A stretch of DNA of 64,000 nt from an uncultured Thermotogae bacterium. Lineage in GTDB: Bacteria; Bipolaricaulota; Bipolaricaulia; UBA7950; UBA9294. How positions within the stretch are numbered: the stretch's first letter is position 1; every line of letters starts with the position of its first letter. Shown here piece by piece: positions 1 through 64,000 of this stretch. Where the stretch lies: assembly GCA_964608345.1 (NCBI GenBank), contig CAZSNG010000006.1, forward strand, positions 1,317-65,316, read 5' to 3'. The position numbers were made by a program, and so were the translations under genes. The notes under the pieces are model-generated. The model was given only the letters and a program-made list of their open reading frames with translations, did not search any database and was not told the origin of the DNA.

Positions 1-431
1 ATCTGCCCGCGGAGCTGTTTGACCTTCTCGGAGCATTCGGCGGTGGCGCGCTCAACGGTGGCCCGCGCCTCCTCGATCGTGTCCATCAGGACGAGCGCCT
101 CGTCCTCCATCGTGGAGATCCGCCGTCGTTCGCTGATGATCTTCGCCCGCAGATCCTCCATCTCCTTGAAGGAGATGATCCCCGTGTCGAGGCGCACCTG
201 GTATTGGCGGATGTTCTCGTCGAGCTCGTCGACCTCGAGGTTCCGCATCCGGCTGTCGTGCTCGAACCCCGAGAGCTGCTCGCGCAGCTTGGCTACCGCC
301 GCCTCTTCGACGACGATTCGATCCTCGGTCTGTTTCTGCTGGGCGAGAAGCCGATCGATTCGCGCCGACAGTTCGTGAAGCTGCGCATCGATCGCCTGCA
401 GGTCGAGAAGCTGTGTGATTTCGGCCAGCAC
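1..431 (-). CDS. Coiled-coil protein, probably the C4 zinc-ribbon/DUF164 (HP0958/CT398-like) family; 3' end runs off the window
   Basis: Not in the ORF track; my translation from GTG at 431 gives MLAEITQLLDLQAIDAQL...KEMEDLRAKIISERRRISTMEDEALVLMDTIEE, matching the family N-terminus (L..LQ.ID) and coiled coil. G-rich RBS upstream. The zinc ribbon itself lies outside the window. Confidence 0.7.
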   Translation of the reverse strand, partial: MLAEITQLLDLQAIDAQLHELSARIDRLLAQQKQTEDRIVVEEAAVAKLREQLSGFEHDSRMRNLEVDELDENIRQYQVRLDTGIISFKEMEDLRAKIISERRRISTMEDEALVLMDTIEEARATVERATAECSEKVKQLRGQ

Positions 432-512
432 GGTCCCCCCCACGCCGAATCGCGGTTTGAATCGACTATACGGGCCGGCGTAGGGTGCTTCAAGTCGGAG
501 AGCCGTGCCGGG

Positions 513-839
513 CTATCCCGGGAAGCCGCCCGGGAGATTGAGGCCTTGGGCGAGCGGTCCCAGCTTCTCCTGCGCCGTCTGCTTCGCGTTCGCTTGCGCC
601 TCCTGAACGGCGGCGATGATCAGGTCGGCGAGCATCTCGACGTCCTCGGGGTCGACGACCTCGCGCTCGATCTTCAGATTCGCCAAGTCGCCCTGGCCGG
701 AGACGGTCGCCGTCACCATGCCGCCGCCGGCAGTCGCCTCGATTCGCATCTCGGCGATCTCGGCCTGGGTGCGCTCCATCTCCTCCTGAAGCCGCTTGGC
801 CTGTTTCATCAGATTCCCGAACCCGCCAGTCCCCTTCAC
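513..839 (-). CDS. ybaB: YbaB/EbfC nucleoid-associated protein
   Basis: NLMKQAKRLQEEM, AGGGMVTATVSG, DVEMLADLIIAA motifs; canonical position after dnaX; GTG at 839 overlaps the dnaX stop (GTGA). Confidence 0.95.
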   Translation of the reverse strand: MKGTGGFGNLMKQAKRLQEEMERTQAEIAEMRIEATAGGGMVTATVSGQGDLANLKIEREVVDPEDVEMLADLIIAAVQEAQANAKQTAQEKLGPLAQGLNLPGGFPG

Positions 840-2464
840 AGCTCCTCCTTCACGATCTTCCCGTCGAAGGCCTTGCACACCATGCGGGCCTTCTCCTGAA
901 GGACCTCGTGGGGCAACGGCTTGCGAACAACGTCATCGTCGATCTCCACCTCGACGTGAATCTCGTCGCCGAAGTGCCGACGGACGACACCGGCCAGGTA
1001 CTGCATGTTGTCGCGCTTCTCGATGCTGTCCTTGTGGAACGAATGCTCCGGGTGAAACGAGATCAGCAGCTTCGTTCCGGAGAGGCTCGGCCTCCCCTCG
1101 ATCAGGAACGCCGCGATGGCGATTCGATCCTGTTCGATCTCACGGAGTAGTGCGTCCCAAGTTCCCTCGAAGGCCTCCGGAAGGGGCGGCCTTGCTTCCG
1201 CTCGTGCCACGTCGTCGGCGCTCGGTGTCTGGACGGCCTCCTCCGGTGGTGGGGTCTGCTCCACGCGAGGCGAAGCCGCCGGGGCATCGACGGATGTGCC
1301 TTCGTCGGCGAGCACAGTTCCGGGCTCGCTTGCGGGGGTGGGGGCCGGCTGCGCAGGGGATGTCGGCCGATCGGCCGATGGCTCCCGCTCCGGGAGCGCG
1401 GCCGCGGCTGGGCGCTCGGGAGAACCGGGAGATGCCGGAAGCGAAGCCAGCAGGTCGAGCAGTCCGATCTCGAGGTGGATCCGGCGATCGAGCGAGCGGA
1501 ACAGGTCGCTCTTGATCGCGAGGAGATGGCGGGCGATCTCGATGTCGGCATCCGCGGTGGGCGAGCCGTCGGCGAGTCGGTCGCGCAGGATGTGGATGAC
1601 ATCGGAGAGGAAGATCTCCAGATCCTTCCCGCGGTCGACGAGCCGCTCGATCGTTTCGATCACCGACTCCCGATCCCGGGTCCTGACGGCGTCGATGAAC
1701 GCCTCCTGCGTCTGCCGCTCGACGAGCCCAAGCATGTCGAGGACGGCCTCGCCGGTGATCTCGGCTCCGCCGTAGCTCATTGCCTGCTCGAGCATGACGA
1801 GGGCGTCGCGCATGCCTCCGCTGGCGCGGTGGGCGAGAAGCGTGACGGCCTCGGGCGACAGTCTGACGTCCTCGGACTGGGCGACGCGCACGAGGTGCTC
1901 TTCGATTTGCGCAGGGGGAATCTGGCGGAACTCGAACGCCTGACAGCGGGAGACGATGGTTCGCGGGACCTTGTACGGCTCCGTCGTGGCGAAGATGAAC
2001 ATCGCGTGGGGTGGCGGCTCTTCCAGCGTCTTCAGGAGGGCGTTGAACGCCTCGTTGGTGAGCATGTGCACTTCGTCGATGATGTAGACCTTCCGCTTCA
2101 GATCCGTCGGCGCGAACCCGACCTCTTCGCGGAGCCGGCGGATGTGATCGATCCCGCGATTCGATGCGCCATCGATCTCGACGATGTCCAGCGACCGCGT
2201 CGCGAGGATCGTCGAGCAGTTCCCGCACTCGTTGCACGGCTCACCGGCATCCGGCTGCAGGCAATTCACGGCGCGTGCGAGGATGCGCGCGATCGACGTC
2301 TTCCCGATGCCTCGTTCTCCGGCGAACAGATACGCGTGTGCCACAGCCCCGGAGGAAACTGCGTTTCGTAGCGTCCGAACGATCTCCTCCTGGCCGATGA
2401 CGTCCCCGAAGCGCTGAGGTCGCCAGCGGCGATAGATGGAGACGCTGTCTGACGGCTTGTTCAC
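836..2464 (-). CDS. dnaX: DNA polymerase III subunit gamma/tau
   Basis: IYRRWRPQRF, Walker A GERGIGKTS, zinc module C..EPCNECGNC, EIDGASNRGID, IIDEVHML, NALLKTLEEPP. Start placed at GTG 2464 (GAGGG RBS 5 nt upstream); 2476 is the alternative. Confidence 0.97.
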   Translation of the reverse strand: MNKPSDSVSIYRRWRPQRFGDVIGQEEIVRTLRNAVSSGAVAHAYLFAGERGIGKTSIARILARAVNCLQPDAGEPCNECGNCSTILATRSLDIVEIDGASNRGIDHIRRLREEVGFAPTDLKRKVYIIDEVHMLTNEAFNALLKTLEEPPPHAMFIFATTEPYKVPRTIVSRCQAFEFRQIPPAQIEEHLVRVAQSEDVRLSPEAVTLLAHRASGGMRDALVMLEQAMSYGGAEITGEAVLDMLGLVERQTQEAFIDAVRTRDRESVIETIERLVDRGKDLEIFLSDVIHILRDRLADGSPTADADIEIARHLLAIKSDLFRSLDRRIHLEIGLLDLLASLPASPGSPERPAAAALPEREPSADRPTSPAQPAPTPASEPGTVLADEGTSVDAPAASPRVEQTPPPEEAVQTPSADDVARAEARPPLPEAFEGTWDALLREIEQDRIAIAAFLIEGRPSLSGTKLLISFHPEHSFHKDSIEKRDNMQYLAGVVRRHFGDEIHVEVEIDDDVVRKPLPHEVLQEKARMVCKAFDGKIVKEEL

Positions 2465-2481
2465 GGTGGCCCTCACTTCCC

Positions 2482-2558
2482 TGGTCGGGGAGACTGGATT
2501 TGAACCAGCGACTTCCTGCTCCCAAAGCAGGCGCGCTACCAGGCTGCGCCACTCCCCG
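2482..2558 (-). tRNA. tRNA-Pro (anticodon TGG), CCA encoded
   Basis: Reverse complement CGGGGAGTGGCGCAGCCTGGTAGCGCG CCTGC TT TGG GA GCAGG AAGTCGCTGGTTCAAATCCAGTCTCCCCGACCA folds as a cloverleaf with TTCAA T-loop. Confidence 0.97.
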
Positions 2559-2571
2559 CGGCGGCGTGGTC

Positions 2572-2600
2572 ATTATAGGTAGGCCCGCGAGGCCGATCAA
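2572..2600 (-). promoter_or_regulatory. Sigma70-type promoter for tRNA-Pro/dnaX
   Basis: TTGATC-N17-TATAAT on the minus strand, ending 13 nt before the tRNA 5' end. Confidence 0.85.
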
Positions 2601-2643
2601 TCGGGTGATCCGGCTGCGGCGCACAATGCAGGCGGAAACCGGA

Positions 2644-5130
2644 TCAGCGGCCCCGCCACGTCCTCATCGGCAGCTTTCGGACGATCAGGTCGAGCAGGAA
2701 GACGGCGAGCGCGGCAAGCAGGAGCGGAACGTGCAACGGATCATACTCGGTGGAGGTTCCGCCGGTCACGACGGGCAGATCCTCTGCGTTGCCGAGCATC
2801 GAACCCCTGGTTGCCTGGACGATCCGCTCGATCGCGGCGAGGTCCGATCCCAGGTTCCTGAGCTCGTCCGGATACGGGATGGTCAGCGGGATCGTGACGG
2901 AGCGTTGCCGAGTGTTGTCGATCAAGTGAAGCGCGTACCCGCCCTCCGCCGGCGTGGGGAACGTCGCGACGTATAGCCCGGGACCGCGCTGGTCGAGATC
3001 GAGGGTTGCTCCGTCAGGGAGCAGTTCAACCTCGAGGTCGAGGAAGTTGGCGAACGCGCCCGCCTCGTACGCATCGACAAGCAGTTCGGTCGTCTCGGGG
3101 CCTTCGACGATCGTCGGCGACAGGCCGATCGTCGACGTGAGGTACGGCTCGGTCGTGGCGAGGACATCGTCGAACAACGCGGAGAGGCCGGGCCACGCGA
3201 GCCATGCTTCGGAGCCGAGGCCCGCCAGATCGGTGTTCAGGACGGTTACGGCGCCAAGACCCAGGCGCCAGGTACTGACGACCGGGTCCTCTGAGACCCA
3301 GAGGGACGTGTCGGCGCTCGGTTTCGGATACGTCAGCACGTATCCGTCGAGCGGCGGGACATCCGGGATTGCCAGCTGATCGCGAAGCCGACCGTCCACA
3401 TCGGCGGGACCGTCGATGAACCGCCGCCGGCTGATGCGCTGCGTTGCCTGAATCGAGATTTGCGGAAGCAATGAGAAGTCATCGGCGCGGTAGAGGGTGC
3501 CTCCGCCAGCCTCGACGAGCGCGCTGAGAAGGCCGACGTTCATCGTCCGCCCAACGCCGATGGCCGAGAGGGTGACGTCGTCCAATCCCTGCAGGCGCCG
3601 GACGAGCCCGGCGTAGTTTCGTGGTTCGTCGACGGTCTTCCCATCGCTGATCAGCAGGATGTGTTTTGCCGGGACCTCGATCTCCTCGAGGCGATCGAGC
3701 GCTTCGACGATCGGGTAGTAGACGTCGGTTCCGCCGATCGCCTCCAGCTCGCGCAATGCGTAGTACAGCTCGGACGACTCGACCGGAGAGACCGGGACGA
3801 TCCAGTCTTGGTCGAGATTGAACGCGAGGATCCCGACGTGGGTCGTGGCATCGAGGAGGGCGGCGCTCGCGGCCGCAGCTTCCTTGAGAATCTCGATCTT
3901 CTCTACACCGCCGACCCTCGAACGCATGCTGGACGAGCGGTCGAGCACGTAGACGAGTGCCAACTGCGCTTCTCGCGACTTCTCGGGTAGGGTGTAGGAG
4001 ACGGGGAGCAATTCCTCGATTCCGCCGGCGCTGATCCCTCGCACCTCCTCTTCGCCTTCGATGACGAGGAGTCCGCCGCCGAGGTTGCGCACGAACGAGT
4101 CGATCGCGTCCAACTCGTCGACGGTCAGGGTCGCGAACGACAAGCCGGTCAGGATGAGTTGGCGATAGGTCGACAGGATCTCGAGCGACGGGATCGTCGC
4201 GGACGCCGTGAAGTCCACATCGAGCGACTCGAGGAGCCCGGGAACTGCCGTGCGACCGAGAGGGTCGACGACGAGAACGGACGGATGCTCGGTTGCCGTG
4301 ACCAACAGCGAGAGAGCGTCGTTGTCGGGAATCGGATCGTCCTGGGCCTTGACGATCGCCTGATACGTGTGAGCGACCGGCTCGGCGAACCGATCGTCGA
4401 CCGAGAAGCGCGTGTGTCCCTGTTGAAGCGTGATCTCATCGAACGTGACGAGATCGTCGTCGCGGTAGACCACGAGCGTGGCGTCGACGGATCGTGCGGA
4501 GACGATCTCGAGATCGATCGAGAAGGACCTCCCCACCGAGACCTGGCTCGGCCCGTGCATCGAGATGAGTGTGACGTCTGCGGGCGGCGGTGCTCCGACC
4601 GGTACGACCGAGATCGGGACCCCCGCCGTCTGCGATGCGCCGGCGGCGACGTCGGGATCGTCGGTGAAGCGGCCGTCGGTGATCAAGACGAACTGGTTCG
4701 CCGCACCTTCGGGCAGGACGGACAGGCCGAGCGAGACGGCGGCGTTGAGGTTCGTTGACGTGCGATCGAGCTCCGCCACGCCGAGGGGGATGGCGGACGA
4801 GCCGAGCGGGACGGCAAGCGACGCGGTCCTCGCGAACTCGATCGTGGCGAAGGTCGAGGCCGGGTACGCGGAGAGAAGCCGTTGGATCGCTTCTCGCGTC
4901 GAGTCATCCTCCGAGGTGAGGATGACGCTCGCCGAGCGATCGACGAGGAAGACGATGTTGTGTTCCTCCTTGACGCGGGCGACACGAGGGCCGGCGAGGG
5001 CGAGCACGACGAGCAGCAGCGCGATGGCTCGAAGAAGGGGGCGGCGCCTCTGCCGGATGGACAGCCAGACGAGCGCGGCGGCAATCGGCAGCGCGAAGAG
5101 CAGCAAGTACGGCGTCGCCAGCTGGATCAT
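2644..5130 (-). CDS. Membrane-anchored protein with two vWA domains and a central class-I GATase-like domain
   Basis: MIDAS motifs LVDRSAS and VLDRSSS, LITDG/LISDG, GGGLLVIEG..., LLPV; N- and C-terminal hydrophobic helices. Confidence 0.85.
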   Translation of the reverse strand: MIQLATPYLLLFALPIAAALVWLSIRQRRRPLLRAIALLLVVLALAGPRVARVKEEHNIVFLVDRSASVILTSEDDSTREAIQRLLSAYPASTFATIEFARTASLAVPLGSSAIPLGVAELDRTSTNLNAAVSLGLSVLPEGAANQFVLITDGRFTDDPDVAAGASQTAGVPISVVPVGAPPPADVTLISMHGPSQVSVGRSFSIDLEIVSARSVDATLVVYRDDDLVTFDEITLQQGHTRFSVDDRFAEPVAHTYQAIVKAQDDPIPDNDALSLLVTATEHPSVLVVDPLGRTAVPGLLESLDVDFTASATIPSLEILSTYRQLILTGLSFATLTVDELDAIDSFVRNLGGGLLVIEGEEEVRGISAGGIEELLPVSYTLPEKSREAQLALVYVLDRSSSMRSRVGGVEKIEILKEAAAASAALLDATTHVGILAFNLDQDWIVPVSPVESSELYYALRELEAIGGTDVYYPIVEALDRLEEIEVPAKHILLISDGKTVDEPRNYAGLVRRLQGLDDVTLSAIGVGRTMNVGLLSALVEAGGGTLYRADDFSLLPQISIQATQRISRRRFIDGPADVDGRLRDQLAIPDVPPLDGYVLTYPKPSADTSLWVSEDPVVSTWRLGLGAVTVLNTDLAGLGSEAWLAWPGLSALFDDVLATTEPYLTSTIGLSPTIVEGPETTELLVDAYEAGAFANFLDLEVELLPDGATLDLDQRGPGLYVATFPTPAEGGYALHLIDNTRQRSVTIPLTIPYPDELRNLGSDLAAIERIVQATRGSMLGNAEDLPVVTGGTSTEYDPLHVPLLLAALAVFLLDLIVRKLPMRTWRGR

Positions 5131-6905
5131 GGGGTCCTCCTCATCAGCCGCCGCCGGCCGGCGTGCAAGTACGCTTCCGCAAACAGCAGGACGATCGCCA
5201 GCCCCGCGGCGATCGGCCAGAGCGAGAGGAAGCGGACGGCGCTTCGTCCGTCCGTTCCCGCAGCAGAGTCTTCGCCGGTCGGTACCAGGAGCGCCGATTC
5301 CGCGGCGGGGACGTTGACGGCGATCGCGAAGGCGCCGCGGTCCGTGACGAGCGTGTGGAAGCCCGGCATGGTCGGCTGGAAGGTTGAGAGGCCGATCGGA
5401 ACGCTGATCGGGGCCTCCTGGGCGTCGTACAGCGCTTCGACCGTACCGCGGCCGGCCAGCGAGACCGCTTCGCCGACCTCGGCCGAGCGATATGACAGGT
5501 CGGAGGGCAGGCGAACCAGTCCCGAGAGGACGTTGCGGATCAACAGCGGGAAGTCGATGGTGATCGGCAGGTTGGTGTCGAGGATGTTCGGCGCGAGGTA
5601 GGTGACAGTGCGCGACTCGTCCTCGAACGTGACGAGGAGCGGGACGCCGTCGGACTCCAGAATGACCTGGGCGGACGACGGGAGCGACGCGGTCGGTGCC
5701 TCGCGGATGCGGAACGTCGTCGGGTCGACTCCGAGGAGGAGCGAATGATCCGGACGAGAGATGGCGATCTGCGGCGTTGGGAGCGACTCGCCCTGCTCCA
5801 GGAGGCCGTCGATGCCGCCGTGAACCAGCAAGATCGTGCCGGTCAGAGAGGACGGTGCGCGGGCGGCATGAACGATCGTGAGATCCGCCGCCTGCGGGGA
5901 GTCGACGAGGCGAATCGGAACGACGGCACGCAGCGCGGCCATCAGGTAGCGATTCTCCGTCCCGACCCAGTGGATCCGAACGTCGATCGGGCGATCGAGG
6001 GAGAAGAAGCGGAGGTTGTCTGCAGGGAACGCATCTCCCGGTTCGATCGACGCCGTGAACAGCGAGCCCCGGGAGTTCGGGAACTGAATCACGAACGTGT
6101 CGGCCGCCCCGGGCTCCAGGAGGACGCTGAGGGTGGTCTGGTTCTCGCGGTCGTCGATGCGGATCGTCACATCCTGATAGGAATCGCTGTCATTCAGCAC
6201 GGACGCCAGCGCGCTCACGCCTGCGCTCTCGGGGTTCTCGCGAACGGAGAAGCCGGTCACCGCGAGGTTGTCCTCGCCACCGACGAGGACCGACTCGAAC
6301 GAAGCGGGCAGGTCGGCGAACGCATGATCGGAAAGGACGACGACGCGCTCGAACTGCGAAGTCCCTCCGATGCTGCCGAGCAGGGCAAGAAGCATGTCCG
6401 GAGTTCCGTCGCCGTTCCAGGTGGGCTCGGAGCGAAGCAGCGCGGTCTGGAGATCGGCGCGGCCGTGCTCGGGCCTGGCGAGGATCTCCGGGTGGGTCGA
6501 GAGCTGGATCAGAGCGGTCGCCGCGGATGAGTAGCGGTCGAGAAGGTCGCGGGCTTCTTCGATCGCCCGTTCGTAGCGAGTCGTTCCATCCTCGGTGACC
6601 GTGCGCATGCTCGCGCTGCCGTCGAGGATCACGGCCAGGCCGGAGATGGACGTTGTGCGCGTTCGCAATGCAGGCTGCGCGAGGGCGGTCGACAGGGCGA
6701 CGAGGACTGCGATCTGGAGGAGGATGAGCGGATCGAGCTGCTGGCGGATCCGCGCCGCTCGGGACTGCGGATCGCCCGGCAACCCTTCCCAGAGGAAGAG
6801 CGCCGAGACCTCGCGCCGACGTTCACGCGCTCGCAGGAAGTGCAGCAGGAGGATCAGAAGCGACGCGAACAGGAGGTAGAAGGCGGACGGGTTCAGGAGC
6901 GTCAT
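5127..6905 (-). CDS. BatA-type N-terminal domain plus vWA membrane protein
   Basis: LLLHFLR...VSALFLW and ALSTALAQP (BatA signature), VILDGSASM (MIDAS), C-terminal TM with LLFAEAYL. Confidence 0.85.
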   Translation of the reverse strand: MTLLNPSAFYLLFASLLILLLHFLRARERRREVSALFLWEGLPGDPQSRAARIRQQLDPLILLQIAVLVALSTALAQPALRTRTTSISGLAVILDGSASMRTVTEDGTTRYERAIEEARDLLDRYSSAATALIQLSTHPEILARPEHGRADLQTALLRSEPTWNGDGTPDMLLALLGSIGGTSQFERVVVLSDHAFADLPASFESVLVGGEDNLAVTGFSVRENPESAGVSALASVLNDSDSYQDVTIRIDDRENQTTLSVLLEPGAADTFVIQFPNSRGSLFTASIEPGDAFPADNLRFFSLDRPIDVRIHWVGTENRYLMAALRAVVPIRLVDSPQAADLTIVHAARAPSSLTGTILLVHGGIDGLLEQGESLPTPQIAISRPDHSLLLGVDPTTFRIREAPTASLPSSAQVILESDGVPLLVTFEDESRTVTYLAPNILDTNLPITIDFPLLIRNVLSGLVRLPSDLSYRSAEVGEAVSLAGRGTVEALYDAQEAPISVPIGLSTFQPTMPGFHTLVTDRGAFAIAVNVPAAESALLVPTGEDSAAGTDGRSAVRFLSLWPIAAGLAIVLLFAEAYLHAGRRRLMRRTP

Positions 6906-7783
6906 CGGAGGATCCCTCCGTGGCGGAGATCCTCGTGCAGGAATCGCTCGATGGGGACGTCCGTCGTCGTCTGGAAGTACGGGATCCCGCGCTCGAACGA
7001 GAAGGCGCGAAGCCGTTCCCGGTTTGCCCGGATCCGCTCGGCGTACTCGTCGAGCGTCCGCTGCCCGATCGTGAGCGTGACGTGCTGGGACGACTCGACA
7101 TCAACGAGCCGCGTCGCGCCCGCGCTGTGCGGGACGACGTCATCGGGGTCGAGGATCTGTAGGAGGATCACCTCGTCGCCCCGATGGACGAGCCGCGCCA
7201 GACCGTCCTCGAAGTCGACGCCGGAGGCGAGGAAGTCGCTGATGAGGATCGTCAGCCCGCTCTCGTGCGTCTGGGCGAGGAACTCGAGTACCGCGGCATT
7301 GATCGACGTGCGCCCTCCCGGCTCGATGTCGTGGAGCAAACGAAGGACTCTCCCCATCTGGCCCATCCCGTGGCGCACGGACAGGCCGGGAATCAGCTGG
7401 TCGTTGAACGGGTACAGCCCGACGCGATCGAGGCCGCGGAGACCGAGGTAAGCCATCGCCGCGGCGAGGTGGGCGGCGTAGTACGCCTTGCTTGGAACGC
7501 CGATGCGCATCGAGGCGCTGAAGTCAAGCAGCAGGTAGACGGGCAGATCTGCCTCGTGCACGTATGTCTTCACCAACAGCCGGTCGAGCCTGCCGAACAC
7601 GTTCCAGTCGATCGTGCGGAAGTCATCGCCCGGCGTGTACGCGCGGTAGTCGGCAAACTCGAGGCTGACGCCGGCCCTCGGGGAGGCATGGAGCCCGGCG
7701 AGATGCCCCTTCCTTCGTCCCTTAACGATGAAACGAAGGTTCGACAGGCGTCGCAAGAAGGCTTCGTCGATGAACGTCGGCAT
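6902..7783 (-). CDS. DUF58 (vWA-like) protein
   Basis: GVSLEFADYRAYTPGDDFRTIDWNVFGR, LLDFSASM, ILISDF; ATG at 7783 overlaps the MoxR TAA (TAATG). Confidence 0.93.
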   Translation of the reverse strand: MPTFIDEAFLRRLSNLRFIVKGRRKGHLAGLHASPRAGVSLEFADYRAYTPGDDFRTIDWNVFGRLDRLLVKTYVHEADLPVYLLLDFSASMRIGVPSKAYYAAHLAAAMAYLGLRGLDRVGLYPFNDQLIPGLSVRHGMGQMGRVLRLLHDIEPGGRTSINAAVLEFLAQTHESGLTILISDFLASGVDFEDGLARLVHRGDEVILLQILDPDDVVPHSAGATRLVDVESSQHVTLTIGQRTLDEYAERIRANRERLRAFSFERGIPYFQTTTDVPIERFLHEDLRHGGILR

Positions 7784-8769
7784 TATGTGTGGGCGGGGAC
7801 GTGCTCCCACACGTCATCCAGGAGCTCGTCGACTGTGACCCCTTCGGCTTCGCCCTTGAAGTTCAGGACGATGCGGTGCGTCAGCGCGCTGTGGAACAGC
7901 TCTTGGATGTCCTCGCGGCGCACGTTCACCTGGCCCGCGAGGAACGCATGGGCCTTGGCGCCGTTGATCAGCGCGAGGGCGGCCCGGGGGCTGGCCCCGT
8001 ATTCGACGTACTCCACGATTCTCGCAGGAGCGTGTTCCGTGTTCGGGTGGGTGGCGAGTAGGAGACGCGCAACGTACTCGCGCAACCCCTGGCCGATCGG
8101 GATCTCGCGGACGACCCGCCTCGCCGTCAGGATGTCTGCGGCGGTCGCCGTCGGCTCGGGCAGGCGGATCCCTTCTCCTTCGGTGTTCCGCTCGGTGATC
8201 GTGACGAGCTCATCGAGGGACGGGAAGCGAACGTTCGCCTTCAGAAGGAAACGGTCGATCTGGGCCTCGGGGAGGGGATACGTGCCCTCCATCTCGATCG
8301 GGTTCTGGGTCGCCAGGACGATGTACGGCTCCTCGAGCGGGTATGTGTGGATCCCGACGGTGACGGTTCTCTCCTCCATCGCCTCGAGCAGCGCGGACTG
8401 GGTTTTCGGGGTCGCGCGGTTGATCTCGTCGGCGAGGATCACGTTGGCGAAGACGGGACCTTGAGAGAACGAGAATCGCCGATGCCCCGACTCCTCGGTG
8501 ATGATGTCGGTCCCGACGATGTCGGCGGGCATGAGATCCGGCGTGAACTGGATCCGCGAGAACTTCAGCCCGAGCGATGCGGCGAGCGTCCTGACGAGCA
8601 GCGTCTTGCCGAGTCCGGGGACGCCCTCGAGGATCAGATTTCCCCGGCAAAGGAGCGCGATCAGGGCGGCGCGGACGATCTCGCCGTGGCCGACGATCAC
8701 CTCCTCGATCGATGCCGTCAAGCGCCCGAATACCGTTTGCGCTACCTCCAGGTCCCGTTCGGTGATCAT
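7783..8769 (-). CDS. moxR: MoxR-family AAA+ ATPase
   Basis: LEGVPGLGKT, RIQFTPDLMPAD, LADEINRATPKTQSALLE, ATQNPIEMEGTYPLPEAQIDRF. Confidence 0.96.
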   Translation of the reverse strand: MITERDLEVAQTVFGRLTASIEEVIVGHGEIVRAALIALLCRGNLILEGVPGLGKTLLVRTLAASLGLKFSRIQFTPDLMPADIVGTDIITEESGHRRFSFSQGPVFANVILADEINRATPKTQSALLEAMEERTVTVGIHTYPLEEPYIVLATQNPIEMEGTYPLPEAQIDRFLLKANVRFPSLDELVTITERNTEGEGIRLPEPTATAADILTARRVVREIPIGQGLREYVARLLLATHPNTEHAPARIVEYVEYGASPRAALALINGAKAHAFLAGQVNVRREDIQELFHSALTHRIVLNFKGEAEGVTVDELLDDVWEHVPAHT

Positions 8770-10319
8770 GCTCCTCCTTCTGAAATCGCGTTGAAGTAGT
8801 CTCGAACGATCTCGATGGCCCCCTCGGGCACACCGCGCTCTCTGAGAATCGAGTCAATCCGATCAAAGCGCACCCGAAACGATGCGGCTTCGGAGTCGGT
8901 GCCAGGCAGCACCTCGATCGGAACACCCTCGGTGACGAACTCGCTGACGAAGTCCCCTTCGGATCCTATTCTTCCCTGCTCCTCTTCGCGGATGAACCCG
9001 ACCTCTCGCTCTTCGCCCTCACCGGTCGGGCCGCCGGCGCCGGCGGTCCCACCGAACGGATCCGGATCCTCGAAGCCGCGCTCACCGGCGGTGTCGGACG
9101 GACCGCCGAGCGATTCCTCGCCGTCTCCCTCCGAGCCGTCGGACTGGTCTCCACCGCCCGGTCCGCCGGGACCCGCGCCTTCGGCGCCGGCCTCGTCAGG
9201 TGTCTGATTGAACTCGTCCATCATGTCTTCGAGGCTCTGCTGGTCTCCCGGCATGGCAGTGCTCTGGGGGAGCCCATCCCCGCCCTGAGACTCACTTCCG
9301 CGGTTCTCTTCGTCGCCGAACTGATCGAGCAGCTGCTCAACGATCTCCTCGACTGTCCGGGACGGCGGCGGATTCACGAGTTCGTTGAGCCCTTCCTGAA
9401 GGCCGGGAGGAATAGCACCTTGATCGAGTTCGCGCTGCAGGTTCTCGAGCTCTTCTTCGGTCAGTTGCGGCGGCAGTTCGGACTCCGGAGCGTTCTCGAG
9501 GCGCTCCTGGATGCTCTCGAGGAGCTGAGAGATGGCGCGCATCGCTTCGCCCTGGATCCGGGCCAGGTCTTCGATGCCTTCGGGGGAGATCGGTACCAGG
9601 ACGGCTTCGTCGGGCGTCATCCCGGCGAGATCGCGCATGACGTCGTCCAGCGTCTCGCCCCGGCTGGGTGTGTCGAGTCCCGGCAAGGTACCCCCAGCAG
9701 CCTCCGGCTCGGTCTTGAGTGTCGTTGGCGCATCCACTTCCCCGACCGCCGATGGAGCGGCCGTCTCCTCGGCGGAGATCGAACCGCTCGGCGCGAGGGA
9801 TCGCTCCTCCACCGCTTCGAACGGTGATACCTGGAGCGCCGGGAGCGGGACGAACGCGAGGCCGACGGCAAGTGCGACGCAGCAGAGGCCGGCTGAGCCA
9901 CCAAGGAGCGTGCGTCTCCCGACCGGGAGTGCGGACTCCCACACCTGGGTCGCGGGGCTCACTTCTTCCTCGAGCCGCGTGCGGAAGACCGTCGCACCGG
10001 CGCGCTGCCGAATCTCATACAGCGAACTGAGACGGGCTCCCAGCCCGAGGATGTCGTCGAGCTGCAGCAGCAAATGCGGCATGCGTGGGCGCTTCCGGCG
10101 CCCGACCAGATACGCGAGGCCGGCGGCCAGGAACGGAGGTGTCGCGAACGCGGCGAGTGCCCAGTACGGGAACGGAATGCGGAGAAGGCGAACGGCAACC
10201 ATCGCGGCGACGGCTGCGGCGGCCGTTCCGCCCATCGCGATGCTCGCGAACGAGAGGCCCCTCAGAGAGCGTGCCCTGGAGTCAACGGACTTGAGGAAGC
10301 GGGAGAAGTCAAACGGCAT
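8766..10319 (-). CDS. Membrane protein with long acidic Gly/Glu-rich cytoplasmic tail (DUF4175-like, typical of MoxR clusters)
   Basis: Three N-terminal hydrophobic helices, low-complexity acidic region, C-terminal VPEGAIEIVRDYF motif; start overlaps upstream stop region. Confidence 0.7.
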   Translation of the reverse strand: MPFDFSRFLKSVDSRARSLRGLSFASIAMGGTAAAAVAAMVAVRLLRIPFPYWALAAFATPPFLAAGLAYLVGRRKRPRMPHLLLQLDDILGLGARLSSLYEIRQRAGATVFRTRLEEEVSPATQVWESALPVGRRTLLGGSAGLCCVALAVGLAFVPLPALQVSPFEAVEERSLAPSGSISAEETAAPSAVGEVDAPTTLKTEPEAAGGTLPGLDTPSRGETLDDVMRDLAGMTPDEAVLVPISPEGIEDLARIQGEAMRAISQLLESIQERLENAPESELPPQLTEEELENLQRELDQGAIPPGLQEGLNELVNPPPSRTVEEIVEQLLDQFGDEENRGSESQGGDGLPQSTAMPGDQQSLEDMMDEFNQTPDEAGAEGAGPGGPGGGDQSDGSEGDGEESLGGPSDTAGERGFEDPDPFGGTAGAGGPTGEGEEREVGFIREEEQGRIGSEGDFVSEFVTEGVPIEVLPGTDSEAASFRVRFDRIDSILRERGVPEGAIEIVRDYFNAISEGGA

Positions 10320-10980
10320 GGGTCCTCCTGAGCGAGCGGCGAAGGCCGAGGATCTGTGCGAAGACCAGCGCGACGAGGAAGGCGTAAGCCACGAGCAATT
10401 CGAGAGACGGTGCAGATTGGACGATGCGAAGCGCAGCGCCGAGCGGGCTGAGAAGCGTCACCGCCGACGGCACGTGGGGGACGAAACCCAGGCTCCACGG
10501 CACGAGGAGGACGAGGCCGAACAGCGCGTACTGAAGCATGAACGTGTGCGTCTGCCGAGCCACTCCCCACAAGGCGAGCCGGAGGGAGATCAGAGCGAAC
10601 ATGAACGATGCGAGCGTCGAATAGAGGACGAGGAGTGGCAGAGCCAGGTCGTGGCCGGGCAGGAGGGCACGGGCGAAGAAGAGGAGCGGGAGAACGACCA
10701 GCTGTCCGAACAGGATGTGCCATAGCAATCGCGGGAGCGTCTCCCATCTCAGGCGCTCCCACCTTGCCGCTGCGATGCCGCGGAACGTGCCGAGCAGCGC
10801 GATGAGCGTGAGATACGTCAGGTGAAACACGAACGGGGAAGGCTGCCAGCGCACGTCGATCAGCTGAGAGACGCGGCCGCCGGCCGGGATCGAGAAGAGC
10901 AGCCCTGTGGCGCACGCCAACAGGATGAGGAGATACCCTTGAACCGCGCTGTTGGAGAGGACCGACTCCTGCCTTCTCAA
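10309..10980 (-). CDS. Multi-pass membrane protein (ABC-2-permease-like hydrophobicity)
   Basis: About six TM segments; TTG start at 10980 overlaps the upstream TGA and follows GGGGAGG. Confidence 0.7.
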   Translation of the reverse strand: MRRQESVLSNSAVQGYLLILLACATGLLFSIPAGGRVSQLIDVRWQPSPFVFHLTYLTLIALLGTFRGIAAARWERLRWETLPRLLWHILFGQLVVLPLLFFARALLPGHDLALPLLVLYSTLASFMFALISLRLALWGVARQTHTFMLQYALFGLVLLVPWSLGFVPHVPSAVTLLSPLGAALRIVQSAPSLELLVAYAFLVALVFAQILGLRRSLRRTHAV

Positions 10981-12713
10981 GAGACCTCCCCCCTGACGAC
11001 GTACACGTCGAGATGTCTCACTTTCCGGCCTGCTTCCGTGGCAACGTCGTCCCTCGGGACCGAGAGCCCGACGAACCACATGCCGGTCTGGAAAGGCAAT
11101 TCCTCGATCAGGTGCTGAAGGACAAGAGAGGCCGTCCCGTCGGCTTCTCGCACCAGGGAGCCCAGCGTCGCTGAAGATGCCTGCTCATATGTGTGCGTAC
11201 CGTTCGATACGGGCGGCACACGAACGCCCTGCCCATCGGCGATCAGCCAGCAGTCGACGAGCTCCACATCGGCGCGGTAGTCGAGGACGGCGTGGCCGCT
11301 GGCCCTGTCGACAGAGAGCCGCACGAGCGACGGCGCGGTAGCGTAGGCGTAGAACGTCTTCTGCCCGATCTCGGCGGCGGACGCGATGACGCGTCCCGGC
11401 TCCGCAGTGTGCGCATAGGCGCGAGGCGTCGCCGTCGGTCGGGGCATTGGGTGCGGAGTGACAGTTCCCGACGGCGCTTGGAGGGGGATTGCCTCACCGC
11501 CGAGGGCGTACGGAAGCGGGTCGGTCTCTGTGGAGTAGAAGCTCGACGAAACATGATCAATACCGAACGACGTTGCAAGGTGTAAGACAGTGTTGGAGAC
11601 ATATATCGACGATACCTGTTTCGTGTTGTTTGCATAGAAACCGGACCAAACGCAGAGAGCCGCAAAGACCACGGCGGCGGTGGCCACGCCGGCCCACCGG
11701 TGCCTGCGGCCGACGAAAACGACCGCCCCCAGGGCGATCGTAGTCAGGGCGATGAGAAGCAGCGCGGAACCATGCGTCGGGCGATCGACCGGAAGGGATC
11801 CGAGCAGCGCCTCGGAAACAGCCGTCATCGACAGGCGCGTGGCGCCGGGAACCGCTTCCCTGGCCCGCTCGAACTCCGCCCCAGTGAGGTCGGTCGGGCG
11901 AACGGCCACGACGGCGACGTGCCCGGCACCGTACGGCCAACCGAAGACAAGCGGTAGATCGCCGCGGGAAACGGGCCTGGACGTCCCCGGCTTCATCGTT
12001 CCGGTGAGCGCGAGGGTGCCGTCCTCGTGAGTGGTAAGCGACGGATTCGACAGCGGTAGGAGCTGCCGAAGAGCGGGCGAATCGAAGCGGAAGTAGTCCG
12101 GTCCGCTGGCAATGACGAGGGAACCGCCGGCGAGGACCCACTGGGCGATCGCGGGCCACGCCTCCTGTGGTGGGGGCTCCGAAATCCAGAGCGAGTGGAC
12201 CGCGTCGTACGCCCACCACTCGGACGGCAGTTCGGCGGCGGTGACCGGTGTCTCCTCCTCGTCGAGGCTGTGCGGCAGGGCGCCGTAGACGAGCGGGAAC
12301 GGATCGAGATGACGCGTCGCCCGGAGGAGAATCGACGTCTCTGCGAGGCTCGTTCCGTCCTCGGCAAGAAGTGCGACATCGATCGGGTTCAGCGGCTCGT
12401 ACATCGGGATGGCCGTACTGAAGGCGCCATCCGTGGAAACGACGAACCCTAGATCCTGTCGGATAGTGCTGGTGTCGCGCCACTCGTTGCCGAGCACGTG
12501 CGTGACGAGAAGGCGGGCAGTCAGATCGTGGTCGAATCCGCGGATTCGCACGCGAAGCGGCGCGTAACGTTCGGGGACGACGTGCCCGTTGAAACCGATT
12601 TGGACGTCAATGGACGGAGCCGCTCGCGCCGGCACGACCACGAGTGCGAGAAGAGCCGATGCGAAGCAGAGCCATAAGGTGCCTCGAAGATTGGGGTTCC
12701 GCCCGGTCGTCAT
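10977..12713 (-). CDS. Exported/membrane protein of the MoxR-vWA cluster, with a GATase-like segment
   Basis: Signal peptide ending ARA-APS, GFNGHVVPERYAP, WVLAGGSLVI, YGAGHVAV, two internal TM helices. Confidence 0.7.
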   Translation of the reverse strand: MTTGRNPNLRGTLWLCFASALLALVVVPARAAPSIDVQIGFNGHVVPERYAPLRVRIRGFDHDLTARLLVTHVLGNEWRDTSTIRQDLGFVVSTDGAFSTAIPMYEPLNPIDVALLAEDGTSLAETSILLRATRHLDPFPLVYGALPHSLDEEETPVTAAELPSEWWAYDAVHSLWISEPPPQEAWPAIAQWVLAGGSLVIASGPDYFRFDSPALRQLLPLSNPSLTTHEDGTLALTGTMKPGTSRPVSRGDLPLVFGWPYGAGHVAVVAVRPTDLTGAEFERAREAVPGATRLSMTAVSEALLGSLPVDRPTHGSALLLIALTTIALGAVVFVGRRHRWAGVATAAVVFAALCVWSGFYANNTKQVSSIYVSNTVLHLATSFGIDHVSSSFYSTETDPLPYALGGEAIPLQAPSGTVTPHPMPRPTATPRAYAHTAEPGRVIASAAEIGQKTFYAYATAPSLVRLSVDRASGHAVLDYRADVELVDCWLIADGQGVRVPPVSNGTHTYEQASSATLGSLVREADGTASLVLQHLIEELPFQTGMWFVGLSVPRDDVATEAGRKVRHLDVYVVRGEVS

Positions 12714-12809
12714 CCGCCCGAGTGTATAGAGAGATTGTCAAGAAATTGAGGAGACGTCGGGCCTCACATCGTCGCGGAGTTCGGCACCGCCTCAGGAAGA
12801 GGCGGACAG

Positions 12810-13427
12810 CTACTGGGGGAGCTTCTCCACGGCGAGCGCGGCGTCCTCACTGAGCACGTCGGCGTAGATCTGCGTCGTTTGAATCGAGCGGTGGCCGAGC
12901 TGCTTCTGGACGAGCCGGAGGTTGAAATCCGACGCGCGGTATAGGAGCGACGCGTACGTGTGGCGACAGGAGTGGATCGAGAACCGCTTGGGGATGCCGA
13001 CGACATCAGCGTGCTTGCGGAAGATTCGGTAGACGGCCGACCGGGTCAGCGAACCGCCGCGGGACGAGACGAAGACGGCCGCGCGGCCCGCGGTCGACTG
13101 ACCGAGTGACTCCTTCCATGAGATGAACTGCGCGAGGTGGTCGCGCAGGGCGGATCCGATGCGGACCCCTCTCTTCTTGCCACCCTTGCCGTCTCGGACG
13201 ATCAGCGAGGAGTGCGCTTGGTCGAGGATGACGTCGCGAAGCTGGAGTGCACAGATCTCCGAGACGCGGAGTCCCGAATCGAGCGCGACGTGGAGGATCG
13301 CCCAGTCCCTAGCCGGATCGGTTCGGCCGTCTGGGGACGGCTCGTCAGCGAGACGCTGGCAGTAGGTCTTGAGCAACTGCACCTGGTCCGGTGTCAGGAA
13401 GTCTTCGTGAGTCACTTCGAGCGGCAT
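12810..13427 (-). CDS. Compact tyrosine recombinase, catalytic domain only (FimB/FimE-like size)
   Basis: Complete catalytic set: SGLRVSE (R), GKGGK (K), HSCRH (HxxR), LGH, TTQIY (Y); only about 40 aa precede RDWAIL, so no core-binding domain; AAGGAGGAG RBS. Confidence 0.93.
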   Translation of the reverse strand: MPLEVTHEDFLTPDQVQLLKTYCQRLADEPSPDGRTDPARDWAILHVALDSGLRVSEICALQLRDVILDQAHSSLIVRDGKGGKKRGVRIGSALRDHLAQFISWKESLGQSTAGRAAVFVSSRGGSLTRSAVYRIFRKHADVVGIPKRFSIHSCRHTYASLLYRASDFNLRLVQKQLGHRSIQTTQIYADVLSEDAALAVEKLPQ

Positions 13428-13486
13428 GGCTCCTCCTTCGTCCGGGGAGGAGCGTAGCGAGGCGCCCGCGATCGGGATGGGACAAG

Positions 13487-13518
13487 TTTCGCAACAAAAG
13501 GTTACTTTTGTTGCGAAA
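13487..13518. repeat. Perfect 14-bp inverted repeat, putative recombinase binding/crossover site or operator
   Basis: TTTCGCAACAAAAG-GTTA-CTTTTGTTGCGAAA, AT-rich in a GC-rich genome, 60 nt upstream of the recombinase start. The repeat is directly visible; its function is inferred. Confidence 0.8.
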
Positions 13519-13665
13519 TCGGACCGTGGATCGCGAAAAGGGCCTAGGGAACTGCATCTAGGAGCAATCGGGAACGGGCGTGCGAGTCGCAGGGTGTGGC
13601 GCGATGTTCTGGTGAGGGCCGATTCTGGGGTCGGCGGACTGCTTGGAGGCCGTTTATGGGGCCTC

Positions 13666-14439
13666 TCATTCGATCGAGTATCTCTGGACGATCTTTTCCT
13701 CGTCCCCTACGACGTTTGCTTCGACTTCGACGTACTTCTCGATCGTCGAGCGCTCGAGTTTCTCCCGAAGGAGGTTGTCGAGCTGAAAGATGCCCGCCGA
13801 GTTCGACATCTCGATCGAGATCCTGATCGGGCGTTCCCCGCCTGACTCGAGGTGAACCTTCCGGATCGCCATGGCCGAGACCGAGTGAATGGTCGGGACG
13901 CCGGTCTCGAATGGGATCCGTGCGCGCCCCGACTCCATGTCGAGCGCGTCAGCGACCTTCACCACGCCGGCTTCGATGGTGAGGGTCTCGATCTTGCGCT
14001 GGTGGGCGAAGATGGCGTGGAGCACCTCGCCCTTGAGGAGGGCGATGGTGCGCTGGTCGTAGATCGTGCCGAGCAAGCGATCGACCAGCGGAGCGGCCAG
14101 TATGAGCGACAGGAGCTCGTGGTCGTGGCGGTGGATCACGTGCCCGATGTCGTGCAGGGCGCAGGCGAGGACGACGACGACCTCGGCGTCGTCGTTGGTC
14201 AGCCCGTGATTCTCGACGACGCTCGGCGTGACTCCTGCGTTCATCAGGAGACGCAGCAGCTTCAGGCCGATGTTCGTCATAATGCGGACGTGGACCGGTC
14301 CGTGGTCGTTGATTCCCATCCGGTCGATTGCCGTGATGTTCGAGCCGGACCAAAGCGCATCGAGCTCGACCGACGAATCGATCTGCGCGACGACGTGCTT
14401 GAGCTGCTCATTCTGGTTGCATGGGACGTTAAGGGGCAT
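13666..14439 (-). CDS. HD-domain phosphohydrolase (COG3294/MJ0778-like)
   Basis: INDHGPVHVRI, CALHDIGHVIHRHDHE, VKVADALDM motifs. Confidence 0.88.
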   Translation of the reverse strand: MPLNVPCNQNEQLKHVVAQIDSSVELDALWSGSNITAIDRMGINDHGPVHVRIMTNIGLKLLRLLMNAGVTPSVVENHGLTNDDAEVVVVLACALHDIGHVIHRHDHELLSLILAAPLVDRLLGTIYDQRTIALLKGEVLHAIFAHQRKIETLTIEAGVVKVADALDMESGRARIPFETGVPTIHSVSAMAIRKVHLESGGERPIRISIEMSNSAGIFQLDNLLREKLERSTIEKYVEVEANVVGDEEKIVQRYSIE

Positions 14440-14878
14440 CGATCTCCTCTCTTAGGAATCGCCACCAGGGCGCTGCTTCGTGGGGAGTGTCGGCCTGGGC
14501 TTGAAGGCGCTGCTCGAGGGTGGCGACGTGTTGACGCAGGAAGGCGAGTTCCTCACGGAGGGACGCGATCAACAGGGCGGTTTGATCCGGTTTTGCATCG
14601 CGCGGCACGAAACGCGGCGAAACCGATGTGGTCGAATGGTTCTGGTTATATACCTTTGCGCGCAAGACTTCGCTGGCCTCGGTCATGGTTAACCCGCTAT
14701 CGTGCAACTCCTGCAATCGCCGAAGCAGATCGGCACCGTCGTCGGCGAGCAGGATCTGGTTGTTGGGGCCGCGGCGAGTGTGCGGGAGGAGCAGATCCTT
14801 GATCGCCTCGATGCGATTGCGGACCTGGTTTGCGCTGGTGAGGCCGAGCGACTGCCGCAGACTGTTGATTGAGTGCAT
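14429..14878 (-). CDS. MerR-like HTH plus coiled-coil protein with C-terminal PWWRF motif (RacA/DUF3967-like architecture)
   Basis: N-terminal HSINSLRQSLGLTSANQVRNR, RRGPNNQILL wing, LQELHDSGLTMTEA; heptad LREELAFLRQHVATLEQRL; GGGGGA RBS. Confidence 0.7.
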   Translation of the reverse strand: MHSINSLRQSLGLTSANQVRNRIEAIKDLLLPHTRRGPNNQILLADDGADLLRRLQELHDSGLTMTEASEVLRAKVYNQNHSTTSVSPRFVPRDAKPDQTALLIASLREELAFLRQHVATLEQRLQAQADTPHEAAPWWRFLREEIDAP

Positions 14879-14970
14879 GATCCCCCTGGCAGACGATACC
14901 GCACCGGCTCCGTGGGAGGCAAGAGACGCCGATTGTGAGGCCGGAGGGGATCGGATAGCCTAGGGCCGGC

Positions 14971-16704
14971 ATGCGCATCCGACGACTCACCGAGCCCGTA
15001 ACGCTGAAGATCGCTGCCGGAGAGGTGGTCGATCGCCCGGCGTCGGTAGTGAAGGAGCTTGTCGAGAACGCGATCGACGCCGGAAGTGAGAGGATCGATG
15101 TCGTTCTCCGTGAGGGGGGCAAGTCGCTGATCATCGTCCGGGACGACGGCGAAGGGATGCCCGGCGAGGACTTGCGGCTCGCATTCGAGCGGTACGCGAC
15201 GAGCAAGATCGAGACGGAGACGGACCTGTACTCGATCGAGACGCTCGGTTTTCGTGGAGAGGCGCTGGCCAGCATCGCTGCGGTCTCCCGGGCGCGCGTC
15301 ACATCCTGCACCCGCGACGGAGGATCGGCCCATACGCTGGAAGTGAGCGGCGGGCACATCGGAGACGTGGTGCCGGCGTCGCGACCTCCGGGGACGACCG
15401 TCGAGGTCGCGGACTTGTTCTTCAACGTGCCGGCACGCTCGCGATTCCTCGGCGCCGCGCGGACGGAGTTCATGCACGTCAATCGCGTCGTCCAGCGGCT
15501 CGCCCTCCTCTCGCCGTCGATCGGGTGGTCGGTGAAGCACGGGGACCGTGAAGTATTCGCCGCGCCGGGTGTGGAGTCGCTGCTCGACCGATTGGCGCAG
15601 ATCTACGGAACCGAGGTCGCTGCCGGCTTGATCCCGCTCGAGGGCGTGCGAGGTCCGATCACGGTGAGCGGGTTCATCAGTCGCCCCGACCTGAAGCGGG
15701 GGAATCGGAGGGATCAGAGCTTCGTCGTCAATGGCCGGTTCGTGAGCGATCGAGGGCTCTCGTTCATCCTCGCGAGCGCCTACCGCGGGATTCTGCGTCC
15801 GGGGAGCTACCCGATCGCCGTGATCCGGGTCGATCTGCCGAACGAGCAGGTGGACGTTAACGTGCATCCTCGAAAGGAAGAGATTCGATTCGCGGACGCG
15901 CGGCAGGTGCAGGACGCCGTTGCGGCGGCCTTGCTGAAGGCGCTGTCCAGCCGGCAGGTCGTCGCTCCGCTGACGCCGTCGCGGGGCGGATCGCGCGGAG
16001 CGGTCGCGACGGGAGAGCCGCAGCCCCGCTATGGCGAGCGAACCGAGGCGCTGTCGTTCGATCTGCCACGCGAGATGCAGCTTTCCGGGCGGATGCGCGA
16101 GCTCGAGAAAGTGAGGGTTCAGGGCGATCGCCGCGTGATCGGGCAGCTCCAGGCGACGTACTTGCTTGTCGAGTCGCCGGACGGGCTGGAGATCGTCGAC
16201 CAGCACATCGCCCACGAGCGGATCCTGTACGAGGGCCTGCGAAGCGAGTGGGGCGCGGACGGCATCGTCCGCCAGATCTTCCTGATTCCCGCCCGCGTCG
16301 AAGTGCCGTTCGAGGCGGCGAGCGTCCTCGTCGGCCGGCGTGAGGAACTGGAGAGGGTCGGGATCATCCTCGACGAGTTCGGCGGCGGCACGTTCCTGAT
16401 CCGTGAATACCCGCGCGCGCTTGCCGACGAGCAGACGAAGAGGGGATTTCAGGAAGTGATCGAGTCGCTGATCGGCGCGCTTGGCGCGGAGACCGATCTG
16501 GAGGACCCGCTGCTCGACCGGCTGTTGAGCGAGTTGAGCTGCGGCGCGGCGATCAAGGCCGGGGATCCGATTCCGCTCGCCGAGGCGCAGGCGCTGGTGG
16601 AGCGGCTGATGACCCTGGAGAACCCCAACTTCTGTCCGCACGGGCGGCCGATCGTCTTCAAGATCGACAGGGATGAACTCGATCGCCGCTTCCAGCGCCG
16701 CTAG
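14971..16704 (+). CDS. mutL: DNA mismatch repair protein MutL (endonuclease type)
   Basis: IAAGEVVDRPASVVKELVENAIDAG, GFRGEAL, DVNVHPRK, DQHIAHER, SCGAAIKAG, CPHGRP. Confidence 0.97.
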   Translation: MRIRRLTEPVTLKIAAGEVVDRPASVVKELVENAIDAGSERIDVVLREGGKSLIIVRDDGEGMPGEDLRLAFERYATSKIETETDLYSIETLGFRGEALASIAAVSRARVTSCTRDGGSAHTLEVSGGHIGDVVPASRPPGTTVEVADLFFNVPARSRFLGAARTEFMHVNRVVQRLALLSPSIGWSVKHGDREVFAAPGVESLLDRLAQIYGTEVAAGLIPLEGVRGPITVSGFISRPDLKRGNRRDQSFVVNGRFVSDRGLSFILASAYRGILRPGSYPIAVIRVDLPNEQVDVNVHPRKEEIRFADARQVQDAVAAALLKALSSRQVVAPLTPSRGGSRGAVATGEPQPRYGERTEALSFDLPREMQLSGRMRELEKVRVQGDRRVIGQLQATYLLVESPDGLEIVDQHIAHERILYEGLRSEWGADGIVRQIFLIPARVEVPFEAASVLVGRREELERVGIILDEFGGGTFLIREYPRALADEQTKRGFQEVIESLIGALGAETDLEDPLLDRLLSELSCGAAIKAGDPIPLAEAQALVERLMTLENPNFCPHGRPIVFKIDRDELDRRFQRR

Positions 16705-17600
16705 CCGGGAACCAACACGCGAAGGGCGTTCGGGAGGGTCGAGACGGTGAACGAATCGCTCGGCAGCCTGTACGGTTCTCCATCCATATGTGCGATCAGC
16801 TTCTTCGGCGACGAGAGGGTCGCCTCGGGCAGCTGCCGGTAGTGGACCTTTCGCCACTGCAGGTGCCGTCCGGCCCTGACCCGCGGCAGGCGAACGAGGC
16901 GCTCGAGCTTCGAGTAGTCCTCGATCGCGGAGATGTCGATCATGCCGTCAACGATGTCCGCCTCGGGCGCGAGTTTGAACCCGCCGCCGGCGTACTTCCC
17001 GTTGGCGATGCCGAGTGAGAGGCAGGTCAGTTCGAGCTGCCAGTCGGCCGCCTCGATCGTCACGGGGAAGGCCGGGAACCGGAGGATCTCCTTGACCGCG
17101 GCCGAGACGTAGGCCGGAGCGCCCTTGAGCCGCTGCATCTGGAGCACATCGCGGGCGACCTGGGCGTCGATGCCGATGCCCATTCCATTGACGAAGCAAC
17201 GTTCGTCGTTGATTCGTCCCAGATCCATCGTTCGCTCCACGCCGCCGGTGAGAACGTCGATGGCGTTGAACGGATCGGCCGGGATGCCGAGCATCCGGAC
17301 GAAGTCGTTGCCTGTCCCGGCGGGAATGACTGCCAGGACGGCGTCCTTCCCGAGCAGGCCGTTGGTGACTTCATTGACGGTGCCGTCCCCACCCATCGCG
17401 ACGATGCGCTTGAACCCCGCTTCGATCCCCCATCTGGCGACGTCGGTCGCCTCCTGAGGCTCATTTGTGTAGTGGAGTTCGTACGAGATACCGCGCCGAT
17501 CCAGCTCGGCCTTGACCTTCGGAAACAGAGCCTTACATCGGCCGTGTCCGGCAATCAGATTGACAATGACGAACAGCTCCGCCCCGCCCCCGCCGCTCAT
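16701..17600 (-). CDS. Diacylglycerol/lipid kinase family (YegS/BmrU-like)
   Basis: IVNLIAGHG, MGGDGTVNE, PAGTGNDF, YAGGG, HMDGE. Confidence 0.93.
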   Translation of the reverse strand: MSGGGGAELFVIVNLIAGHGRCKALFPKVKAELDRRGISYELHYTNEPQEATDVARWGIEAGFKRIVAMGGDGTVNEVTNGLLGKDAVLAVIPAGTGNDFVRMLGIPADPFNAIDVLTGGVERTMDLGRINDERCFVNGMGIGIDAQVARDVLQMQRLKGAPAYVSAAVKEILRFPAFPVTIEAADWQLELTCLSLGIANGKYAGGGFKLAPEADIVDGMIDISAIEDYSKLERLVRLPRVRAGRHLQWRKVHYRQLPEATLSSPKKLIAHMDGEPYRLPSDSFTVSTLPNALRVLVPG

Positions 17601-17664
17601 GGGAGAATCCTACGAAACCCGGCAGATGGAAGTCAAGCGGCGCCGGCTGATCGCCGCCTGCCGA

Positions 17665-18300
17665 TCACGGCTTGATCGCTCGAATGACGATGAACGATCC
17701 GCGCTCGTGCCCATCCGACGGAGGCTCGATCCGATCGTTCGCCCGCTCGGCAGCGCCGGTGAGCGTCTGCACCGTCCGCTCGATTCGCAGCCCGGCCCGC
17801 TCGACGGCGTCGAAGACCCGCCGTTTCGTGTGGAGCGTCGCGTGCCGGTAGAAGCGATCCTCCGACGCGAGCTCGCAGTACAGCTCCCCGAAGCGACTGT
17901 CGCCGGGCAGGAATGCGACGATCGCTCGCCCGCCGGATCGCAGCGCGCGTTCGACCTCGGCGAACGTCCGGTCGATGTCGTCGACGAAGCAGAGCGTGGT
18001 GATCAGGAAGACCGCGTCGGCGGATGCGTCCTCGAGCGGCAGCGATTCGGCTGTTCCCCGCAGAACATCGACGCCACGCGCCGCGGCGAGTGCGGCCATT
18101 CCTTCGGTGGGTTCGACGCCGAGAGGGATGCCCAGTCGTGACGCGAACCGTCCGCTGCCGACGCCGATCTCGACCCAGTCGCCCGCTGGTGGCAGCAGCT
18201 CGCGAACGGCGAGCAGCTCGGACTCGTACACGCGTTCGTTCCGGTCGAACCAGGCGTCGTATTCGGCGGCGTGTGTCTCGAACGGATTCGGTTCACCCAT
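17665..18300 (-). CDS. Class I SAM-dependent methyltransferase
   Basis: AAEYDAWF, VEIGVGSGRF, AESLPLEDAS, TTLCFVDD; start overlaps the end of the ABC ATPase gene. Confidence 0.9.
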   Translation of the reverse strand: MGEPNPFETHAAEYDAWFDRNERVYESELLAVRELLPPAGDWVEIGVGSGRFASRLGIPLGVEPTEGMAALAAARGVDVLRGTAESLPLEDASADAVFLITTLCFVDDIDRTFAEVERALRSGGRAIVAFLPGDSRFGELYCELASEDRFYRHATLHTKRRVFDAVERAGLRIERTVQTLTGAAERANDRIEPPSDGHERGSFIVIRAIKP

Positions 18301-19027
18301 CGGTTCCTCCAGTCTGGATCAGCGCGAGCAGATCGTCCCTGGCTTCCAGGAACGGGCTTCCGAGACGCTCGGTTCGCTCCGAAGCGGCGAGTCGGATCGA
18401 CCGATCCCCGAGGACCGCCGCCGGCCGCTCGGTCAGCACGACGATCCGCTCCGCGAGGGCGACCGCCTCCTCGAGGTCGTGGGTGACGAACAGCATCGTC
18501 CGGTTGAAGCGGTCGATCAGCCCCGCCAGCCAGTCCTGCATTCGATGTCTCGTGAGGACGTCCAGAGCGCCGAACGGTTCGTCCAGGACGAGGATCGGGC
18601 TGCCGGTCATCAGCGCTCGCAGGAGAGCGACGCGCTGGCGCATGCCGCCGGACAGCTCGTGCGGATAGGCAGCCTCGAAGCCGGACAGACCGAACGCCGG
18701 CAAGTGCTCGCCGACGGTCGCCCGGCGCCTCGCCCGCCCGACGCGCCGGATCTGCAACGGCAGCGCCGCGTTCTCGACCACCGTCTTCCACGGGAAGAGC
18801 AGGCCCCCCTGAGGCAGGTAGCCGGCGCGGTCGAGAGAGCCCGCGACGTGTCCTCCATCCGCCGTCTCCAGACCGAGTAGGATTCGCAGCAGTGTCGTCT
18901 TTCCGCATCCCGAGGGGCCGAGGAGGGCGACCGCCTCCCCGTCGTCGATCGACAGCGATACGTCGTGGAGGACCTCGAGATCCCCGAACTGCTTGCGAAC
19001 GGAACGGACGACGAGGCGGTCCGTCAC
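18293..19027 (-). CDS. NitT/TauT-family ABC ATPase (ThiZ-like)
   Basis: GPSGCGKTT, LSGGMRQR, LDEPF, VTHD; GTG at 19027 overlaps the upstream TGA. Confidence 0.92.
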   Translation of the reverse strand: MTDRLVVRSVRKQFGDLEVLHDVSLSIDDGEAVALLGPSGCGKTTLLRILLGLETADGGHVAGSLDRAGYLPQGGLLFPWKTVVENAALPLQIRRVGRARRRATVGEHLPAFGLSGFEAAYPHELSGGMRQRVALLRALMTGSPILVLDEPFGALDVLTRHRMQDWLAGLIDRFNRTMLFVTHDLEEAVALAERIVVLTERPAAVLGDRSIRLAASERTERLGSPFLEARDDLLALIQTGGTDG

Positions 19028-20031
19028 TCCGATTCCTCCCGTTGTACGTCCTCGGGCTGCGGCAGGTAGTCGTTCGTGAACGCGGCGAGCGGGTCGATCG
19101 CCCGTTCGATCAGCCGATTGTCGAGCGCCCACTGCGAGAAGCGGGTCCAGACGATCTCCTCCTGCATGCCCCAGCGGTCGACGTCCTCCATCGTCTGCTC
19201 GGCGATCCATGCTTGAGACGTACGGACGAGTTCGGCATCGAGTTCCGGGGCGTGTCCGAGAAGGATCTCCGCCGCCTCGGCCGGGTGCAGCGTCGCATGA
19301 ACGTATCCGCGCGCCAGGGCCCGCAGGAACCGGCGCACGACGTCCGGGCGATCCGCGATCATCCGTTCCCGCGTGACGATCACAGGCGTGTAGTAGTCGA
19401 GGACGTCGGCGAGGTCGGGCAGCGGGAAGAAGTCGAACGCGATCCCCTCCAGTTCGGCGTGGATCCCCTGCCAGCCGTAGAACACCCAGTAGAAGTCGGC
19501 CAGGTCGCGGCGGACGGCCGTCGTGAAGTCGAGCATCCCCATATTGATCATCTCGACGGTGTCGAAGTCCGCGCCGACCGCCTCCATGACCGTGCGGATC
19601 ATCACGGACTCCAGGTCGCTACCCCAGCCGGCGTAGCGCAGGTTCTCGAAGTCGAGCGGTCCGGCGATGCCCCGATCGCTCGGGGCGGCGAAGCCGGACG
19701 TGTTGTGCTGGAACAGCGTCGCGATCGACACGACCGGAACGTCCTGCGCGCGGGCCATGGTCACGTACTCCTGCATCGATACGCCGAACTCCGATTGGCC
19801 GCTCGCGACGAGCGGGATCGACGCCGTCTCGGTCGGCTCGAGGACCTCGATGACGAGGCCCTCCTCGGCGAAGAAGCCAAGCGCCTCGGCGACGAAGATG
19901 CCGGTGTGGTTCGTGTTCGGCGTCCAGTCAAGAGCGATCCGCACCGGTTCCGGATCGCTCGCCACCGCGGCCGAGGCGATCGCGAGGCAAAGGACGAGCA
20001 GAACCGACCATCGAGCGAGCCGTCTATCCAT
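19024..20031 (-). CDS. NMT1/THI5-like ABC substrate-binding protein (ThiY-like)
   Basis: Signal peptide, LDWTPNTNHTG, DYYTPVIV, FTNDYL; lies in a TPP-riboswitch operon. Confidence 0.92.
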   Translation of the reverse strand: MDRRLARWSVLLVLCLAIASAAVASDPEPVRIALDWTPNTNHTGIFVAEALGFFAEEGLVIEVLEPTETASIPLVASGQSEFGVSMQEYVTMARAQDVPVVSIATLFQHNTSGFAAPSDRGIAGPLDFENLRYAGWGSDLESVMIRTVMEAVGADFDTVEMINMGMLDFTTAVRRDLADFYWVFYGWQGIHAELEGIAFDFFPLPDLADVLDYYTPVIVTRERMIADRPDVVRRFLRALARGYVHATLHPAEAAEILLGHAPELDAELVRTSQAWIAEQTMEDVDRWGMQEEIVWTRFSQWALDNRLIERAIDPLAAFTNDYLPQPEDVQREESE

Positions 20032-20818
20032 GAGTCCTCCTTCGTAGCCACGGAGTCAGGACGAATCCGATTCCGTCGACCGTCTTGAACAGCGCGAAGC
20101 TGAGCAGCATCACGAGGACGATGGCTCCAAACAGCCGATCGGTTCGAAACGACTGCTGGGCCCTCGTCATGTACACACCGAGACCGAGCGATCCGCCGAG
20201 CCACTCGCCGACGATCGCACCGAGAACCGAGTACGTCGCGGCAATCTTCGCGCCGGCGAGGATCCCAGGTAGCGATGCCGGAACGTACAGATGCCTGTAC
20301 CGATCGATCCACGATGCGTCGAGGGTGTCGAGCAGCTCCGCGTAGGCCGGATCGACGGCGCGGAACCCCTCGTACGTGTTGACCGTCAGCGGGAAGAAGC
20401 AGACGAACGCGACGACCAGGATCTTGGAGAGCGAGCCAAGTCCGAACCAGATCAGGATCATCGGGGCGATCGCGATCAACGGAACCGCCTGCGACAGCAC
20501 CAGGTGGGGGTAGATCAGATCGCGGACGACCGAGGACCGATGCATCGCCAGGGCGACCGCGATGCCGAGGCCGAGGGCGATCCCCAGGCCGGCGAGGGTC
20601 TCGACGATCGTGGCGGTCGCGTGATGCCCGAGCAGCGCAGCGTCGCTCGCGATCGCACGGAGCGTCGCCGCCGGAGACGGGAGCATGTAGCCGGGAACGC
20701 GGAAGACCCACACGACTCCCTGCCAGAGGGCGATGAATAGGACCAGGCTCAACGCCCACCGGACCGAGGGACGCCGCCAAACCGATCTCGGGGAAAGCGG
20801 TTCGGCGCGTCCGTTCAT
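20024..20818 (-). CDS. ABC permease (ThiX-like)
   Basis: YMLPSP, SQAVPLIAIAP, WFGLG, GAIVGEWLGGSLGLG; ATG 20818 overlaps the thiN stop. Confidence 0.92.
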   Translation of the reverse strand: MNGRAEPLSPRSVWRRPSVRWALSLVLFIALWQGVVWVFRVPGYMLPSPAATLRAIASDAALLGHHATATIVETLAGLGIALGLGIAVALAMHRSSVVRDLIYPHLVLSQAVPLIAIAPMILIWFGLGSLSKILVVAFVCFFPLTVNTYEGFRAVDPAYAELLDTLDASWIDRYRHLYVPASLPGILAGAKIAATYSVLGAIVGEWLGGSLGLGVYMTRAQQSFRTDRLFGAIVLVMLLSFALFKTVDGIGFVLTPWLRRRTHG

Positions 20819-21474
20819 CGCGGGGCCTCCTCTGGCGGTCCGTGAACGACGAGGAGTGTGCCCGAGCGAACCGCGATGCGGACCGGCATCTCCTCGATGA
20901 CGTTCGAGATCCCGTGGGCGCTCGCCCGGACGAGAGGCTCGTCGTCGAGGCGATATCGAAGGCCGTCCGTTCGAACGACGGTGCCGCGTGACAGCGGGAT
21001 CAGCGAGACCCGGTCGGCCGGCCGCCCGACCGGGAGCGAGAACTCCCCTCGGATCAGCCAGGCTGTTTCGTCGCCGGCGATCAGCTCGACCGACGCACCG
21101 CAATCGAGTGCCTTCTCGAGCATCAGGACGTTTGCCAGCGTGTGGTCGATCCGCCCCCCGAACGCCCCGAAGACGATCAGCTCCCGAGCTTGCCGACTGA
21201 GCGCGCCGTCGACTGCGAGCTCGAGATCGGTGAAGTCCTTTTCTGGCTCGTGAATCTCCGCTTCGGCGCCCGATGCGAGCAACGTCGCGCGGTCGGAGGG
21301 TGCGAGCGAGTCGAGGTCGCCGACGACGCGGTCGACACGGATACCTGCGGCGACCGCCTTCGCCCAGGCACCGTCGGTCGCCACGATCCGATCGGCGCGG
21401 TTGGCGAGGCGAGGCAGGCGCGCGGTGTCCCCCCACGTGCCGTTGGCAAGGATCAGGATGGTGTCAACAGGCAT
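20815..21474 (-). CDS. thiN: Thiamine pyrophosphokinase
   Basis: ATDGA, VGDLDS, EKDFTDLELA, GAFGGRIDHTLAN, GLRYRL, GISN. Confidence 0.93.
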   Translation of the reverse strand: MPVDTILILANGTWGDTARLPRLANRADRIVATDGAWAKAVAAGIRVDRVVGDLDSLAPSDRATLLASGAEAEIHEPEKDFTDLELAVDGALSRQARELIVFGAFGGRIDHTLANVLMLEKALDCGASVELIAGDETAWLIRGEFSLPVGRPADRVSLIPLSRGTVVRTDGLRYRLDDEPLVRASAHGISNVIEEMPVRIAVRSGTLLVVHGPPEEAPR

Positions 21475-21571
21475 TCCTGCATCGCTCCTTGAACGGAGGA
21501 GGCAGGGTCGGACGGCGGACTCGGCGAAGCGCCGATCGGCTCAATCGATGGACGTGCTGTCGTTCGTTCAT

Positions 21572-21659
21572 GGTTCCCTACGCTGGCATTACCCAGTTCA
21601 GGTTCTGCGGGTCGAGGGTGCCTCCTCCTCTCAGCCCAAGCTATTGGGCTCCCCGAACG
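21572..21659 (-). promoter_or_regulatory. TPP (THI-box) riboswitch
   Basis: Minus strand: GTTCGGGGAGCCCAATAGCTTGGGCTGAGAGGAGG...GACCCGCAGAACCTGAACTGGGTAATGCCAGCGTAGGGAAC, with the conserved CTGAGA, ACCTGA and TAATGCCAGCGTAGG elements and P1 GTTC/GAAC; upstream of thiamine genes. Confidence 0.96.
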
Positions 21660-21664
21660 GCGCT

Positions 21665-21693
21665 ACTCTACCGAACCGACTGCGGCAAGGCAA
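21665..21693 (-). promoter_or_regulatory. Sigma70-type promoter of the thi operon
   Basis: TTGCCT-N17-TAGAGT; the predicted start site coincides with the 5' end of the aptamer. Confidence 0.7.
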
Positions 21694-21803
21694 GAGGCGC
21701 GCACGAATGGTGTGGACCGTTCGCGAAGGAGAGCGCAGCGACATCATCGCATCGACGCCCCATGTCGGTTCACGGGAGAACTCGACGCGGTCGCCAAGTA
21801 GAG

Positions 21804-21831
21804 CGCGGTAGGCACACAAGTGCCCACCGCG
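21804..21831 (-). terminator. Hairpin after the M42 peptidase gene
   Basis: Minus strand CGCGGTGGGCAC-TTGT-GTGCCTACCGCG, 12-bp stem with one G-U; weak U tract. Confidence 0.5.
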
Positions 21832-21855
21832 TATCGAGGTCAGCTTCGGGTTCTC

Positions 21856-22923
21856 CTAGGAAGGGAGGAAGCTGGTACTCTCGTCGATCCCGGCGATCGT
21901 CTCGGCGATCAGTTTCGCGCAGTTCTCGACATCGTCGAGGTGGATGATTTCGCTCGGCGAGTGCATGTACCGGCTCGGCACGGCGATCAGTCCGGTGGCG
22001 ACGCCCGCGCGGGTGACCTGCATTGCCCGTGCATCGGTGCCCGTCGGTCGCGGCCAGGCATGGCGCTGGATCGGTATGTCCTTGTTCTCGGCCGTGTCGA
22101 CGATTCGGTCGAACAGCGGCGTGTTGATGTTCGGACCTCGGGTCACGATCGGGCCGGCGCCCATCTTGATGTCGCCCGATTGCCTCTTCTCCTTGCTCAT
22201 GCCGGGCATGTCGGTGCAGTGGCCGACATCGACGGCGATGCCGACCTGCGGGTCGATCCCGAACGCACTTGTCGTCGCGCCGCGGGTGCCGATCTCCTCC
22301 TGGACGGTCGCGACCGCGTAGATCGCCGCTTTCGGGTTCATCTCCGCCGCAAGGCGGGCCGCCTCGAGAACGACGAACGCGCCGATCCGGTCGTCAAACC
22401 CGCGCGCTACGGCCAAGCCGTTTCGCAGCTCGGCGAACTCGTAATCGAGGACGCCCGCATCGCCGATAGTGATGATCGTCTCGGCCTCCTCGCGATCCTT
22501 GGCGCCGATGTCGATCCAGAGATTCTCCATCTTGACGACCTTCTTGCGGTCCTCGGGGGTCATCAGGTGGATCGGCTTCCGTCCGATGACGCCGAGGACG
22601 ATCCCCTTCTTCGTCTGGATCCGAACCCGCTGACCGGGGAGGACCTGCACGTCCCAACCGCCGAGGCCGATGAAGAAGAGGTACCCCTCCTTGTCGATGT
22701 GGGTCACCATCAAGCCGATCTCGTCGGCATGGCCGGCGAGCATGATTCGCGGCGAGCCCGCTTCGTTGACGACGGCGAACGCGTTGCCGTGCTGGTCAAC
22801 CCACGTCCGATCGGCGAATGCGTTGGCCTCTTCGCGCCATACGCGCGCCGCGTCCTCTTCGAAACCGGTGGGGCAGATCGTCTGCATGTAGCGCTTCAGG
22901 AAATCGAGACGCGCCTTCTCCAT
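21856..22923 (-). CDS. M42 family aminopeptidase (TET-like)
   Basis: LAGHADEIG, GFDDRIG, VQEEIG, AVDVGH, GTDA, RYMHSP. Confidence 0.95.
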   Translation of the reverse strand: MEKARLDFLKRYMQTICPTGFEEDAARVWREEANAFADRTWVDQHGNAFAVVNEAGSPRIMLAGHADEIGLMVTHIDKEGYLFFIGLGGWDVQVLPGQRVRIQTKKGIVLGVIGRKPIHLMTPEDRKKVVKMENLWIDIGAKDREEAETIITIGDAGVLDYEFAELRNGLAVARGFDDRIGAFVVLEAARLAAEMNPKAAIYAVATVQEEIGTRGATTSAFGIDPQVGIAVDVGHCTDMPGMSKEKRQSGDIKMGAGPIVTRGPNINTPLFDRIVDTAENKDIPIQRHAWPRPTGTDARAMQVTRAGVATGLIAVPSRYMHSPSEIIHLDDVENCAKLIAETIAGIDESTSFLPS

Positions 22924-23014
22924 CAGTAGTCCTCCTCTTGCTGATCGGACCCTCAGTGTACACGGCCGTCAACGCCGGGTCCATCGATGGCTACGGGATT
23001 CTCGTCATCTCCCA

Positions 23015-23043
23015 TTGACTGCGTGGCGGGACGCTCCTAGACT
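23015..23043 (+). promoter_or_regulatory. Sigma70-type promoter for the peptidase pair
   Basis: TTGACT-N17-TAGACT about 60 nt upstream of ATG 23105. Confidence 0.7.
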
Positions 23044-23104
23044 AGCCGCTGCTTCGAGTCGCCATCGGACCGGAGACTGTGGAGGGCGTTCGAGGAGGTC
23101 GGAG

Positions 23105-24148
23105 ATGTCGCTGTACGAGTACGAACTGGGCCGCGCGGCCGACGTGTTGACCCGCGACCTGCTGAAGCTGAAGCCGGGGGAGACGTTCGTGATCACCGCC
23201 GACACGGAGTCGGACCAGCGGGTCGTCGACGCGACGGCGCGCGCGGCCTTCGCCCTCGGCGCGAAGCCGATGGTGATCTGGCTCGCCTCACCGCTCGGGG
23301 TCGGGCGAGTCGCGGACCCGATGCTCCCCATCGACGCGCTGATCGGGGCGCTACGTGGCGCCGACGCGTGGGTCGAGTTCAACAATCAGTGGCTGCTCTA
23401 TTCGACCCCGCACGACGTGGCGATGCGGGAGAACGATCGGCTGCGGTATCTCTGTCTGGTCGGGATGAACCCCGACATGATGGTTCGCTGCATCGGGCGG
23501 ATCGATCACGTCGCTCTTAAGGCGTTTCTCGAGAAGACCGTCGATATCGTGCGTGCCGCCGACCGAATCCGCGTCACTTCGCCGGGCGGCACCGATCTCG
23601 AGTTCCACAGCATCCCCGGCCGCGGCGCGCTGATTCGCGACGGGTACGCCGATCGACCGGGGACGTACATGATGGGCGGCTTCATCGCGTGGGCCCCCGA
23701 CCTCGAGTCGATCGACGGGACTCTCGTGTTCGACGGCTCGATCTCACCGCCGTGCGGAAGGCTGGAGGAGCCGATCCGGACGACGATCGAGGCCGGGGGC
23801 ATCGTCGACATCGGCGGAGGGGCCCAGGCGCGTCAGCTAGCCGCCTATCTCGATGCATTCGATCATCCGCAGATGCGGCGGATCGCCCATTCGTCGTTCG
23901 GCTTCCATCCCAACGCTCGGCTCTCGGGCGATATCGTCGAGGACGAGCGGGTGTGGGGCTGTACCGAGTGGGGCATCGGCCACGTCGGGGCGACGCTCAT
24001 CCCGCCAGAAGGCATCCCGGCGCCGTCGCATTCCGACGGCCAATCGCTCGACTGCTCGGTGTGGCTTGACGAGCGGCCGATGCTGGAGACCGGCCGCGTC
24101 GTCCATCCCGAGCTCATCGAGTTGGCCCGAGCGCTCGGAAAGGCGTAG
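23105..24148 (+). CDS. M29/leucyl-aminopeptidase-like (aminopeptidase T / NicX-like fold) metalloprotein
   Basis: LKLKPGETFVITAD, TSPGGTDL, GTLVFDGS, FGFHPNA, IVEDER, GIG, SHSD; GGAGG RBS. Confidence 0.75.
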   Translation: MSLYEYELGRAADVLTRDLLKLKPGETFVITADTESDQRVVDATARAAFALGAKPMVIWLASPLGVGRVADPMLPIDALIGALRGADAWVEFNNQWLLYSTPHDVAMRENDRLRYLCLVGMNPDMMVRCIGRIDHVALKAFLEKTVDIVRAADRIRVTSPGGTDLEFHSIPGRGALIRDGYADRPGTYMMGGFIAWAPDLESIDGTLVFDGSISPPCGRLEEPIRTTIEAGGIVDIGGGAQARQLAAYLDAFDHPQMRRIAHSSFGFHPNARLSGDIVEDERVWGCTEWGIGHVGATLIPPEGIPAPSHSDGQSLDCSVWLDERPMLETGRVVHPELIELARALGKA

Positions 24149-24171
24149 CTGGGGACCGAGGAGGCCGTTTC

Positions 24172-25245
24172 ATGGACCGACTGGTTGCGTCATTCGTCGA
24201 GATGGTGCGGATCGACAGCGAGTCGGGGAACGAGGCGCGGTTCCTCACCTACCTCGGCGAGCGGATGGAGCGCGAGCTGGACGCGGCGTGCACGACCGAC
24301 GACTACGGAAACCTCATCGCGCGCATTCCCGGCAGGAATACGGCGGCGACGCGACCGATTCTGTTCGGGACCCACGGCGACACTGTGAAGCCCGGTGTGG
24401 GGATCGAACCGGTGATCGAGGACGGCGTCATCCGATCGAGCGGCGACACGATCCTCGGCGCCGACGACAAGGCGGGGATCGCCGAGCTGATCGAGGCCGT
24501 CCTGACCGCGGAGTCCCATCCTCCGCTGGAACTGGTGGTCACGCGGGAGGAGGAGCTCGGCGCGCGCGGGGCGCGCCATCTCGACGTCGCATCGCTCGAG
24601 AGCCGGGTCGGCTTCGTCATCGATATGGATGCGCTCGACGCGGTCGTCATCGGCGGGCCATCGAAGATGTCGATCGACGTCGAGATCACCGGGCGTGCCG
24701 CCCACGCGGCGATGGAGCCGGAGAGGGGGATCTCGGCGGTGCGGGTTGCGGCGGCGGCGATCGTCTCGATCGAGGAGGGCCGGGTCGAGGCGGGGACTAC
24801 CGTCAACGTCGGCACCGTCCGCGGTGGCGAGATCCGAAACGGCGTGCCCGAGAAGGCGTTCGTCGAACTCGAGTGCCGAAGCCTGTCGCACCAAACCTGC
24901 GTGGCCCGTGAGCAGACGATTCGAGAGGCGTTCGAGCAGGCGGCGGTTGCCGCCGGAGCAACCTTGTCGATCTCGACCGAGCTCTCCTATCGCGCGTCGC
25001 GCGTGCCGGACGGCTCGGCGGCGATTGCCGCCGCCGTCGCCGCAATCGAGTCCGTCGGCCTGACGTCCGACGTGCGAACGATCGTCGGCGGAACCGACGC
25101 GTCGATCCTCAATACTCATGGGGTCGAGACCGTGGTCCTCGGGGTCGGGATGTTGGAGGAGCACTCGACCCGCGAGGAGATCAACATCGAGTCGATGCAG
25201 ATCGCCGTTCGGATCCTCCGCCACATCCTGGAACGACACGTGTAG
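24172..25245 (+). CDS. M20 peptidase T-like (YqjE-type) tripeptidase
   Basis: THGDTV, GADDKAGI, REEE, AAHAA, TTVNVG, GGTDA, EHSTRE. Confidence 0.9.
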   Translation: MDRLVASFVEMVRIDSESGNEARFLTYLGERMERELDAACTTDDYGNLIARIPGRNTAATRPILFGTHGDTVKPGVGIEPVIEDGVIRSSGDTILGADDKAGIAELIEAVLTAESHPPLELVVTREEELGARGARHLDVASLESRVGFVIDMDALDAVVIGGPSKMSIDVEITGRAAHAAMEPERGISAVRVAAAAIVSIEEGRVEAGTTVNVGTVRGGEIRNGVPEKAFVELECRSLSHQTCVAREQTIREAFEQAAVAAGATLSISTELSYRASRVPDGSAAIAAAVAAIESVGLTSDVRTIVGGTDASILNTHGVETVVLGVGMLEEHSTREEINIESMQIAVRILRHILERHV

Positions 25246-25426
25246 GTGGCCTGGACAGCCCCGATCGTCCGTTCGAACGGCTTTCGATATATACGAAGTC
25301 GTGAAGATCCCTTCCCAAAGGCAGTTTGCCTCTCCATATCGGGTGTCTCGGGAAAGCCGTGAGCTCGCAAAGTTCCTCCCTGTATGATCTTTGCAGTGTC
25401 TCGCCCGGCGACGGTACGGCATTCGC

Positions 25427-25454
25427 TTGACATCGCAATTCTTGTCGATATAGT
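25427..25454 (+). promoter_or_regulatory. Sigma70-type promoter of the XRE/hydantoinase operon, with overlapping GATAT-N6-ATATC inverted repeat
   Basis: TTGACA-N16-TATAGT, 9 nt before the ATG, no SD. Confidence 0.75.
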
Positions 25455-25463
25455 GAAATATCA

Positions 25464-26018
25464 ATGGATAATGAAACGGTTGGCGGGACGATCCGGAAGC
25501 TTCGCCAGGAGCGGGCATGGACCCTGGAAGAGCTCTCATCTCGGTGCGGCCTCTCCGTCGGCTTCCTTTCCCAGGTCGAGCGGGGACTCTCCTCGTTGTC
25601 GGTGGCATCACTGAAGACAGTCACCGATGCGCTGGACGTGCCTCTTGCACAGTTCTTCTCGCTGCCGGACACCGACCGGCCTGCGATCACCAAGGCCGGC
25701 GAGCCGCACTATGTGATGCGGATCGGCAGCTCGGAGATCACGTACTCGATGCTGTCGGGAGCCCGACCGAACCGAACGATGGAGGCGTTCATCGCGGAAT
25801 ACCCGCCCGACTACGTTCCGCCGGTTCTGCCGCACGAGGGCGAGGAGTTCGCCTACGTCCTCTCCGGCAAGATCCTGTTGGTCTTCGAAGACGAGGAACA
25901 TGTTCTCGAACCGGGTGACTCGTTCCAGATCGACTCCAACCGACCGCACACCGTGCGCAACCTGGAGGCCGAGCCTGCGCGCATTCTCTGGGTGCAGACA
26001 CTAATGATTCTTCGCTGA
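25464..26018 (+). CDS. XRE-family HTH plus cupin transcriptional regulator (PuuR/SutR-like)
   Basis: IRKLRQERAWTLEELS...SVGFLSQVERG; cupin HEGEEFAYVLSG...PHTVRN. Confidence 0.95.
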   Translation: MDNETVGGTIRKLRQERAWTLEELSSRCGLSVGFLSQVERGLSSLSVASLKTVTDALDVPLAQFFSLPDTDRPAITKAGEPHYVMRIGSSEITYSMLSGARPNRTMEAFIAEYPPDYVPPVLPHEGEEFAYVLSGKILLVFEDEEHVLEPGDSFQIDSNRPHTVRNLEAEPARILWVQTLMILR

Positions 26019-26035
26019 TTGAGGAGGAGCAACGC

Positions 26036-28093
26036 ATGCCGAAGCGTCTGGCGATCGACATTGGGGGGACGTTCACCGATCTCGTGGCTCTCGATGAGAC
26101 CACGGGAGAGATCACACTAGAGAAGGTACTCACCACGCCGGGCAACTACGCCGACGGCGTAACACACACCATCCGCAAGAGCCAACTCGATCCCAAGACG
26201 GTAGCGCAGTTCGTTCATGGAACCACAGTGGTGATCAACGCGCTCACCGAGCGCCACGGAGCAAAGGTTGCTCTGATCACGACCCGCGGATTCCGTGATG
26301 TTCTCGAGATTCAGCGTGGCAATCGAACCGATATGTACAACCTGCTCTACGAGAAGCCGAAGCCGTTCGTCCCGCGCCGCCATCGGTTTGAGGTCAGCGA
26401 GCGCGTGTCCTTCCGCGGTGACGTCCTGATCCCGCTCTCCGAGGACGAGGTGACCGAGATTGCCGGGGAGTGCCGTCGAGAAGAGATCGAGGCGATCGCT
26501 GTCTGCTACATCCATGCCTACGCGAACCATGCGCACGAGATTCGGACTCGCAAGATCATTGAGCGGATCTGTCCCGACGTGGCTGTGACGTTGTCGCACG
26601 AGATCACCCAGGAGTGGCGCGAGTACGAGCGGACCAACACCACGGTGATGAACGCGTACGTCAAGCCGGCGACGACCCGATACCTCTCGACGCTCGATCA
26701 GGAGCTTTCGACAATGGGGTTGGCCGGGCCGAAGTACGCGATGCAATCGAACGGCGGGACGACGACGTTCGCCCAGGCTCAGCGAGTTCCGATCCATCTC
26801 ATCGAATCAGGACCGGTCGGGGGCGTGATCGGCGCCGGCGTGCTCTCCGAGGCGACCGGCGACACGAGCATGATCTCGTTCGACATGGGCGGGACAACCG
26901 CCAAGGTGAGCCTGATCGATCACGGGCAGATCAGGATTGACACCGACTACCACCTGGAGAAGAGCACGACGTGGGCCGGCTACCCGCTGCGGATCCCGGT
27001 CGTCGACATCGTCGAAGTCGGTGCCGGCGGCGGGTCGATCGCTTGGATCGACGCTGGCGGCGCGCTCCACGTCGGACCACGGAGTGCCGGCGCCGATCCA
27101 GGTCCCGCCTGCTATGACCTTGGCGGGATCGAGCCGACGGTGACCGACGCGAACCTAGTGACCGGACGGCTGAGCGCCGACTACTTCCTCGGAGGGCAGA
27201 TGAAGCTGAACACGGCCAAGGCGGAGGCCGCGGTCCGCAAGATCGCCGAGCAGTTCGGTCTTTCGGTCACCGATGCGGCTCTCGGGATCATCCGACTGAC
27301 CAACGCGAACATGCAGGCGGCCCTCGAGCGCGTCTCCATTGAGCGCGGCTACGATCCGCGCGATTTCACCCTCGTCGCCAACGGGGGAGCCGGCGGTCTG
27401 CACGGAGCGACCCTGGCGCGCGAGTTGAAGCTGCGGAAGGTGATCGTTCCGCAGGCGCCGGGCCAGTTCTCGGCCTGGGGGATGCTGATGACGAATCTGC
27501 GGCACGATTTCATCCGCACCCGCGTGTCGGACTGCTCCGCCGCCAACCTGGGGGAGATTCGCCGCACATTCGCGGAACTCGATCGGGAGCCAGCCGAGCA
27601 ATTCGCCGCCGAGGAGTTCCCGAAGGACCGTGTCTGGATCGAGCGTTTTCTCGATCTGCGCTATCGGGGGCAGGAGCACACCGTGCGGACACCCATCCGG
27701 GCCGACGAACTCGACGGCGGTCAACTCGATTCGGTCATCGCCCGCTTCCACGACCTGCATGAGCAGGCCTACTCGTTCCGGCAGGACGACCCAGTGGAGA
27801 TCGTCAACTTCCATGTCGTCGGGTGGGGGCGGGTCGACAGGCCCGATTTCGTGCCACGCGAGATTGAAGGAGCCAACAGGGACGCGGCCGATAAGGGAAC
27901 GCGACCGGTCGTCTTCGAGGGCGAGGGAACGGTCGAGAGCCGCGTCTTCGAGCGCGGACTCCTTCCGACCGGAGAGACGATCGACGGTCCCGCAGTGATC
28001 GAAGAGCCGGCGTGCACCACCATCGTCTGCCCGTCGCAACGGGTGGAGGTCGACGAGTTCGGCAATCTCGTTATCACGGAGGTGGCGGCATGA
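26036..28093 (+). CDS. Hydantoinase/5-oxoprolinase A subunit (ATP-binding, HyuA-like)
   Basis: IDIGGTFTD, HGTTVVINAL, EYERTNTT, ESGPVGG, DMGGTTA, GAGGGSIA, GPRSAGADPGPACY, PTVTDAN. Confidence 0.95.
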   Translation: MPKRLAIDIGGTFTDLVALDETTGEITLEKVLTTPGNYADGVTHTIRKSQLDPKTVAQFVHGTTVVINALTERHGAKVALITTRGFRDVLEIQRGNRTDMYNLLYEKPKPFVPRRHRFEVSERVSFRGDVLIPLSEDEVTEIAGECRREEIEAIAVCYIHAYANHAHEIRTRKIIERICPDVAVTLSHEITQEWREYERTNTTVMNAYVKPATTRYLSTLDQELSTMGLAGPKYAMQSNGGTTTFAQAQRVPIHLIESGPVGGVIGAGVLSEATGDTSMISFDMGGTTAKVSLIDHGQIRIDTDYHLEKSTTWAGYPLRIPVVDIVEVGAGGGSIAWIDAGGALHVGPRSAGADPGPACYDLGGIEPTVTDANLVTGRLSADYFLGGQMKLNTAKAEAAVRKIAEQFGLSVTDAALGIIRLTNANMQAALERVSIERGYDPRDFTLVANGGAGGLHGATLARELKLRKVIVPQAPGQFSAWGMLMTNLRHDFIRTRVSDCSAANLGEIRRTFAELDREPAEQFAAEEFPKDRVWIERFLDLRYRGQEHTVRTPIRADELDGGQLDSVIARFHDLHEQAYSFRQDDPVEIVNFHVVGWGRVDRPDFVPREIEGANRDAADKGTRPVVFEGEGTVESRVFERGLLPTGETIDGPAVIEEPACTTIVCPSQRVEVDEFGNLVITEVAA

Positions 28094-29826
28094 CCGCAAA
28101 GCATGCGATCGATCCCTTCACCGTCGAAGTCATCAAGCGGGCCTTGATCTCTGCCGCCGAACAGATGTTCGTCGCTCTCGGCCGCACTGCCAAGAGCTCA
28201 GTCATCTACGAGGTGCTCGACTACGGATGCGCGATTACAGACGCCGCCGGCCGGATGATCGCCCAGGCGAACGGGATCCCGGCCTTCATCGGTGTGCTGA
28301 GCGATGCGGTGCTCGACGTGATCGAGAAGTTCGGCCTCGACGGCCTCGAAGAGGGCGACATCATCATCACCAACGATCCGTACATGGGTGGAGCGACGCA
28401 CCAGAACGACGCCGTGCTGATCCTTCCGATCTTCTACCAAGGCAAGCCGGTGATGTTCTCGGCGAGCAAGGCGCATTGGAACGACATCGGAGGCAAGGAT
28501 CCCGGAAGCTGGTCGCCGAACGCGACCGATATCTATCAGGAAGGGCTCCAGTTCCCGGTGGTCAAGATCTTCAATGCCGGCGTGGAGAACCGCGACATCG
28601 TCGACATCCTCTCCCGCAACGGACGGATCCCGGAGATGACGCTCGGCGACATGCGAGCCCAGGCCGCCTCCCTGCGCGTCGCGGCGAAACGGGCTCAGCA
28701 GATCTGCGACAAGTACGGGCTCGACACGGTCCTAGAGTCGGTTGAGGTCTATCTCAAGCAGGGGCGGCAAGAAGCGCTGGCCGAACTGAAGAAGTTCCCG
28801 AAGGGTGAGTACACCGCCGAGGAGCACATCGACGACGACGGACTCGGCGGCGACCCAGTATTGGTGAAGGTCAAGGTGACGATCAGCGAAGACGAGTTCG
28901 TCATCGACTACACTGGAACCGGCGGGACCTGCCGCGGGCCGATCAACAGCCCTCTCTCGGTGCTGATGTCGACGGCCAAGTTCGCCTTCCAGTCGGTCCT
29001 CGCCCCGCACGCCGACCCGAACGAGGGATTCTTCTCGCCGCTGAGGGTGATCGTCCCCGAGGACACGGTGTTCAACCCAAAGCGGCCGGCGCCGGTCAGC
29101 ACCTACTGGGAGTCGGACGCCTACGCAGGCGACGTGGTCTGGCGAGCGCTCGCCGACGCGATCCCGGACCGGATCACGGCCGGACACTTCCTGAGTGTCT
29201 GCGGCACGATCGTCAGCGGGATCGATGACGAGTCCGGCGAGTGGTTCTTCTCGGTCGAACCGAACGCCGGTGGCTGGGGTGCCGGACGCGGCAAATCGGG
29301 CGAGAGCGGCCTGGTCTGCTCGGGCGACGGGGAGACCTACATCCTGTCGATCGAAGTGGCCGAGACTCGCTACCCGATGATCGTCGATCAGTTCTCACTC
29401 AACATCGCCGACGGCGGACACGGGGAATGGCCCGGCGGCCACGGCCTGATCAAAGACTACCGGATCACCAATTCGCAGGCCCTGGTCACCGCGAGCTTCG
29501 GACGGAGCACGTTCCCGCCTTGGGGGCTGGCTGGTGGACAGGACGGGACCCCGAACGACGTCGAGATCCGAAAGGTCGATGGGAGCGTCGAGCGACGAGG
29601 TCGCTTCTCGAGCGAAGTGCTCGGGGACGGCGACATCGTCCGGTTCATCACCGGCACCGGCGGAGGCTACGGCGATCCGCGCGAACGGGATCCGAAACTC
29701 GTCCTCAGCGACGTACTGGACGGCTACGTCTCGGTCGAGGCAGCCCGCGACGTCTACGGCGTCGTCCTCGAAGGCGACCCGCTCCGGGTTGACGACGACA
29801 AGACCACGGCGGCCAGGGGAGGATAG
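28090..29826 (+). CDS. Hydantoinase/5-oxoprolinase B subunit (HyuB-like)
   Basis: IITNDPYMGGATHQND, KAHWNDIGG, DIYQEG, GGWGA, TGTGGGYGDP; ATGA overlap with the A subunit. Confidence 0.95.
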   Translation: MTAKHAIDPFTVEVIKRALISAAEQMFVALGRTAKSSVIYEVLDYGCAITDAAGRMIAQANGIPAFIGVLSDAVLDVIEKFGLDGLEEGDIIITNDPYMGGATHQNDAVLILPIFYQGKPVMFSASKAHWNDIGGKDPGSWSPNATDIYQEGLQFPVVKIFNAGVENRDIVDILSRNGRIPEMTLGDMRAQAASLRVAAKRAQQICDKYGLDTVLESVEVYLKQGRQEALAELKKFPKGEYTAEEHIDDDGLGGDPVLVKVKVTISEDEFVIDYTGTGGTCRGPINSPLSVLMSTAKFAFQSVLAPHADPNEGFFSPLRVIVPEDTVFNPKRPAPVSTYWESDAYAGDVVWRALADAIPDRITAGHFLSVCGTIVSGIDDESGEWFFSVEPNAGGWGAGRGKSGESGLVCSGDGETYILSIEVAETRYPMIVDQFSLNIADGGHGEWPGGHGLIKDYRITNSQALVTASFGRSTFPPWGLAGGQDGTPNDVEIRKVDGSVERRGRFSSEVLGDGDIVRFITGTGGGYGDPRERDPKLVLSDVLDGYVSVEAARDVYGVVLEGDPLRVDDDKTTAARGG

Positions 29827-29833
29827 CGCGACG

Positions 29834-30352
29834 ATGGAACTCCACGAGGCGATCCGCGGCAGACGGAGTGTGCGACGGTTCCTGCAGGAGCCGATTGAAC
29901 GACCGATTCTCGACCGGCTCATCGAGGCGGCGATGTGGGCTCCGTCCGGCGGGAATGCGCAAACGTGGCGTTTCGTCGTGGTCACCGAGCCGGAGAGGAT
30001 CGCAAAGCTTCGGACGGTGAGTCCGGGCCTGCTTGGCGATCCCCCCGTGGTGATTGCTGTCTGTCAGGATCTTGCCGAAGCCAGGGCCAAGGGGAGTACG
30101 CTCGGAGAGACGTTCCTCGCCCCGCTCGACTCGGCGATGGCGACGCAGAACCTTCTTCTGGCGGCACACGCCGAGGGGCTTGGTACGTGCGTGATCGCGT
30201 CGTTCCACAAGCGAGCGGTCGGCCGTCTGCTCGAGCTCCCGGATCGGGTCGAGGTGGTGCTGCTCGTCTCCGTCGGACGACCGGCCGAGTCACCGAACCC
30301 GCCGTCGCGAAGGACCGAGGGGATCGTCCATTATGAGGCGTTCCATGGATAG
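29834..30352 (+). CDS. Nitroreductase-fold flavoprotein, AlbA-like (cyclodipeptide oxidase subunit A)
   Basis: RRSVRRF, WAPSGGNAQTW, LRTVSPGLLGDP.VIAVCQD (resembles recalled AlbA LRAFSPGVLGTP..VVACVD), AMATQNLLLAAHAEGLGTC; followed by an AlbB-like gene. Confidence 0.85.
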   Translation: MELHEAIRGRRSVRRFLQEPIERPILDRLIEAAMWAPSGGNAQTWRFVVVTEPERIAKLRTVSPGLLGDPPVVIAVCQDLAEARAKGSTLGETFLAPLDSAMATQNLLLAAHAEGLGTCVIASFHKRAVGRLLELPDRVEVVLLVSVGRPAESPNPPSRRTEGIVHYEAFHG

Positions 30353-30671
30353 AGGTTCGCTTGAGCGCAAGGTCTTTGATCTGATCGGCTACATGGCGAC
30401 CAGCGGGCGGAACCTGATCGACGAGACGCCGCTCTACGGTCCGTTTCGTTTGGTCGACGCGGCGAGTCGACTGATCGAGATTCTCGAAGGTGAAGGCATC
30501 GGAAGCTCCCGCCTCTCCACGCTGCGCGAGCGAATCGATGCAGGGAAGTACTCCGTGATGGTCGACGCGGAGGAATACAAGGACTACCTCGATGGCGTCG
30601 TCGACGCGGTCGTCGACCACATGGACAGTGACACGAGCAAAGGAGGTGAAGCTTCGCCCACAGGCACGTGA
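30345..30671 (+). CDS. DUF6092 / AlbB-like protein (cyclodipeptide oxidase subunit B)
   Basis: YMATSGRNLIDETPLYGPFRLVDAASRL...RLSTLRERID aligns by memory with AlbB YLLSSGRGLLEEPADYGIYRCTDGARRA...RLTAVRERLD; 8-nt overlap with the upstream gene. Confidence 0.8.
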   Translation: MDRGSLERKVFDLIGYMATSGRNLIDETPLYGPFRLVDAASRLIEILEGEGIGSSRLSTLRERIDAGKYSVMVDAEEYKDYLDGVVDAVVDHMDSDTSKGGEASPTGT

Positions 30672-30715
30672 AGAAGGGAGGGAACGACAGCACAAGCGCA
30701 CGGGAGGTGCAGGAA

Positions 30716-32287
30716 GTGAAGAGAATACTGATTGTTGCACTGGCAGCAGTGATGGCATTTGGCGTGATCGGACTTGCGGATGGCGCCCTTCGGGTGACGT
30801 TCGCCTGGCCGACGCACATCGATCCGGCGGTCGGATCGGACTTCTCCAGTTCGTCGGCGTTCGTCAACCTGTACGATACGCTCGTCTATCCGACGTCGAG
30901 CGGCGATCCGGTTTCGCACGTCGCCACGAGCTGGGACGTCACCGAGGACTCGCTCCAATGGACGTTCCACCTTCGCGACGACGTCTACTTCCACGACGGC
31001 ACGAAGCTGACGGCGAACGACGTGAAGTACTCGATGGACCGCCTAACGACGATCGGTGAGGGCTACGGCTTCCTGTTTATCGGCCGCATTGCCAGCACCG
31101 AAGTCATCGACGAAACCACGGTCCGGTTCAACCTAGCGGCCCCATTCGGCCCGTTCCTCTCAACCCTCTATCGTCTGTACATCGTCAACATGGCCCTGGT
31201 CGAGGCGAACACGGTCACGCCGGGTGCTTACGGTGACTTCGGTGATTACGGGAAGACGTTCCTCGTCGACAACGACGCCGGGAGCGGACCGTATATCGTC
31301 GAGGAGTTCCGCGTCGAGGAAGAGCTGGTGATGACCAAGAACTCAAGCTACTGGCTCGACATCGACGCCGATGCGCCGGACGAGGTTCGCTTCATCGGCA
31401 CGACCGAGACGGCCACCGTCCGAACGATGATGGCCCGCGGAGAACTGGAGATCTCCGACCAGTGGCAGACGAGCGAGGCGATTCAGGCACTCGACGCGAT
31501 GGACGGGATCGACATCGCCGCGTTCTCGCCGGGGACGATCTTCTACATGATGATCAACATGAAGATCGCGCCGACCGACGACATCCACTTCCGCAAGGCG
31601 ATGGCCTACGCGACCGACTACGACACCGTCATCACCCACATCTTCCCCGACACGTACCAGGCCCGCGGTCCGGTCCCGCAGAACATCCCGGGCGCCGATC
31701 CAACGGTCTTCCAGTATTCGCTCGATTTGGACAAGGCGCGCGAGGAGCTGGCGTTGTCGAAGTATGATCCGGCCGACTACGAAGTCGAACTCCACTGGAT
31801 CGCCGAAGTGCCGGACGAGGAGAAGGTGGCGCTGATGTTCTTGGCGAACATGGCCGAGATCGGGATCAACGTCAAGGTCGTGAAGGTGCCGTGGATGTCG
31901 GTCGTCGAGGAGATGGGCGCGCTCGAGACGAGCCCGCACATCGTGACGATCTTCGACTCCTCGCACTACCCGGAGGCCGGTTCGCTGATCGAATCCCGCT
32001 ACCATTCCAGCTCCGCCCCCACGTGGGAGCAGAACGAGTGGCTGCTCGACGAGGCACTTGATGCGATGATCGAATCCGCGATCAACACGGTCGATCAGGC
32101 AGAGCGGTTCGCGAGGTACGCCGGATTGCAGCACATGATCACGGCCCTTTGCCCGACGATCTTCCTGTTCGAGCAAGTGGAGAAGCACGCCTATCTGGCG
32201 GACAAGATCGATTGGCCGACCGCTCGCGGCGAGGTCAATCCGGTCATGGGCTACAACATGGCGGCTCGCTTCATCAAGATCAAGTAG
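30716..32287 (+). CDS. Peptide ABC transporter substrate-binding protein (family 5, DppA/OppA-like)
   Basis: Sec signal peptide, NLYDTLV, FHLRDDVYFHDGTKLTANDVKYS, GSGPY, FRKAMAYA; GGAGGT RBS before GTG. Confidence 0.95.
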   Translation: MKRILIVALAAVMAFGVIGLADGALRVTFAWPTHIDPAVGSDFSSSSAFVNLYDTLVYPTSSGDPVSHVATSWDVTEDSLQWTFHLRDDVYFHDGTKLTANDVKYSMDRLTTIGEGYGFLFIGRIASTEVIDETTVRFNLAAPFGPFLSTLYRLYIVNMALVEANTVTPGAYGDFGDYGKTFLVDNDAGSGPYIVEEFRVEEELVMTKNSSYWLDIDADAPDEVRFIGTTETATVRTMMARGELEISDQWQTSEAIQALDAMDGIDIAAFSPGTIFYMMINMKIAPTDDIHFRKAMAYATDYDTVITHIFPDTYQARGPVPQNIPGADPTVFQYSLDLDKAREELALSKYDPADYEVELHWIAEVPDEEKVALMFLANMAEIGINVKVVKVPWMSVVEEMGALETSPHIVTIFDSSHYPEAGSLIESRYHSSSAPTWEQNEWLLDEALDAMIESAINTVDQAERFARYAGLQHMITALCPTIFLFEQVEKHAYLADKIDWPTARGEVNPVMGYNMAARFIKIK

Positions 32288-32307
32288 CGGCAGACCGCAG
32301 GACTGAC

Positions 32308-32336
32308 GGGCGGGCGGGCCGCGAGCCCGCTCGCCC
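32308..32336 (+). other. GC-rich intergenic hairpin after the substrate-binding protein gene (mRNA stabiliser/attenuator)
   Basis: GGGCGGGCGGGC-CGCGA-GCCCGCTCGCCC, 12-bp stem with one G-U, no U tract. Confidence 0.6.
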
Positions 32337-32365
32337 ACTGATCATCGAAACGAGGGCAGACGCTC

Positions 32366-33394
32366 ATGAGCATTGTCAGGTTCCTTGTCAAGCGCCTGGT
32401 CTTCTCCGTCTTCGTCCTCCTCGGCTTGTCGATTCTCATCTTCACGATCTCCCGCGTTCTTCCGGGAGATCCGGTGCGAATGGCCTTGGGATCGCGAGCA
32501 CCGGAGTGGGCCGTGGAGAACATGCGGCGGGAGATGCATCTCGACGAGCCGCTCTACAAACAGTACGCCTTCTGGCTCTCCGGGGCCGTGCGCGGCGATC
32601 TGGGAACCTCGCTGGTGACCCGTCGTGCGGTGAGCACCGACGTGAGAGAATTCCTTCCCGCAACGCTCGAGCTGGCGTTGTTCGCGGCGGTGATCATGGC
32701 CGTCTTCGGCATCCTGTTCGGGGCGATCGCGGGACGGTTCCGGAATACGTGGGTCGACAACGTGATCCGCGTCTTCTCCTACATCGGAGTCGTCACCCCG
32801 TCGTTCGTCTTCGCGATCCTGTTCGTGCTCCTGTTTGGCTACCTGTTGAGGATCCTGCCGACGATCGGGCGTCTGAGCCCGTGGATCTCGCGACCGCCGA
32901 CAGTGACCGGGCTGATGACGATCGACTCGCTGATCGCGGGGGACTTCGCCGCATTTGGAGACGCATTTCAGCACATGATCCTCCCCGCGCTCAGTCTGTC
33001 GCTCGGTTCGCTGGCACAGCAGGCACGGATCGCGCGTTCTTCGATCAGTGACAATCTCGGTAAGGACTACATTCTCTCGGCCAAGGGGTTCGGGATCCCG
33101 GGGCGCGTAGTGATGTTCAAGTACCTGTTGAAGCCATCCCTGATCCCGACCGTGTCGATCATGGGACTCGATTTCGCCGGGATCGTTGCCAACGCCTTCC
33201 TGGTCGAGTTGATCTTCAATTGGCCGGGTTTTTCCCGTTATGGGATCAACGCGATGCTCAACAAGGACCTCAACGCCATCGCCGCCGTCGTGATGGTCCT
33301 CGGCCTGATCTTCATCACCGTCAACATCATCGTCGACTTGGTCGTGGCGTGGCTCGACCCGCGAATCCGGCTCGGCGCGGAAAGGGGGAAGTAG
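32366..33394 (+). CDS. Peptide ABC permease, DppB-like
   Basis: LPGDPV, LDEPLYKQY, GDLGTS, PATLEL, TPSF, EAA-like ARIARSS...YILSAKGFG. Confidence 0.95.
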   Translation: MSIVRFLVKRLVFSVFVLLGLSILIFTISRVLPGDPVRMALGSRAPEWAVENMRREMHLDEPLYKQYAFWLSGAVRGDLGTSLVTRRAVSTDVREFLPATLELALFAAVIMAVFGILFGAIAGRFRNTWVDNVIRVFSYIGVVTPSFVFAILFVLLFGYLLRILPTIGRLSPWISRPPTVTGLMTIDSLIAGDFAAFGDAFQHMILPALSLSLGSLAQQARIARSSISDNLGKDYILSAKGFGIPGRVVMFKYLLKPSLIPTVSIMGLDFAGIVANAFLVELIFNWPGFSRYGINAMLNKDLNAIAAVVMVLGLIFITVNIIVDLVVAWLDPRIRLGAERGK

Positions 33395-33395
33395 G

Positions 33396-34283
33396 ATGCC
33401 TGAAGGACCTAAGTACAGCGGGCTCCAGCGCCGGTGGGAGGCGCTCCGGAAGGGATGGTACAAGTTCTCCCGCAATCCGGTCTCCGTCATCGGACTCGTG
33501 TTCGTCTTCGGCGTCGCCTTCCTCGCGATCTTCGCATCCTATGTCGCACCTTATCCCACTCACGCCGGGAGGTTTGTCGACTTCGCTACGGGATCGCAGC
33601 CCCCGAGCCTTCAGCACATCTTCGGAACCGACGTCTTCGGGCGTGACATCCTGTCGCGCGTCTTCTTCGGGTTCCGCTATTCGCTGATGATGGGCGCTGT
33701 CGTCCTCTCGCTGGTCGTGATCCCTGGAGTGGTCCTAGGACTGATCGCGGGATACTACCGCGGCACGTGGATCGACACGGTGATCATGCGGATCACCGAT
33801 GTCTTCATTGCAGTCCCGGCCTTGATCCTGGCGCTTGCCGTATGCTCGGTTCTGACGCCGAACATCTTCAACGCGATGATGGCCGTCTCCTTGATGTGGT
33901 GGCCGTGGTACACGCGGCTCGTCTACGGTCTCGCGTCGTCGCTGCGGAACGAGTTCTTCGTCCAGTCGGCAGAGGTGACCGGAGCGAGCCGACGTCACAT
34001 TCTGTTCCGCGAGCTCCTCCCGAACTGCGTCTCGAGCATCTTCACCAAGATGAGCCTCGACATGGGCTGGGTCATCCTCATCGGATCCGCGCTGAGCTTC
34101 GTGGGTTTGGGAGCGCAGCCGCCGATCCCCGATCTTGGGACGATGGTTGCGGATGGTGCGAAGTACGTTCCGGATCAGTGGTGGATCGCGATCTTCCCCG
34201 CCTTTGCGATCATGATCGTCGTGCTCGGTTTCAACCTGCTCGGCGACGGATTCCGTGACCTGTTCGCGCTCGAGGAGATCTAA
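33396..34283 (+). CDS. Peptide ABC permease, DppC-like
   Basis: HIFGTDVFGRDILSR, LSFVGLGAQPP, WWIAIFP, GFNLLGDG. Confidence 0.95.
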   Translation: MPEGPKYSGLQRRWEALRKGWYKFSRNPVSVIGLVFVFGVAFLAIFASYVAPYPTHAGRFVDFATGSQPPSLQHIFGTDVFGRDILSRVFFGFRYSLMMGAVVLSLVVIPGVVLGLIAGYYRGTWIDTVIMRITDVFIAVPALILALAVCSVLTPNIFNAMMAVSLMWWPWYTRLVYGLASSLRNEFFVQSAEVTGASRRHILFRELLPNCVSSIFTKMSLDMGWVILIGSALSFVGLGAQPPIPDLGTMVADGAKYVPDQWWIAIFPAFAIMIVVLGFNLLGDGFRDLFALEEI

Positions 34284-34284
34284 C

Positions 34285-35274
34285 ATGACCGAACACGTGC
34301 TCCAAATCAGCGATCTCCACGTCGAGTTCAAGGTCTACGAGGGTCGGCTCAAGGTCCTCAACGGCGTTGACATGGACGTCGAGCCCGGGGCCCGCGTTGG
34401 CCTTGTCGGGGAGGCCGGCTGCGGCAAGACGACGACGATGCGCTGCGTGCTCGGGATTCTGCAATCCCCGCCGGGGAGGATCACCGACGGGACGATCCTG
34501 TTCCACGGTCGGGACATCCTCAAGATGTCGCAGGCGAATCTGCAGCGGATCCGCGGCGGCGGAGTCTCGATGATCTTCCAGGATCCGGTCGCGGCGCTGA
34601 ATCCCGTCTTCACCGTGGGCGACCAATTGACGTCCGTCATTCGCTACGCCGCGTCGAAGAAGATGGACAAGAAAGAGATCCGGCGGCGTGCGGTCAAGGC
34701 CCTCGCCGACGTCCAGCTTCCCGATCCGGATCGGATGTACACCAGCTACCCGGTGCAGCTGTCGGGGGGGATGAGGCAGCGGGTCTGCATCGCGATGGCC
34801 CTGGCGACCGAGCCGGAGTTGATGATCGCCGACGAGCCGACCACCGCCCTCGACGTGACGATCCAGGCGCAAGTGCTTCGGCTGCTCAGCGAGCTCGTCG
34901 AGGAGCGATCGACCTCGGTCATCTTCATCACTCACAGCCTCGGCGTCGTCAAGGAGATGGCCGACTGGGTCTACGTGATGTACGCGGGGAACATCGTCGA
35001 GGGGGCGAAGAAGGAGATTCTGTTCGAGAAGCCGCTCCACCCCTACACGCTCGGCCTGATGGGCGCGCTCCCGAAGCTGACCGGCGGCGGAATCGCCGAG
35101 GGGATCCAGGGTCGGATTCCGGACTACCTCAATCCGCCGGCCGGATGTCGATTCAATCCCCGGTGTTCCCGGGTGATGGGGAAATGCGGAGGCGAGCGGC
35201 CGGGATTCCTCGAAGTCGAGCCCGATCACCGCGTTGCCTGCTACCTCTACGGGGAGGGTGACGATGTCGAGTGA
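34285..35274 (+). CDS. Peptide ABC ATPase, DppD-like
   Basis: GEAGCGKTT, LSGGMRQR, IADEPTTALD, HPYT, GCRFNPRC. Confidence 0.95.
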   Translation: MTEHVLQISDLHVEFKVYEGRLKVLNGVDMDVEPGARVGLVGEAGCGKTTTMRCVLGILQSPPGRITDGTILFHGRDILKMSQANLQRIRGGGVSMIFQDPVAALNPVFTVGDQLTSVIRYAASKKMDKKEIRRRAVKALADVQLPDPDRMYTSYPVQLSGGMRQRVCIAMALATEPELMIADEPTTALDVTIQAQVLRLLSELVEERSTSVIFITHSLGVVKEMADWVYVMYAGNIVEGAKKEILFEKPLHPYTLGLMGALPKLTGGGIAEGIQGRIPDYLNPPAGCRFNPRCSRVMGKCGGERPGFLEVEPDHRVACYLYGEGDDVE

Positions 35275-36259
35275 TCTGCTGATCGTCGAGAACCTGAAGA
35301 AGCACTTCGTGACGTCACGCGGCACCGTCCGTGCGGTCGACGATGTGTCGTTCACCGCAGTGGAAGGTGAGACCCTCGGTATCGTCGGTGAATCGGGCTC
35401 CGGGAAGAGCACGATCGCTTACACGATCATCGGCCTTCACGCGCCGACCGACGGGAAGATCACGTTCGACGGCAAGGACATGTCGACCGGGGTCAGCAAG
35501 CGGCCGCGATCGCTGAAGCGTTCGATGCAGATCGTCTTCCAGGATCCGGGGACGTCGCTCAATCCGCGTCGGACGATCGAGCAGATCCTCGCGCTCCCGC
35601 TCCAAGTGCACGGGATTGGTACGCGCCGGGATCGTCGAACCAGGATCAGCGAGCTGCTCAAGCGGGTCGAGCTGCCGACCGACTACTTGTTCAAGTCGCC
35701 GCACATGCTCGGCGGCGGGGAGCGGCAGATGGTCGCGATCGCCCGTGCACTCGCGACGGACCCGCAATTGGTGATCCTCGATGAGCCGACATCGGCTCTC
35801 GACGTGTCGATTCAGGCGAAGATCATCAACATGCTCTGCCGTTTCCAGGATGACATGAATCTGACCTACCTGTTCATCACTCACGATCTGAGCCTGATGC
35901 GGAACGTGGCGTCGCGGGTAGCGATCATGTATCTCGGCAAGGTCTACGAGCTGGCGCCGACCGACGAGTTCTTCGAGCGGCCGCTCCAGCCGTACACGAA
36001 GATGCTCTTGTCCTCGATTCCGGTCGTCCTGCCCGAAGAAGAGGCCATCAAACCGTCGCGCATTGTTCCCGAGGGCGAGATCCCGAGTCCGGTCAACGTG
36101 CCGCCCGGGTGCGGTTTCCACACCCGCTGTCCCGAGATGGGCGAGGACTGCGACGCGGACGAACCGCGGCTGGTCGAAGTCAAGGAAGGACACTTCGTTC
36201 GGTGTCACAAGTGTGCCGAGCCGATTGTGGCGGAGACCGCCGACGCAGGAAAGGAGTAG
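35264..36259 (+). CDS. Peptide ABC ATPase, DppF-like
   Basis: GESGSGKST, signature variant LGGGERQ, LDEPTSALD, GCGFHTRC. Confidence 0.95.
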   Translation: MSSDLLIVENLKKHFVTSRGTVRAVDDVSFTAVEGETLGIVGESGSGKSTIAYTIIGLHAPTDGKITFDGKDMSTGVSKRPRSLKRSMQIVFQDPGTSLNPRRTIEQILALPLQVHGIGTRRDRRTRISELLKRVELPTDYLFKSPHMLGGGERQMVAIARALATDPQLVILDEPTSALDVSIQAKIINMLCRFQDDMNLTYLFITHDLSLMRNVASRVAIMYLGKVYELAPTDEFFERPLQPYTKMLLSSIPVVLPEEEAIKPSRIVPEGEIPSPVNVPPGCGFHTRCPEMGEDCDADEPRLVEVKEGHFVRCHKCAEPIVAETADAGKE

Positions 36260-36262
36260 ACG

Positions 36263-37042
36263 ATGAGGAAGATTCTCTGGATCGATCCGGTCGGGACCAA
36301 TCTTTTCGACGAGCCGATCAAGGCGTTCCTCGACACCGCGAAGGATGGCGACACGCAGCTTGACATCTGCTCGCTCGAGCGCGGGCCGATGCATCTCGAG
36401 TACCACTACTACGAGGCGCTCATCCTTGCCGACACGTTGCACGTGGTGAAGAAGGCCGAGAACGACGGCTACGACGCGGCTGTAATCGGCTGTTTCTACG
36501 ATCCGGGACTCCACGAAGCGCGCGAGATCTGCGACCGGATGGTCGTCACCGCACCGGCCGAGTCGGCGATGCACATCGCCACCACGCTCGGCCATTCCTT
36601 CTCGATTCTCGTCGGGCGCAAGAAGTGGATTCCCAAGATGCACCAGAACGTCGTCAAGTACGGGTTCGAAGGCCAACTAGCCTCGTTCAAGTCGCTTGAG
36701 ATGGGCGTCTACGACTTCCAGAAGGACCCGGCCGAGACCGAGCGACGGATGACGGACGCTTCGCGCGAAGCAGTGGAGGAGGACGGCGCCGAGTCGATCG
36801 TCCTCGGATGCACGATCGAATTCGGCTTCTACGAGAAGCTGCAGAGGGAGATCGGCGTCCCAGTCATCGATGCGACGATCGCCCCGCTCAAGTATGCCGA
36901 GTTCCTGGTCGGCCTCCGCGATCGATTCTCGTGGGGGCACAGCAAGGTCTACGGCTACGAGTCGCCGCCTGGCTCGGAGATCGTCGACTGGAAGCTTGCA
37001 TCGCAGTACGACATCGAAGGGCTATGGGGGACGACGGAATGA
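36263..37042 (+). CDS. Asp/Glu/hydantoin racemase family (hydantoin-racemase-like)
   Basis: DAAVIGCFYDPGL, SIVLGCT, GVPVID: both catalytic Cys motifs present. Confidence 0.9.
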   Translation: MRKILWIDPVGTNLFDEPIKAFLDTAKDGDTQLDICSLERGPMHLEYHYYEALILADTLHVVKKAENDGYDAAVIGCFYDPGLHEAREICDRMVVTAPAESAMHIATTLGHSFSILVGRKKWIPKMHQNVVKYGFEGQLASFKSLEMGVYDFQKDPAETERRMTDASREAVEEDGAESIVLGCTIEFGFYEKLQREIGVPVIDATIAPLKYAEFLVGLRDRFSWGHSKVYGYESPPGSEIVDWKLASQYDIEGLWGTTE

Positions 37043-38643
37043 GCAACACCGCACAACTGCGAGTCGGGTTCGACGTTGGCGGGACGTTCACCGACGGCGT
37101 GTTGATGATGGGGCGCGAGGTCATCGCTAAGGCGAAGTCGCTCACCACCCAAGACGTCACCTCGGGGATCGTCGAGGCGCTCGACCGCGTTCTCGAGGGA
37201 TCGGCCGTCGACCTGAGCCGGATCTCGATGGTCTCGCTCGGAACGACGCACACGACCAACGCACTCATCGAGCGCCGAAACCTGAACAAGGTCGGCATCT
37301 TCCGGCTCGGCGCGCCCGCAACGACCGCGATCCCGCCCTTGACCGGGTGGCCGGACGACCTGAAGGAGGCGATCGGCGGGCAGGAAGTTGTCTATGTCAT
37401 CCGAGGCGGATCGGAGTACGACGGCCGCGACATCGTGCCGCTCGACAAGCAGGCGATCGCGAATGCGTGCGCGGCGATGAGGGGGAAGGTCGACTCGGTA
37501 GCGATCACCGGCGTCTTCTCGCCGATCATCTCCGATCACGAGGAATGGGCCGAGGAGGTCGTACGAAGCGTGCTCGGGGACGAGATCCACGTCACGCTGT
37601 CCCATCGAATCGCGACGATCTCGCTCCTCGAGCGGGAGAACTCGACGATCCTCAATGCCGCGGTGATCACGGTGATGCAACGTGCCGTTCAGTCGCTGAA
37701 AGCGGCGGTCGCCGAGCGTGGGATCGAGGCGCCGCTGTTCATCGTCCAGAACGATGGGAGCGTGATGTCGGCCGATTACGCCGTCGACTACCCGATCTTC
37801 ACCGTCGCTTCCGGCCCGGCGGCCAGTGTGCGGGGATCGGTCTATCTCTCAGGTATTGAAGACGGCGTTGTCGCCGACATCGGCGGGACATCGACCGACG
37901 TCGCCTACATCGTCAAGGGATTCCCGCGTGAGTCGTCGATCACCGTCAACATCGGTGGTGTGAAGACGAACATCCGCTGTCCCGACCTCCTGTCGATCGC
38001 GCTCGGCGGCGGGACGATCGTCAAGCACGAAGGGGACGACGTCACCGGCCTCGGGCCGGAGAGCGTCGGCTACAACCTCGTCCGGCTCGGCACGTCGTTC
38101 GGCGGGCCGCTGCTGACCGTCCACGATACCGCCGTCGCCCTCGGCAAGCTCGACACGCGGCTCGACGTCTTCACAACGGACTTCGTCACTGCGCCGGAGA
38201 AGATCGCGGCCGTGCCTCGCTCGCTGATCGAAAGCGCGTGGGAGGCGATCCGGAAGACGATCGAGGAAGCGATCGACAAGATGAAGACGACGGCCGAGCC
38301 GGTCCCCGCCATCTTCATCGGCGGCGGAGCGCTCGTCGTTCCCAAGACGGGCCTCTCCGGCGTGAGCGAGGCGATCAGTCCCGATCACTTCGAGGTGGGA
38401 GGCGCGGTCGGGACGACGATCGCCGAGATCGGGGCCTACGCCGAAGGCGTTGTGGATCTCGACGTGGAGGACCGCGACGAAGCGATCGAGCGAGTCACTG
38501 AGCACGCGATCGACAACGCCGTCAAGGCGGGCGCGATCCGCGAGACGGCCGAGGTGATCGACATCGAGGAGATTCCGTTCACCTACATGCCCGGCAAACG
38601 CGAGAAGATCCGGATCCGCGTGAAAGGGAAGGTGCTGCAGTGA
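37039..38643 (+). CDS. Short hydantoinase/oxoprolinase A-like ATPase (DUF917-associated type)
   Basis: GFDVGGTFTD, LGTTHTTNAL, LERENSTILNA, SGPAASVRG, DIGGTSTD, LGGG. Confidence 0.9.
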   Translation: MSNTAQLRVGFDVGGTFTDGVLMMGREVIAKAKSLTTQDVTSGIVEALDRVLEGSAVDLSRISMVSLGTTHTTNALIERRNLNKVGIFRLGAPATTAIPPLTGWPDDLKEAIGGQEVVYVIRGGSEYDGRDIVPLDKQAIANACAAMRGKVDSVAITGVFSPIISDHEEWAEEVVRSVLGDEIHVTLSHRIATISLLERENSTILNAAVITVMQRAVQSLKAAVAERGIEAPLFIVQNDGSVMSADYAVDYPIFTVASGPAASVRGSVYLSGIEDGVVADIGGTSTDVAYIVKGFPRESSITVNIGGVKTNIRCPDLLSIALGGGTIVKHEGDDVTGLGPESVGYNLVRLGTSFGGPLLTVHDTAVALGKLDTRLDVFTTDFVTAPEKIAAVPRSLIESAWEAIRKTIEEAIDKMKTTAEPVPAIFIGGGALVVPKTGLSGVSEAISPDHFEVGGAVGTTIAEIGAYAEGVVDLDVEDRDEAIERVTEHAIDNAVKAGAIRETAEVIDIEEIPFTYMPGKREKIRIRVKGKVLQ

Positions 38644-39818
38644 GCGATCGACGGACCGACCCGCGCAGGATTCTTGCCGACTGGGGTGTCACCGGTTTCC
38701 GCGTGATTGACAAGGAAGCGATCAGCGAGATCACCCTCGGGGCGTCGATCCTCGCCACCGGCGGCGGAGGCGATCCGGAGATCGGCCTCCTCTGGACATA
38801 TAAGGTGATCGACGAGGGGAAAGAGATCCTGATGGTCGACCCGATGGACGTTCCAGACGAGGTGCAAACGGCCAGTGCGGCCTGCCTCGGCGCGGCGATC
38901 GTACTGACCGAGAAGCCGCCGAGCAGCTCGGTGATCAACCTGGCGATCCGGAAGCTGGAAACGTACATGGACTGCTCGATCGAGGCGATGATTCCGCTCG
39001 AATGCGGCGGCGTGAATTCGCCTGTCTCCTACGCGGCAGCCGGCGAGTTCGGAATCCCCGTCATCGATGTCGACGGGATGAACCGTGCCTTCCCGGAACT
39101 CCAGATGACATCGTGGGTAACGCACGGCTGTCACTCGTCTCCGACCGTCTCGGTCGACGACCGGCAGAACATCTCCGTGATTGACACCGGCGACGACGAC
39201 ATGCTGGCCGAGACACTGGCGCGGCGGGTAGCCATGGCCTACGGAGGAATCTCGTGGATCGCCACCTATCCGCTGACCGGAGCGCAGATGAAACGAACGT
39301 CGATTCTCGGCTCGCAGAGCATCGCCTGGGCCGTCGGTCGCGCCGTGATGCGGGCTCGACGGGAGCACCTCGACCCGATCGCCGAACTGCTGGGCAGCCT
39401 GAAGGAAGAGCGAAATGTCGAGGGCTATCGGGTCTTCCGCGGGAAGATCGTCGATATCCGTCGCGACTTCGGATCCGAGACGAACAAGGGTTTCACCCTC
39501 GGATCGATCGTGATGGAGGGGATCGACGACTACAAGGAGCAGACGGCGAGGCTCGACTTCCAGAACGAGTGGCTCAACCTACGAGTCAACGACGAGATCC
39601 TCTGTCTCCCGCCTGACCTGATAGCGATCCTCGATTCGGAGACGGGCGAGCCGATCCGAACCGACATCATGAAGTACGGATACCGGGGGACAATCGTCCT
39701 CATCCCGGCACACGAGCGGATGAGAACGCCCAAGGGGATCGAGATGTTCGGTCCGCGCCACTTCGGTTATGACCTTGACTACGCAACGGTCGAGGAGCTG
39801 AACGAACACAGGAGGTGA
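38640..39818 (+). CDS. DUF917-family protein, paralog 1
   Basis: LATGGGGDP, PLECGGVN, DVDGMNRAFPELQMTS, FQNE, PPDLI, GEPIRT. Confidence 0.9.
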   Translation: MSDRRTDPRRILADWGVTGFRVIDKEAISEITLGASILATGGGGDPEIGLLWTYKVIDEGKEILMVDPMDVPDEVQTASAACLGAAIVLTEKPPSSSVINLAIRKLETYMDCSIEAMIPLECGGVNSPVSYAAAGEFGIPVIDVDGMNRAFPELQMTSWVTHGCHSSPTVSVDDRQNISVIDTGDDDMLAETLARRVAMAYGGISWIATYPLTGAQMKRTSILGSQSIAWAVGRAVMRARREHLDPIAELLGSLKEERNVEGYRVFRGKIVDIRRDFGSETNKGFTLGSIVMEGIDDYKEQTARLDFQNEWLNLRVNDEILCLPPDLIAILDSETGEPIRTDIMKYGYRGTIVLIPAHERMRTPKGIEMFGPRHFGYDLDYATVEELNEHRR

Positions 39819-39825
39819 TGGGGGA

Positions 39826-40095
39826 GTGGACTACGAGGGATTGTTCGCAGGCGACGCTCGTCATCGCGAGGTCTTGAAGGCGATCCTCGAGTCGCCGTTC
39901 ATCGAGCGCCAGGCGCTTGGCGAGAAGCTGGCCGTTCCGAGCGACGAGCTCGATCCTCTCCTCGCGGCGTTGGTGGAGAAGATGCTGGTGCTCGAGCTGG
40001 CGAGCCAGGCCGATTCCAGCATCGAGGCTCGCGTCCCGAAGACGGTGTACATGATCAACCCCGAGGAGGAAGCAGGCGTCCGTGAGCACGTGTAA
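39826..40095 (+). CDS. Small hypothetical protein, possible winged-helix fold
   Basis: 89 aa, GGGGA RBS, coupled to both neighbours; amphipathic HTH-like pattern (REVLKAIL..P...LGEKL....ELDPLLAALVEK.LV). Confidence 0.6.
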   Translation: MDYEGLFAGDARHREVLKAILESPFIERQALGEKLAVPSDELDPLLAALVEKMLVLELASQADSSIEARVPKTVYMINPEEEAGVREHV

Positions 40096-41188
40096 GCCGA
40101 TCGATCATGAGAAGCGAATCGTTGCGTTGCAGCGCGAGATAGCGACCGCATCGGTCGACCTCGTCCTCCTCTTCCATCGCGACAACATCCGCTATTTCAC
40201 CGGGTTTCGGATCAACAAAGTCATCTCGTCGGTCCTCGCTGTTCCGCGGAGCGGGCCGCCGACGTACGTTGTGGCACGGCTCGACATGGAGCGCGCCAAG
40301 CGCGACTGCTGGATCGAGCAGCTGATCGCGTTTCCGGAGGACACGCCAGACCCTCTCTCCGCCCTGGATCCGCTCCTTCCGGCGCCGGTGAAGCGGATCG
40401 GCGTCGAGCATGGAACGATCACGCTCGAGCAGGCCGAGTTCATCAAGGGTCGGCGAGCAGCGGAGACCGTGTTGCTCGATGCCCAGCCGCTCGTCGATCG
40501 CCTCCGCGTGATCAAGAGCGTGGCCGAGATCGAGCGGCTGCGTGAATCGGCGCGGATCGCGAGTCGGGTCATGCAGCGGATTCAGGCCGAGCTCCGGCCC
40601 GGGCTGATCGAGGCGGAATTGGCGGCGTGGACCGAGCACCTGCTGGTCAAGGAAGGGGCCGAGGGCTCGTCGTTCGAGGCATTCATGACCTCGGGCGCCA
40701 ACGCGTGGCTCCCACAACGTGTCCCGGTGCGCAAGCCGATCCGAGACGGGGAAATGATCCTCCTCGACATGGGTGGGGTCTACGACGGCTACTGCTCCGA
40801 CATCACGAGAACGCTTTCGACCAACGGCCTCTCACCCGACCAACGGCGGCTATTCGACAGCGTTCGGCGGGCGTATGAGCGCGCGCTTGACGCAGTGCGG
40901 TCGGGTGTGACGGCTGAGGAGGTCGATGCCGCGGCCCGAGACCTGCTGCGCGCCGAGGGGTACGGCGAGTACTTCACCCACCTCACCGGACACGGGATCG
41001 GCCTGTCGACGCACGAGGGCCCGATCGTCGACGAGCACGTCGAGACCGTCCTCGCACCGGGGATGGTCTTCACGGTCGAGCCCGGGGCGTACGTACCGGG
41101 TGTCGGCGCGGCGCGGATCGAGGACATGGTGTTGGTCACCGAAACGGGGTACGAGATCCTGACCGACGCCCCACGCGAGATCGAGTAG
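40082..41188 (+). CDS. M24 Xaa-Pro peptidase (prolidase/aminopeptidase P)
   Basis: LLDMG, YCSDITRT, HLTGHGIGLSTHE, TVEPG, RIED metal ligands. Confidence 0.95.
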   Translation: MSTCKPIDHEKRIVALQREIATASVDLVLLFHRDNIRYFTGFRINKVISSVLAVPRSGPPTYVVARLDMERAKRDCWIEQLIAFPEDTPDPLSALDPLLPAPVKRIGVEHGTITLEQAEFIKGRRAAETVLLDAQPLVDRLRVIKSVAEIERLRESARIASRVMQRIQAELRPGLIEAELAAWTEHLLVKEGAEGSSFEAFMTSGANAWLPQRVPVRKPIRDGEMILLDMGGVYDGYCSDITRTLSTNGLSPDQRRLFDSVRRAYERALDAVRSGVTAEEVDAAARDLLRAEGYGEYFTHLTGHGIGLSTHEGPIVDEHVETVLAPGMVFTVEPGAYVPGVGAARIEDMVLVTETGYEILTDAPREIE

Positions 41189-41214
41189 GACGGGCAGGCG
41201 AGGAAGGAGCGATC

Positions 41215-42357
41215 GTGGGCGTGAGGGAGATCCTTGGAGAATGGCAGGTCACCGACTACCGCGTGATCGACAGGGAGGCGCTGGCTGAGATTACGCTCGG
41301 GGCGTCGGTCCTAGCGACGGGAGGTGGAGGGGACCCCGAGATCGGCCTGCTGTGGGCCTACAATGTCGTCGATCAGGGAAACGAGATTCTTCTGATCGAC
41401 CCCGACGCGATCCCCGACGAGGCGCTGGCGACGATTGCGGGCTGCCTCGGTGCGGCGCTCGTTCTGACCGAGAAGCCCCCGAACGGCCAGGAACTGTTCT
41501 GGTGCTACGATCGCCTTCGCCGCTACATGGGAAGGTCGGTGCAGGCGGTGATCCCGGCCGAGGCTGGAGGCGTCAACACGCCGGTCCCGATGGCTGTCGC
41601 CGGTGCGGTCGGCGTGCCGGTGATCGACGCCGACGGAATGGGGCGAGCCTTTCCCGAGCTTCAGATGACTTCGTTCTACACCCACGGCTGCCAGCCGGCT
41701 CCGGTGGCACTGGCCAACGAGAAGGGGCACGTCACGATCTGCGATTCCGAGGACGGTCTGCTGACTGAGCGGATCGCCCGAGCCGCGGCGATGGCCTATG
41801 GCGGGATCTCATGGATCGCCGGCTATCCGTTGACCGGGCGGCAGATTCGGGAGACCGCGATCTTGCGTTCGGTCACCCTGGCGTGGAATCTCGGCAGACG
41901 GATCTTCGAGGCGCGCCGGAAGCACCTCGATCCGATCGAGGAGACGCTGAATCTCACCAACGGCTACTGCGCCTTCACCGGGAAGATCGTCGACATCAAC
42001 CGCGAATTCGGGGCCGAAAAGACGAAGGGATTCTCCCTCGGCGAGATCACGATGGAGGGGATTGACGCGGACAAAGGGCGGACAGCCCGGATCGGGTTCC
42101 AGAACGAGTGGCTGACCTTCGACGTCGATGGCCGAATCCTCTGTCTGCCGCCGGATCTGATCTGCATCCTCGATCCGGCGACCGGCGAGCCGATCCGCAC
42201 CGACATCGTCAAGTACGGCTACCGCGGCTCGGTGATCCTGATCCCGGCTCATGAGCGGATGCGGACGCCGAAGGGCATCGAAACGTTCGGTCCGCGCTAC
42301 TTCGGTTACGAGTACGACTACGTCCCGGTCGAGCAGCTACGGGAGGGCATCGCCTGA
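41215..42357 (+). CDS. DUF917-family protein, paralog 2
   Basis: LATGGGGDPEIGLLW, PAEAGGVN, DADGMGRAFPELQMTS, GFQNEW, LPPDLI, TGEPIRTD. Confidence 0.9.
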   Translation: MGVREILGEWQVTDYRVIDREALAEITLGASVLATGGGGDPEIGLLWAYNVVDQGNEILLIDPDAIPDEALATIAGCLGAALVLTEKPPNGQELFWCYDRLRRYMGRSVQAVIPAEAGGVNTPVPMAVAGAVGVPVIDADGMGRAFPELQMTSFYTHGCQPAPVALANEKGHVTICDSEDGLLTERIARAAAMAYGGISWIAGYPLTGRQIRETAILRSVTLAWNLGRRIFEARRKHLDPIEETLNLTNGYCAFTGKIVDINREFGAEKTKGFSLGEITMEGIDADKGRTARIGFQNEWLTFDVDGRILCLPPDLICILDPATGEPIRTDIVKYGYRGSVILIPAHERMRTPKGIETFGPRYFGYEYDYVPVEQLREGIA

Positions 42358-43346
42358 TGAGGAACCGCAGGACGCTTCCGTTCGTCGACACGCACACCGC
42401 TGGTGAGCCGACTCGAATCGTCCTCGACGGGTTTCCGCAGCCACCCGGCGCGACGATGGAGGAGCGTAGGCAGTGGCTGAGCGTGCACGCTGACGGTCTA
42501 CGACGGCTCGTTCTCCAAGAGCCCCGCGGGCACCGTGACATGTTCGGCGCTGTGGTCTCCGAACCGGTCGACCCGACGTGTGATGCCGGCGTGTTCTTCA
42601 TCGAGAGCGGCGGGTATCTCAGAATGTGTGGGCACGGAACGATCGGCGTCGTCACGGCACTTGTCGCGTTGGGACGGTGCAGCGGGCCCGACGTAGTCCT
42701 CGACACGCCGGCCGGCCGAATCGCTTGCCGCGTCCACGGCGGCGGCGTGCCGCCGGAGGCGGTCACCATGCGGAATGTGCCCTCCTTCTACCTCGGAGAC
42801 GTCGATGTCGAAGGGACCACGGTGTCCCTCGCATTCGGAGGCAACCTCTTCGGACTGGTCGACGTCGCGGCGGCCGGTCATCGGGTCGACCGAACCGAGA
42901 TTGTCCCGCTCGTTCAAACGGCGCTCGAGCTGCGAGCGCGCGTGAACGAGCTCGGACCTTGGATGCATCCGGCCAGCGGAGAGGAGATGTGCGTTGAGCT
43001 GATCGAGTTCTTCGGGGAGGGGAACCCACCGCGAAACCTGGTTGTCTTCGGGCACGGCCAGGTCGACCGCTCCCCATGCGGGACCGGAACGAGCGCCAAG
43101 ATGGCGACCCTCCACGCCCGCGGCACGTTGGGTGTGGGAGAACCGTATCCCTACCGAAGCGTCCTCGACACGGAGTTCGTCGGACGAATCGTCGAAGAGA
43201 CAGACGTCGGAGACCATCGCGGGATCGTTCCTGAGATCACCGGAACAGCGCACATCATCGCGACGGGGGACCTGATCCTCGACGAGGACGATCCGTTCCC
43301 CGAAGGGTTTGAGCTGATGCCCGGGGCAGATCGCGGACTATTTTGA
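42357..43346 (+). CDS. Proline racemase / hydroxyproline epimerase family, two-Cys type
   Basis: DTHTAGEPTR, EPRGHRDMFG, YLRMCGHGT, DRSPCGTGTSA. Confidence 0.95.
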   Translation: MRNRRTLPFVDTHTAGEPTRIVLDGFPQPPGATMEERRQWLSVHADGLRRLVLQEPRGHRDMFGAVVSEPVDPTCDAGVFFIESGGYLRMCGHGTIGVVTALVALGRCSGPDVVLDTPAGRIACRVHGGGVPPEAVTMRNVPSFYLGDVDVEGTTVSLAFGGNLFGLVDVAAAGHRVDRTEIVPLVQTALELRARVNELGPWMHPASGEEMCVELIEFFGEGNPPRNLVVFGHGQVDRSPCGTGTSAKMATLHARGTLGVGEPYPYRSVLDTEFVGRIVEETDVGDHRGIVPEITGTAHIIATGDLILDEDDPFPEGFELMPGADRGLF

Positions 43347-43362
43347 AGAGGCCGCAAGTATA

Positions 43363-43391
43363 TTGAAACGCCGACGGTCATCACCTACCCT
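43363..43391 (+). promoter_or_regulatory. Putative sigma70 promoter of the second XRE operon
   Basis: TTGAAA-N17-TACCCT, 9 nt before ATG 43401, no SD. Confidence 0.55.
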
Positions 43392-43400
43392 CTTCGCATC

Positions 43401-44012
43401 ATGAACGAGATCGGCGTTCGCCTTCGAGAGGCGCGGCTCCAGCATGGCTGGACGCTCGATGGACTCTCCGAACGTTGCGGTCTGTCGCAGAGCTTCCTAT
43501 CGCAGGTCGAGCGGGGTCTATCGACCTTGTCCATCGTATCGCTATCCGCGATCTGCAAGGCCCTTGAGCTCCCGATCGAAACGCTCTTCTCGAGCAGCGC
43601 GCCCCTCGATCAGCGGTCGCCCCGGGTCACTACGGCCGATCGGCAGCTACTGATCCGGATTGGGGACTCCCCCGTGTCGTATCGCTATCTGAGCGGGCAA
43701 CTTCCCTCGTCGCCGATCGCTGAGCTGCTGATCGCGGAGTTCCCTGTTGGTTGCGACCAGCGCGACAGCACGCATGAGGGACAGGAGCTGGGCTACATCC
43801 TCGAGGGCGCACTCGACTTGCGTGTTGGGGAGGAGGAGCATCGCCTGGCTGTCGGTGACAGCTATCGGATCGATGCGTCCGAGCCGCACGACTACCGGAC
43901 GTCGGCCGATCTTGGCGCGAGGGTCTTGATGGCGGTGACTCAACGGTTCATCGAGGTCCCCCGCGAGGACGCATTGGGACGGGAGAGCCCTGCCCCCAAC
44001 GGGGCCACGTGA
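43401..44012 (+). CDS. Second XRE-HTH plus cupin regulator
   Basis: LREARLQHGWTLDGLS...SQSFLSQVERG; THEGQELGYILEG; PHDYR. Confidence 0.93.
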   Translation: MNEIGVRLREARLQHGWTLDGLSERCGLSQSFLSQVERGLSTLSIVSLSAICKALELPIETLFSSSAPLDQRSPRVTTADRQLLIRIGDSPVSYRYLSGQLPSSPIAELLIAEFPVGCDQRDSTHEGQELGYILEGALDLRVGEEEHRLAVGDSYRIDASEPHDYRTSADLGARVLMAVTQRFIEVPREDALGRESPAPNGAT

Positions 44013-44028
44013 GGAGAGAACAACGACG

Positions 44029-46227
44029 ATGGGACGAATCGAACAGCACCCGATCGTACGCAAGGAATGGAAGAATCCGTTTTCGTTCTCGTTCGACGGG
44101 AAGGAGATCGAAGCGTATCCCGATGAGATGATCTCCTCGGCGCTCTTCGCCGCGGGGATCCGCGTCTTCGGGCATCACCATCGCGATGGTGCGCCGCAGG
44201 GGATCTACTGCGCCAATGGCCAGTGCGCCCAGTGTCTCGTCTTGGCGGACGGCATCCCCGTGAAGGCATGCATGACGCCGACGGCGCCCGGCATGTGCGT
44301 CGAGCCGGTCGACGGGTTGCCGGTGCTGCCGGCGCTCGATCGGGTTCCGGAGATGTCCGAGGCCGAAACGATCTCCGTGCCGGTCCTCATCCTCGGTGGC
44401 GGCCCGGCGGGAATGTCGGCGGCGCTCGAGATCGGCGGTCGCGGCGTCGAAACGATTCTCGTCGACGACAAGGACAGGCTCGGCGGGAAGCTCGTCCTCC
44501 AGACGCACCGCTTCTTCGGATCGATCAACGCGGTGCATGCAGGGACGCGGGGCATCGACATCGGCACGCGCCTCGCGCGTGAGGTCGAGGCGCTCGACTC
44601 GGTTGACGTCTGGCTGAACGCCACCGCCCTTGCCGTCTTCGCCGACAGGAAGGTCGGGATCTTGCGTGGCGACAGGGTTGTCCACGTGGAGCCGGAGATT
44701 CTCCTCGTCGCCACCGGCGCGCGGGAGAAGTCGCTCGTCTTCAACGGCAACACCCTTCCCGGTGTCTACGGGGCGGGCGCGTTCCAAACGCTCGTCAACC
44801 GGGACCTCGTCCGCGCCGCCGACCGCCTGTTCATCGTCGGTGGCGGGAATGTCGGGCTGATCGCCGGGTATCACGCGCTCCAGGCGGGCATCGACGTGGT
44901 CGGACTCGTCGAGGCGCTGCCCGAGTGCGGCGGCTACAAGGTGCACAAGGACAAGCTCGCACGGATGGGTGTGCCGATCTACACCTCACATACGATCGTC
45001 TCCGCCAACGGATCGGATCGGGTCGAGTCGGTGACGATCGCGGAGGTGGACGGATCCTTCCGGCCGGACGCTGGTTCGGAGCGATCGTTCGACTGCGACA
45101 CGGTGTTGGTCGCCGTCGGACTCGATCCGGTCGATGAGTTCCTCGATGCCGCGCGCCGTTTCGACCTGCCGGTGTTCGCCGCCGGCGATGCCGAGGAGAT
45201 CGCCGAGGCGTCGGCCGCGATCTTCTCCGGACGGATCCAAGGCGTCGAGATCGCCCGCCATCTCGGCGTGTCCGGCGACGCGATCCCGGACGATTGGCGG
45301 TCGATGTCCGAGATCCTCCGCTCGAAGCCGGGAAGCATCGTGGAGCGTCCGGGGCCGGAGAGCGTGGCGGGAGTCCGACCCGTCTTTCACTGCACACAGG
45401 AGATCCCGTGCAACCCGTGCTCGTCGGTCTGCCCGCAGGGGCTGATCCGGATCGACGAGGAGGACATCCGCGCGCTTCCGCAATACGTCGCCGACGAAGT
45501 CGAGAAGGCATGCCTTGGGTGCGAACGGTGCATCACGATCTGCCCCGGCCTCGCGATCACGCTTCTGGACGGCCGCGACGATCCGGCGAACCCGCTGGTC
45601 ACGATTCCGTTCGAGTACGAGCCGGACCGACTGGCCGTTGGCGATGATGTCGAGGTCCTCGATGCGGTCGGGGAGCTGCTTGGCTCCGTGCCCGTCGTCG
45701 AACGGAAAGCAATCCCGGCGAACGACCGAACCGTCCTGATCGCGTTCCGCGCGCCGGCCGAGATCGCCGCGCGAATCGCCGGGATCCGCCTGCAAGAGCC
45801 GTGGGTCGGGGATTCTCGCGCCGAAGCGATTGAGCCGCTTCGGGACACTGACATCGTCTGTCGATGCGAGCGGGTGACCGCCGGGGAGATCCGCGAACTG
45901 ATCCGCGCCGGCATCCGAGACGTGAACGAGATCAAGACGATCACGCGAGCAGGCATGGGCGCCTGTGGGGGAAAGACGTGCCAGTCGTTGATCGGGCGCC
46001 TCTTTCGTGAGGAGGGGGTGTCCCTCGATGAGGTGACGGACCAGGTTCCTCGACCGCTGTTCGTCGAGGTCCCGCTCGGTTCGTTCGCCGGGATCGTCTC
46101 GAGCGTCGAATCGGTGCGCTCGTTCGAATCGGGCGGGGATCGTCTTGAGCCGCGAATGGGTCCGTCCGGCTCGAGCCGGGCAGGGAGCCCTGCGAACTCC
46201 CTGCGCTGGAGGTGCTCTCGTGACTAG
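44029..46227 (+). CDS. Fused [2Fe-2S]/FAD-NAD oxidoreductase/2x[4Fe-4S]/BFD protein; alpha-type subunit of a proline/hydroxyproline dehydrogenase or sarcosine/opine oxidase-like complex
   Basis: CANGQCAQC...C, GGGPAG, ATGARE, GGGNVG, CTQEIPCNPCSSVCP, CLGCERCITICP, CRCE...GMGACGGKTC. Confidence 0.88.
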   Translation: MGRIEQHPIVRKEWKNPFSFSFDGKEIEAYPDEMISSALFAAGIRVFGHHHRDGAPQGIYCANGQCAQCLVLADGIPVKACMTPTAPGMCVEPVDGLPVLPALDRVPEMSEAETISVPVLILGGGPAGMSAALEIGGRGVETILVDDKDRLGGKLVLQTHRFFGSINAVHAGTRGIDIGTRLAREVEALDSVDVWLNATALAVFADRKVGILRGDRVVHVEPEILLVATGAREKSLVFNGNTLPGVYGAGAFQTLVNRDLVRAADRLFIVGGGNVGLIAGYHALQAGIDVVGLVEALPECGGYKVHKDKLARMGVPIYTSHTIVSANGSDRVESVTIAEVDGSFRPDAGSERSFDCDTVLVAVGLDPVDEFLDAARRFDLPVFAAGDAEEIAEASAAIFSGRIQGVEIARHLGVSGDAIPDDWRSMSEILRSKPGSIVERPGPESVAGVRPVFHCTQEIPCNPCSSVCPQGLIRIDEEDIRALPQYVADEVEKACLGCERCITICPGLAITLLDGRDDPANPLVTIPFEYEPDRLAVGDDVEVLDAVGELLGSVPVVERKAIPANDRTVLIAFRAPAEIAARIAGIRLQEPWVGDSRAEAIEPLRDTDIVCRCERVTAGEIRELIRAGIRDVNEIKTITRAGMGACGGKTCQSLIGRLFREEGVSLDEVTDQVPRPLFVEVPLGSFAGIVSSVESVRSFESGGDRLEPRMGPSGSSRAGSPANSLRWRCSRD

Positions 46228-46345
46228 GACCTACGATGTGATTAGCGTCTCGAACGCCGGATGGGACGATGCGTTCGAGCCGGGCAGGGAATCGCTTGGA
46301 TTCCCTGCGTCGGGAGGGCTAGCGTGAGTCGGACGTACGATGTCG
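46141..46345 (+). repeat. Imperfect ~104-bp tandem duplication, each unit carrying hairpin + RBS + GTG start
   Basis: Both copies share TCGAGCCGGGCAGGGA...TCCCTGCG..GGAGG.GCT..CGTGA.T.GGAC.TACGATGT; GTG codons at 46220 and 46324. Confidence 0.8.
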
Positions 46346-47478
46346 TGGTTGTGGGGGCGGGGAGTGTGGGGGTTCCGGCCGCGTGGGCGATGGCGCGATC
46401 GGGGCTGGAAGTCCTCGTCGTTGACCGGCTCGCCAGCCCCGGCCAGGGGTCGAACAAGACCGCCATCGGCGGGATGCGCGCCACCCACTCCGAGCCGGCC
46501 AAGATTCGCGTCTGCCTTCGATCGCTCGAGATCGCATCGACGTGGCGCGACACGTACGGAGACGACATCGACTGGCGAAGCGGCGGGTACTCGTTCGTCG
46601 CGTACGGGGACCGCGAGGCCCGCATCCTCGAGGGATTGATCGAGACGCAACAGGCGAGCGGCCTGGACATCGACTGGCACGATCGCGACGACCTGCTCGG
46701 GAAGATCCCTGCGCTGGCTCGTGATGGGCTGCTCGGTGGGACGTTCTCCCCCGGAGACGGGATGTGCTCACCGCTCCTTCTCGGCCACGCGATGTACCAG
46801 CAGGCGTGCCGCGCGGGCGCTGACTTCCGCTTCCACGAGGGCGTGACCGGGATCGAGGTAGAAGGGGAACGCGTCCGCGCAGTCGTGACCGACAGCGCTC
46901 GATACGAGGCGCCGGTCGTCGTGAATGCGGCCGGTGCGTGGGCGAACGAGATCGGGGCGCTGGCCGGGCTGGAGCATCCGATCGAACCCGACTCGCACGA
47001 GGGCGGGATCACCGAGCCCGTGGCGCCGTTCCTCGGACCGATGATCGTCGACATCCGGCCGAGCGAGCACGCGGCGAACTGCTACTTCTTCCAGCTGGCG
47101 ACCGGGCAGATCGTCTTCGCGCTCACGCCGAAGCCGATCGTCCCCGGATTCGACTGCGACGAGACGAGCGACTTCCTACCGATCGTCGCACGCCGGATGA
47201 TCCAGCTGGTTCCGCGGCTCGCCGGTCTGCGTGTCCGGCGGACGTGGCGCGGTCTCTACCCGATGTCGCCCGACGGCGCTCCGCTCGTCGGTCTCTCGAA
47301 GGACATCGGAGGCTACGTGATGGCGATCGGAATGTGCGGTCACGGCTTCATGCTCGGGCCGGGTCTCGGCGAGATCCTCGATCGACTCGTCCGCGACGAT
47401 CTGACGGACGACGATCGAGCCATCCTCGACGGCCTTTCACCGATCCGGTCGTTCGAGGGTCAGGCGGCACTGAAGTGA
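46324..47478 (+). CDS. FAD-dependent oxidoreductase (DAO/SoxB family); beta subunit of the dehydrogenase complex
   Basis: YDVVVVGAGSVG, VVNAAGAW, TWRGLYPMSPDGAP, GMCGHGFMLGP. Confidence 0.92.
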   Translation: MSRTYDVVVVGAGSVGVPAAWAMARSGLEVLVVDRLASPGQGSNKTAIGGMRATHSEPAKIRVCLRSLEIASTWRDTYGDDIDWRSGGYSFVAYGDREARILEGLIETQQASGLDIDWHDRDDLLGKIPALARDGLLGGTFSPGDGMCSPLLLGHAMYQQACRAGADFRFHEGVTGIEVEGERVRAVVTDSARYEAPVVVNAAGAWANEIGALAGLEHPIEPDSHEGGITEPVAPFLGPMIVDIRPSEHAANCYFFQLATGQIVFALTPKPIVPGFDCDETSDFLPIVARRMIQLVPRLAGLRVRRTWRGLYPMSPDGAPLVGLSKDIGGYVMAIGMCGHGFMLGPGLGEILDRLVRDDLTDDDRAILDGLSPIRSFEGQAALK

Positions 47479-47507
47479 GTCCGGACGGAATGAATGAGGA
47501 GATCGCC

Positions 47508-48431
47508 ATGAAGCGATTGACTGGAGAAGCGCTCGAACGAGCGCAGCGCTTCCTGGAGAGCGAGGCACGTCCGTTGGAGCGCGCACTGTTCGCATCCCGC
47601 TTCGCCGGGGAATCCTCCGACCGTGTTCTCGACGAACTCGCTCGGTTCGCCAACGCGGACGGTGGCTTCGGCAACGGGCTGGAGCCCGACGTCCGCACAC
47701 CGAGCTCCTCGGCGCTGGCGACGGCGCTCGGGCTGAGGACCCTCGAGGAGTTCGACTGTCGACCGGATCATCCGCTCGTCCGCGGCGCGATCGACTGGCT
47801 TCGGTCGACCTTCGACGCCGAGGCTCAGGCCTGGCGCGTCGTCCCCCACGACACGAACGATCATCCGCACGCTCCGTGGTGGCACGACAACGACGGGAGC
47901 CTGGCGAGAACCTTCGGCGACTTCGAGATCGTCCCCGGGGCGCTGATTGCCGGGCTGTTGCAGCGGTTCGGGGCCGACCTGCCGGCCGACTGGCTGAGGG
48001 CCGTCACCGAAGCCACCGTTCGTCGTGTCGAGAGCCTCGACGTGCTCGGCGAAGGCGGCGGGAGCGACCTCGAATACGTCGTGCATCTTGCTCGAACCGA
48101 TGAGCTGCCGGAGTCGTACCGGAACCGGCTGATCGTGCGGATCCGGGAGGCGATCCCGCAGGTCGTCATCCGCGATCCGGCGAGATGGTCGACGTACTGC
48201 ATCACGCCGCTGCGCGCCGTCTCTTCACCGGATTCGATCGGTGCGGATCTCATCGCGGACGAGATCCAGCAGAACCTCGACGTCCTGATCGACCAGCAGT
48301 CCGCCGATGGCGCCTGGGACCCGACGTGGGACTACGCCTATCCGGCGGAGATGGCCGCCGCACGGCCGGAATGGCGGGGGATCCTCACGCTCGACGCGCT
48401 GGCCACACTGAGAGCATTTGGACGACTCTGA
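47508..48431 (+). CDS. Prenyltransferase/terpene-cyclase-like alpha-alpha barrel protein of unknown function
   Basis: EARPLERALF, ANADGGFGNGLEPD, HPHAPWW, QQSADGAWDPTW; GAGGAG RBS. Confidence 0.75.
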   Translation: MKRLTGEALERAQRFLESEARPLERALFASRFAGESSDRVLDELARFANADGGFGNGLEPDVRTPSSSALATALGLRTLEEFDCRPDHPLVRGAIDWLRSTFDAEAQAWRVVPHDTNDHPHAPWWHDNDGSLARTFGDFEIVPGALIAGLLQRFGADLPADWLRAVTEATVRRVESLDVLGEGGGSDLEYVVHLARTDELPESYRNRLIVRIREAIPQVVIRDPARWSTYCITPLRAVSSPDSIGADLIADEIQQNLDVLIDQQSADGAWDPTWDYAYPAEMAAARPEWRGILTLDALATLRAFGRL

Positions 48432-48509
48432 GTCGCAGTTCGTCAACGTCGGCGGATGGCTTTGCCGCAGCGGACGACACCGAGTACGGTCTGCCCGGGA
48501 GCTGGTTTG

Positions 48510-49298
48510 ATGAGGATCGTCGTCATCACAGGCAGCACGCGTGGGATTGGCCTTGGACTCGCGCGCGGGCTTCTCGACGAGGGCTGTTCCGTCGTGGTCA
48601 GCGGACGGGACGTACAGCGATGTGAGCAGGTTCGCGCTGAGCTGGCCGAGGAGCACGGCGAGAGTAGGGTCCTTGGTGTTGCTTGCGACGTCAGGCAATG
48701 CGATGCGGTGCAACGGCTGTGGGACGAGAGCGTTGCGCGCTACGGCTCGGTCGACATCTGGATCAACAACGCCGGGATCAGCCACCCGCAGGTCGAGGCG
48801 TGGGCGCAGACGGTCGATCGCACACAGGCGATCATCGACACCAACATCCTCGGCACGATCTACGGCGCACGCGTGGCGATCGCCGGCATGAGATCGCAGG
48901 GGTTCGGCGCGATCTACAACCTGGAAGGGCTTGGAAGCGCCGGCCGACACGTGCCCGGCACGTCGCTCTACGCAACGACCAAAGCGGCGGTCCGCTACTT
49001 CACCGATGCCCTGATCCTCGAGACGAAGGGCACACCGCTCGTCGTCGGAGCGATCCGACCGGGGATGGTGATGACCGACCTCGTACTCGAAGGTCTCGAT
49101 CGCGAGTCGCCCGATTGGCCGAGGGCGGAGCGGATCTTCAACATCCTTGCCGATCGAGTCGAAACGGTCACGCCGTGGATCGCGCGGCGCGTAGTGGAGA
49201 ACGACAGGGCCGGCGTGCGGATCGACTGGCTCACTCGCCGCCGGGTCTTCTCACGCTTCCTCCTCGCGCCGTTTCGCAGTCGGAACGTGTTCGACTGA
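48510..49298 (+). CDS. Short-chain dehydrogenase/reductase
   Basis: TGSTRGIG, INNAG, YATTK, PGMVMTD. Confidence 0.93.
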   Translation: MRIVVITGSTRGIGLGLARGLLDEGCSVVVSGRDVQRCEQVRAELAEEHGESRVLGVACDVRQCDAVQRLWDESVARYGSVDIWINNAGISHPQVEAWAQTVDRTQAIIDTNILGTIYGARVAIAGMRSQGFGAIYNLEGLGSAGRHVPGTSLYATTKAAVRYFTDALILETKGTPLVVGAIRPGMVMTDLVLEGLDRESPDWPRAERIFNILADRVETVTPWIARRVVENDRAGVRIDWLTRRRVFSRFLLAPFRSRNVFD

Positions 49299-49350
49299 CA
49301 CGCCCGGGGTCACGGGCACCTCCGTACAGCGGAAAGGAGGCAAAGACCGC

Positions 49351-49746
49351 ATGACCACCGAAGACCGCGAATCCGAGAAGCAGGCGATCCGCAACGCGAT
49401 CATGGCGAGCTACCACGAGGGGCACATCCAGAACGATCCCGAGCTCTTCCAGCGGATCCTCCATCCCGAATGGAGGTTCTTCCGTATGGATGCAGCCGGC
49501 AAGCTCCGGATCCAGGATCGCGACGCGTACGTCTCCCAGTACGATCCGGCCCACGCCGGCCCGCCGTTGGATTGGGAGACCGAGATCTACTCGATCGATG
49601 TCACCGGGAGCTTCGCGTCCGTGAAGTTGCGAATCGAGTGCAGCTTGGTGAAGTGCATCGACTACTTCAACATGATGAAGCTCGACGGGCGATGGTGGAT
49701 CGTCCACAAGATCTCGCATGGAGAGCCGAAGCAGGCCACCCGGTAG
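49351..49746 (+). CDS. NTF2/SnoaL-like (putative lumazine-binding type) protein
   Basis: IDVTGSFASVK, IDYFNMMKLDGRWWIVHK; AAAGGAGG RBS. Confidence 0.85.
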   Translation: MTTEDRESEKQAIRNAIMASYHEGHIQNDPELFQRILHPEWRFFRMDAAGKLRIQDRDAYVSQYDPAHAGPPLDWETEIYSIDVTGSFASVKLRIECSLVKCIDYFNMMKLDGRWWIVHKISHGEPKQATR

Positions 49747-49833
49747 GCCGGGACCGAAACGGCCGTCGCCTGCGATCCTTGAAGCCGCTATCCACATTCT
49801 CTACCGAGCTGTAGCCCGGTTCTGCTGGTCCGA

Positions 49834-50274
49834 TCATCTCGACCGAATGGCTTCCACCTGCTCTACGAACTCGGCCACCGGAAGCGCCGCGATCGCCTCC
49901 CCGATCAGTTCGAGCGGGAGATCGGCCAGCGACCGGAAGCGGACGCACGACTTCCCCGTGTCGTATCGCTTCCCGGTTGCCCTGTACGCCGCCTCGAAGT
50001 CGGCCTGCGCCCCCTCCGACATGTGGATCGACGTCAAATGGACGGCCGATGTTCGCTTTGCTCACTGACAGGAGAATGCGCTTCGCGCATTCTCCCAAGA
50101 TGTCGGAGCACGCTATCCGGCGACGACATCCGATCATGACCCCCAGTTCATCGCCTCTTCGTAGCCATCGGGCAAACTCTCGAGGATGACTGCGCGAACG
50201 GCCTTGATCGTCTGTCTCCGGTCCTCCGGGAGTTCGGCGAGGTACTCATCCACGGTCGCAGCGTCGGATCTCAT
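49834..50274 (-). pseudogene. Disrupted DUF1801-family gene
   Basis: 5' part MRSDAATVDEYLAELPEDRR...GYEEAMNWG ends at a stop at 50134; 3' part ...YDTGKSCVRFRSLADLPLELIGEAI is in another frame; the middle is degenerate and holds a hairpin. Confidence 0.8.
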
Positions 50275-50378
50275 GATCGTCCTCCTCGGCAGCCAGCGTG
50301 GTGCTGCGCTCTGAATGGGATGTGAGCAGCCCGGGGAGCTGCCGCGTGGAATCTGGGCAACCGGGGGCCCGGTCCGAG

Positions 50379-51137
50379 CTACTTCCGGCCCAATCCCATC
50401 ACGACGTCGAGGACCTCGTAGTCGGCGATTTCCGTTTCGTCGGGGGCGCACTGAACGAACAACCTCAGATGAGCGGCGCCGAGATCCACGGGCATCGTCG
50501 CCGAGCCGATCCAATACCGTCGATCGATGTGGGCGCGGACGCGTCGCGTCTCCGGCTCGTAGATGAGGCCGAGGATGTGGGGTTCATCCTGCCACCAGGC
50601 GGGATCCCCCCAGGTTCGGTACCCTGCGTTCTTGCAGTTCCCGTCGCCGTAGCAGTCGGTACAGCAGGTGTAGAGGAAGCCGGATTCGCGGTCACAGCCG
50701 AGTGTCGCGTGAGCATACTGGTCGCTGCTGTGCAATTCGATGCGGAAGCCGGCCGTCGCGTTGTGCTGCCGGAACAGGACCGCAATCTCGAAGCCTTCGT
50801 CTGCGTCGAACCGGAACGAATTGAAGCCGGTTTGCGTTCCGAAACACTCTCCAGGCCGTTCACAGATTCGCCTGCCGGTGCTTGTCCCGATGAGTCGGAA
50901 GCCACCGCTCTCCGTGACGGTGACTGCGATGCCCGAATCCTCGATGTCGGGGATGCGAACCCACGGGGTTGTCGAGGCCGAAGGAACGTCTGCCCACGTG
51001 TCGAACGCTTCGGTGCGAAGGTCCGGGCGGACGACGAGTTCGTACGAGTGGGTCAGCTCCAGGGTTTGGTGTGCTGTGCCGATGATCGCACAGCCGACGA
51101 TTAGGGCCAGAACCGCGCTACCGATGGCCCGGTTCAT
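50379..51137 (-). CDS. Exported Cys-rich hypothetical protein, possible concanavalin/LamG-like beta fold
   Basis: Signal peptide; CCTDCYGDGNC motif; HILGLIYEPETRRVRAHID strand pattern; GGAGGG RBS and overlap with upstream gene. Confidence 0.6.
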   Translation of the reverse strand: MNRAIGSAVLALIVGCAIIGTAHQTLELTHSYELVVRPDLRTEAFDTWADVPSASTTPWVRIPDIEDSGIAVTVTESGGFRLIGTSTGRRICERPGECFGTQTGFNSFRFDADEGFEIAVLFRQHNATAGFRIELHSSDQYAHATLGCDRESGFLYTCCTDCYGDGNCKNAGYRTWGDPAWWQDEPHILGLIYEPETRRVRAHIDRRYWIGSATMPVDLGAAHLRLFVQCAPDETEIADYEVLDVVMGLGRK

Positions 51138-52504
51138 GCGTCCTCCCTCCGGTGAATCCTCCCACTGGCTCGAATCCAGCCGATGGTGCCGTCGTCGTTG
51201 CGGATGATGTCGGCCATCGTGTTGGCGAACGGGCCGTCCATCACCAGGAGACGGTCCTCCTCGCAGCGCGTGAGGCTGAACGGTGGGCTCGGCGGCGGGA
51301 GCGGCGAGTCGGCGGTCGGGAAGGCCTGCTTGTAGGTGATCTGCCCGATCAAGCGGCCGCCGAGCAGGCCAAGCTCGATGTCCGCGAACGGGCGGCCGTA
51401 GACGCCAACGTACGGCGCGAGATCGGCCTCGGTCGATTCGATCGGCATCGGCTTCTCGACCTGAACGTCGAAATACTCCTTGAGAGCCCGCTCGGTGACG
51501 TCACGGGTCAGGACCGAGCCACGATCGGCGTTAGACAGCACGGCAACTGCGAATCCGCGCTCCGGCACGAGCGTGAGCAGCGAGACCTGCCCGACGGTTC
51601 CGCCGCCGTGCGAGATCCGGCGTACAGGGCTTGTTTCGTCGACCGACCAGGTCAGTCCCCAGTGCGCTTTTCCCCAGACGGGCGCGTGCGGCGCGTGCAT
51701 CTGCGCCAGGCTCTCTGACGTCAGGAGCCGCTCACCGTCTGCAGTCACTCCGTCGCCGAGATGGAATCGCGCGTACTCGAGGAGATCCTTCACCGAACAG
51801 ACGATCGCGCCCATCGGGCGGACGTAGCCGGGCAGCACCCACGACGGGATGACCCGAGCGCCGTCCGGCGTGACGCGGTGCCCGACGGTGAACCGCCCAG
51901 TGACCACCGGATCGATGTCGAGGTGCGTCGCGTTCAGCCCGAGCGGGTCGAGCACCAGCTCGCGGAGGACCTCGGAGTAGCGCTTCTCGGTGACGACCTC
52001 GACGATCCGCCCGAGGACGGCGAAGCCTGCGTTGTTGTACGACCAGACAGTGCCGATTGGGGCGAGCTGCCGGAGATCGGCCATCTTGGCGATGTACTTC
52101 GGCAGGGCATCATCGCCTGCCCCGGTGTCCTCGAACAGGTCTCCTGCCCACCCGCCGGTGTGGGTCATCAGGTGCCGGATCGTAGCCCGCCCGCTCGCAT
52201 CCTCGTCGGCGACCCGAAACTCAGGGAGGTACGTCCGAACCGTCGCGTCGAGGTCCAGCTTCCCGTCCTCGACGAGGCGCATCGCCAGCGTCCCGGTGAA
52301 CGTCTTGGTGATCGAGCCGATCTGATGCAGCGTGTCGTCGGTGACTTCCAGCGGATGGTTCGCGTTGGTTACGCCGAAGCCGCCGGTGCGGATCTCGCCG
52401 TCCTGCAGGACACCGACCGACGCCCCGGGGACCCCGGTTGCTCTCATCGCCTGTTCGACGAATTCGGTCAGCCGATGCCAGTGGCTACTGTGCGATCCTG
52501 CCAT
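51134..52504 (-). CDS. Serine hydrolase, class C beta-lactamase/PBP-like family
   Basis: GSITK (SxxK), LMTHTGG, WSYNN, SHGGG. Confidence 0.92.
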   Translation of the reverse strand: MAGSHSSHWHRLTEFVEQAMRATGVPGASVGVLQDGEIRTGGFGVTNANHPLEVTDDTLHQIGSITKTFTGTLAMRLVEDGKLDLDATVRTYLPEFRVADEDASGRATIRHLMTHTGGWAGDLFEDTGAGDDALPKYIAKMADLRQLAPIGTVWSYNNAGFAVLGRIVEVVTEKRYSEVLRELVLDPLGLNATHLDIDPVVTGRFTVGHRVTPDGARVIPSWVLPGYVRPMGAIVCSVKDLLEYARFHLGDGVTADGERLLTSESLAQMHAPHAPVWGKAHWGLTWSVDETSPVRRISHGGGTVGQVSLLTLVPERGFAVAVLSNADRGSVLTRDVTERALKEYFDVQVEKPMPIESTEADLAPYVGVYGRPFADIELGLLGGRLIGQITYKQAFPTADSPLPPPSPPFSLTRCEEDRLLVMDGPFANTMADIIRNDDGTIGWIRASGRIHRREDA

Positions 52505-52555
52505 GGATTGCCTCCGTTCCGCACCGGAGTGGGCCGTTTCCCTATCCTGCCCCGC

Positions 52556-53548
52556 CTACTCCAATAACAGAAGCAGCAGCGCTGCAGCGAGAAGCCCGCC
52601 GAGGATCAACGGCAGCAACGCCAGACGGATCGCGGGGCCTTCCTGCTTGGCCGGCTCGCTCCCGGCAAGTCGCTGGAGGCTCGGCCCGGTGATTCCTTCC
52701 TCGTTCAGCGGGAAGAGGTATTGTGTGCCGAAGCCGCGATGTGTCTCGATCGTTCGTTCGGTCATGGAGATCTTCCAGATGTGATCGTAGTCCCGCTCGA
52801 GCGCGATGTAGATCTCGAGCGCCTCGGGATCGAGGACGAGCGAGTAGCGGGTCTTGAAGCCACCGGTCGACATCGAGGTTCTGCGCAGGGCCTCGAACGC
52901 GTGATCGACGTCGAACCCGTCGAGATTCTCTTGGATGTAGCGAGTGGCGACCCGATACCGCTCCGCGCCGTCGCCGACGATGTCGCGCAGGTTGAGACCG
53001 CCGAAGTCCCCGTTGTGGAAGTTGGTCATGACGAGGAACGGCCCCTCGATCGGGGTGATCACGTTCCCCGCGATGCCGGCTTCGACGACTGCGGCGTTCC
53101 CGGTCGGGTCGGCGTACAGGTTGTGCAGCTGCAGGGATGGGTACTGAACGAGCCGCCGGCCGCCGATCCAATCGAGGACCTCGTCGACCGATGCAGACTG
53201 GCTCAGTCCGTCGTAGAACGCGTTCCAGACGTAGAGCTCATCTTCGGTGGGCTCCTCGGCCATCGCCCGTGGCGGCGAGACCATCTGGTCCGACGCGAAC
53301 AGGCCGTGCTCGTTCATGCCGACGGTGCGCGCGTAGTGCTCGTCCATCCAGAAGCTGCCGATGAAGACGGCGCCTGCTTCGTGCTCCTCGATCGAGAATC
53401 GGATCTCGTTCGGCGGGTAGTCGAAGTTCATCCCGTAGAGGGTCCTGCCGGAGTAGACGGCGAATCCGGTACACGCCAGGCTCGCGTGGGCGAGCCCACC
53501 CACGAGCGCTGCTGCCAACACCACTGCCACGATCGTTCGTCGTTTCAT
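52556..53548 (-). CDS. Exported Ntn hydrolase (C45/choloylglycine-hydrolase-like) with C-terminal membrane anchor
   Basis: Signal peptide ending ASLA followed by nucleophile Cys (CTGF), GMNFD, GMNEHGL, MTNF; hydrophobic C-terminus. Confidence 0.82.
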   Translation of the reverse strand: MKRRTIVAVVLAAALVGGLAHASLACTGFAVYSGRTLYGMNFDYPPNEIRFSIEEHEAGAVFIGSFWMDEHYARTVGMNEHGLFASDQMVSPPRAMAEEPTEDELYVWNAFYDGLSQSASVDEVLDWIGGRRLVQYPSLQLHNLYADPTGNAAVVEAGIAGNVITPIEGPFLVMTNFHNGDFGGLNLRDIVGDGAERYRVATRYIQENLDGFDVDHAFEALRRTSMSTGGFKTRYSLVLDPEALEIYIALERDYDHIWKISMTERTIETHRGFGTQYLFPLNEEGITGPSLQRLAGSEPAKQEGPAIRLALLPLILGGLLAAALLLLLLE

Positions 53549-53640
53549 GGTGTCGCTGATTATATCGTGAAGAGCCGGTGGCTCTTCACGGACGAGAACG
53601 CCTGCGTCGTTCTCGTGTTGGATAGGTGATGCAGTCTGGC

Positions 53641-55359
53641 CTAGTGCAGGCTGTGCTCTTCCTCCCATTCGACGAACAGCTCCCCGATGTCCGGAAGGGA
53701 GGTCCATTGGATGTACCCTTCAGCGACGAGGGGATCGATGAGTTCGATCAGCGTCTCCTCCCAGTAGCCGACGTCCTGGGTGAACGCGTCGTGAAGCGTG
53801 ATTCGGCCGGTTGTCTCGTCGTACTCGATGTACGGTTCGCCGTTCTCCGCCTTGTAGTGGTCGACGTGCGTGACGATGTAGAACGCGTTGACTCGATCGG
53901 GATCGGCGTAGCATAGAATCCGAGCGAGCATCGCGGCGAGCCGCTCGTGCAGTCGCTCCGGATGGCGTGTGATCGCCTGTCCCCATCCGGGCACGAAGAT
54001 CACGTCGCTCGTCGGATCATGCGTTTGGAAGGTCTCAGGGGACTCAACCGCATCGCACGCGGTCGGTCGCCACGGATTGGTGAACAGCCGGTCGAACGTC
54101 GATTGCGTGTTGTGATCCTTGAACGCGGACCACGTCGTGATGCCGACATCGGCGAGCGCGGACGGGTTGCCGTAGTGGAAGTTGCCGTTGTGATCTGTTA
54201 CGTCCGTCCCCGACACCTCCGTGATCAGCTCACGCAACGCGCCGACGTACTCCGGGGTGTGCGGGTCGGTGTCCGTTTCGATTCGCGTCCATCCGGGGCA
54301 GGTGCGGCAGTCGTTGCAGTCCTGGTTGCTGCGGAGCCGGCTGTCCGGATCGATGCACGCAGGCCCGTGGGTATGGGTCGAATACACGACGCCGAACTGC
54401 TGCGCCAGGTCGGACAACGTGGTCGGGGCGTACGCGAGCGACGCCATCGGCCAGTCCTCCTCCGGCTGGATCGTCAGGAAGCCGCCGTGCTCGTGCAACA
54501 CGCGGGCGAGCTCGGTGAACACGGCCGTCTTCTGGCGGAAGTACGCTTCGTTCCGCGTGATCAGACGCGGGTCCTCGATGTGGATGAGGACGTTGAAGTG
54601 GACGGGTGCCTGGGGCTTGAACGGTACCGGAATGCCGCCGACATCTCGTTCCAGCCGGCAAACTGCGGGAAGCGCCCACTGCTCCGCTTCGATCGAGGCG
54701 TCGTCGATGTCGATCGTGCGGTTCGGGCCGACGTCGATCGCGAACAGCGCGTACTCGACGCCGCGGGTGTTCCCGAACGTGAACTGCACTTGAGTCCACT
54801 CGGCTCCGAGTTCGAACCCGGCTTCCGGCTTGTGGAGCACACGGGGCTCGGTCTTGCCGCCTTCCACTCCGAGGACCTCGATCTTCAGTTCCGCCGGCCC
54901 CCGAAGCGAGCGTGCCCAGAGAGTGCAGCGGGTCGCCTCACCCTTCTCGATCTCGGATCGGAGTGCGAACAGGACTCCTTCGCCCGGTCCGGACTCGATT
55001 CTCATCCCGTAGTTGCCGGATCTCGCGGCATCCGTCAGCCGATCAACCAACGCGGGCGGCAACTGCGCCGCGGGATGAGCGAGTAGCACGACGGCGTCCG
55101 TCCCACGCTCGAATCCGCCGTCGACGAGCCAGTCCTTCCACTCGAGCAGATCCTCGGAGACAACCGCCCGGAGCGGATTGGGGACAACATCGCTGGATGC
55201 CGATCCGCAGTCCTCCGGGCAGTTGGCGGGGTTCTCCGGGCCGTCACAGGCGCCGTCGCCGCAGGGGTCCGCGGCGGCGGTGAGGTACAGGAGAACCAGC
55301 AGGATCGCAAACAGCCCGAGCTTCGGGCGGGGAATCCAAACTCGTTGCGAGGCAGACAC
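53641..55359 (-). CDS. Exported modular protein: Cys-rich motif, CBM4/9-like domain and deacetylase-like barrel
   Basis: GTG at 55359 after AAGGAGG; signal peptide; CGDGACDGPENPANCPEDC; LVDGGFE...AARSGNYG...IDDASIE; IHIED, HTH, THVDH putative metal ligands. Confidence 0.6.
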   Translation of the reverse strand: MSASQRVWIPRPKLGLFAILLVLLYLTAAADPCGDGACDGPENPANCPEDCGSASSDVVPNPLRAVVSEDLLEWKDWLVDGGFERGTDAVVLLAHPAAQLPPALVDRLTDAARSGNYGMRIESGPGEGVLFALRSEIEKGEATRCTLWARSLRGPAELKIEVLGVEGGKTEPRVLHKPEAGFELGAEWTQVQFTFGNTRGVEYALFAIDVGPNRTIDIDDASIEAEQWALPAVCRLERDVGGIPVPFKPQAPVHFNVLIHIEDPRLITRNEAYFRQKTAVFTELARVLHEHGGFLTIQPEEDWPMASLAYAPTTLSDLAQQFGVVYSTHTHGPACIDPDSRLRSNQDCNDCRTCPGWTRIETDTDPHTPEYVGALRELITEVSGTDVTDHNGNFHYGNPSALADVGITTWSAFKDHNTQSTFDRLFTNPWRPTACDAVESPETFQTHDPTSDVIFVPGWGQAITRHPERLHERLAAMLARILCYADPDRVNAFYIVTHVDHYKAENGEPYIEYDETTGRITLHDAFTQDVGYWEETLIELIDPLVAEGYIQWTSLPDIGELFVEWEEEHSLH

Positions 55360-55538
55360 GTGAGAGCCCTCCTTCATCGCAGTGTGTCGCTTGAGCATAC
55401 AGGCCAGGAGGCGATTCGTGTCTTGCGCGCTGCCGGAGAGTGCCGGTCGAGCTTGCCCCGCGTGAGCGGTCGTTGGTAGAGTTGTCCGCTGAAACGGAAT
55501 GATCGGACTGATCGGACGATGAGGACAAGGAGGGAAAG

Positions 55539-56450
55539 ATGCATCGAAGAACTTGGCTGATCCTGCTTCTGGTGGGGCTGCTGGCCTGCGCGTTGGTGGC
55601 CTGCTCGTCGAGTGACAGAACGACGGGCCCATCGGAAGAGACGACGACCACACCCGAGGACACAGCGAGCACACCCGAGGACACGCCGAGCACCTCGAAC
55701 GAGGAGACGGCGGCCGAGCCGGCCGACGTGCCTGAGCCGGTTGACGAACCAGGGCAGGTCGAGCCCGAGCCGCAGGAACGGACGGAACCGGATCCGCCTG
55801 AGCCCGCGACGCCTGACGAGGCCGCAGTGGCGCCGCCGGAGGGCGCATTCTCCGATGCAGCGACGGCGCTCGACAACCTGGACAGCTACCGATACTCGAC
55901 GCTCTTCACCTTCGTCGGTGAGGAAGGCGGCGAGATCGAAGCTGGCTCGATCGAGCTGATGGGCATCGTCGCCGGACCGGACGAGAAGCACCTGATCTGG
56001 ATGAACCTTGAGGACGAGGAACGATTCGAGGTGATTCGGCTCGGCGATCAGGCGTGGGTCTACGGTGACGGCGACTGGACCGAAACACCGATCTTGGTGG
56101 CGGAGGGGATGACGAACGCGATCCTGATCTTCGCGCCGTCGGTCGTCTGGAACGGCATCTTCGGCGAGCTGGAGGCGACGGCCTCGTATGTGGGGATGGA
56201 GACGGTGAACGGTACCTCCGCGCGTCACTACACCGCGACCTACGAGCAGTGGGCGGGGTACTGGGAGGGCGAGTTGGAGAATGCCACGGGAGACGTCTGG
56301 ATCGCCGAGGCCGGCTACCCGGTCAAGTACCACTTCGCGGCCAGCGGAATCGACAAGGACGGCGGGCGCGGCACCGTGACCTGGCGGATGGATCTCGCCG
56401 ACGTCAACGAGGAGATCACAATCGAGGCGCCTATCGCGAACGGATCCTAG
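55539..56450 (+). CDS. Lipoprotein with Pro/Glu/Thr linker and LolA/LppX-like beta domain
   Basis: Lipobox LVAC; repeated TPEDT; LDSYRY, ARHYT, DVWIAEAGYPVK, DVNEEITIEAP. Confidence 0.75.
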   Translation: MHRRTWLILLLVGLLACALVACSSSDRTTGPSEETTTTPEDTASTPEDTPSTSNEETAAEPADVPEPVDEPGQVEPEPQERTEPDPPEPATPDEAAVAPPEGAFSDAATALDNLDSYRYSTLFTFVGEEGGEIEAGSIELMGIVAGPDEKHLIWMNLEDEERFEVIRLGDQAWVYGDGDWTETPILVAEGMTNAILIFAPSVVWNGIFGELEATASYVGMETVNGTSARHYTATYEQWAGYWEGELENATGDVWIAEAGYPVKYHFAASGIDKDGGRGTVTWRMDLADVNEEITIEAPIANGS

Positions 56451-56464
56451 AGGATCCGTTCGCG
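56435..56464. terminator. Perfect hairpin over the lipoprotein stop codon, between convergent genes
   Basis: CGCGAACGGATCC-TAGA-GGATCCGTTCGCG, 13-bp stem, no U tract. Confidence 0.6.
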
Positions 56465-56560
56465 CAGCAGTCTCAACGATGATGGGGGGCTGCTGTCGGC
56501 CTGCTGTCCTGTCTCGCCTGCGAGCAGGTTGCCGGCTGCAGGAGTTCCCCCAGTGATCGG

Positions 56561-58285
56561 CTAGGTCGGACTTCTCTTGTGTAGGCTTCGTCCGAGAATC
56601 CAGAACAACACCGAGGTGACGACGCACAGGCCGGCGAACATCCAGACCCACCACGGGAATCCGAGCAGCGAGACGCGGCTGTCGCCCCAATTCCAGACGT
56701 CGATTCCGACGAGGAACAGCGCTGCGAAGGCGGCGCCCCAGCCGAGAACCGCGCGCCGGGTGAGCGCGCGAGGTTCTCGCGTCGACTCGCGCAGTAGCTC
56801 GGCCCGATGGATGAAGCTTCCGACGACGAGAACGAGGGTCGTCACGACGACGATCGGGACGACCGGCAGCGTTCCGAGCCGCGGGAGGAGCTTCAAGTAG
56901 TAGGCGACCACGAGCCCCTCACCGGCGACGATCGACGCAATCGCGGCGGCTGGGCTCATCCGCTTCCAGTAGAGGGCGCCGATGACGGTCGGGAAGAGGA
57001 CCGCGAGGCCGGTGAACGTCTGCGTGGCGAGGATTCGGAACGTCGCCGGCGGCTGGTAGGCGATCGCCAGCCCGACGAGGGCCAGCCCGACCACGAACGC
57101 CTTCGACATCCATTGGGGCGCTTCGGGCGATTGCGTGACCCGGTCTTGGACCGTGCCCGGCAGCTCACCAGACAGCGGAACGGGACCTTTCCTGCCGTTC
57201 CGCTCCGCGCGGTATCGCAGTAACGGTGCTGCGATATCGCGCGAAAACATAGACGACAGCGTCAGCAGCTGTGAATCGAGCGTCGACATCAGCGCCGCCA
57301 GGGCGGCCGTCAGCACGAGCGCCTCGATCGCCGGCGGCGCGTGTTCCGCCAGCATCATCGGAAGGATTCGATCGGCGGCGACGCCTTCCGGCAGGGTCGG
57401 GTAGGTCAGCCTCCCGAGAACGCCGATCGTCACCGGGAGCAAGAACAGGAACCCGGTGAGCAACGGGTAGAGCGACATCGTCGTCGCGAGCCCGCGCGGG
57501 CTCTTCGCGGCGTAGAACCGCTGGAACAGCTGAGGGAACATCGGATCGCACAGGAACCAGAGAAGCATGTATCCGAACCAGACGCCCGGCGTGTAGATCC
57601 CGCCCAGGCCGGGCCGCGCGAACAGCTCGGGGAAGTCGCCGAGGACGGTCCGATTCGCCGCAGACAGGCCGCCGAACCGCGCGGCGATGATGCCCACCGC
57701 GACGACGAGGAGAACGATCATCATCCCGCCCTGGAAAACGTCGGTCCGGGTCACGCCGCGGAAGCCGCCACGGAAGGTATACAGCAGCATGACAGCGGTG
57801 ATCAGCGCCGCGCCGGCGAAGTACGGGATCCCGAGCAGCGACTGAAGCGCGTACCCGGCGGCCATCGGTTGCATCGCGAGGTACGGGACGGTGAAGACGG
57901 TCATCACCAGGAAGAAGAGGAAGCGAAGGATCGGGCTGCCGGTCAGCCGATAGACGAGCTCCGGCGGTGTGATGAGTCCGTACTTCTTGCCCAGCTGCCA
58001 CGCCGGGCGCCCGATCAGGACGAACGTGAGCGCCATGAACCCGGTCCCGAACCCCATGATCGGGTAGTAAGCGTAGCCGCTCTCCCATCCGGCGCCGGCG
58101 AATCCGAAGACGGTGAACGCACTGAAGTTCGTCGCCGCCATCGTGAGGAACAGGACGAGCGGCGTCGTCGTGCGTGACGCGATGAAGTAGTCCTCGCTCG
58201 TCCCGCGTGCCCGGCGCATTGCCCAGAAGCCGATCCCAAGCAGGATCGCGAAGTACCCGACAACGACTGCGATTCGTACGGCCAT
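56561..58285 (-). CDS. Sodium:solute symporter (SSS, PanF/PutP-like) with C-terminal small membrane extension
   Basis: SEDYFIASR, MAATNFSAFTVFGFAG, RGGFRGVTRTDVFQG, QLFQRFYAAKS, AALMSTLDS; CAGGAGG RBS. Confidence 0.92.
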   Translation of the reverse strand: MAVRIAVVVGYFAILLGIGFWAMRRARGTSEDYFIASRTTTPLVLFLTMAATNFSAFTVFGFAGAGWESGYAYYPIMGFGTGFMALTFVLIGRPAWQLGKKYGLITPPELVYRLTGSPILRFLFFLVMTVFTVPYLAMQPMAAGYALQSLLGIPYFAGAALITAVMLLYTFRGGFRGVTRTDVFQGGMMIVLLVVAVGIIAARFGGLSAANRTVLGDFPELFARPGLGGIYTPGVWFGYMLLWFLCDPMFPQLFQRFYAAKSPRGLATTMSLYPLLTGFLFLLPVTIGVLGRLTYPTLPEGVAADRILPMMLAEHAPPAIEALVLTAALAALMSTLDSQLLTLSSMFSRDIAAPLLRYRAERNGRKGPVPLSGELPGTVQDRVTQSPEAPQWMSKAFVVGLALVGLAIAYQPPATFRILATQTFTGLAVLFPTVIGALYWKRMSPAAAIASIVAGEGLVVAYYLKLLPRLGTLPVVPIVVVTTLVLVVGSFIHRAELLRESTREPRALTRRAVLGWGAAFAALFLVGIDVWNWGDSRVSLLGFPWWVWMFAGLCVVTSVLFWILGRSLHKRSPT

Positions 58286-58353
58286 GCATCCTCCTGACAA
58301 TGAGAAACGCCGCCCAGCCGAGGCTGGGTGGCGCGGGCCTGGTCATACCTCGA

Positions 58354-58935
58354 CTGACACGGTAGCACGGGTTGGCATGGAATGCCAACCCAACGTGTCA
58401 GGGGCCGGTTTGCCGACGAACGGCAAACTGGCGTGGATGACGAACTGTCGGACGGACGGTCGTGCAACGCGCGCCAAGCCGTGGGTGTCTCAGGCCAGTC
58501 TTGCCGACGGACGGCAGACTGGCGTCGGGAGCAAATCGGACGTGGGCAGGGACGCGAGCGAATGCCAACCCACCGTGTCAGGGGCCGGTTTGCTGTCGAA
58601 CCGCAAACTGGCGCGGATGACGTACTGCCGGACGGGCGGTTGTGCAACGTGCGCGAAGCCGTGGGTGTCGCAGGCCAGTTTGCCGACGGACGGCAAGCTG
58701 GCGTCGGGAACAGATCGGACGTGGGCAGGGACGCGAGCGACTGCCAACCCGCCGTGTCAGCGGCCAGTCTGCCGACGGACGGCAAACTGGCGTGTGCAAA
58801 TCGGACGTGGGTAGGGACGCGAACAGCTGCCAATCCGCCGTGTCAGCGGACAGCTTGCCGACGGACGGGAAACTGGCGTCGGGAACAGATCGGACGTGAG
58901 CAGGGACGCGAGCGAATGCCAACCCACCGTGTCCG
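58354..58935. repeat. BIME/REP-like array: six 29-30-bp palindromes with two alternating linker types, ~90-bp period
   Basis: Consensus GCCAGTTTGCCG-ACGGA-CGGCAAACTGGC at 58404, 58494, 58584, 58674, 58763, 58849. Confidence 0.9.
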
Positions 58936-59018
58936 GAGGGAGTTCGTGCCTGCTGTTGTTTGTGGCGCCTGGCTCGCGCGGTTGGAAGGGCTCGTGTACA
59001 TTCTTCACAGGGGTTGAT

Positions 59019-59933
59019 ATGCCGAAGCTCGAAGGGATCTTCCCACCAATACCGACGCCGTTCGCCACGGACGGAGAACTCGATGTCGACGCACTCGCGG
59101 AGAACCTGCGCTGGTGGAATCGATTCGACCTGACGGGAGTCGTTGTCCTCGGATCGAACGGCGAGGCCGTCCTGCTCGACGAGAGCGAGAAGCTTCGCCT
59201 AGTCGAGACGGCGCGTGCGGAGCTCCCGAAAGGGCGCACGCTGATCGCCGGGACCGGGCTCCAGTCGACCGCGGCGACGATCCGGCTGACGCGGGCCGCC
59301 GCCGAGGCCGGCGCCGGCGCCGCGCTCGTTCTCTCCCCGTTCTACTACAAGGGGTTGATGACCGCGGATGTCCTCGAGCGGCACTTCCGGGATGTCGCCG
59401 ACGCCTCGCCGATCCCCGTCATCCTCTACAACATGCCCGCCTGCACCGGACTCGATCTCGACGCGGAGCTGATCGTGCGGCTTGCGGGACACGAGAACGT
59501 CGTCGGGCTGAAGGACTCGAGCGGCAATGTCGCCAAGCTCGGCCGACTCCACGACGAGCTTGGCGACCGCTTCTCGATTCTCGCCGGATCGGCGGGATTC
59601 CTGCTACCGGCCCTCGCTGTCGGCGCAGTCGGCGGCGTTCTCGCGCTGGCGAACATCGCGCCGCGCGAGTGCCTCGAGGTCCGGCGGCTCGCATTGGCGG
59701 AGGACATCCGGGCGGCAAGAACGCTTCAGATCCGGCTGGTGCGCCCGAACACCGCGGTGACGCGGCGCTGGGGTGTGCCCGGTCTGAAGGCGGCGATGGA
59801 GATGCTCGGTCTTCGCGGTGGTCCGGTGCGCCCGCCGCTCCGGCCGCTGGGTCCCGCCGAGTGCGACGAATTGCGATCGATCCTGCGCGACGCAAGGATC
59901 CTCGAAGTCGACGAGAAGGAGACGACCACATGA
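59019..59933 (+). CDS. DapA-family aldolase, 4-hydroxy-2-oxoglutarate aldolase (HOGA)-like
   Basis: GIFPPIPTPF, LGSNGE (rather than the GTTGE of DHDPS), ILYNMP, GLKDSSG. Confidence 0.8.
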   Translation: MPKLEGIFPPIPTPFATDGELDVDALAENLRWWNRFDLTGVVVLGSNGEAVLLDESEKLRLVETARAELPKGRTLIAGTGLQSTAATIRLTRAAAEAGAGAALVLSPFYYKGLMTADVLERHFRDVADASPIPVILYNMPACTGLDLDAELIVRLAGHENVVGLKDSSGNVAKLGRLHDELGDRFSILAGSAGFLLPALAVGAVGGVLALANIAPRECLEVRRLALAEDIRAARTLQIRLVRPNTAVTRRWGVPGLKAAMEMLGLRGGPVRPPLRPLGPAECDELRSILRDARILEVDEKETTT

Positions 59934-61096
59934 AGGACCGCACGCTGCTGATGATCCCGGGGCCGATCGAGTTCGAGCCGGCCGTATTGCAGGCGCTCGG
60001 CGCCCCGACGACCAGTCATGTCTCGCCCGACTTCATCGACGTCTTCGGACGGGCGATCGAGCGGATGCGCGAGGTGTGGCAGGCCCCGACGGGCCAGCCG
60101 TTCGTCCTCGCCGGCTCCGGCACTCTGGCGATGGACTGCGCCGGAGCAAACCTGGTCGAGCCGGGCGACCGCGCGCTCGTCCTGAGTACCGGTGTGTTTG
60201 GCGACCGGTTCGAGGATCTGCTGACGCGCTACGGCGCCGAGGTGGACGTGATCCGTGCACCGATTGGGGAGACGATCGACTTCGACGCCGTCGCGGCGGC
60301 CCTCCGCGAGAATCCGTACAAGCTGATGACGGCGACCCACGTGGATACGTCGACGGCGGTTCGGATCGACGCGGAGCGGTTCGGTGCGCTCGGCCTGGTG
60401 CACGATGTGCTCACCGTCCTCGATGGAGTCTGTTCCGTCGCCGGAGAGGAGATCTGCCAGGAGGCGTGGGGAGTCGACGTCGTGCTGACCGCATCGCAGA
60501 AGGCGGTCGGCGTGCCTCCCGGGCTGGCGCTGCTCGTCGTCAGCCAGCGCGTGCTGTGCGCGTGGGGCAAGCGCCGGACCCGGGTTGCGAACTATTACGC
60601 CGACTGGGACAAGTGGCTGCCGATCATGGCGTCGTACGAGAAGCGCGTGCCGAGCTACTTCGGGACTCCGGCGGTCAATCTGGTGTCCGCGCTCGATGTC
60701 AGCTTGGGGCAGATCCTCGAAGAGGGGATGGAAGCCCGGTTCGCGCGGCATCGTCGATTCGGCGACGCCTGCCGTGCGTCGCTTCGCGCCCTCGGGCTTG
60801 GGCAGGTGCCGACCGACGACGACCACGCGGCAAACACGCTCAGTGCGCCGCGGTTTCCGGTCGGCGTGACGAAGGCGGATCTGCTGCCGGCGATCCGACA
60901 CGCCGGGGCCATCCTTGCGGGCGGGCTGCATCCGGAGATCAAGGCCGAGTACTTCCGAATCGGCCACATGGGGGCGACGAAGCCGGGAGACCTCTTGGCG
61001 ACGATCGGGGCGATCGAGGCGGGGCTGCGGTCGAGCGGCCACGCGTTCGACGGCGGGTCCGGCCTCGCGGCTGCACAGGCTGTGCTGTTCGGATAG
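59930..61096 (+). CDS. Class V PLP aminotransferase (alanine-glyoxylate/serine-pyruvate type)
   Basis: LMIPGP, GSGTLAMD, THVDTST, LDGVCS, TASQKA (PLP Lys), YFRIGHMG; ATGA coupling. Confidence 0.92.
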   Translation: MKDRTLLMIPGPIEFEPAVLQALGAPTTSHVSPDFIDVFGRAIERMREVWQAPTGQPFVLAGSGTLAMDCAGANLVEPGDRALVLSTGVFGDRFEDLLTRYGAEVDVIRAPIGETIDFDAVAAALRENPYKLMTATHVDTSTAVRIDAERFGALGLVHDVLTVLDGVCSVAGEEICQEAWGVDVVLTASQKAVGVPPGLALLVVSQRVLCAWGKRRTRVANYYADWDKWLPIMASYEKRVPSYFGTPAVNLVSALDVSLGQILEEGMEARFARHRRFGDACRASLRALGLGQVPTDDDHAANTLSAPRFPVGVTKADLLPAIRHAGAILAGGLHPEIKAEYFRIGHMGATKPGDLLATIGAIEAGLRSSGHAFDGGSGLAAAQAVLFG

Positions 61097-61129
61097 GATC
61101 GGCGGCGAAGGGCGGAGAGGGAGGGTTCG

Positions 61130-61984
61130 ATGATACGGAGACGGAAGAAGAAGGAGAAGAAGCCAGCATGGATTCTCCGCCTCGTCTGGCGGTTCGGATA
61201 CAAACCGGGCCGCGTCATGCGCGAGGTTCTCGAGTGGACCGAAGTGCTCGTCGTGGCCGGGGCACTGGCGGCAATCATCATGATCTTCGTCACCGTCCGG
61301 ATGCACGTACCGACCGGCTCGATGATCCCGACGATCGACCCGAAGGACTCGTTCTTCGTCGATCGGATCACCTACTACTTCCGCGACCCGAAACCGGGGG
61401 ACATCGTCGTCTTCCGGCACACCGAACAGGTTCTCGCTCGCTCGGTTGCGGACGGATCGACCGCCGATCTCGCCGGTGTCGAGGCCGGCGATCAGCTGCT
61501 GTACCTGAACAGCGAGCCGATCTATGCCACCGAGGATGCGGACGCGTACCTCGCGACGCTCGACGAGGGGGCGTTTCTTCGCCTGACGGTCGTCGGCGGC
61601 GTGCAGTACGAGCTGGGGAATCGTGAAGCGGGCCTCGGCTCGCTCGAGGACCTCGGCATCGTGACGCGTGAGAAGCGGATGCGCTACGTCAAGCGGCTCG
61701 TCGCCATCGGCGGGCAGACGGTCGAGATCCGCGGCGGTGACCTGTACGTCGACGGGGAGATGCTGACCGACCCGCGCTTCGATCGGTACTACTACTCGAA
61801 CGACCCGCGTTTCCAGTACGGCGTCGAACCGACACTCGTCCCCGAGGGTCACTACTTCGTGCTCGGCGACAACTCACAGAACTCGTTCGACTCGCGATTC
61901 TGGGGGTTCGTCGACGAGCGGGACTTCATCGGAGAGCCGTACCTTCGTGTATGGCCGTTCAATCGGTTCGGCCTGATGCGCTAG
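61130..61984 (+). CDS. lepB: Signal peptidase I with a PDZ-like insertion
   Basis: TM helix, VPTGSMIPT (Ser), YVKRL (Lys), FVLGDNSQNSFDSRFWG; insert VADGSTADLAGVEAGDQLLYLN. Confidence 0.92.
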   Translation: MIRRRKKKEKKPAWILRLVWRFGYKPGRVMREVLEWTEVLVVAGALAAIIMIFVTVRMHVPTGSMIPTIDPKDSFFVDRITYYFRDPKPGDIVVFRHTEQVLARSVADGSTADLAGVEAGDQLLYLNSEPIYATEDADAYLATLDEGAFLRLTVVGGVQYELGNREAGLGSLEDLGIVTREKRMRYVKRLVAIGGQTVEIRGGDLYVDGEMLTDPRFDRYYYSNDPRFQYGVEPTLVPEGHYFVLGDNSQNSFDSRFWGFVDERDFIGEPYLRVWPFNRFGLMR

Positions 61985-62952
61985 GGCGCTTCCTCGAACC
62001 GGAGATTCGGCGACGCGAAGATAGCGGCCGGCGCCGGCGCACCGTCGAGGATCGCCTCGATCGCTTCGGCGAGGACCGGGTGTGTATGCATGTCCACGTG
62101 ATCCATCCCGATACACGCCACGTTCTCCGCTTCGGGGAGATACGCCGAGGCCATCAGTACGACCAAATCCGATCCCTGCCACGCGAGTCCGGCGTCGACG
62201 CACTCGCGCAGGCACCTCTCCTCGTCGAGGCGAATGCCACAGCCAAAGCAGGTCTGTCCGGCCATCGACACGTAGCGGACGCCGGGTCGAAGCGATGTCA
62301 GGCGGCCGTCGATCACGCGGTCCCGATTCAGCAGGTCGAGGAACTGGCCCTCCGGACTGAGCTGGCGCCCGAGGCGGCTCAGCCACTGGCCGAACGACGC
62401 GAGGAACGCGCCGTGGTGTGGCGCGGCGACGGAGACCAAGGTCCGCACGTCACTCTGGTAGTCGGTGGCGTGGTCGGGGAAGTCGTCGGTTCCGATGACG
62501 TCATCGAAGTCGTCCGCCTCGACGTAGGCGCGGGCGACCAGCGCGCCCATGCTGTGGGCGACAATGTCGACGGCGGGAACGGCGAACGTCTCCGTGATCC
62601 AGGCGATTTCGTCGGCCAGACGGGCGGCGTAGAAGCGCAGGTCGCGAACCGTAGGCTCGTACGGGAGGGCATAGTCGGAGAGGAAGACGTCCCGGTGCTC
62701 CGGATCCGCGGCCGGCAGAAGGTAGAGGTCGTGCCCGGACTCGATTTCGATCGCGAGCATGTCCGCGATTGGACGGCCCGAGAGGTGGCCAGCGACGTCC
62801 GCCCAGAGCTCCGTCACCCGGAACCCGGGGATCGGCTGGAAGCCGTAGACGAGGAGGGCCGGCGGAGCGGCGGCCGCGGTTGTTGGGGCGACGATCGCGA
62901 GCAGGACAACCATGAGAAGGACGGCGGGGAGGTCAGCACGAAGTGTCCGCAT
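61981..62952 (-). CDS. Exported alpha/beta hydrolase (lipase/esterase, PGAP1-like)
   Basis: Signal peptide, LVYGF, IVAHSMG, VAAPHHG, SDLVV, VDHVDMH; ATG 62952 after GGGAG. Confidence 0.82.
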   Translation of the reverse strand: MRTLRADLPAVLLMVVLLAIVAPTTAAAAPPALLVYGFQPIPGFRVTELWADVAGHLSGRPIADMLAIEIESGHDLYLLPAADPEHRDVFLSDYALPYEPTVRDLRFYAARLADEIAWITETFAVPAVDIVAHSMGALVARAYVEADDFDDVIGTDDFPDHATDYQSDVRTLVSVAAPHHGAFLASFGQWLSRLGRQLSPEGQFLDLLNRDRVIDGRLTSLRPGVRYVSMAGQTCFGCGIRLDEERCLRECVDAGLAWQGSDLVVLMASAYLPEAENVACIGMDHVDMHTHPVLAEAIEAILDGAPAPAAIFASPNLRFEEAP

Positions 62953-63023
62953 GAACTCCCATCCTCGCATCGCCGGCCCTCCCGGCCGCATTCTACACGT
63001 GCTTGCCTGTGTCATCCGATCGC

Positions 63024-63790
63024 ATGGTCTCTATCGAGCGCTCTTGGAGTCGCTGGAGGGCAATGCGACCCGGTCGGCTCCCGATCATCGGCCGCCCGAT
63101 CGGTACTGGGATATCGGAGTCAACACGCCGACCGTCAGGCGGATTGCCGCGCGGCACGCGAAGGCGTACGCGGCGTGACGGCCCGAGGGCCGTCACGGAC
63201 GAGAACGCAAGCGCGCTCTCGTGTGGGATCGATTGGCGAGCCCAGTCCTACGGCGCGGTTCCTCGATCACGGATGCGAGGCGGCCCATCTTGGCGTGTTC
63301 CTGCTCGGGCGAACGATCGATCGGTTCGACGCCCCACCGCTCGCGGAGATTGGCCGCCTGGTCGAGTCGTTCCTTGGCTGGGCGGCAACCGACGCGTTCC
63401 GCATCGAGGTCCTGCAACCGCTCCTGCGCCGATGGCGCGCTCCGACGAGCCGAACCCTCGAGGCGTGGGCGTCGTCGTCGTGCCGGTGGAAACGCAGGGC
63501 GAGCGCGGTTGTCTTCACGCGCAGGCTAGGCGCCTCGGGCCGATTCACGGATCTCGGACTGTCGGCGTGCGAACGCTTGGTCTGGGACGATGACGATCTC
63601 GTCCGCACGGGCGTCGGGTGGGCGTTGAAGGACCGGATGAAGGGCGACAAGGCGGAGGTGCTTCGTTTCGTCGAAGACCTGCGACGTCGTGGCGTCTCCT
63701 CAACGATCACTCTCTACGCGATTCGAGACCTCGTCGGCGAGGAGCGTTGTCGCCTCCTGTCCATCAAGCCGACCCGGGCGTACCTTCCCG
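63024..63790 (+). pseudogene. Frameshifted AlkD-like DNA alkylation repair gene; boundaries approximate
   Basis: GVNTPTVRRIA in one frame, ending at a stop at 63178; WAATDA, WASS..RWKRRAS, DDDLVRTGVGWALK in a different frame. Confidence 0.72.
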
Positions 63791-64000
63791 GGATACGAAC
63801 GAGATTGCCCCCGTCTGGCAACTGCTGACGCACAGACCGCAGCCGAAGCACTTGTCCTGGTCCAGGGAGGGCTTCTCGCCGTTCTGCGGCGCGGCCCACG
63901 CGTCGAACGGGCACCGTGAGACGCACGCTCCGCAGGCAATGCACGTGCCGATGTCGTGCTCGGCGACGTGGGTCGCCTCGACGATCGCGTCGTGGTAGTC
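63764..64000 (-). CDS. C-terminal 2x[4Fe-4S] dicluster domain of a gene that starts outside the window
   Basis: My translation: ...CIACGACVSRCPF...CFGCGLCVSSCQTGAI...stop at 63764-63766. Confidence 0.9.
   Translation of the reverse strand, partial: DYHDAIVEATHVAEHDIGTCIACGACVSRCPFDAWAAPQNGEKPSLDQDKCFGCGLCVSSCQTGAISFVSREGTPGSA

Follow-up and report, generated by a model that had tools for sequence, protein, structure and literature searches.

A tandemly amplified stem-loop module in the spacer between a divergent symporter gene and an aldolase operon

The array and its flanking genes

The window, by which we mean the whole 64-kb stretch of DNA that was analysed, is part of a 118-kb contig from a JGI marine metagenome and carries an array of short palindromes flanked on both sides by protein-coding genes. 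To its left lies the gene of an SSF sodium:solute symporter (56561–58285, minus strand; PF00474, E = 1.5e-36; GC3 0.87), whose ATG is at 58285 and which reads away from the array; the orthologous loci have this neighbour too. To its right, on the plus strand, lie the genes of a DHDPS-family aldolase (59019–59933; PF00701, E = 7e-56), relatives of which JGI names 4-hydroxy-2-oxoglutarate aldolase, and of a class-V (glyoxylate-type) aminotransferase (59930–61096), whose top NCBIfam hit, BhcA, scores under the model cut-off; an S26 peptidase gene comes next. The aldolase and aminotransferase genes form an operon, probably of hydroxy-oxoglutarate/glyoxylate metabolism. With PF00474 on the minus strand and PF00701 on the plus strand, the array indeed sits between a divergent symporter and aldolase operon, as the original prediction held. 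Proline and hydroxyproline catabolic genes are found elsewhere in the window, two XRE-cupin regulators are encoded 15 and 33 kb from the array, at 43401 and 25464, and the gathering-level Rfam matches in the window are to a TPP riboswitch and tRNA only. The nearest named homologues of the MutL protein (60–64% identity) come from Candidatus Bipolaricaulota, and those of the aldolase (58–60% identity) from Candidatus Acetothermia/Bipolaricaulia, which makes an uncultured member or neighbour of this phylum the probable source of the DNA.

Direct reading and a fuzzy search recover six 29-nt palindromes between 58404 and 58877, with the consensus GCCAGTTTGCCG-ACGGA-CGGCAAACTGGC. Each of these hairpins, H2, has a 12-bp stem and a 5-nt loop, and its 29 nt lie within the 20–40 bp typical of REP palindromes; the centres of its two half-sites are 16 bp, or ~1.5 helical turns, apart. 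The copies start at 58404, 58494 (30 nt, with an extra T), 58584, 58674, 58763 and 58849, which reproduces the spacing of 90, 90, 90, 89 and 86 bp given originally. A search of the 64 kb that tolerated up to three mismatches hit the palindrome four times, always in the array, where 100 shuffles predicted 0.00. All six copies and their flanks are direct repeats in head-to-tail orientation, scoring 52–67 bits on the plus strand and 15–36 bits on the minus strand with the covariance model R1 introduced below.

On the plus strand, hairpin copy 1 (58404–58432) has the top R1 score among the copies, 67.5 bits, and is followed by the first linker A (58433–58493). Copy 2 (58494–58523; 53.6 bits), with one bulged T and a compensated C–G pair, is followed by the first linker B (58524–58583), the end of which, GAATGCCAACCCACCGTGTCAGGG, comprises the right arm of a large palindrome at the left edge of the array together with a GTGTCA box. 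Copy 3 (58584–58612; 60.7 bits) precedes the second linker A (58613–58673), copy 4 (58674–58702; 59.7 bits) the second linker B (58703–58762), and copy 5 (58763–58791; 54.4 bits) a third linker B (58792–58848) that is 3 nt shorter. Copy 6 (58849–58877; 52.7 bits) is the most decayed, with three mismatched pairs, and is followed by the fourth linker B (58878–58935). Beyond it, at 58936–58969, GGGAGTTCG resembles a 5' arm and has no 3' arm; it falls below the R1 threshold and is at best a weak candidate for what is left of a seventh hairpin. Aligned with one another, the six units show the mosaic of two linker types that had been proposed, in the order A-B-A-B-B-B (A behind copies 1 and 3, B behind the other four), the two A units being 88% identical to each other. 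Tandem Repeats Finder reports periods of 89 bp (5 copies) and 180 bp (3.1 copies, 84% matches); this longer period, together with the presence of AATGCCAACCCA at both 58381 and 58561, agrees with a 180-bp higher-order unit that decays into B-only units.

The left edge of the array is formed by the large palindrome (58354–58401), with outer arms CTGACACGG and CGTGTCAG enclosing an inner hairpin, H1, of the form GGGTTGGCAT-GGA-ATGCCAACCC. The right arm of the large palindrome, ATGCCAACCC-N-CGTGTCAG, recurs as the end sequence of every linker B, so that the left end was correctly described as an inverted copy of the linker B end. On the minus strand, a -10-like hexamer, TACCGT (TAnnnT; 58359–58364), lies within this region, and 18 nt upstream of it, within the inner palindrome, is a -35-like TTGGCA (58383–58388, minus strand). 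A TAnnnT at the hexamer position is found on the minus strand in 13/13 lineages, and on the plus strand in 3/13. The pair TACCGT/TTGGCA is the strongest candidate for a promoter of the symporter gene, which would give a 5' UTR of ~65 nt containing a conserved hairpin (58308–58333, minus strand). This leader hairpin is followed by a U-rich run (58297–58307), lies just before the Shine-Dalgarno sequence and the ATG, occupies the same place in 13/13 lineages and, judged from its layout, looks like a terminator or attenuator. On the plus strand, a promoter-like block, CTCGCG-N18-TACATT (58973–59002), ends 16 nt before the aldolase ATG and is the putative aldolase promoter; CTCGCR-N18-TACAGT is kept before orthologous aldolase genes, and since in some lineages the block lies only 6 nt before the ATG, a leaderless aldolase mRNA is suggested. 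Sigma-70-like promoters occur in this organism before tRNA-Pro (TTGATC-N17-TATAAT) and before the TPP riboswitch (TTGCCT-N17-TAGAGT).

The assembly of a second sample (L002) contains the same six-copy array at equal length, with 1 SNP in 4.5 kb, at 58801 in the third linker B; we therefore do not regard the array as an assembly artefact. Two other contigs terminate within the array, as repeats often cause, and short Logan contigs of a public run, X1, cover the internal array junctions and show no differences. In the JGI annotation a 211-aa ORF (58382–59017) spans the array and stops 1 nt before the aldolase ATG. Its GC1/2/3 values are 0.72/0.59/0.65, whereas the neighbouring genes have a GC3 of 0.83–0.87 and a GC2 of 0.40–0.49; the 89- and 86-bp periods break the reading frame, so that the array units fall in three different frames; and among 5.8 billion proteins the only match to the ORF is itself. 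On these grounds the array is non-coding. The ORF also has no Pfam domain and is not kept across the orthologous spacers, and its entry in the public annotation is flagged here as spurious. It is therefore extremely improbable that the region is, after all, a translated repeat protein, a product of misassembly or a degenerate CRISPR array. Beyond the JGI gene call, such a reading could appeal to the 29-nt length, palindromic nature and regular spacing of the repeats; however, the 57–61-nt "spacers" are two repeated linker types, where a CRISPR array has unique spacers of similar length between identical direct repeats, usually accompanied by cas genes, and the window contains no cas gene or domain. 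Neither of the two outcomes that would have undone the original prediction, a translated repeat protein or an assembly error, is thus what we find.

Confinement to one spacer and amplification among relatives

To follow the hairpin beyond the array, 23 copies of the hairpin, drawn from roughly a dozen lineages, were aligned (A2) and turned into the covariance model R1, with which the window and 92 loci, together 542 kb, were scanned. All matches at E < 0.01 fall in the symporter–aldolase spacer of the close clade. The plus strand scores best everywhere except in L017/L018, where the minus strand scores higher. Within the 64 kb, neither a pattern search nor R1 finds a copy beyond the array. A strict palindrome pattern, too strict to catch the diverged variants of relatives, gave a single chance match in 185,579 reference genomes, within fabF of a Vicinamibacterales MAG. 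The array has no blastn match in plasmid and phage collections, and a search of viral contigs with the palindrome core returned a single low-GC contig, which carries 22-bp tandem palindromes and is unrelated. An Rfam search of 57800–59400 on both strands gave no match at E ≤ 1.

These results bear on the initial likening of the array to REP/BIME elements, and on the wider reading that it is such an element or another mobile palindrome (a REPIN, a MITE or a CGTC-tagged REP) spread by a RAYT or other transposase encoded elsewhere in the genome. The 29-nt GC-rich imperfect palindrome, the intergenic mosaic and the two linker types invite that comparison, as do CTGACACGG and CCGTGTCAG, which resemble terminal inverted repeats, and the CGTC found 3' of the stem in 3/6 window copies, CGTC being one of two REP tags (PMC3733652). 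The other copies and the relatives carry CGTG, CGCG or CGTT at this position, however, and GTAG is absent next to H2. CGTC REPs have 8–9-bp stems starting with A–T pairs and a CCA tail (PMC3733652), and their stem length and first base pairs are unlike those here. BIMEs consist of alternating orientations (PMC2817692), and REP families have no head-to-tail dimers or a negligible number of them (PMC3733652), whereas all copies here are head-to-tail. REPs number tens to thousands per genome (PMC2817692, PMC3733652), and the genes on either side of them are mostly co-directional or convergent (PMC3733652); our palindrome, by contrast, has no copy elsewhere in the 64 kb or outside the orthologous spacer in the 542 kb of related DNA, lies between divergent genes, and keeps its orthologous position in lineages whose proteins are just 68–78% identical. 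Consistent with the earlier remark that the window has no RAYT transposase, neither its ORFs nor the 20-kb locus L001 show a Y1/HUH (RAYT) or IS transposase domain. We consider a mobile element very unlikely; a better description of the array is a regulatory stem-loop module, specific to this locus, that underwent tandem amplification. A repeat of REP/BIME appearance can, on this description, be a single-locus regulatory module.

The relatives were taken from the contigs of the closest aldolase homologues (66–78% identical). In ~13 lineages, probably Bipolaricaulota, whose DHDPS-family proteins are 68–78% identical, the symporter–aldolase arrangement is conserved around a spacer of 224–733 bp. 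This spacer always opens with the symporter leader hairpin and U-rich run, a 30-nt conserved block and the large palindrome, which is kept in the orthologues with differing inner sequences. Most lineages then carry at least one copy of a module comprising CCGTGTCAnnG, the 12-bp-stem hairpin with core AGTTTGC..GCAAACT, and CGTnGG; more distant aldolase loci (48–61% identity) are without it. Counted as matches to R1, the copy number is 0 in L028 and L026, 1 in L009, L029 and L011, 1–2 in L012, L025 and L017, 2 in L019 and L006, 3 in L021 and L022, 4 in L020, at least 4 in L023 and 6 in the window. The comparison of copy number that had been proposed as a check, there between strains, thus reveals differences among relatives, from 0 to at least 4 in the orthologous spacers, and the R1 scan of 542 kb described above returns nothing outside them at E < 0.01.

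Units are 80–92% similar to one another within the window and 92–98% within L023, whereas no window unit is more than 67% similar to any foreign unit; the amplifications are therefore independent and lineage-specific. The single A-B dimer in L019 places the origin of the 180-bp A+B unit before the window's lineage. Across this old A/B split, H2 is 81% identical and the linkers 36–41%, which indicates that at least two copies are kept under selection. Among the young duplicates, all parts of which are 82–90% identical, the hairpin (0.88) is no better conserved than the linkers (0.82–0.86), so that the extra copies may be neutral.

This last observation leads to a reading in which the array is largely a neutral tandem repeat, with one or two functional copies, the rest being by-products of slippage or crossover, and with symmetry kept by template-switch mutation and not by selection. 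The decay of copy 6 fits it, and so does the variety of what has been amplified at the same spot: hairpin and linker in the window and in L021–L023, units including the aldolase promoter-like box in L006 and L020, and a 12-mer (microsatellite) in L017. A contig of Logan run X2 also joins 58545 to 58900 with 34 nt shared at the joint, skipping 354 bp, or exactly four units in register, and no contig of that run covers the skipped segment. The joint is either an assembler collapse or a real A-B allele of two copies, present in another of the study's samples; such an allele may coexist with the six-copy form. Against neutrality, the copies differ by 8–20%, as compared with 1 SNP per 4.5 kb between assemblies, from which it follows that the array is old and stable relative to population diversity; moreover, at least five lineages have amplified parts of this spacer, which may mean recurrent selection. 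We judge a largely neutral array unlikely. The neutral reading concerns the extra copies only and is compatible with the explanation that we prefer for the basic module, a DNA-level regulatory palindrome.

Covariation of the stem and possible functions of the module

Covariation among the copies, which had been suggested as a test, proved strong. In the 23 copies of A2, 92.4% of pair cells are paired, compared with 28–41% in slid controls; 7/12 pairs change on both sides, and there are 26 compensatory cells, with 0/500 shuffles reaching the observed values. The GTGTCA box and the stem core AGTTTGC..GCAAACT are at least 90% conserved, the loops vary in sequence and in length (3–8 nt) while the stem is kept, and the inner palindrome H1 keeps its structure and not its sequence. 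One genome, L021, holds three different perfect palindromes.

Such a pattern is what a structured RNA might leave behind, in which case the module (H1, a single-stranded CCGUGUCA, and H2) would be transcribed as an sRNA or as part of a long leader, and the array would encode either one RNA of many modules or a series of sRNAs, in the manner of tandem sRNA arrays or protein-sponge RNAs. Besides the covarying stem, the free loops and the structural retention of H1, this reading is favored by the conserved unpaired segment between H1 and H2 and by the folding of the plus strand of the region (z = -4.6). In addition, in the 3/13 lineages with a plus-strand TAnnnT, this motif overlaps the minus-strand hexamer and has CTGACA 17 nt upstream, and it could be a divergent promoter. 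However, no unit contains a promoter-like or a U-tailed terminator-like site, and a transcript from either predicted left-end promoter would start inside or downstream of H1. G:U-type mismatches show no significant strand bias (16 read on the plus strand vs 11 on the minus strand, p = 0.44), which fits a double-stranded DNA site, and Rfam offers no match. Replication template switching can also mimic covariation in short palindromes, through quasipalindrome correction; a mutational origin for part of the signal would fit the tendency of this spacer to duplicate and the neutral view of the extra copies. Three metatranscriptomes of the same study contain no sequences of this organism, the L029 locus is in none of the RNA runs, and for the L021 locus DNA runs only are listed. 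Overall, transcription of the module as a structured RNA strikes us as unlikely.

A broader form of the same idea, which we also hold to be unlikely, is that the two-hairpin module is a new kind of structured non-coding RNA from a Bipolaricaulota-like marine/sediment clade, or else a DNA hairpin or cruciform read by a structure-specific protein. If it were either, the repeated amplification, from 2 to at least 6 copies in at least five lineages, would represent adaptive copy-number evolution of a cis-element, and not neutral slippage.

The reading that we favor, tentatively and with a little less than even confidence, is that H2 acts at the DNA level, as a regulatory palindrome in the control region of symporter and aldolase, and that unequal recombination has multiplied it. 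In 10/11 hairpin-bearing lineages the centre of the first H2 lies 54–60 nt upstream of the minus-strand TAnnnT (54 nt in the window), which puts the first copy at about -66 to -72 relative to the putative symporter promoter. Between the last hairpin and the promoter-like block of the aldolase gene, on the other hand, there are from 33 to more than 95 nt, depending on the lineage; with one distance fixed and the other variable, the module belongs by its architecture to the region upstream of the putative symporter promoter. What is repeated corresponds to the upstream half of that putative promoter, namely the right arm of the palindrome with the -35-like box, the GTGTCA and the hairpin, and includes no -10. 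Features of an operator are therefore present in the form of a conserved palindromic core, a fixed distance from a predicted promoter and a place in orthologous control regions.

Several observations count against an operator. No regulator gene adjoins the symporter–aldolase locus in any lineage examined, and no second site was seen elsewhere; an operator confined to one locus, with no regulator gene beside it, would be unusual. The covariation of the stem outside its core, within one genome, is not required by a dimeric DNA-binding protein and points instead to hairpin formation, whether in RNA, in a cruciform or during replication template switching. The 16-bp half-site spacing is also atypical for helix-turn-helix dimers. 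Among known site types, we rejected a sigma-54 site (wrong spacing), a CsrA-type GGA-loop site (loops not conserved) and a LacI/PurR-type operator (half-sites in opposite order).

For the DNA-level regulatory palindrome, we envision the following course of events. The ancestral module would have consisted of the right arm of the large palindrome, a GTGTCA box, H2 with its 12-bp stem and a short GTnGG flank, and would have served as a lineage-specific cis-regulatory element, in which H2 and the GTGTCA/TGACAC boxes are putative sites, recognised as double-stranded DNA, for a sequence-specific regulator of both divergent gene sets. The old A-B dimer, common to sister lineages, would then have doubled in this organism as a block of 180 bp, after which unequal recombination or replication slippage between repeats added further B units. 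The outcome would be six regulator sites 90 bp apart, with the two promoters moved ~500 bp further from each other. If copy number does tune the expression of the symporter and of the aldolase–aminotransferase operon, the locus would be a natural case of regulatory evolution by tandem amplification upstream of a promoter, in a phylum that has no experimental genetics. The R1 model and the 23-copy alignment can be used for screening complete genomes and metatranscriptomes of the clade.

Comparison with known systems

Four kinds of known repeat systems resemble the array in part. With the REP/BIME elements of Enterobacteria and Pseudomonas, which are associated with RAYT, it shares a short GC-rich imperfect palindrome, an intergenic mosaic and alternating linker types, but it differs in its single locus, direct orientation and position between divergent genes, in lacking a conserved GTAG tag and in having no RAYT nearby. 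Intergenic VNTRs, such as the mycobacterial MIRUs, are likewise 40–100-bp tandem repeats between genes of a GC-rich genome, vary in copy number among lineages and probably arise by slippage or unequal crossover. MIRUs, however, occur at many loci per genome, often between co-transcribed genes, and can carry small ORFs, whereas here one locus carries a conserved, covarying palindrome.

Tandem sRNA arrays, represented by NsiR1 of Nostoc and LhrC1-4 of Listeria, have in common with our array the repeated intergenic units with a stable hairpin and a copy number that differs between relatives; each of their units, in contrast, has its own promoter and U-tailed terminator, neither of which is detectable per unit here. 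Finally, the 43-bp repeats of sopC, the centromere and partition locus of the F plasmid, and other multi-operator regions are also made up of direct tandem units with one conserved-core inverted repeat each and a variable copy number. Our array differs from these in lying in a chromosomal metabolic control region, in having no adjacent gene for a binding protein and in its 90-bp unit, which is much longer than the site it contains.

A conserved hairpin in the symporter leader

On the minus strand at 58297-58333, the leader of the SSF symporter gene contains a hairpin that is conserved in all 13 lineages compared at the symporter-aldolase spacer. The hairpin reads GCCACCCAGCC-loop-GGCUGGGYGGC and is followed by a U-rich run, and the symporter's Shine-Dalgarno sequence and ATG lie directly 3' of these elements in every lineage (13/13). 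In four lineages, including that of the window, one pair of the hairpin is A.C on the mRNA strand and G.U on the opposite strand. The element looks like a leader terminator or attenuator.

Repeat units and copy number in the symporter-aldolase spacer

The same spacer carries amplified units in two sister lineages (L020, 1900-2230; L006, 1-250), each unit comprising the promoter-like box of the aldolase (CTCGCA-N18-TACAGT), a palindrome, GCGTGACnCGC..GCGAGTCACGC, and a hairpin. Since the promoter-like box lies inside the amplified unit, these arrays may carry several promoter copies. In a third related lineage (L017, 2390-2460), the spacer holds a 12-mer microsatellite, (GGGAACAGATCG)n, together with an inverted partner; the same 12-mer is also contained in the window's linker B, the sequence type that follows palindrome copies 2, 4, 5 and 6.

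In Logan run X2, a public sequencing run from the same study, a single contig joins 58545 to 58900, so that exactly four repeat units are missing, in register. The skipped stretch is covered by no contig among those of X2. We interpret this junction as either a two-copy allele or a collapse by the assembler.

The public JGI annotation places a 211-aa protein across the array (58382-59017, plus strand); this call is almost certainly spurious, because its codon bias is non-coding and it has no homologues.

Other genes and elements of the window

The window's only recombinase-like gene, 45 kb from the array, encodes a short (205 aa) tyrosine recombinase of the Phage_integrase family (12810-13427, minus strand) and adjoins an HD-domain protein. 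A MoxR AAA ATPase/DUF58/BatA-VWA operon of the aerotolerance-operon type occupies 2644-8769 (minus strand), with dnaX and tRNA-Pro upstream. At 21558-21665 (minus strand), a TPP riboswitch (66.9 bits), preceded by a clear promoter (TTGCCT-N17-TAGAGT), lies upstream of genes related to thiamine, namely those for TPK, NMT1/THI5 and an ABC transporter.

The gene cluster at 36800-47500 looks like one for proline/hydroxyproline or peptide catabolism, and may be functionally tied to the aldolase-aminotransferase operon. Besides hydantoinase/oxoprolinase-like and S-Me-THD-like genes, it encodes an M24 prolidase and a proline-racemase-family enzyme, together with a two-subunit FAD dehydrogenase and an XRE-cupin regulator (43401-44012).

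Similar palindromes on a viral contig

On an unrelated, low-GC viral contig from IMG/VR (L096), a 22-bp palindrome, TTGCCGGTTTTCGGCAAACTGGA, stands in about three tandem copies at 10340-10460. These copies overlap the 5' portion of an ORF encoded on the minus strand (9960-10820). The core in common is TTTGCCG-N5-CGGCAAA. The viral palindromes probably form an array of operators or iterons. This resemblance may be due to chance.
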